From an uncultured Myxococcales bacterium (GTDB lineage: Bacteria; Myxococcota; UBA4151): 16,394 nt of DNA. This document shows positions 1-16,394 of this stretch, one piece after another. The DNA lies in contig CAXGWI010000075.1 of the NCBI GenBank assembly GCA_964013405.1, positions 1 through 16,394 of the forward strand, written 5' to 3'. Under the pieces are notes generated by a model, which worked only from the letters and a program-made list of their open reading frames with translations, was not told where the DNA came from and ran no database searches. The stretch's first letter is position 1, and each line of letters opens with the position of its first letter. The translations under genes and the position numbers were made by a program.

Positions 1-2
1 CA

Positions 3-1064
3 GAGCGTCCAAAACCCAGGCCCCAAGTGGAAGACGAGCCCCCACCGGATCTCAATCGGGCCAGAAGTTTGCTCGGTGAGGTGGACCGCCGCCATGCACT
101 GTTTGGTCGATCACGCCTTTTGGCCGGCATGATTGCGACCGCTGAGGGGCAGGATGACGCGGCTGGAAAGTTTTTCCGTCAGGCGATGGTTGCGGGACCT
201 CGAGGCGTCACGGATCTCGCCACGCTGGAATTGGCTCGGGTTCTGTATGCCAAGGGGGAGATTCCCGCTGCCCTTGAGCAGTACCGCCGCGTCCGTCCCA
301 GCAGCGACGATTGGGGGGACGCCCTTTTTGAGCAGGCTTGGGCCCATTTCCGCATGGGGAATTTCGGTCGGACACTGGGGATCCTAGAAGCCTTTGACTC
401 ACCATTTATGATCGATGAGCGCCGCGATGAGATCGAAGTCCTGCGGGCCCTCTCCCTGTATGAAAATTGCCGTTATGACGATGCCATTAAAGCGGTGGAT
501 CGAGTACGCCGCCTTCGGCCTGCCTTCGATCGGCTGAGCGAGGCGACGGCCGAGGAACGGGCAGCAGCGGACTGGTTAAGTCTCTACCGACGTCGGGATA
601 CCCTCGAGGACGAGATCCTTGCCGATCGCTTGCGGCTCTTGGCCCGCAATCCAGGCCTGCGTCGAACCATTGAGGCCTACCAATCGGCCGAAGCGGAATA
701 CGCTCGTCTGGTCGGAATGGCCCTCGACGCCCGAGCCATGGATCGAATCGAGCGAATTTTCCGCGGGCAGTTCGGTCCTATGCAAACGCGGATTGGTCAC
801 CGGGTGTTGAACGAACTCACGGCCCAGCGGGTGGAGATCGCGAGCTTGCTGAAGTCGGCGATCGCCATCCGCCTTGAGGTGGAGGAGCAGCGGACCCGCG
901 TACTTCAGCAACAACTCCGGGGGGCTCGGGGCGGTGTGGTCGCAGAAGCCACCGGTGACCCGCCGAGCGTGAAGGATGATGAGCTGTATTGGCCTTTTAC
1001 GGGTGAGTACTGGCGGGACGAATTAGACACCTACCACGTTCATTTGGGTAGGAGCTGCCGGTGA
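3..1064 (+). CDS. gltC: GltC/NfsC-family periplasmic TPR protein of the gliding machinery, 5'-truncated by the window edge
   Basis: The frame is open from base 3 (ERPKPRPQV...), so GTG 27 is not the true start. It has TPR-like helices (ATLELARVLYAKG, ALFEQAWAHFRMGNFGRTLG..DSPF) and the C-terminal signature ELYWPFTGEYWRDELDTY..C typical of GltC homologues. It sits directly upstream of a gltD-like gene. Confidence 0.8.
   Translation, partial: ERPKPRPQVEDEPPPDLNRARSLLGEVDRRHALFGRSRLLAGMIATAEGQDDAAGKFFRQAMVAGPRGVTDLATLELARVLYAKGEIPAALEQYRRVRPSSDDWGDALFEQAWAHFRMGNFGRTLGILEAFDSPFMIDERRDEIEVLRALSLYENCRYDDAIKAVDRVRRLRPAFDRLSEATAEERAAADWLSLYRRRDTLEDEILADRLRLLARNPGLRRTIEAYQSAEAEYARLVGMALDARAMDRIERIFRGQFGPMQTRIGHRVLNELTAQRVEIASLLKSAIAIRLEVEEQRTRVLQQQLRGARGGVVAEATGDPPSVKDDELYWPFTGEYWRDELDTYHVHLGRSCR
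1050..1054 (+). promoter_or_regulatory. Shine-Dalgarno for gltD, embedded in the gltC 3' end
   Basis: AGGAG ends 6 nt upstream of GTG 1061. Confidence 0.65.
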
Positions 1065-4000
1065 GTTGGGTCCTTCTTAGTCTGCTCATTGCAGCACCGG
1101 CGGAGACCGGTGGCAAGCGCAGCCCGCGGGTCGTTGAAGCCGCAGGGAAGCGTGATGCGGGGCCTCAAGGTCCCCAATTGCGTTTCCACGATGTGCGCTT
1201 GGAGGTTGCCTCCGAGGTCGGTGAAGTTCGCAAGCGGCAGATTGCGATGATTGAGGAACTACTCGAACTCGAAGTGGATGGTAACCGCCGGGGCGACCTC
1301 CTCTTTCGTAAAGCCGAGTTGAAGCATGAGCGGGCGCGCTTTTTCAGCTTCTTGCGCGGTGCCGCGGAGGAAAAGCTCGGGGAAGCACAAGACAAGGGCG
1401 AGACAGCGATCGCTGCCGCCGAGGAGAAGGTCAAGGCGGCGAGCTTGGATGAGCGCCGGGCATCGCGAGAGGCGATCGCAGTTTATGATCGTATTCTGCG
1501 GGAGATTCCGTCCTACGAGCGGACCCCCGACGTCTTACATGCCTTGGGTCAAGCCTGGTGGGAGTTGGGGGTCAAAGAGGGCGCACTAGAGATCTACACA
1601 CGGATCATTCGGGAGTACCCAGACTCGGGGTTTGTCCCCGACGCGTGGGTCAGTTTCGGCGAGTATTACTTCGCAGAGCAGCAGTTAGAGTTAGCCCTCA
1701 AAGCCTACAAGAAAGCGGCAGCCTATCCCAAGCCAGAGGTTCAAGGTTTTGCGGAATACAAGTTGGGTTGGGTCTATTACAACCTGGGTGATTTTGCCGA
1801 AAGCTGTCTCCATTTTCAGCGGGTCATGAAGCTGGCGGCGGACGTTCAGGCCCAGGGCCATAAGAAGTTCACGCTCGACCGGGAGGCCCGCAAGGATTGG
1901 GTCACTGCATACGCCCACTTCGGCAATGCCGACACCGCCTTCGAGCGGATCCGCCGCATCGCACCGGAGCATATGCGACCGATGTCAGCCCACCTGGCCG
2001 ACCGCTGGATCGATGCCGGCCGGGATCAGGAGGCGAGCGCACTCCTTGATGACCTGATCGCCAATGGGGCCAGTGACCCCCTGCTGCCCAGCTATTATGC
2101 GAAGCAACTACGCGCAGTCCAACGCATGTTCAGCAAGGACCAGGTGGTGGAACGGGTGGGGAAGATTGTGGGTCGGCTCAAGTCCATCGACGCCCCCGAT
2201 GGGGAGACGGCCCTGAAGGCCTGGCGGCAGAGCTTGGACGAGGTTGATCTCGGTCTGCGCCGGATCGGTACCCTGTGGCATCAGGATGCTTTGAAGCTGA
2301 AGAATGAGAAGCTGATGGCCCAGGCCCAGAAGGTCTATGAACTGTACCTCTCGTTGTTCGCCGACCGGGATGAAGCTTACGAAATCCGATTTTACCATGG
2401 GGAAGCGCTCTACTCCTTGGGGCGCTTTGCCGAGGCTGGAGCCGAGTATCACGCCACCGTTCTCGCCAATCAGGAGGGGGAGTTTAGTGCGGACGCAGCC
2501 CTCGAGATGGTCCGCAGTTACGATAAACTCTCGGCCATCGCGACCGCCAACAAGGAGCCCCAGGATTCCGATGAGGCGAAGGCTCGCAATGCGAAGATGA
2601 TCGAGGCCTGTCGTTTGTATCTGCAGTTGGCTCCAACAGGGGATATGGCGGCGACAGCCCACTTTCGTATCGGCCGGGCCCACTATGACCGGGAGGAGTT
2701 AGAGGAAGCTTTGGCCTCCTTTGAGACGCTCCTCGGGGCCGGCGGTGACGGCGGGGCTGAGGGGGCAGAACGTCTACGTGTGGATCCGGGGCTCGCTGAA
2801 GTTTCGGCCAACTTAATTCTCGATATCTACAACTACCAGAAGGACTGGCGAAAGATCATTGAGCGGGCCCGCGGCTTCGTGGAAGACCCTCGCTTTCGCG
2901 ACAAGAAAGACTTCGTCGAGAAAACGACAGAGTTGGCCGACGGTGCGAGTTTTAAGGTTCGGTCTCTGGATTTAGCGGGCAAACCCCATGAGGAAGTGGC
3001 TGAGGGCTATCTGACCTATGTTCGAGAGCACCCGAGCTCTCGCTGGGCGGACCGGGCCATGTTCAACGCCGCCGTTCACTACGAGAAAGGTGGGCGTAAT
3101 GATCGGGCCATGGAGACACGTCGCCAATTCGTGAAGGACTTTCCAAAGAGCGAGCTGGTGGGTCGAGTCGACTTTCTCCTCGCCAACGCCGGTGTCAAAA
3201 CCGCGGACTATGAGAACGCGGCGACTCGTCTCGAGCGCTTCGCTCGGGCCAATCCCAAGGATGAGCGGGCTCGTTCTGCGTGGCTCGACGCCAGTGTCTA
3301 CCGAGAGGGGCTCGGGCAGTACAAGAAGGCGCTGGAAGACCGGCGTCGCTGGATTCGCTTGGCGAAGAAGGCGAAGAACGTGGAAAAGAAGCGGCTTCAG
3401 GCCGTTCAAATCAGCCTGGGCAAGATCATCGACAAGGTCGAGAAGCCGGGCCGAGCCGCTGGGTACTATGACCGCCTCGCTGCAAGTTTTGATGACCCAA
3501 CGGCCCAACTCCAAGCCCGGGGCGCGGCTGCTCGAGCCTGGCGGCAGATTCGTTCCAAGAGTGGTTGGGCTCGACAGGGCAAGGAGCGTTCCCAGCGTCG
3601 CCTCTCTGAAGCGGTGCAGCGTTACAAGGAGAAGGGGCTCAAACTGTCTGGTGAAGCGGCGAATGTGGTGGCTGAAGCGGAGCTCGCCTCCCTTGAAAAA
3701 GCATATACGGACTTCGGTAAGGAGCGACTGCCAAGTCCTGATCGTTTGGAGCGGTTTCAGCAGGCCCGAGAGACCATTGAGAATCGACTGGCTGAACTGT
3801 CGGCCTCCTACGAAAAGATCGTCGCGATCGGCAGTCGGACGTTCACCGTTGATGCCTTGGAGCGCATGGGCGGGCTACGCCAACGTTACATCGATATTCT
3901 GATGAAGGTGCCCGCTCCCAGTGGCCTGACGGAGGTGCAGCGAGAGCTTTGGCAGGACAAGCTGACGGAATGGACCATGCCCTTGGAGACCCAAGCGCTC

Positions 4001-4414
4001 GTTTATTACGAAAAATGCGCTGAGTTAGCCCGAAAGGCCGCCCTTGAGCGCCCGGCCGTCAGTCGGTGCATGGATGTACTGAAGGCGAAGAAGCCCCAGG
4101 ACTACCCCCGCCTGATCGAGGAACTTCCGCCCCAGCAGGGCCTTCGCTTGGCCCGCCATTCACCCTTCGGTGCCTTAGCGGTGAGCAGCGCAGACTTAGC
4201 CTACCTTGCGGAGCTGATGAAGCGTGGTCGGGTTCCCACACCTGATGGCTTGCCGAGTCCCGATGAACTGGCCCCATCCGAGCCCAAGGAGACCGCCCAG
4301 GAAGACCGTGTCGCTGATGCGGAAGAGGAAGCGCGCCGCACCATGCAAGATGATGGCACGGTGGAGACCGACGAAGGCCAAGCCTCCTCCGACTTCTTCG
4401 AGGAGGAGGAATGA
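1061..4414 (+). CDS. gltD: GltD/AgmU/NfsD-family large periplasmic TPR protein, 1117 aa
   Basis: GTG start overlaps the gltC stop (GTGA), with AGGAG at 1050-1054. Short hydrophobic N-terminus, probably a signal peptide. Many TPR motifs typical of the family (IIREYPDSGFVPDAWVSFGEYYF, AEYKLGWVYYNLG, YEIRFYHGEALY, ADRAMFNAAVHYE). Acidic, disordered C-terminal tail. Size and position fit GltD. Confidence 0.82.
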   Translation: MSWVLLSLLIAAPAETGGKRSPRVVEAAGKRDAGPQGPQLRFHDVRLEVASEVGEVRKRQIAMIEELLELEVDGNRRGDLLFRKAELKHERARFFSFLRGAAEEKLGEAQDKGETAIAAAEEKVKAASLDERRASREAIAVYDRILREIPSYERTPDVLHALGQAWWELGVKEGALEIYTRIIREYPDSGFVPDAWVSFGEYYFAEQQLELALKAYKKAAAYPKPEVQGFAEYKLGWVYYNLGDFAESCLHFQRVMKLAADVQAQGHKKFTLDREARKDWVTAYAHFGNADTAFERIRRIAPEHMRPMSAHLADRWIDAGRDQEASALLDDLIANGASDPLLPSYYAKQLRAVQRMFSKDQVVERVGKIVGRLKSIDAPDGETALKAWRQSLDEVDLGLRRIGTLWHQDALKLKNEKLMAQAQKVYELYLSLFADRDEAYEIRFYHGEALYSLGRFAEAGAEYHATVLANQEGEFSADAALEMVRSYDKLSAIATANKEPQDSDEAKARNAKMIEACRLYLQLAPTGDMAATAHFRIGRAHYDREELEEALASFETLLGAGGDGGAEGAERLRVDPGLAEVSANLILDIYNYQKDWRKIIERARGFVEDPRFRDKKDFVEKTTELADGASFKVRSLDLAGKPHEEVAEGYLTYVREHPSSRWADRAMFNAAVHYEKGGRNDRAMETRRQFVKDFPKSELVGRVDFLLANAGVKTADYENAATRLERFARANPKDERARSAWLDASVYREGLGQYKKALEDRRRWIRLAKKAKNVEKKRLQAVQISLGKIIDKVEKPGRAAGYYDRLAASFDDPTAQLQARGAAARAWRQIRSKSGWARQGKERSQRRLSEAVQRYKEKGLKLSGEAANVVAEAELASLEKAYTDFGKERLPSPDRLERFQQARETIENRLAELSASYEKIVAIGSRTFTVDALERMGGLRQRYIDILMKVPAPSGLTEVQRELWQDKLTEWTMPLETQALVYYEKCAELARKAALERPAVSRCMDVLKAKKPQDYPRLIEELPPQQGLRLARHSPFGALAVSSADLAYLAELMKRGRVPTPDGLPSPDELAPSEPKETAQEDRVADAEEEARRTMQDDGTVETDEGQASSDFFEEEE
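4401..4410 (+). promoter_or_regulatory. Shine-Dalgarno for gltE, formed by the terminal Glu codons of gltD
   Basis: AGGAGGAGGA directly precedes ATGATG (4411/4414). Confidence 0.7.
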
Positions 4415-5496
4415 TGAGAGTATACGCCCTCCTCGCCCTGTCCCTGTCCCTCGGTGCCTGTGCGACGGCTTCCAAGGTGGCGAAGCCGACGGAGATGGAC
4501 GAACGGGAACGTCGCCCTGACCTGGGTGATTTTCTCGGTGACGTGGACCCAAGTCGAAGCACAGAGGCCGAAGGGGAGAAGAGATTCTTGCTGATGGGCC
4601 GCCTGTTGGTGGCCGGGCGCAGCCCTTCCGAGGTGCTGACGCTGGCGAGGGAGCGAGGTGAGTCCGACCTGAGCCGGGCTGCGCTGCTCGCCCGATCCGG
4701 TGACGAGGCCATGGCCCTCAGTATTGCGAAACGGGAAGGCGAGGCCGGCTTGCCGATGGCCCTTGGAATTCTCGCGAAACAGGGGCGGTGGGACGAAGCG
4801 GAGGCCCTGGTCGAAGGGGGTGATAACTCGGATTTACGCACCTCATTGCGAGCCTGGATCGCCCATGAGAAGGGGCGGAACGAAGAGGCCATCAGTGGTT
4901 TGCGTAGCCATCTCTATGCCAAGGGTACAGATTTGGACGCCTATCGAGTTTTGATTCGTATCTTCATGGCCCAGGGCAAGAATCGCCTTGCTCGCCTGGC
5001 CTGTCAGGGCGCACTCCGCATCGCACCGCAAGAGGCAGATATTCATTATCTGCTGGGCCGGGTCGATGCTGAGTTGGGCCGGAATGCGGGGGCCCGGAGG
5101 TCCTTCGAGGCGGCGATTAAGTTTGATCCAAGTCATCTCGGTGCTCGTACGGAACTCGCTCGGACGGGCCTGGCCCACCTCGATTACAAGACCGCTCTTG
5201 AGCACATGACCGTCGCCTATCGCTTGGCGCCGGGCGATGAAGAGATCGCGTTACTCACCGCGGTGAGCCTGCGCGCGAACGGCGCCTGTGCCGAGGCTTC
5301 GACCCTGCTCAAGGATTGGACCGATCGCTCACAGCGAGCGGTTTTTAATCTGGGCGTGTTGTATTTGCGCTGCCTCGATGATCCCAAAGAAGCCCTGAAG
5401 TTGTTGCAACGGTATGTGGAACAGGCCGAGCCTAAACAGGACCATCAAGTGCATCTGCTCCTTCAAGAAGCCCAGTTGTTGAGTGAAACAGAATGA
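4411..5496 (+). CDS. gltE: GltE/AglT/NfsE-like TPR lipoprotein, 360-361 aa (start at 4411 or 4414)
   Basis: Lipoprotein signal MMRVYALLALSLSLGA|C with an LGAC lipobox. C-terminal TPRs (LARLACQGALRIAP, IHYLLGRV, AVFNLGVLYLRCL). Lies between gltD and gltF. The N-terminal half is divergent. Confidence 0.68.
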   Translation: MMRVYALLALSLSLGACATASKVAKPTEMDERERRPDLGDFLGDVDPSRSTEAEGEKRFLLMGRLLVAGRSPSEVLTLARERGESDLSRAALLARSGDEAMALSIAKREGEAGLPMALGILAKQGRWDEAEALVEGGDNSDLRTSLRAWIAHEKGRNEEAISGLRSHLYAKGTDLDAYRVLIRIFMAQGKNRLARLACQGALRIAPQEADIHYLLGRVDAELGRNAGARRSFEAAIKFDPSHLGARTELARTGLAHLDYKTALEHMTVAYRLAPGDEEIALLTAVSLRANGACAEASTLLKDWTDRSQRAVFNLGVLYLRCLDDPKEALKLLQRYVEQAEPKQDHQVHLLLQEAQLLSETE

Positions 5497-5546
5497 GCGA
5501 CGCAACGTTGTTCTCTCGCGGGCGATAAAGAATCTAGCGCGCGATG

Positions 5547-5575
5547 TCGCCAGATCCGGTCTTTGCTGGTATTCA
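5547..5575 (+). promoter_or_regulatory. Candidate internal sigma70-like promoter upstream of gltF
   Basis: TCGCCA (5547-5552), a 17-nt spacer, then TATTCA (5570-5575) with an extended -10 TG at 5567-5568. It lies in the only sizeable intergenic gap (100 nt). The consensus match is weak. Confidence 0.25.
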
Positions 5576-5584
5576 GGCCCTAGA

Positions 5585-5591
5585 AGGGGAG
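5585..5591 (+). promoter_or_regulatory. Shine-Dalgarno for gltF
   Basis: AGGGGAG ends 5 nt upstream of ATG 5597. Confidence 0.65.
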
Positions 5592-5596
5592 CAGGC

Positions 5597-5860
5597 ATGT
5601 TGAAGCATTGCATTCTTTTGCTTGGCCTCCTGGTGGCCGGCTCGGCGCATGCGCAGAACGCAGACGTGTCGCTTGAAGCCGACGCCGAGGCCGGTGAGAC
5701 CACGGTGCTGACCTTCACTGATGACGATGCGATCGAGGGCTCACTCCGGTCGCCTGATGGGGAGTTTTTCGAGACTCGAAAGCGCACTCGTCATCGAAAT
5801 CTCATTCGAATTCGGCGCCATTTCCGCCGGGAGATCCTTCGGGGCGTTCACAGACTTTGA
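5597..5860 (+). CDS. gltF: GltF/CglF/NfsF-family small secreted protein, 87 aa (start corrected from 5483 to ATG 5597)
   Basis: AGGGGAG Shine-Dalgarno at 5585-5591. Sec signal MLKHCILLLGLLVAGSAHA. Family motif LTFTDDDAIEGSLRSPDGE...NLIRIRRHFRREI. Directly upstream of gltG. Confidence 0.82.
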   Translation: MLKHCILLLGLLVAGSAHAQNADVSLEADAEAGETTVLTFTDDDAIEGSLRSPDGEFFETRKRTRHRNLIRIRRHFRREILRGVHRL

Positions 5861-5881
5861 TGGTCCGAGGGCGAGGCAAGC

Positions 5882-7678
5882 TTGGCTAAGCGTTTCATCT
5901 TCACAGTGGTTGTTCCCCAGGGGCAAGAACGCCGCGTTGAGTTCGTCGGTGAGTCGGCGACGATCGGTCGTCTAAGCACCGCTGATATCCGTGTCCACGA
6001 TGCCACGGTGAGCCGCCTCCATGCCCGTGTGTACGTTGCGGAATCCGGAGTGTTACGAGTGGAATCTACCGGTGGAGCCGGTGGGATGATGCTCAACGGG
6101 CAAGTCACGGAGGATGGTGAACTGGTCCCCGGGACCGTCATCGCCCTGGGCCGATCTGAGGTCACCTACGTTGGTGAAGAAGATGCCGTCGATTCTGTCG
6201 TGGCAAGCACTCGCCTCAGCGATGTCTTCGAAGCCTCCCCAGATGTTCGTGCCGCCCACGAGCAGATGGAACAGCGCAAGCGTTCAGACACCCATCGGGT
6301 TCAGCCGCCCCTCACCGAAGCATCGACAGGGGCGGGGACAGGCCCTGTGGATCGGGAAACCAGTGTCGTCCTGGTCGATATGGAAGAGCCTATCTCCAGT
6401 GACAACGCCCAACTTGAGATTAACCTGAGTTGGCAGGATCGACAGATCACCCTCGAGCACTTCGAGACGGGGCCGATCCGAGTGGGCCAGGAACTGGAGA
6501 TTCCCATCGACGAAGCGTCGCTGCAAGGCATGACGCTCTTCGATCGAAGCCCGAGTGGCTGGTTTGTGACCGTTCTGCCGCAGATGAACTGGCGGCCCAA
6601 GGGCGCCCCAACTCCGGTGGATGTCGCCTCGGTCCAGGGGAGCTTCCAAGGGCCCAGCGGCCCCGCGGCACCGATCGGTGTCCATGACGCTGGTGAGATG
6701 CAACTTGGCGAGATTAAGCTCAGCTATCGACTCGTCGCGCCGGGCCACGTGATCCCCATCGCCTACTTCAGCCAGATCAATTTCAATCTCATCAACTTGA
6801 TGCTGTTGAGTTTCCTGGCCCATGCCGCCCTTCTCATCGCCTTCAGTTTGCACCCACCCCAGGTCAAAACCTTGGAAGAATGGTTGACCGAGCGCCCGAA
6901 TCGCTTCGCTCGTCTCATTGTGGAGCCAAAGAAGGAGAAGAAACAGAAGAAGAAGGTGGCCAAAGCCCGCAAGGTGGAAGGCAAGAAGAAGGACAAACCC
7001 AAGGCAGGCAGTGACGAGGGCAAACAGAAGCCGAAAGAAAAGGCGGCAAAGAGTCAGGCCACAGAGGAAGACGTCAAAGCGGTCGAAAAGAAGTTAGCGA
7101 CCCTGTTTGGTGATTCCCAGGGAGCAGCTTCGAAGGTGTTGGGTGATGGCGCGCCAGATATCACTCGAGCCCTTGGGGAGATCGCCGGTGAAGACCCTCT
7201 TGCCGGCTTGGTTGGCTTGCAGACATCAGGCCGGGCAAATAACGATGGGCGCTTGGTCGACACCCGCTTGAAAACCCGGGGGAGAGCTGGCGGTAACCGG
7301 AACTACGGCGCGGATCTCGCCAAGCTAAAAAAGAAGAAGAAGGTCGATATCGCAGTGAGTTCAGGGCCGGCCGATGTCCGGGGCGCCCTGGATCCAGAGG
7401 TCGTTCGACGGGTCGTGCGCCGTCACCGGGCTCAGATCAAGTATTGCTATGAGTTAGAGCTTCTTCGGACCCCCGGTTTAGAGGGTAAGGTCCAAGTGCA
7501 ATGGGTGATCGGACCCGATGGTCGAGTCAACCGAACGAAGATCACCAGTACGACCATGAAGAGTGCGAACGTGGAGGCCTGTATTCAGCGTAAGATCCGT
7601 ACGTGGGTCTTCGATCAGCCGAAGGGGGGTGGGATCGTTGTCGTGAATTGGCCCTTCTTCTTTAAGGAGGCCGGCTGA
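5882..7678 (+). CDS. gltG: GltG/PglI/NfsG: N-terminal FHA domain, one TM helix, Lys/Gly-rich periplasmic linker, TonB_C-like (AgmX/PglI C-terminal) domain, 598 aa
   Basis: FHA motifs IGRLSTADIRV.DATVSRLHA. TM helix LINLMLLSFLAHAALLIAFSL at about 6788-6850. Conserved RFARLIV after the TM. C-terminal GALDPEVVRRVVRRHRAQIKYCYE..L...PGLEGKV.V.WVI...C...IRTW.F..PKGGGIVVVNWPF.F. TTG start with GAGG at 5873-5876. Confidence 0.88.
   Translation: MAKRFIFTVVVPQGQERRVEFVGESATIGRLSTADIRVHDATVSRLHARVYVAESGVLRVESTGGAGGMMLNGQVTEDGELVPGTVIALGRSEVTYVGEEDAVDSVVASTRLSDVFEASPDVRAAHEQMEQRKRSDTHRVQPPLTEASTGAGTGPVDRETSVVLVDMEEPISSDNAQLEINLSWQDRQITLEHFETGPIRVGQELEIPIDEASLQGMTLFDRSPSGWFVTVLPQMNWRPKGAPTPVDVASVQGSFQGPSGPAAPIGVHDAGEMQLGEIKLSYRLVAPGHVIPIAYFSQINFNLINLMLLSFLAHAALLIAFSLHPPQVKTLEEWLTERPNRFARLIVEPKKEKKQKKKVAKARKVEGKKKDKPKAGSDEGKQKPKEKAAKSQATEEDVKAVEKKLATLFGDSQGAASKVLGDGAPDITRALGEIAGEDPLAGLVGLQTSGRANNDGRLVDTRLKTRGRAGGNRNYGADLAKLKKKKKVDIAVSSGPADVRGALDPEVVRRVVRRHRAQIKYCYELELLRTPGLEGKVQVQWVIGPDGRVNRTKITSTTMKSANVEACIQRKIRTWVFDQPKGGGIVVVNWPFFFKEAG
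7663..7670 (+). promoter_or_regulatory. Strong Shine-Dalgarno for the gltH-like gene, embedded in the gltG 3' end
   Basis: TAAGGAGG ends 7 nt upstream of ATG 7678. Confidence 0.78.
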
Positions 7679-8211
7679 TGGCGCGCTTGCTGGTGGTCGG
7701 ATCGCTCCTTTTATCGAGCTTTCCTGCCCGCGCTGACTGGCGGGAGCGTTCAGGCATCGATGTTTTCGTTCAGCCCCTGCTGGGCCTTCCCGTCGGGACC
7801 TTGGGGGGGCGGGGCTTTGCCCCAGGCGGGGGCTTTCGTTTGGCTGTGGGTCATTTTGATCGCCTCAAGCAGCGGGCGAGTCGTTTCGAGTTGACCTACG
7901 ATGGCTACAGCGGCTCCGCTGTGTCGCCGCAAACCGGCGATTTCTTTCAGATGAGTGCGGCCATTGGCCTTGGTTTGCAGTTCAAGTTGAAGGACCGCTG
8001 GATCGGTCAGCCCTCTGGAAGTTTGGGCTTTAGTCTGGCGCAAGCTGGCCTAGAACCTGTGGGGGGTGTTTTTGGTTCTGGAGGCTTTGCCCTCTTAAAG
8101 CGGGCCCGGCTGCGGCATGTGCATTATGGGGTGGAAGCCCATGGAGGTTGGTGGCTTGGAGCCGGTGGTGGATTTATCCGAGCAGGACCGATCATCCGAT
8201 GGCAACGCTGA
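7678..8211 (+). CDS. gltH: Small outer-membrane beta-barrel protein, GltH/CglE/NfsH-like, 177 aa
   Basis: TGATG overlap with the gltG stop and a perfect TAAGGAGG Shine-Dalgarno at 7663-7670. Sec signal ending in PARA. Gly/aromatic-rich amphipathic beta-strands. Occupies the gltH position. The symbol rests mainly on synteny. Confidence 0.55.
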   Translation: MARLLVVGSLLLSSFPARADWRERSGIDVFVQPLLGLPVGTLGGRGFAPGGGFRLAVGHFDRLKQRASRFELTYDGYSGSAVSPQTGDFFQMSAAIGLGLQFKLKDRWIGQPSGSLGFSLAQAGLEPVGGVFGSGGFALLKRARLRHVHYGVEAHGGWWLGAGGGFIRAGPIIRWQR

Positions 8212-9908
8212 GCCCCCTCCTTCAGTTACTCACCCACGCCGAGGCCACCGAGTCTCTCGCCGATCCCTCGGCCTATGCCGAGTTGGGGGAGAAGGCCGCT
8301 GAATTGGGGCAGTGGGCGCTGGCCTACAAAGCCTTTCAGTTCGCCCGGCGCCGGGGACAGCATCGTCGGCCCTCGGAAACCGAGTGGCGAGTGCTCATGG
8401 ACTACGAACATCTGGCGGCCCTGATCGACCGGGCCTCCGAGTACCAACGGCTCGATCTGTTGGAGTGGGTTTGTGCCAACTACGCAGGCCACCCTGACTT
8501 GCATGCCCAAGCGGTCAGCGCCTCCTATGCGCTCAATGAGTTCGGGCGTCCCACCACCTTGGATCGGATGGAGCGCCAGGCCCATCCAAGCGAGGCCGTC
8601 GCCATCGAAAGATACCTCGAAGGAGAGAGGCTTTGGCTCGGTTGGGGCTTACGCTGCCTGGGCGCCTGCTTCGCCGATCGCATCCTTCGTCTCGGTTTGC
8701 AGGGGATCCATCCCTTCGATGAGGATGTAGAGAAACTGGCCCATTGGGTCGAGATGATCGAGGGCGCTGAAGCAGCGGTTCCTTACTATCGGGCCCTCTA
8801 CCAGGCGGGTCTCGGGGGGGACGGGCTGCGGTTGGCGCTGGTGATGGGGGCTGCCCGAGAAAATCGTACACTCGCTCTTGAAGCCACCCAGTCGGCCGAG
8901 GAACGAAGCCGTTTGGGCCTATGGGTTCTGCAGCGGGGCCTGGAGCCTGGCTTGGACCGCCGCTGGCTCCAGGATCTCGACGAGGCGGACCTAGAGACCT
9001 TGATCGCCCAAGAGGCGGAACGGCTTGCAGCGGGACAAGAGGCGCGAGTACGGGCCGACGATCTTCGCTTTTCCCCCGATTTGGCCGGTCGGTTCCAGGC
9101 TTTGTATTTGGCCCACGGTCAGTTGGCCGAAGTGATCGCTTGCCTCGAGATCCGCCTGCCCCATGCGGAACCGGAGATCCGTCCACTCCTGCTTCGGATG
9201 CAAGCGAGCCTCTATCGTGATCTGGGTCGTGACGAGTTGGCCCAGCGGGTTGTCCTCGATGCCCTGGCGCTCGACCCGGCCGATGCCTCGACCGTTGATC
9301 TGGTGCTGGAGTTTGCCGGTCAGATGAAGCGTTTTGAGGTGTTTTCCCAGGCGCTGATTCAGCACGCTCGAGCATCGAAGTCGGCCAGCCTCATGCTCGC
9401 GGGCGCAACGCTCGCTGCACCCCACCAAGTGACGTTGATTCTGGAGGAGTTGGCTGGCTTCGAACTGCCGGTCGACGATTTGATCGACCTCGCTGTGGGC
9501 TGCGAGCAGCGGGCCTTGGGGCTTGGGCTGTTGGCTGAACTGGCGGAGGTTGGCCGCTTGGGTCTCGAGCAGCATCTCGCTGTCGCTCGGGATCTGGTCA
9601 GCATGGCTCGCGGTGACGGGGAGATGCTGGAACAGGCCCTGCGTTTGCTCGACCAGTTACCCGAGGAAGAGGAGCGTGCTCAGCGGCTTCGTGTCTCTGC
9701 ACTCTTGGAACTTGGCCGAGGCCATGAAGCCCTGATTTTGATGCACGAAGGGGATTTTCCCAAAGAGGGTGCTTGGGCGATCCATCGGGCCCGGGCGCTG
9801 ATGCAGGTCGGGGAGCGCACCGAAGCAGGTCAACTTCTTGAATCGGCCGATGCCGCCGGTAGTGTGGCGGCTCGCGGCCTGTTGGAACGACTCCGGGAGT
9901 CGAAGTGA
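8199..9908 (+). CDS. Cytoplasmic all-helical, degenerate TPR protein, about 569 aa; positional equivalent of the large gene (agmV) between gltH and gltI
   Basis: ATG 8199 is preferred over the ORF-track start at 8148, giving a 13-nt overlap with the upstream gene (AGGA at 8184-8187). Leu/Ala/Glu/Arg-rich with TPR-like stretches (LLLRMQASLYRDLGRDELAQRVVLDALALDPAD). No signal peptide. Confidence 0.6.
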   Translation: MATLSPLLQLLTHAEATESLADPSAYAELGEKAAELGQWALAYKAFQFARRRGQHRRPSETEWRVLMDYEHLAALIDRASEYQRLDLLEWVCANYAGHPDLHAQAVSASYALNEFGRPTTLDRMERQAHPSEAVAIERYLEGERLWLGWGLRCLGACFADRILRLGLQGIHPFDEDVEKLAHWVEMIEGAEAAVPYYRALYQAGLGGDGLRLALVMGAARENRTLALEATQSAEERSRLGLWVLQRGLEPGLDRRWLQDLDEADLETLIAQEAERLAAGQEARVRADDLRFSPDLAGRFQALYLAHGQLAEVIACLEIRLPHAEPEIRPLLLRMQASLYRDLGRDELAQRVVLDALALDPADASTVDLVLEFAGQMKRFEVFSQALIQHARASKSASLMLAGATLAAPHQVTLILEELAGFELPVDDLIDLAVGCEQRALGLGLLAELAEVGRLGLEQHLAVARDLVSMARGDGEMLEQALRLLDQLPEEEERAQRLRVSALLELGRGHEALILMHEGDFPKEGAWAIHRARALMQVGERTEAGQLLESADAAGSVAARGLLERLRESK

Positions 9909-12900
9909 GCGACCCGCTGCAGGAACTCAGCGACTGGCTCGACCGTCCTGAGCAATCGGTGCTCGGACCCAAGGTTGTATTGGATGCTGTGAAGATTGAG
10001 CCCCCGGAAGGGCGCAGCGAGCTGCTCGACGGCTTATGGTCGCGTTTGCAGGGCACCGGCCTCGCTCTTGAACTGGCCAATCAACTGGACGAATGGGCCC
10101 AGGAGTCGCCCGAAGCCCGAGCGGATGCATTGGCTGCCCAGACCCTCATCCGGGCCCACGCCCCCGGCGCACTCATCGAAAATGCTTGGCTACGGGAATT
10201 GCGACGGCAAGGCCCGGAGCAGTTGGATTGGCGATGGTTTGCCGAACGGGCATCGAGTGTGGCCCTTGTCGAGGCCGCCGCTCTTGGGGAGCGCCTCGAC
10301 CAAGAGGGACGACGGGTGGTGGCTTCGGCCTTACTGTCCCGTCGTCGGGATGAGTTGTTCGATTTGGTTGAATCGGTTGGTGTGGCTGCCTGCGGCCTCG
10401 ATCATCATGGCCTGGCCCGTGCTTTTGGTGGCCGGTCTTTGGCTCGGCTCTCGGAACCAGACGACGACATCCTCGCCCTGGAGGTCCTTCGGCTCCGCTA
10501 CGAGGGCGGAGATGAGACCGCATGTGCCCATGCCCTGCGCCGGTTGGCCGGGATGGACAGCCCCTCGCAGCAGCATGAAATGGTGGCTGGCTGGCTGATC
10601 CAAGAGGGGCAGCGTGGCGAAGCCATGGATCTTTTGCGTTCCTCCATCAGCGATCAGTCGCTCCGCTTGCTCTGGGAAGAGGCGCAATGGGTCGAGATCA
10701 CAGAACGTCTTGAGTCCGTCGCTGAGCGGAGCGAGTCACAGACTGTCTTCTTGGCCCGGGCCCTCTCTGAGTCGGGCAAAGGGGGGGCCACCGCGCTGTT
10801 GGAAGACGCGCCTGGGCCTGAGGCCTATCGACTTAAAGTGGGTCTGGCTTTGGAGGAGGGGCGATCGGAAGGGCTCGCTAATCTACTTAAAGAGGGGCGT
10901 GATCATGGTCTCGATGGTGACCGGGCCTGGATGGCTTTTCTGCTTCTTGATGGCCCCCACCCGAAGATTGCCAGCGAGCTGGTCATCGACCAACTAGAAC
11001 ATGGTCCGAGCCCGGCTGCTCTCGATCGGTTGGTGGCTGCCTGTCCCCGTCGAGAGGATCAGGTTCGTGTGCTCGAGCACCTATTGAACCAGGAGCCGAC
11101 GCCTGAGCGGTGGGAAAATCGCTTAGAACTTGCGGAGGCAAAGACGCGTCCGGGGCTATTGGCCAGACGGGCGTTGTGGTGGGATGATGATCGAGAGGCC
11201 TTGGCCGATCTGCGGGCGGCGGGTCAGGCCGGGCGCTCGGCTTCTGAGCAGTTGGATCTCGTCGGCCGGCTCTTGGTCAAGCACCCCCAGGCCATGGCCC
11301 TGGCCGATGAGTTGGTTCACCTGGGCTTGCGCACCCAGGACCTGGGGGCAGTCGTCCATCCTTGTCTAGAAGCGGCGCGACGTCAGGCTGCGGTCGGTGG
11401 TGCCCGCCTGATCGCTCGAATCGGCGGTAAGCTCGTGGGCTGCGGTGCAACCCAGCAATTGGGTGTCTTGCTTTCTGAAGCCCGTGGCTTGGCGCCAGAC
11501 TTGCCCGAGGTGATCGCTTTGTGGGCTGCGGTGGACGCGGAGGAGGGCGATCTCGCCGCGGCCCGCACACGCTTGATCGCTGCCGCATTGGAGCGCCCCA
11601 GCGACAAAGCCGGTGAAACCCTGGCCCTTTTGGCCCTCGATTACATGGAGCCAGCGGATCCTGGGACCGTCTCCTTGGCTCGCTTGTGGCCCCAGCAGCA
11701 TCGCTTGGTTGAGGCCTATTGCGAAGCGAGGTTGGCGAAAGGGGAGTCCCTAGAGTTATCGATCCTGTCCCAAGTCCGTGGCATGCCAGCCGACCTCCTT
11801 AGAAGTCTATGGCTGCGGGGCCTGGAAGGGGATCCCGCAGAGCTTGCAGCGACGGTCGAGTTATCCGATGGCGAAGCCCTGGACCAACTGGTTCGTCATG
11901 GCATCGACCAGCGGGCGCTTGGCTTCCTACGGCGTTTGGCAAGTCGCCTGCCGGATCCGGATCACGCTCTGTTAGACTGGGCGAAGCGGTCGTTGGACGT
12001 GGGGCGCCCGCAGTTAGCCTACGACCTGGTCGTCGGTGAGCCTGAGGCTCGGGGCAAAGAGGAACTCGAGCTGCTCCTCCATGCCCTCTCTCTCGGTGCG
12101 AAGGCCGATGAAGACCGGCTGTACCGGGAGGGGCTGAGGGCCCTTGAGTTGGAGATCGACAGCGACCACTTGATCGAACTCGTTCTCCGTTTGGGCGGGC
12201 GCCGGGATCTCTTGAAGCCGCTCCTCAAGCGGAACCCGGAGCGCATCGAATTGATCTCCTTGTGCCGAGACCATGCACCGGAGTTATTGAAGTCGATCCA
12301 ATCCCCCGTGGTTTCCGCTGCGCTCTGTCAGCCCGGTCAGGCGGTCAACACAGTGGATCTCGTCTTCGGTCAGGCGGCCGAAGCCATTGGGCGACATCCT
12401 CTTTTACTGGTTTGGTGGGCCGAGTGCGTCCCCGACCGGGAGGTGCGGCTGCTGATGGAAGCGGCCGAAGCCAATCCGGGGCCCTGGGGAGCGCAGCAGT
12501 TGCTGCGAGTGGCACGCAGTCAGGTGGGTGAACAACGGGGCGATGCGGTGACAACCCTTCGAGCTGCTCTCGACATGAACAGCGACTCCGTGCCGGTCCG
12601 CCGTGCTCTGTCCGACTTGCTGCGGGAAGACCAGCCGGAAGCAGCCCTGGAGTTGTTGGAGCCCGTGTTGCGAGGGCCAGACCGGGATCAAAGTGATCTG
12701 TATCGTTTGGCCCGATTGAGTCATCGCTTGGAGGACTTTGAGGCCTCGGCCAATGCCTTTGAGCAGGCCGGCGTCCCGAGTCGTTTGGACCTGCTCCAAG
12801 AAGCAATCCCGGTGTTTGCCAAGTTGGGCCGGAATGAGGTCGCACGCGTCTGGATCCGGGAGTTGATCCGGTTTTGGGGGGAGGGGCTGAGTCGGACCGA

Positions 12901-14662
12901 GTTGGCCTTGGAGTACACCCGGCTCGCACGGGTTGAGTTGAATCTCAGTGCGCTGGAGGTGGCCCAGGCCTGTGCCCGTCGAGCGATGGAGTTGGATGAG
13001 ACCAGTCCGGAGGCGACGGAACTTCTTGGGCGCACCTTGTTGGAGAGTGATGAGCACTTTGATGAGGGGCTCCAACTCCTCGAGGAGGCAGCCCGCCGCT
13101 GCCCTCGTCGCAGACGAGCCGAGTTGCTTGCCGAAGTGGGCATGTTGTCCGAAGACCCCTGGCACCGGGCCGACCTTTTGGAAGAGGCCCGCCGTCTCGG
13201 GCTGGCCCTGGGCTCCTCCCAGTTGTATTGCCTTGCCGAAGCGCTCAACCGGACGGCCCGTCGGGAAGAAGCCCTTGAGATGATCGAGGCGGCTGTGGAC
13301 TGTTGCGAAGAGCCCGCGACCCAGCGGCAGTATCTCGTTTGGATGGGGGATTTGGCCTTCCGTAAGTTGCAACGCCTGGAGCCGGCCTTGAAGGCTTGGC
13401 AGCGGGCGCTGCGGGCCGATCCACGGGATGAGGAGGTCCTTCATCGGGTGACTGCTGCCTGCCAGGAGAGCAGTCGTTATGAAGAGCTCGTCGACACCCT
13501 GGTGCGGGTGATCGAGCATGAGCATGACGATGAGCGCCGGCACCGGCTCTGGCAGCGGGTGGCCGAGACCGCTGATGAGCATCTCACTCGCCCGGATTTA
13601 GCCGCTCGCGCTTATGGAGAGATGCTTCAGATTCGAGACTCGATTCCACTGCGGGAGCAGTTGGCAGCCCGCTTGGTCGACGAAGGCAAGGGGGATGAAG
13701 CTCAACAGGTGCTCCTCGAGGCCTGGACACGCCAACGTCTCAGTGAAGCGGGGGCGACGCTGCTGTGCCGTAGCCTTGAGTTGGGGGGGCGGACGCGCCA
13801 AGCCCTTGCGGTTGACGACGTGGAACGTTTGCGAGGTCGGTCGGGCCAGCGCGATGAACAACGCCATGCGTGGCTCGAAACCTTGGAGCAACCGGAGCCC
13901 CTTTCGGTGACCGAGTTGCGAAGTTTGATGCCCCAGATTCTCCGGGATGATGCGGGACAACATCTTGCGGAAGCATGGAGCGTGGTTCACCCCTTGGTGA
14001 AACAGGATCCAAGCCGGACTGGGGGGTGGCTCAAGCGCCGACGGCAACTGATGGATGAAGGAGATGAACGCCTCATCACTCGCTCCTTCTACCAAGTCGG
14101 GCGCCTCTTTCGGCAGCCTGAAACAAGTCTCTACTTGGAGCCGGGAAGCAGTGACGGGGTTGCGGTCCTACCGGCCCAGCCGCTCTGTCTGGTGGTGGGT
14201 AGTCAGGCGCCACTGCTCCGTGTGGACGATCCTGCGGTCGTTCGTTTTCATGTGGCGCGCATGATGATGATGACTCGCCCAGAGGTGGCGCTGCTGACCC
14301 TGCTCGGTTTGGAGCGAACTCAGGATTTATGTGCGGCGATCGGGCTGAGGGCCACGGTGGTCAGCCAGCGTCGTGTCGCCCAATGGCGGGCCCTGCTCAG
14401 TGGTGGCCTGGAGTTCCGGCTCCGGCGATCCTTGGACCACCTACCGATGCAGCACATGGTTCGTTTGGCTGCCGCCGCAGAAATGATGTCTCTGCGGGCC
14501 GGTTTAATCGCCGCTGGCGCGTTGAATCTCTCGCTCGACCTGGCCTTGCAGGGAGAACCTGTCTTGGCTCGTCTGGATCAAACGGAATTAGTCCATAGCT
14601 TGGGCCGTTTCTGGGCCCGAAGTGGATTGGCCTATCGAATCGGGGAGGTGCGAAGTGGTTGA
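9905..14662 (+). CDS. gltI: Large cytoplasmic TPR scaffold, GltI/AgmK-like, 1585 aa, with the C-terminal domain typical of myxobacterial giant TPR proteins
   Basis: GTGA overlap with the upstream stop and GGAG at 9896-9899. TPRs are clearest in the C-terminal half (YLVWMGDLAFRKLQRLEPALKAWQRALRADPRD, LWQRVAETADEHLTRPDLAARAYGEML). C-terminal LVVG...VVRFHVAR....RP....LRAGLIAAG domain. Immediately upstream of a gltJ-like gene. Orthology is inferred from architecture and synteny. Confidence 0.55.
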   Translation: MSDPLQELSDWLDRPEQSVLGPKVVLDAVKIEPPEGRSELLDGLWSRLQGTGLALELANQLDEWAQESPEARADALAAQTLIRAHAPGALIENAWLRELRRQGPEQLDWRWFAERASSVALVEAAALGERLDQEGRRVVASALLSRRRDELFDLVESVGVAACGLDHHGLARAFGGRSLARLSEPDDDILALEVLRLRYEGGDETACAHALRRLAGMDSPSQQHEMVAGWLIQEGQRGEAMDLLRSSISDQSLRLLWEEAQWVEITERLESVAERSESQTVFLARALSESGKGGATALLEDAPGPEAYRLKVGLALEEGRSEGLANLLKEGRDHGLDGDRAWMAFLLLDGPHPKIASELVIDQLEHGPSPAALDRLVAACPRREDQVRVLEHLLNQEPTPERWENRLELAEAKTRPGLLARRALWWDDDREALADLRAAGQAGRSASEQLDLVGRLLVKHPQAMALADELVHLGLRTQDLGAVVHPCLEAARRQAAVGGARLIARIGGKLVGCGATQQLGVLLSEARGLAPDLPEVIALWAAVDAEEGDLAAARTRLIAAALERPSDKAGETLALLALDYMEPADPGTVSLARLWPQQHRLVEAYCEARLAKGESLELSILSQVRGMPADLLRSLWLRGLEGDPAELAATVELSDGEALDQLVRHGIDQRALGFLRRLASRLPDPDHALLDWAKRSLDVGRPQLAYDLVVGEPEARGKEELELLLHALSLGAKADEDRLYREGLRALELEIDSDHLIELVLRLGGRRDLLKPLLKRNPERIELISLCRDHAPELLKSIQSPVVSAALCQPGQAVNTVDLVFGQAAEAIGRHPLLLVWWAECVPDREVRLLMEAAEANPGPWGAQQLLRVARSQVGEQRGDAVTTLRAALDMNSDSVPVRRALSDLLREDQPEAALELLEPVLRGPDRDQSDLYRLARLSHRLEDFEASANAFEQAGVPSRLDLLQEAIPVFAKLGRNEVARVWIRELIRFWGEGLSRTELALEYTRLARVELNLSALEVAQACARRAMELDETSPEATELLGRTLLESDEHFDEGLQLLEEAARRCPRRRRAELLAEVGMLSEDPWHRADLLEEARRLGLALGSSQLYCLAEALNRTARREEALEMIEAAVDCCEEPATQRQYLVWMGDLAFRKLQRLEPALKAWQRALRADPRDEEVLHRVTAACQESSRYEELVDTLVRVIEHEHDDERRHRLWQRVAETADEHLTRPDLAARAYGEMLQIRDSIPLREQLAARLVDEGKGDEAQQVLLEAWTRQRLSEAGATLLCRSLELGGRTRQALAVDDVERLRGRSGQRDEQRHAWLETLEQPEPLSVTELRSLMPQILRDDAGQHLAEAWSVVHPLVKQDPSRTGGWLKRRRQLMDEGDERLITRSFYQVGRLFRQPETSLYLEPGSSDGVAVLPAQPLCLVVGSQAPLLRVDDPAVVRFHVARMMMMTRPEVALLTLLGLERTQDLCAAIGLRATVVSQRRVAQWRALLSGGLEFRLRRSLDHLPMQHMVRLAAAAEMMSLRAGLIAAGALNLSLDLALQGEPVLARLDQTELVHSLGRFWARSGLAYRIGEVRSG
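14644..14650 (+). promoter_or_regulatory. Shine-Dalgarno for the gltJ-like gene
   Basis: GGAGGTG lies just upstream of GTG 14655. Confidence 0.72.
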
Positions 14663-15461
14663 TTCTTCCAAGCCAACTGCTGACCGAAGCTGGGTACTTC
14701 TCGGAGAGACCGAGCCGTATAGCCGAGATGCCCTCGACTTGATGGTGATGGATGGCCTCATCGAACTCCAAGATCAGGTGGAACCGGCCGGTGGGGGCCA
14801 GCCGATCACGGTCGGGGAGGTTTTGGGAATTCTACCCGCCTTGCCGGTCAGCGAGCGTCTGGATGCCCTTGCCGAGGGGCTGGAGTTACCAGAGGGCCAG
14901 ACCATCGACACGATGAAGAGCGACGAACTCCCCCGGGTGGTGAGCATGATCCCTCGGGTCGATACCATGCCCGTCTCGAAGCCAAAGTCGACGCCCATCT
15001 TGACACCCCAGCGTTTGGGGATCGTGGTGAGCCTGGTTCTCGGGCTCGGTATTGTCGGCTTTCTGCTCATGCCGCGGGGCGAAGACCGGGAGCGAGAAAG
15101 GGCTGCCCAGCAATCAGACACCGACGGGGCGGTTGCAGATCCAGCGGTGAAGGTTGTGTCTGTGCAGCGCCCGGCGGAACAACTCCTGCGACCGGGGCAG
15201 AAACGTCTGACGGTCGAGGACAAGCAAGGCGTCCTCGAAAGTGAGCTAGAAGATTTGGAGAGCTGCCTGCCCGACAAGGCGAAGGACAGCATCAAGATTC
15301 AGTTCAAGATCAAGCCGAATGGGGCGCCATTCGCCATTCGGCTCGATACAGAGGACACCTCGGTGAACGCCTGCGTCCGAGCGAAGGTCTTTCGGTGGCG
15401 CTTTCCCCGCTTTAGCGGCCCGAGCGATGCGCTGGCGTTTCGTCTGGGAGGCCCGGGCTGA
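14655..15461 (+). CDS. gltJ: Short GltJ/AgmX-like inner-membrane protein: degenerate GYF_2, one TM helix, TonB_C-like (AgmX/PglI C-terminal) domain, 268 aa (start corrected to GTG 14655)
   Basis: GGAGGTG Shine-Dalgarno at 14644-14650, inside the gltI 3' end. GYF_2-like SWVLLGETEPYSRDALDLMVMDGLIELQDQV. TM helix LGIVVSLVLGLGIVGFLLM. C-terminal LESC...IKIQFKIKPNG...NACVRAKVFRWRFPRFSG resembles the GltG C-terminal domain. Confidence 0.62.
   Translation: MVDSSKPTADRSWVLLGETEPYSRDALDLMVMDGLIELQDQVEPAGGGQPITVGEVLGILPALPVSERLDALAEGLELPEGQTIDTMKSDELPRVVSMIPRVDTMPVSKPKSTPILTPQRLGIVVSLVLGLGIVGFLLMPRGEDRERERAAQQSDTDGAVADPAVKVVSVQRPAEQLLRPGQKRLTVEDKQGVLESELEDLESCLPDKAKDSIKIQFKIKPNGAPFAIRLDTEDTSVNACVRAKVFRWRFPRFSGPSDALAFRLGGPG
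15446..15451 (+). promoter_or_regulatory. Shine-Dalgarno for the TIGR04552-type gene
   Basis: GGGAGG ends 9 nt upstream of ATG 15461, inside the last codons of gltJ. Confidence 0.65.
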
Positions 15462-16393
15462 TGCGGCGGCAGTTGGAAGCTGAGGTTGCGAGCCTGCTTC
15501 AGGGGGTCAGCCCCATCGACTGGGGTCGCCTCCGGCACTTCAGCGATGAGGGGATCGCCGACCTGTTGACCAGTAACGGGTTTAATCTCGAGAGCGAGGC
15601 GGACTGGGATCACCTCGACCGCCTTCGGGATCGGGGGATCAGTTATATGAACCGAGCCCTCGATATGGTGGTCGATGAAGACATTTTTGAGATGCCAGTG
15701 GATGGGCTGATCCACTTGGCTGCTCGGCGTAAAGAGGGGCGGCGACGACGTCAGCAAGCCTGCGTGCTGCTGAAAGTCATGCACCTCATCCAGCGGCTCG
15801 ATGCCCGTAGTCTACGCTTTGCTGCCCGAGTCTCCGATGCGGAGTTGACGACCCATCTCCTCGGCAAAGTCGGTGAGTGGGTCGACAGCCTGCGACGGCA
15901 GGGTCTGGTGATCGTGGAGTGGGGAGGTGGGCACAAGAGGCCCGACGCCATGGTGACCAAGCTCCTGCTCAAGGCGAGTAGTCAGGTGGGCAATGTCCAC
16001 GACCAAGTCCGGGTCCGACTGGTGACAGAGGATCGACCCACACTGGAAACGGTGATTGAAGAACTGGTTCGTCGAATCCTGCCGTTCAACATGATTCTGG
16101 CCGGCGAAAGTGTGAACACCTTGATGGAGATCGGGGAAGGAGCCCTCAAGGGACTTGTTCCCGAGCACGCGGTCCCAGACCGCCCCTATAATCCCCAGAG
16201 TTCTGGCGATTATCGGATCATTAACCTGGTGGGCGACGTTCCCCTTGCGATCGATCCGACCAGTTATGGGGTGCCGATAAGCCAGCAGGAACGGCACGGC
16301 CGGATCGTCCACCTCCGTTGCGAGTTCCAGTTCGTTGACGTGGCAACGGCCCAGGATAACGAGCGCGGTGAGCAGGGGCATGCTGCCTATAAA
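15461..16393 (+). CDS. TIGR04552-type protein with a RelA/SpoT-synthetase-like (nucleotidyltransferase) domain, >311 aa, 3'-truncated; not in the supplied ORF track
   Basis: Manual translation from ATG 15461 (TGATG overlap with the gltJ stop, GGGAGG at 15446-15451) stays open to the window end: MRRQLEAEVASLLQGVSPIDW...QACVLLKVMHLIQRLDAR...HKRPDAMVTKLLLK...VHDQVRVRLVT...LPFNMILAGESVNTL...YNPQSSGDYRIINLVGDVP...EFQFVDVATAQDNERGEQGHAAYK. These motifs match my recollection of the myxobacterial TIGR04552 family. Confidence 0.82.
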   Translation, partial: MRRQLEAEVASLLQGVSPIDWGRLRHFSDEGIADLLTSNGFNLESEADWDHLDRLRDRGISYMNRALDMVVDEDIFEMPVDGLIHLAARRKEGRRRRQQACVLLKVMHLIQRLDARSLRFAARVSDAELTTHLLGKVGEWVDSLRRQGLVIVEWGGGHKRPDAMVTKLLLKASSQVGNVHDQVRVRLVTEDRPTLETVIEELVRRILPFNMILAGESVNTLMEIGEGALKGLVPEHAVPDRPYNPQSSGDYRIINLVGDVPLAIDPTSYGVPISQQERHGRIVHLRCEFQFVDVATAQDNERGEQGHAAYK

Positions 16394-16394
16394 C

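What the first reader, a model, noticed from the sequence alone, without database searches (positions are those of the whole stretch)
15446..16394. RelA/SpoT-synthetase-like gene translationally coupled to the end of a gliding-machinery operon
Seen: an ORF missed by the track starts at a TGATG overlap with gltJ and has its own Shine-Dalgarno. It contains, in order, K-x7-K (HKRPDAMVTK, 15932-15961), D-x4-R (DQVRVR, 16001), a Tyr in SSGDYRIIN (16211), E-x-Q (EFQ, 16322) and NERGEQGHAAYK (His at 16379). Established: these parallel the Syn1-Syn5 motifs of RelA/SpoT homologue synthetases (RxKxxxSxxxK, DxxAxR, KxNGYxSxH, ExQIRT, AExGxAAHWxYK). As far as I recall, TIGR04552 is annotated as function unknown. 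Inference: a small-alarmone-synthetase-like enzyme is co-expressed with the Glt apparatus. It could link (p)ppGpp or GTP-pool signalling to assembly of a machine that, in Myxococcus, is gated by the GTPase MglA. I am not aware of such a link being described.
Basis: partly seen in the sequence, partly recalled or inferred. Interest (0 to 1): 0.85.

Follow-up and report, generated by a model that had tools for sequence, protein, structure and literature searches.

The report
Alarmone-synthetase relative behind gliding genes
A conserved but unstudied myxobacterial gene at the end of the gliding-machinery operon encodes a strongly remodelled relative of the enzymes that make bacterial alarmone signals; it likely still transfers pyrophosphate from ATP, but its product and any effect on gliding are untested.

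Summary
Observation confirmed. ORF 15461-16393 (cut by the contig end, about 13 aa short) overlaps gltJ at TGATG and is a TIGR04552 protein. Its ordered motifs match only this ORF and the genome's Rel among 4473 ORFs. A predicted model matches RelA/SpoT (RSH) synthetases best (Z 12.4). Eight core residues are kept in 112 of 124 relatives. The site is remodelled: the Syn1 Arg is lost and an Arg appears in Syn2, Syn3 His becomes Asn, QIRT becomes QxxD, and an unmatched 120-aa N-terminal domain is added. gltJ lies just upstream in 23 of 40 sampled loci (12 of 24 families). The gene is accessory: many GltC-bearing genomes lack it, and other phyla keep it beside unrelated genes. The M. xanthus orthologue, MXAN_4858, is already noted near the G1 glt cluster; its mutants resemble glt mutants in development but reportedly show no overt motility defect. 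It is probably the unclassified 'SYNTH' entry of RSH surveys. I found no paper joining the two facts. Verdict: a real, divergent, probably active synthetase subfamily; (p)ppGpp production and control of gliding remain hypotheses. This scan reported the same idea on another genome (e1-6584254).

The parts
15461..16394 (+). TIGR04552-family gene, divergent RSH synthetase; 311 aa, cut by the contig end (about 13 aa missing)
15446..15451 (+). Shine-Dalgarno-like GGGAGG, 9 nt before the ATG
   Evidence: sequence
15459..15463 (+). TGATG stop-start overlap with gltJ (translational coupling inferred)
15461..15829 (+). N-terminal helical domain (aa 1-123), family-specific, no clear fold match; conserved G15, S17, D20, D48, Y62, C101, K105
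15926..15961 (+). Syn1-like: G156-G157 where Rel has Gly-Arg; K159, A163 (Ser in 108 of 124 relatives), K167
16001..16018 (+). Syn2-like: D181, R184 (Ala or Gly in the Rel sequences aligned), R186
16190..16225 (+). Syn3-like G-loop: N244, S247, Y251, N255 (His in Rel)
16322..16339 (+). Syn4-like: E288, Q290, D293 (E-x-Q-x-x-D in place of E-x-Q-I-R-T)
16358..16393 (+). Syn5-like: N300-E301-x-G303, H307, Y310-K311, in register with Rel AExGxAAHWxYK
14655..15461 (+). Short gltJ-like gene (268 aa from GTG 14655, start inferred): one hydrophobic segment and AgmX/PglI C-terminal domain; no ZnR or GYF detected
9905..14662 (+). gltI-like TPR gene (1585 aa)
   Evidence: own GltI profile, E 1e-15
1..9908 (+). 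Rest of the same-strand glt run: gltC (partial), TPR gene in the gltD place, gltE, gltF, gltG and two unassigned genes; glt models hit under their cut-offs; gaps of -16 to +100 nt

Best explanation
The gene encodes a divergent RelA/SpoT-type synthetase of the TIGR04552 family that likely still binds Mg-ATP and likely transfers its pyrophosphate to the 3'-OH of a purine nucleotide, and it is likely an accessory gene co-expressed with the gliding operon rather than part of the motor. Shown: family, motif register, residue conservation and synteny; the fold is predicted. Inferred: K159, K167, D181, R186, E288 and Q290 form the ATP donor site. R184 replaces the lost Syn1 Arg from the neighbouring strand. 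Y251 stacks the acceptor base. The changed acceptor side (His to Asn, QIRT to QxxD) and the extra N-terminal domain make it a low-output, regulated enzyme. My single best guess for the acceptor is GDP/GTP, giving (p)ppGpp (about 0.35). The signal would modestly tune surface behaviour and development, not switch the motor on. Step odds: RSH fold 0.97; catalytically active 0.65; functional tie to gliding 0.35.
For: Fold: all 22 listed Foldseek rows are RSH enzymes, best RelP 6ex0, E 3e-5 (one title, 3l9d, assigned by recall). The top 10 VIA rows are RSH-type, best Z 12.4, rmsd 2.8 A over 131 residues; first non-RSH row Z 7.7. Sequence: 23 of 40 members hit PF04607 at E<=1, best 1.4e-5; hhalign to 8 RSH domains gives probability 90.6, E 1.3e-6, with Syn1, Syn2, Syn4 and Syn5 in register. 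Residue roles from FaRel2 (PMC11782079, passages): K66, S70, K74, D90, R95, Y128, E145, Q147 map by motif order to K159, S/A163, K167, D181, R186, Y251, E288, Q290. Eight core residues are kept in 112 of 124 full-length relatives at about 30% identity. A second clade (118 sequences, nearest named hits Vampirovibrio and Melainabacteria) keeps D-x-x-G-x-R (Gly 118 of 118) and YRS[LI]H (His 92 of 118), and has an invariant Lys on the Syn1 strand (118 of 118). The myxobacterial clade has no Arg at the Syn1 place (0 of 124) and Arg at D+3 (119 of 124). This looks like a compensating swap. Synteny: 23 of 40 loci. M. xanthus: MXAN_4858 insertions behave like glt insertions in development; its RNA level (51-103 RPKM) is near that of gltJ (84-117).
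Against: No activity data. Three canonical residues differ, and the swap rests on one clade-level event with no model coordinates inspected. A glt link is not obligatory: GltC is found in 182 of 201 genomes, TIGR04552 over cut-off in 148. Family f3 has GltC in 17 of 17 genomes but no family match in 9 of 9 re-searched. In the sister genus another gene follows gltJ. 17 of 40 loci have no gltJ upstream, with neighbours such as glnD, mutS, a PP2C phosphatase and tolQR. Another phylum keeps it in 10 of 61 genomes beside a Mrr-like membrane gene, 6 of them after eno. An earlier MXAN_4858 insertion reportedly had no overt motility effect (second-hand). In M. xanthus two highly expressed genes separate it from gltJ. 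Members in family f7 have lost the catalytic residues.
Confidence: 0.55

Rival explanations
1. It is an active RSH-fold pyrophosphokinase with another acceptor, such as an RNA 3' end or ATP/ADP, recruited by the N-terminal helical domain.
For: The donor side is conserved while the acceptor side is changed. tRNA-modifying FaRel2 uses an N-terminal helical extension near the G-loop and has a smaller positive acceptor patch (PMC11782079). The 120-aa N-domain has invariant polar residues (K105 in 124 of 124).
Against: Single copy in most genomes, no conserved antitoxin-like neighbour seen, steady expression, so it is unlike toxic tRNA- or (p)ppApp-type enzymes. The N-domain matched no fold clearly.
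Confidence: 0.2
2. It is a pseudo-synthetase: it binds ATP, GTP or (p)ppGpp without catalysis and acts as a nucleotide sensor or scaffold, possibly for the cytoplasmic side of the gliding complex.
For: Syn1 Arg, Syn3 His and Syn4 Arg are missing in the myxobacterial clade. Family f7 keeps the gene with K159E, D181E, H307Q and no YK. Two genomes with no GltC match keep it right behind a GltJ cut down to ZnR-GYF-TM.
Against: The metal-binding Asp and the Glu and Gln of Syn4 are kept in 118-121 of 124. The window's GltJ has no detectable ZnR or GYF yet keeps the gene, and the sister genus has ZnR-GYF GltJ without it.
Confidence: 0.15
3. Whatever its chemistry, its place behind gltJ is ancestral gene order with no functional meaning; it serves general physiology and uses the operon's steady expression.
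For: Different conserved neighbours in another phylum; repeated loss of adjacency (5 changes on the tree); absent from many GltC-bearing genomes; no overt motility effect reported. This reading is compatible with the best explanation's chemistry and differs only on function.
Against: Adjacency kept across 12 of 24 families and three deep clades, 18 loci within 250 bp. MXAN_4858 is the last gene on its strand before convergent genes, so its glt-like insertion phenotype is unlikely to be polar.
Confidence: 0.45

Closest known systems
NCBIfam TIGR04552 / TIGR04562 family, including M. xanthus MXAN_4858 (ABF87272.1)
   Same: [quoted passage not shown]
   Different: Shorter (324 aa versus about 350-390) with a shorter insert; directly coupled to gltJ, whereas M. 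xanthus has two genes in between; Ser163 is Ala.
Small alarmone synthetases RelP/RelQ (PDB 6ex0, 6fgk, 5dec) and the SYNTH domain of Rel (8acu)
   Same: Predicted fold over residues 124-316 (Z 9.9-12.4); K, K, D, R, Y, E, Q, H, YK in order.
   Different: No Syn1 Arg, Arg at Syn2 D+3, Asn for Syn3 His, QxxD for QIRT; insertions around the G-loop; extra 120-aa N-domain; 12-18% identity; under the PF04607 cut-off.
Toxic SAS enzymes (FaRel2, CapRel 7ztb, Tas1 6ox6)
   Same: Same fold (Z 8.1 and 6.6); N-terminal helical extension and altered acceptor side, as in tRNA-targeting forms.
   Different: Conserved, mostly single-copy chromosomal gene with no conserved antitoxin seen; no full-length match in the plasmid set; the one phage-set hit looks like bacterial DNA.
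Unclassified 'SYNTH' entry for M. xanthus (YP_633016, PMC3153485 Table S1) and 'Rel[S]' entry (PMC7229694 dataset)
   Same: Probably this gene: in G144, whose protein is identical to MXAN_4858, the only PF04607 matches are Rel and this gene.
   Different: Identity not confirmed: by counting from gltJ (YP_633021) MXAN_4858 would be YP_633017 or 018. In the passages searched, the 2011 paper's text does not mention myxobacteria.

Membership tests
TIGR04552/TIGR04562 | Score over the curated cut-off | tested here: met
   183 vs 125 bits; 174.4 vs 140 bits
RSH synthetase (SYNTH) superfamily | SYNTH fold | tested here: met
   Predicted model
RSH synthetase (SYNTH) superfamily | PF04607 over gathering score | tested here: not met
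   No hit for this ORF; MXAN_4858 18.9 bits, P0165 24 bits, cut-off 27. Profile-profile E 1.3e-6
Small alarmone synthetase (RelP/RelQ type) | Metal and donor residues: Syn1 Lys/Lys, Syn2 Asp/Arg, Syn4 Glu/Gln | tested here: met
   K159, K167, D181, R186, E288, Q290; each in 114-121 of 124 relatives
Small alarmone synthetase (RelP/RelQ type) | Syn1 Arg that stacks the ATP adenine | tested here: not met
   Gly, Ser or Asn mostly, Arg in 0 of 124; possible replacement by R184 is inferred
Small alarmone synthetase (RelP/RelQ type) | Syn3 Tyr and His | tested here: inconclusive
   Tyr kept (93 Tyr, 26 Phe of 124); His replaced by Asn here, kept in 92 of 118 of the sister clade
Small alarmone synthetase (RelP/RelQ type) | Syn4 Arg-Thr (QIRT) | tested here: not met
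   QxxD in both clades
Small alarmone synthetase (RelP/RelQ type) | Single SYNTH domain without HD, TGS or ACT | tested here: met
   324 aa; no Pfam domain; N-domain unassigned
Small alarmone synthetase (RelP/RelQ type) | Makes (p)ppGpp from ATP and GDP/GTP | not testable with these tools
   Needs biochemistry
toxSAS toxin-antitoxin modules | Adjacent conserved antitoxin and mobile, patchy occurrence | tested here: not met
   Upstream neighbours vary or are gltJ; 148 of 201 genomes over cut-off; none in plasmids. Downstream genes were not surveyed systematically
Core Agl-Glt gliding machinery | Present wherever the Glt genes are | tested here: not met
Core Agl-Glt gliding machinery | Essential for gliding; binds a Glt protein | not testable with these tools

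The most novel reading that the evidence does not exclude
TIGR04552 is an unrecognised alarmone-synthetase subfamily with a rewired ATP site whose nucleotide product, (p)ppGpp or a new one, acts locally on the GltJ/MglA switch and so ties bacterial focal-adhesion assembly to nucleotide signalling.
Probability: 0.15. Interest if true: 0.85.

Novelty: new variant of a known kind. Interest (0 to 1): 0.55.

Why it matters
The family is annotated without a function, yet it is present in about three quarters of the sampled phylum and in other phyla. Assigning it to the RSH synthetases gives a direct assay and named mutants (D181, E288, Y251, R184). M. xanthus development depends on (p)ppGpp, credited to Rel in the passages read. 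A second, remodelled synthetase with a glt-like developmental phenotype would change that picture, and could reveal a new product or acceptor for this fold. MXAN_4858 makes the question testable in a model organism now.

Tried and rejected
Sequence searches of solved structures with the ORF or the family profile gave nothing significant. The N-terminal domain folded well (pLDDT 84.8) but matched nothing clearly: best Z 6.0 to RbcX, no Foldseek hit under E 1e-3; a leftover HD domain is neither shown nor excluded. Complex prediction with the GltJ cytoplasmic region was not available, so binding is open. No RNA holder was listed for this DNA. The promoter and terminator scan of 14000-16394 found nothing above shuffles. 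I dropped locus L061 from the gltJ count because its hit is a GltG-like FHA protein. The 30 short loci L003-L032 (1.5 kb flanks, one family, no gltJ within reach) were not counted. Weak TIGR04552 hits at E about 1e-4 are not orthologues: the G010 hit is its Rel; G035 and G073 were not checked. Rejected: a phage-borne copy (the one hit lies among glyS, gatD and secDF and is 93% identical to a Vampirovibrio protein). Rejected: strict dependence on GltJ's ZnR-GYF switch. Pathak and Wall 2012, Nan 2010, Manav 2018 and Harris 1998 were not held. Searches for prior description: 'TIGR04552' 2 papers, 'MXAN_4858' 1, 'small alarmone synthetase' + Myxococcus 3, listing only, listing only apart from the two papers then opened, none, off topic. 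The bioRxiv supplements are closed and the PMC7229694 dataset was cut; either could bear on novelty.

Full report
Observation. The window is the whole of contig C75. ORF 15461-16393 is open to the contig end at 311 aa; relatives at 89-91% identity are 324 aa. The gltJ stop overlaps the start at TGATG, with GGGAGG 9 nt upstream, and most other junctions in the run overlap too. The protein passes TIGR04552 and TIGR04562 and has no Pfam hit. One ordered motif pattern matches only it and the genome's canonical Rel among 4473 ORFs, and 0 of 22,365 shuffles. The genome has a separate full-length Rel on C29.

Fold. An AlphaFold2 model of a full-length relative (P0004, 40-sequence alignment) has pLDDT 82. 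All 22 listed Foldseek rows are RSH enzymes. In the wide VIA search the first ten rows are RSH-type, Z 12.4 to 7.9, over residues 124-316; other nucleotidyltransferase-like folds start at Z 7.7. The ESM Atlas model also reaches a PF04607 cluster (TM 0.66 by target). By sequence, 23 of 40 members touch PF04607 at E<=1. A profile of 8 RSH domains hits 69 of 124 members at E<1e-3 with Z set to 1000. hhalign gives E 1.3e-6. Residues 1-123 form a helical domain with no clear match.

Active site. I aligned the 124 full-length members among 147 candidates. K159 (119), S163 (108; Ala here), K167 (121), D181 (119), R186 (114), Y251 (93, plus 26 Phe), E288 (121), Q290 (118), H307 (116), Y310 (119) and K311 (114) are kept. 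By motif order these match residues that hold ATP, Mg and the acceptor base in FaRel2 (PMC11782079, passages). Eight core residues are intact in 112 of 124. Differences: no Syn1 Arg (0 of 124); Arg at D+3 (119 of 124), where Rel has Ala or Gly; Asn for the Syn3 His; QxxD for QIRT. A sister clade was reached through a record labelled as a phage. Of 199 hits, 120 were listed, 96 of them with PF04607 on record; 118 sequences of 340 aa or more were aligned. This clade keeps D-x-x-G-x-R and mostly YRS[LI]H, and carries an invariant Lys on the Syn1 strand. A basic residue thus sits either on strand 1 (with Gly on strand 2) or on strand 2 (with small residues on strand 1). I read this as a compensating swap that keeps the ATP site working; it is one event and I could not inspect coordinates. 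Family f7 and P0065 have lost the catalytic set and, where seen, lie away from gltJ.

Link to gliding genes. TIGR04552 matches 153 of 201 sampled phylum genomes, 148 over cut-off; GltC matches 182 of the same 201. Both tallies include G180, which is marked unpublished. I fetched 40 loci, hand-picked to span 24 families. gltJ lies within 2.1 kb upstream on the same strand in 23 of 40 (12 families), and within 250 bp in 18. One GltG-like hit was dropped. My GltJ profile was built from 14 of these loci, which NCBIfam had already called. On a quick tree these loci fall in three deep clades, with 5 label changes, which fits ancestral linkage with losses; the root is unknown. Against a core role: family f3 has GltC in 17 of 17 genomes and no match in 9 of 9 re-searched with my profile. 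The sister genus has gltI-gltJ followed by an unrelated gene (Nif3-like by my recall). A second phylum has the gene in 10 of 61 genomes, followed by a membrane gene in all 10 by eye (Mrr_cat in the one scanned) and preceded by eno in 6; G201 has no GltC match. The window's GltJ lacks detectable ZnR and GYF domains, the region through which M. xanthus GltJ engages MglA, MglB and AglZ (PMC11135422, abstract, outline and passages). Conversely G071 and G172, with no GltC match, keep the gene behind a GltJ cut to ZnR-GYF-TM. The only constant is adjacency.

What is in print. A 2026 preprint (10.64898/2026.08.28.747804; passages and section 8 read) calls MXAN_4858 an uncharacterised TIGR04552 gene near the G1 cluster. 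Its insertions behave like glt insertions in development, though an earlier insertion had no overt motility effect (Pathak and Wall 2012, not seen). The passages found for 4858, ppGpp and relA mention no RSH likeness. Supplement rows of PMC6791715 give MXAN_4858 51-103 RPKM through development, gltJ 84-117, and the two genes between them 550-5700. Supplement rows of PMC3153485 list an unclassified M. xanthus 'SYNTH', YP_633016, and those of PMC7229694 a third entry 'Rel[S]'. gltJ is YP_633021 (PMC3169522 supplement rows), so the accession is one or two off the expected number. However, in G144, whose protein is identical to MXAN_4858, the only PF04607 matches up to E 10 are Rel and this gene. 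So the homology was probably caught by HMMs but, in what I could search, not discussed. PMC9888234 (one table passage) lists an indel in a Bdellovibrio TIGR04552 gene in one evolved population, which suggests it is dispensable there. PMC11980068, PMC12691689 and PMC4488436 were seen as passages only and add background.

Verdict. The most likely mechanism is pyrophosphate transfer from ATP to a purine ribose 3'-OH by a remodelled, low-output enzyme (0.55 overall; GDP/GTP as acceptor about 0.35). It fails strict small-alarmone-synthetase membership on two residues and is best filed as a new RSH subfamily. The gliding link is old and widespread but not obligatory, and a functional tie is about 0.35. 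Interest 0.55; the boldest reading has probability 0.15 and would merit 0.85.

Noticed in passing
window 14655-15461: GltJ-like protein here and in the same-genus genome G019 lacks detectable ZnR and GYF domains, while the sister genus has both; a ZnR+GYF protein is encoded elsewhere in the genome, on C1.
   Followed up: partly
window 1-14662: gltC, usually in the separate G2 cluster, sits directly ahead of the G1-type genes, so the glt genes form one run; all glt models that hit score under their cut-offs, and GltI is short (1585 aa).
   Followed up: no
L091 (MW495066.1, 115549-132607): The record named Microcystis phage MaAM05 carries glyS, gatD, secDF, acpS and a TIGR04552 gene 93% identical to a Vampirovibrio chlorellavorus protein; this stretch looks like bacterial chromosome.
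   Followed up: partly
L038, L041, L048 (family f7) and P0065: TIGR04552 copies with the catalytic residues lost but the gene intact: a natural pseudo-enzyme branch.
   Followed up: partly
L114:7162-8826, L115:6925-8710: Two genomes with no GltC match keep a GltJ reduced to ZnR-GYF-TM directly ahead of an intact TIGR04552 gene, followed by convergent ffh.
   Followed up: partly
L090, L092-L101: In another phylum the gene lies in a conserved run: eno, TIGR04552, a membrane-anchored Mrr-like gene, and often a CDP-alcohol phosphatidyltransferase-like gene (last label by recall).
   Followed up: partly
L052, L053 (family f24): The gene directly follows glnD in both loci sampled.
   Followed up: no
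Named carriers (myxobacteria, Bdellovibrio, Vampirovibrio) are all predatory lineages by my recall; not tested as a correlation.
   Followed up: no
L033:13499-16974: In the same-genus genome the gene is followed, after a gap of about 150 nt, by a carbon-nitrogen hydrolase, an unknown ORF and a UvrD helicase.
   Followed up: no
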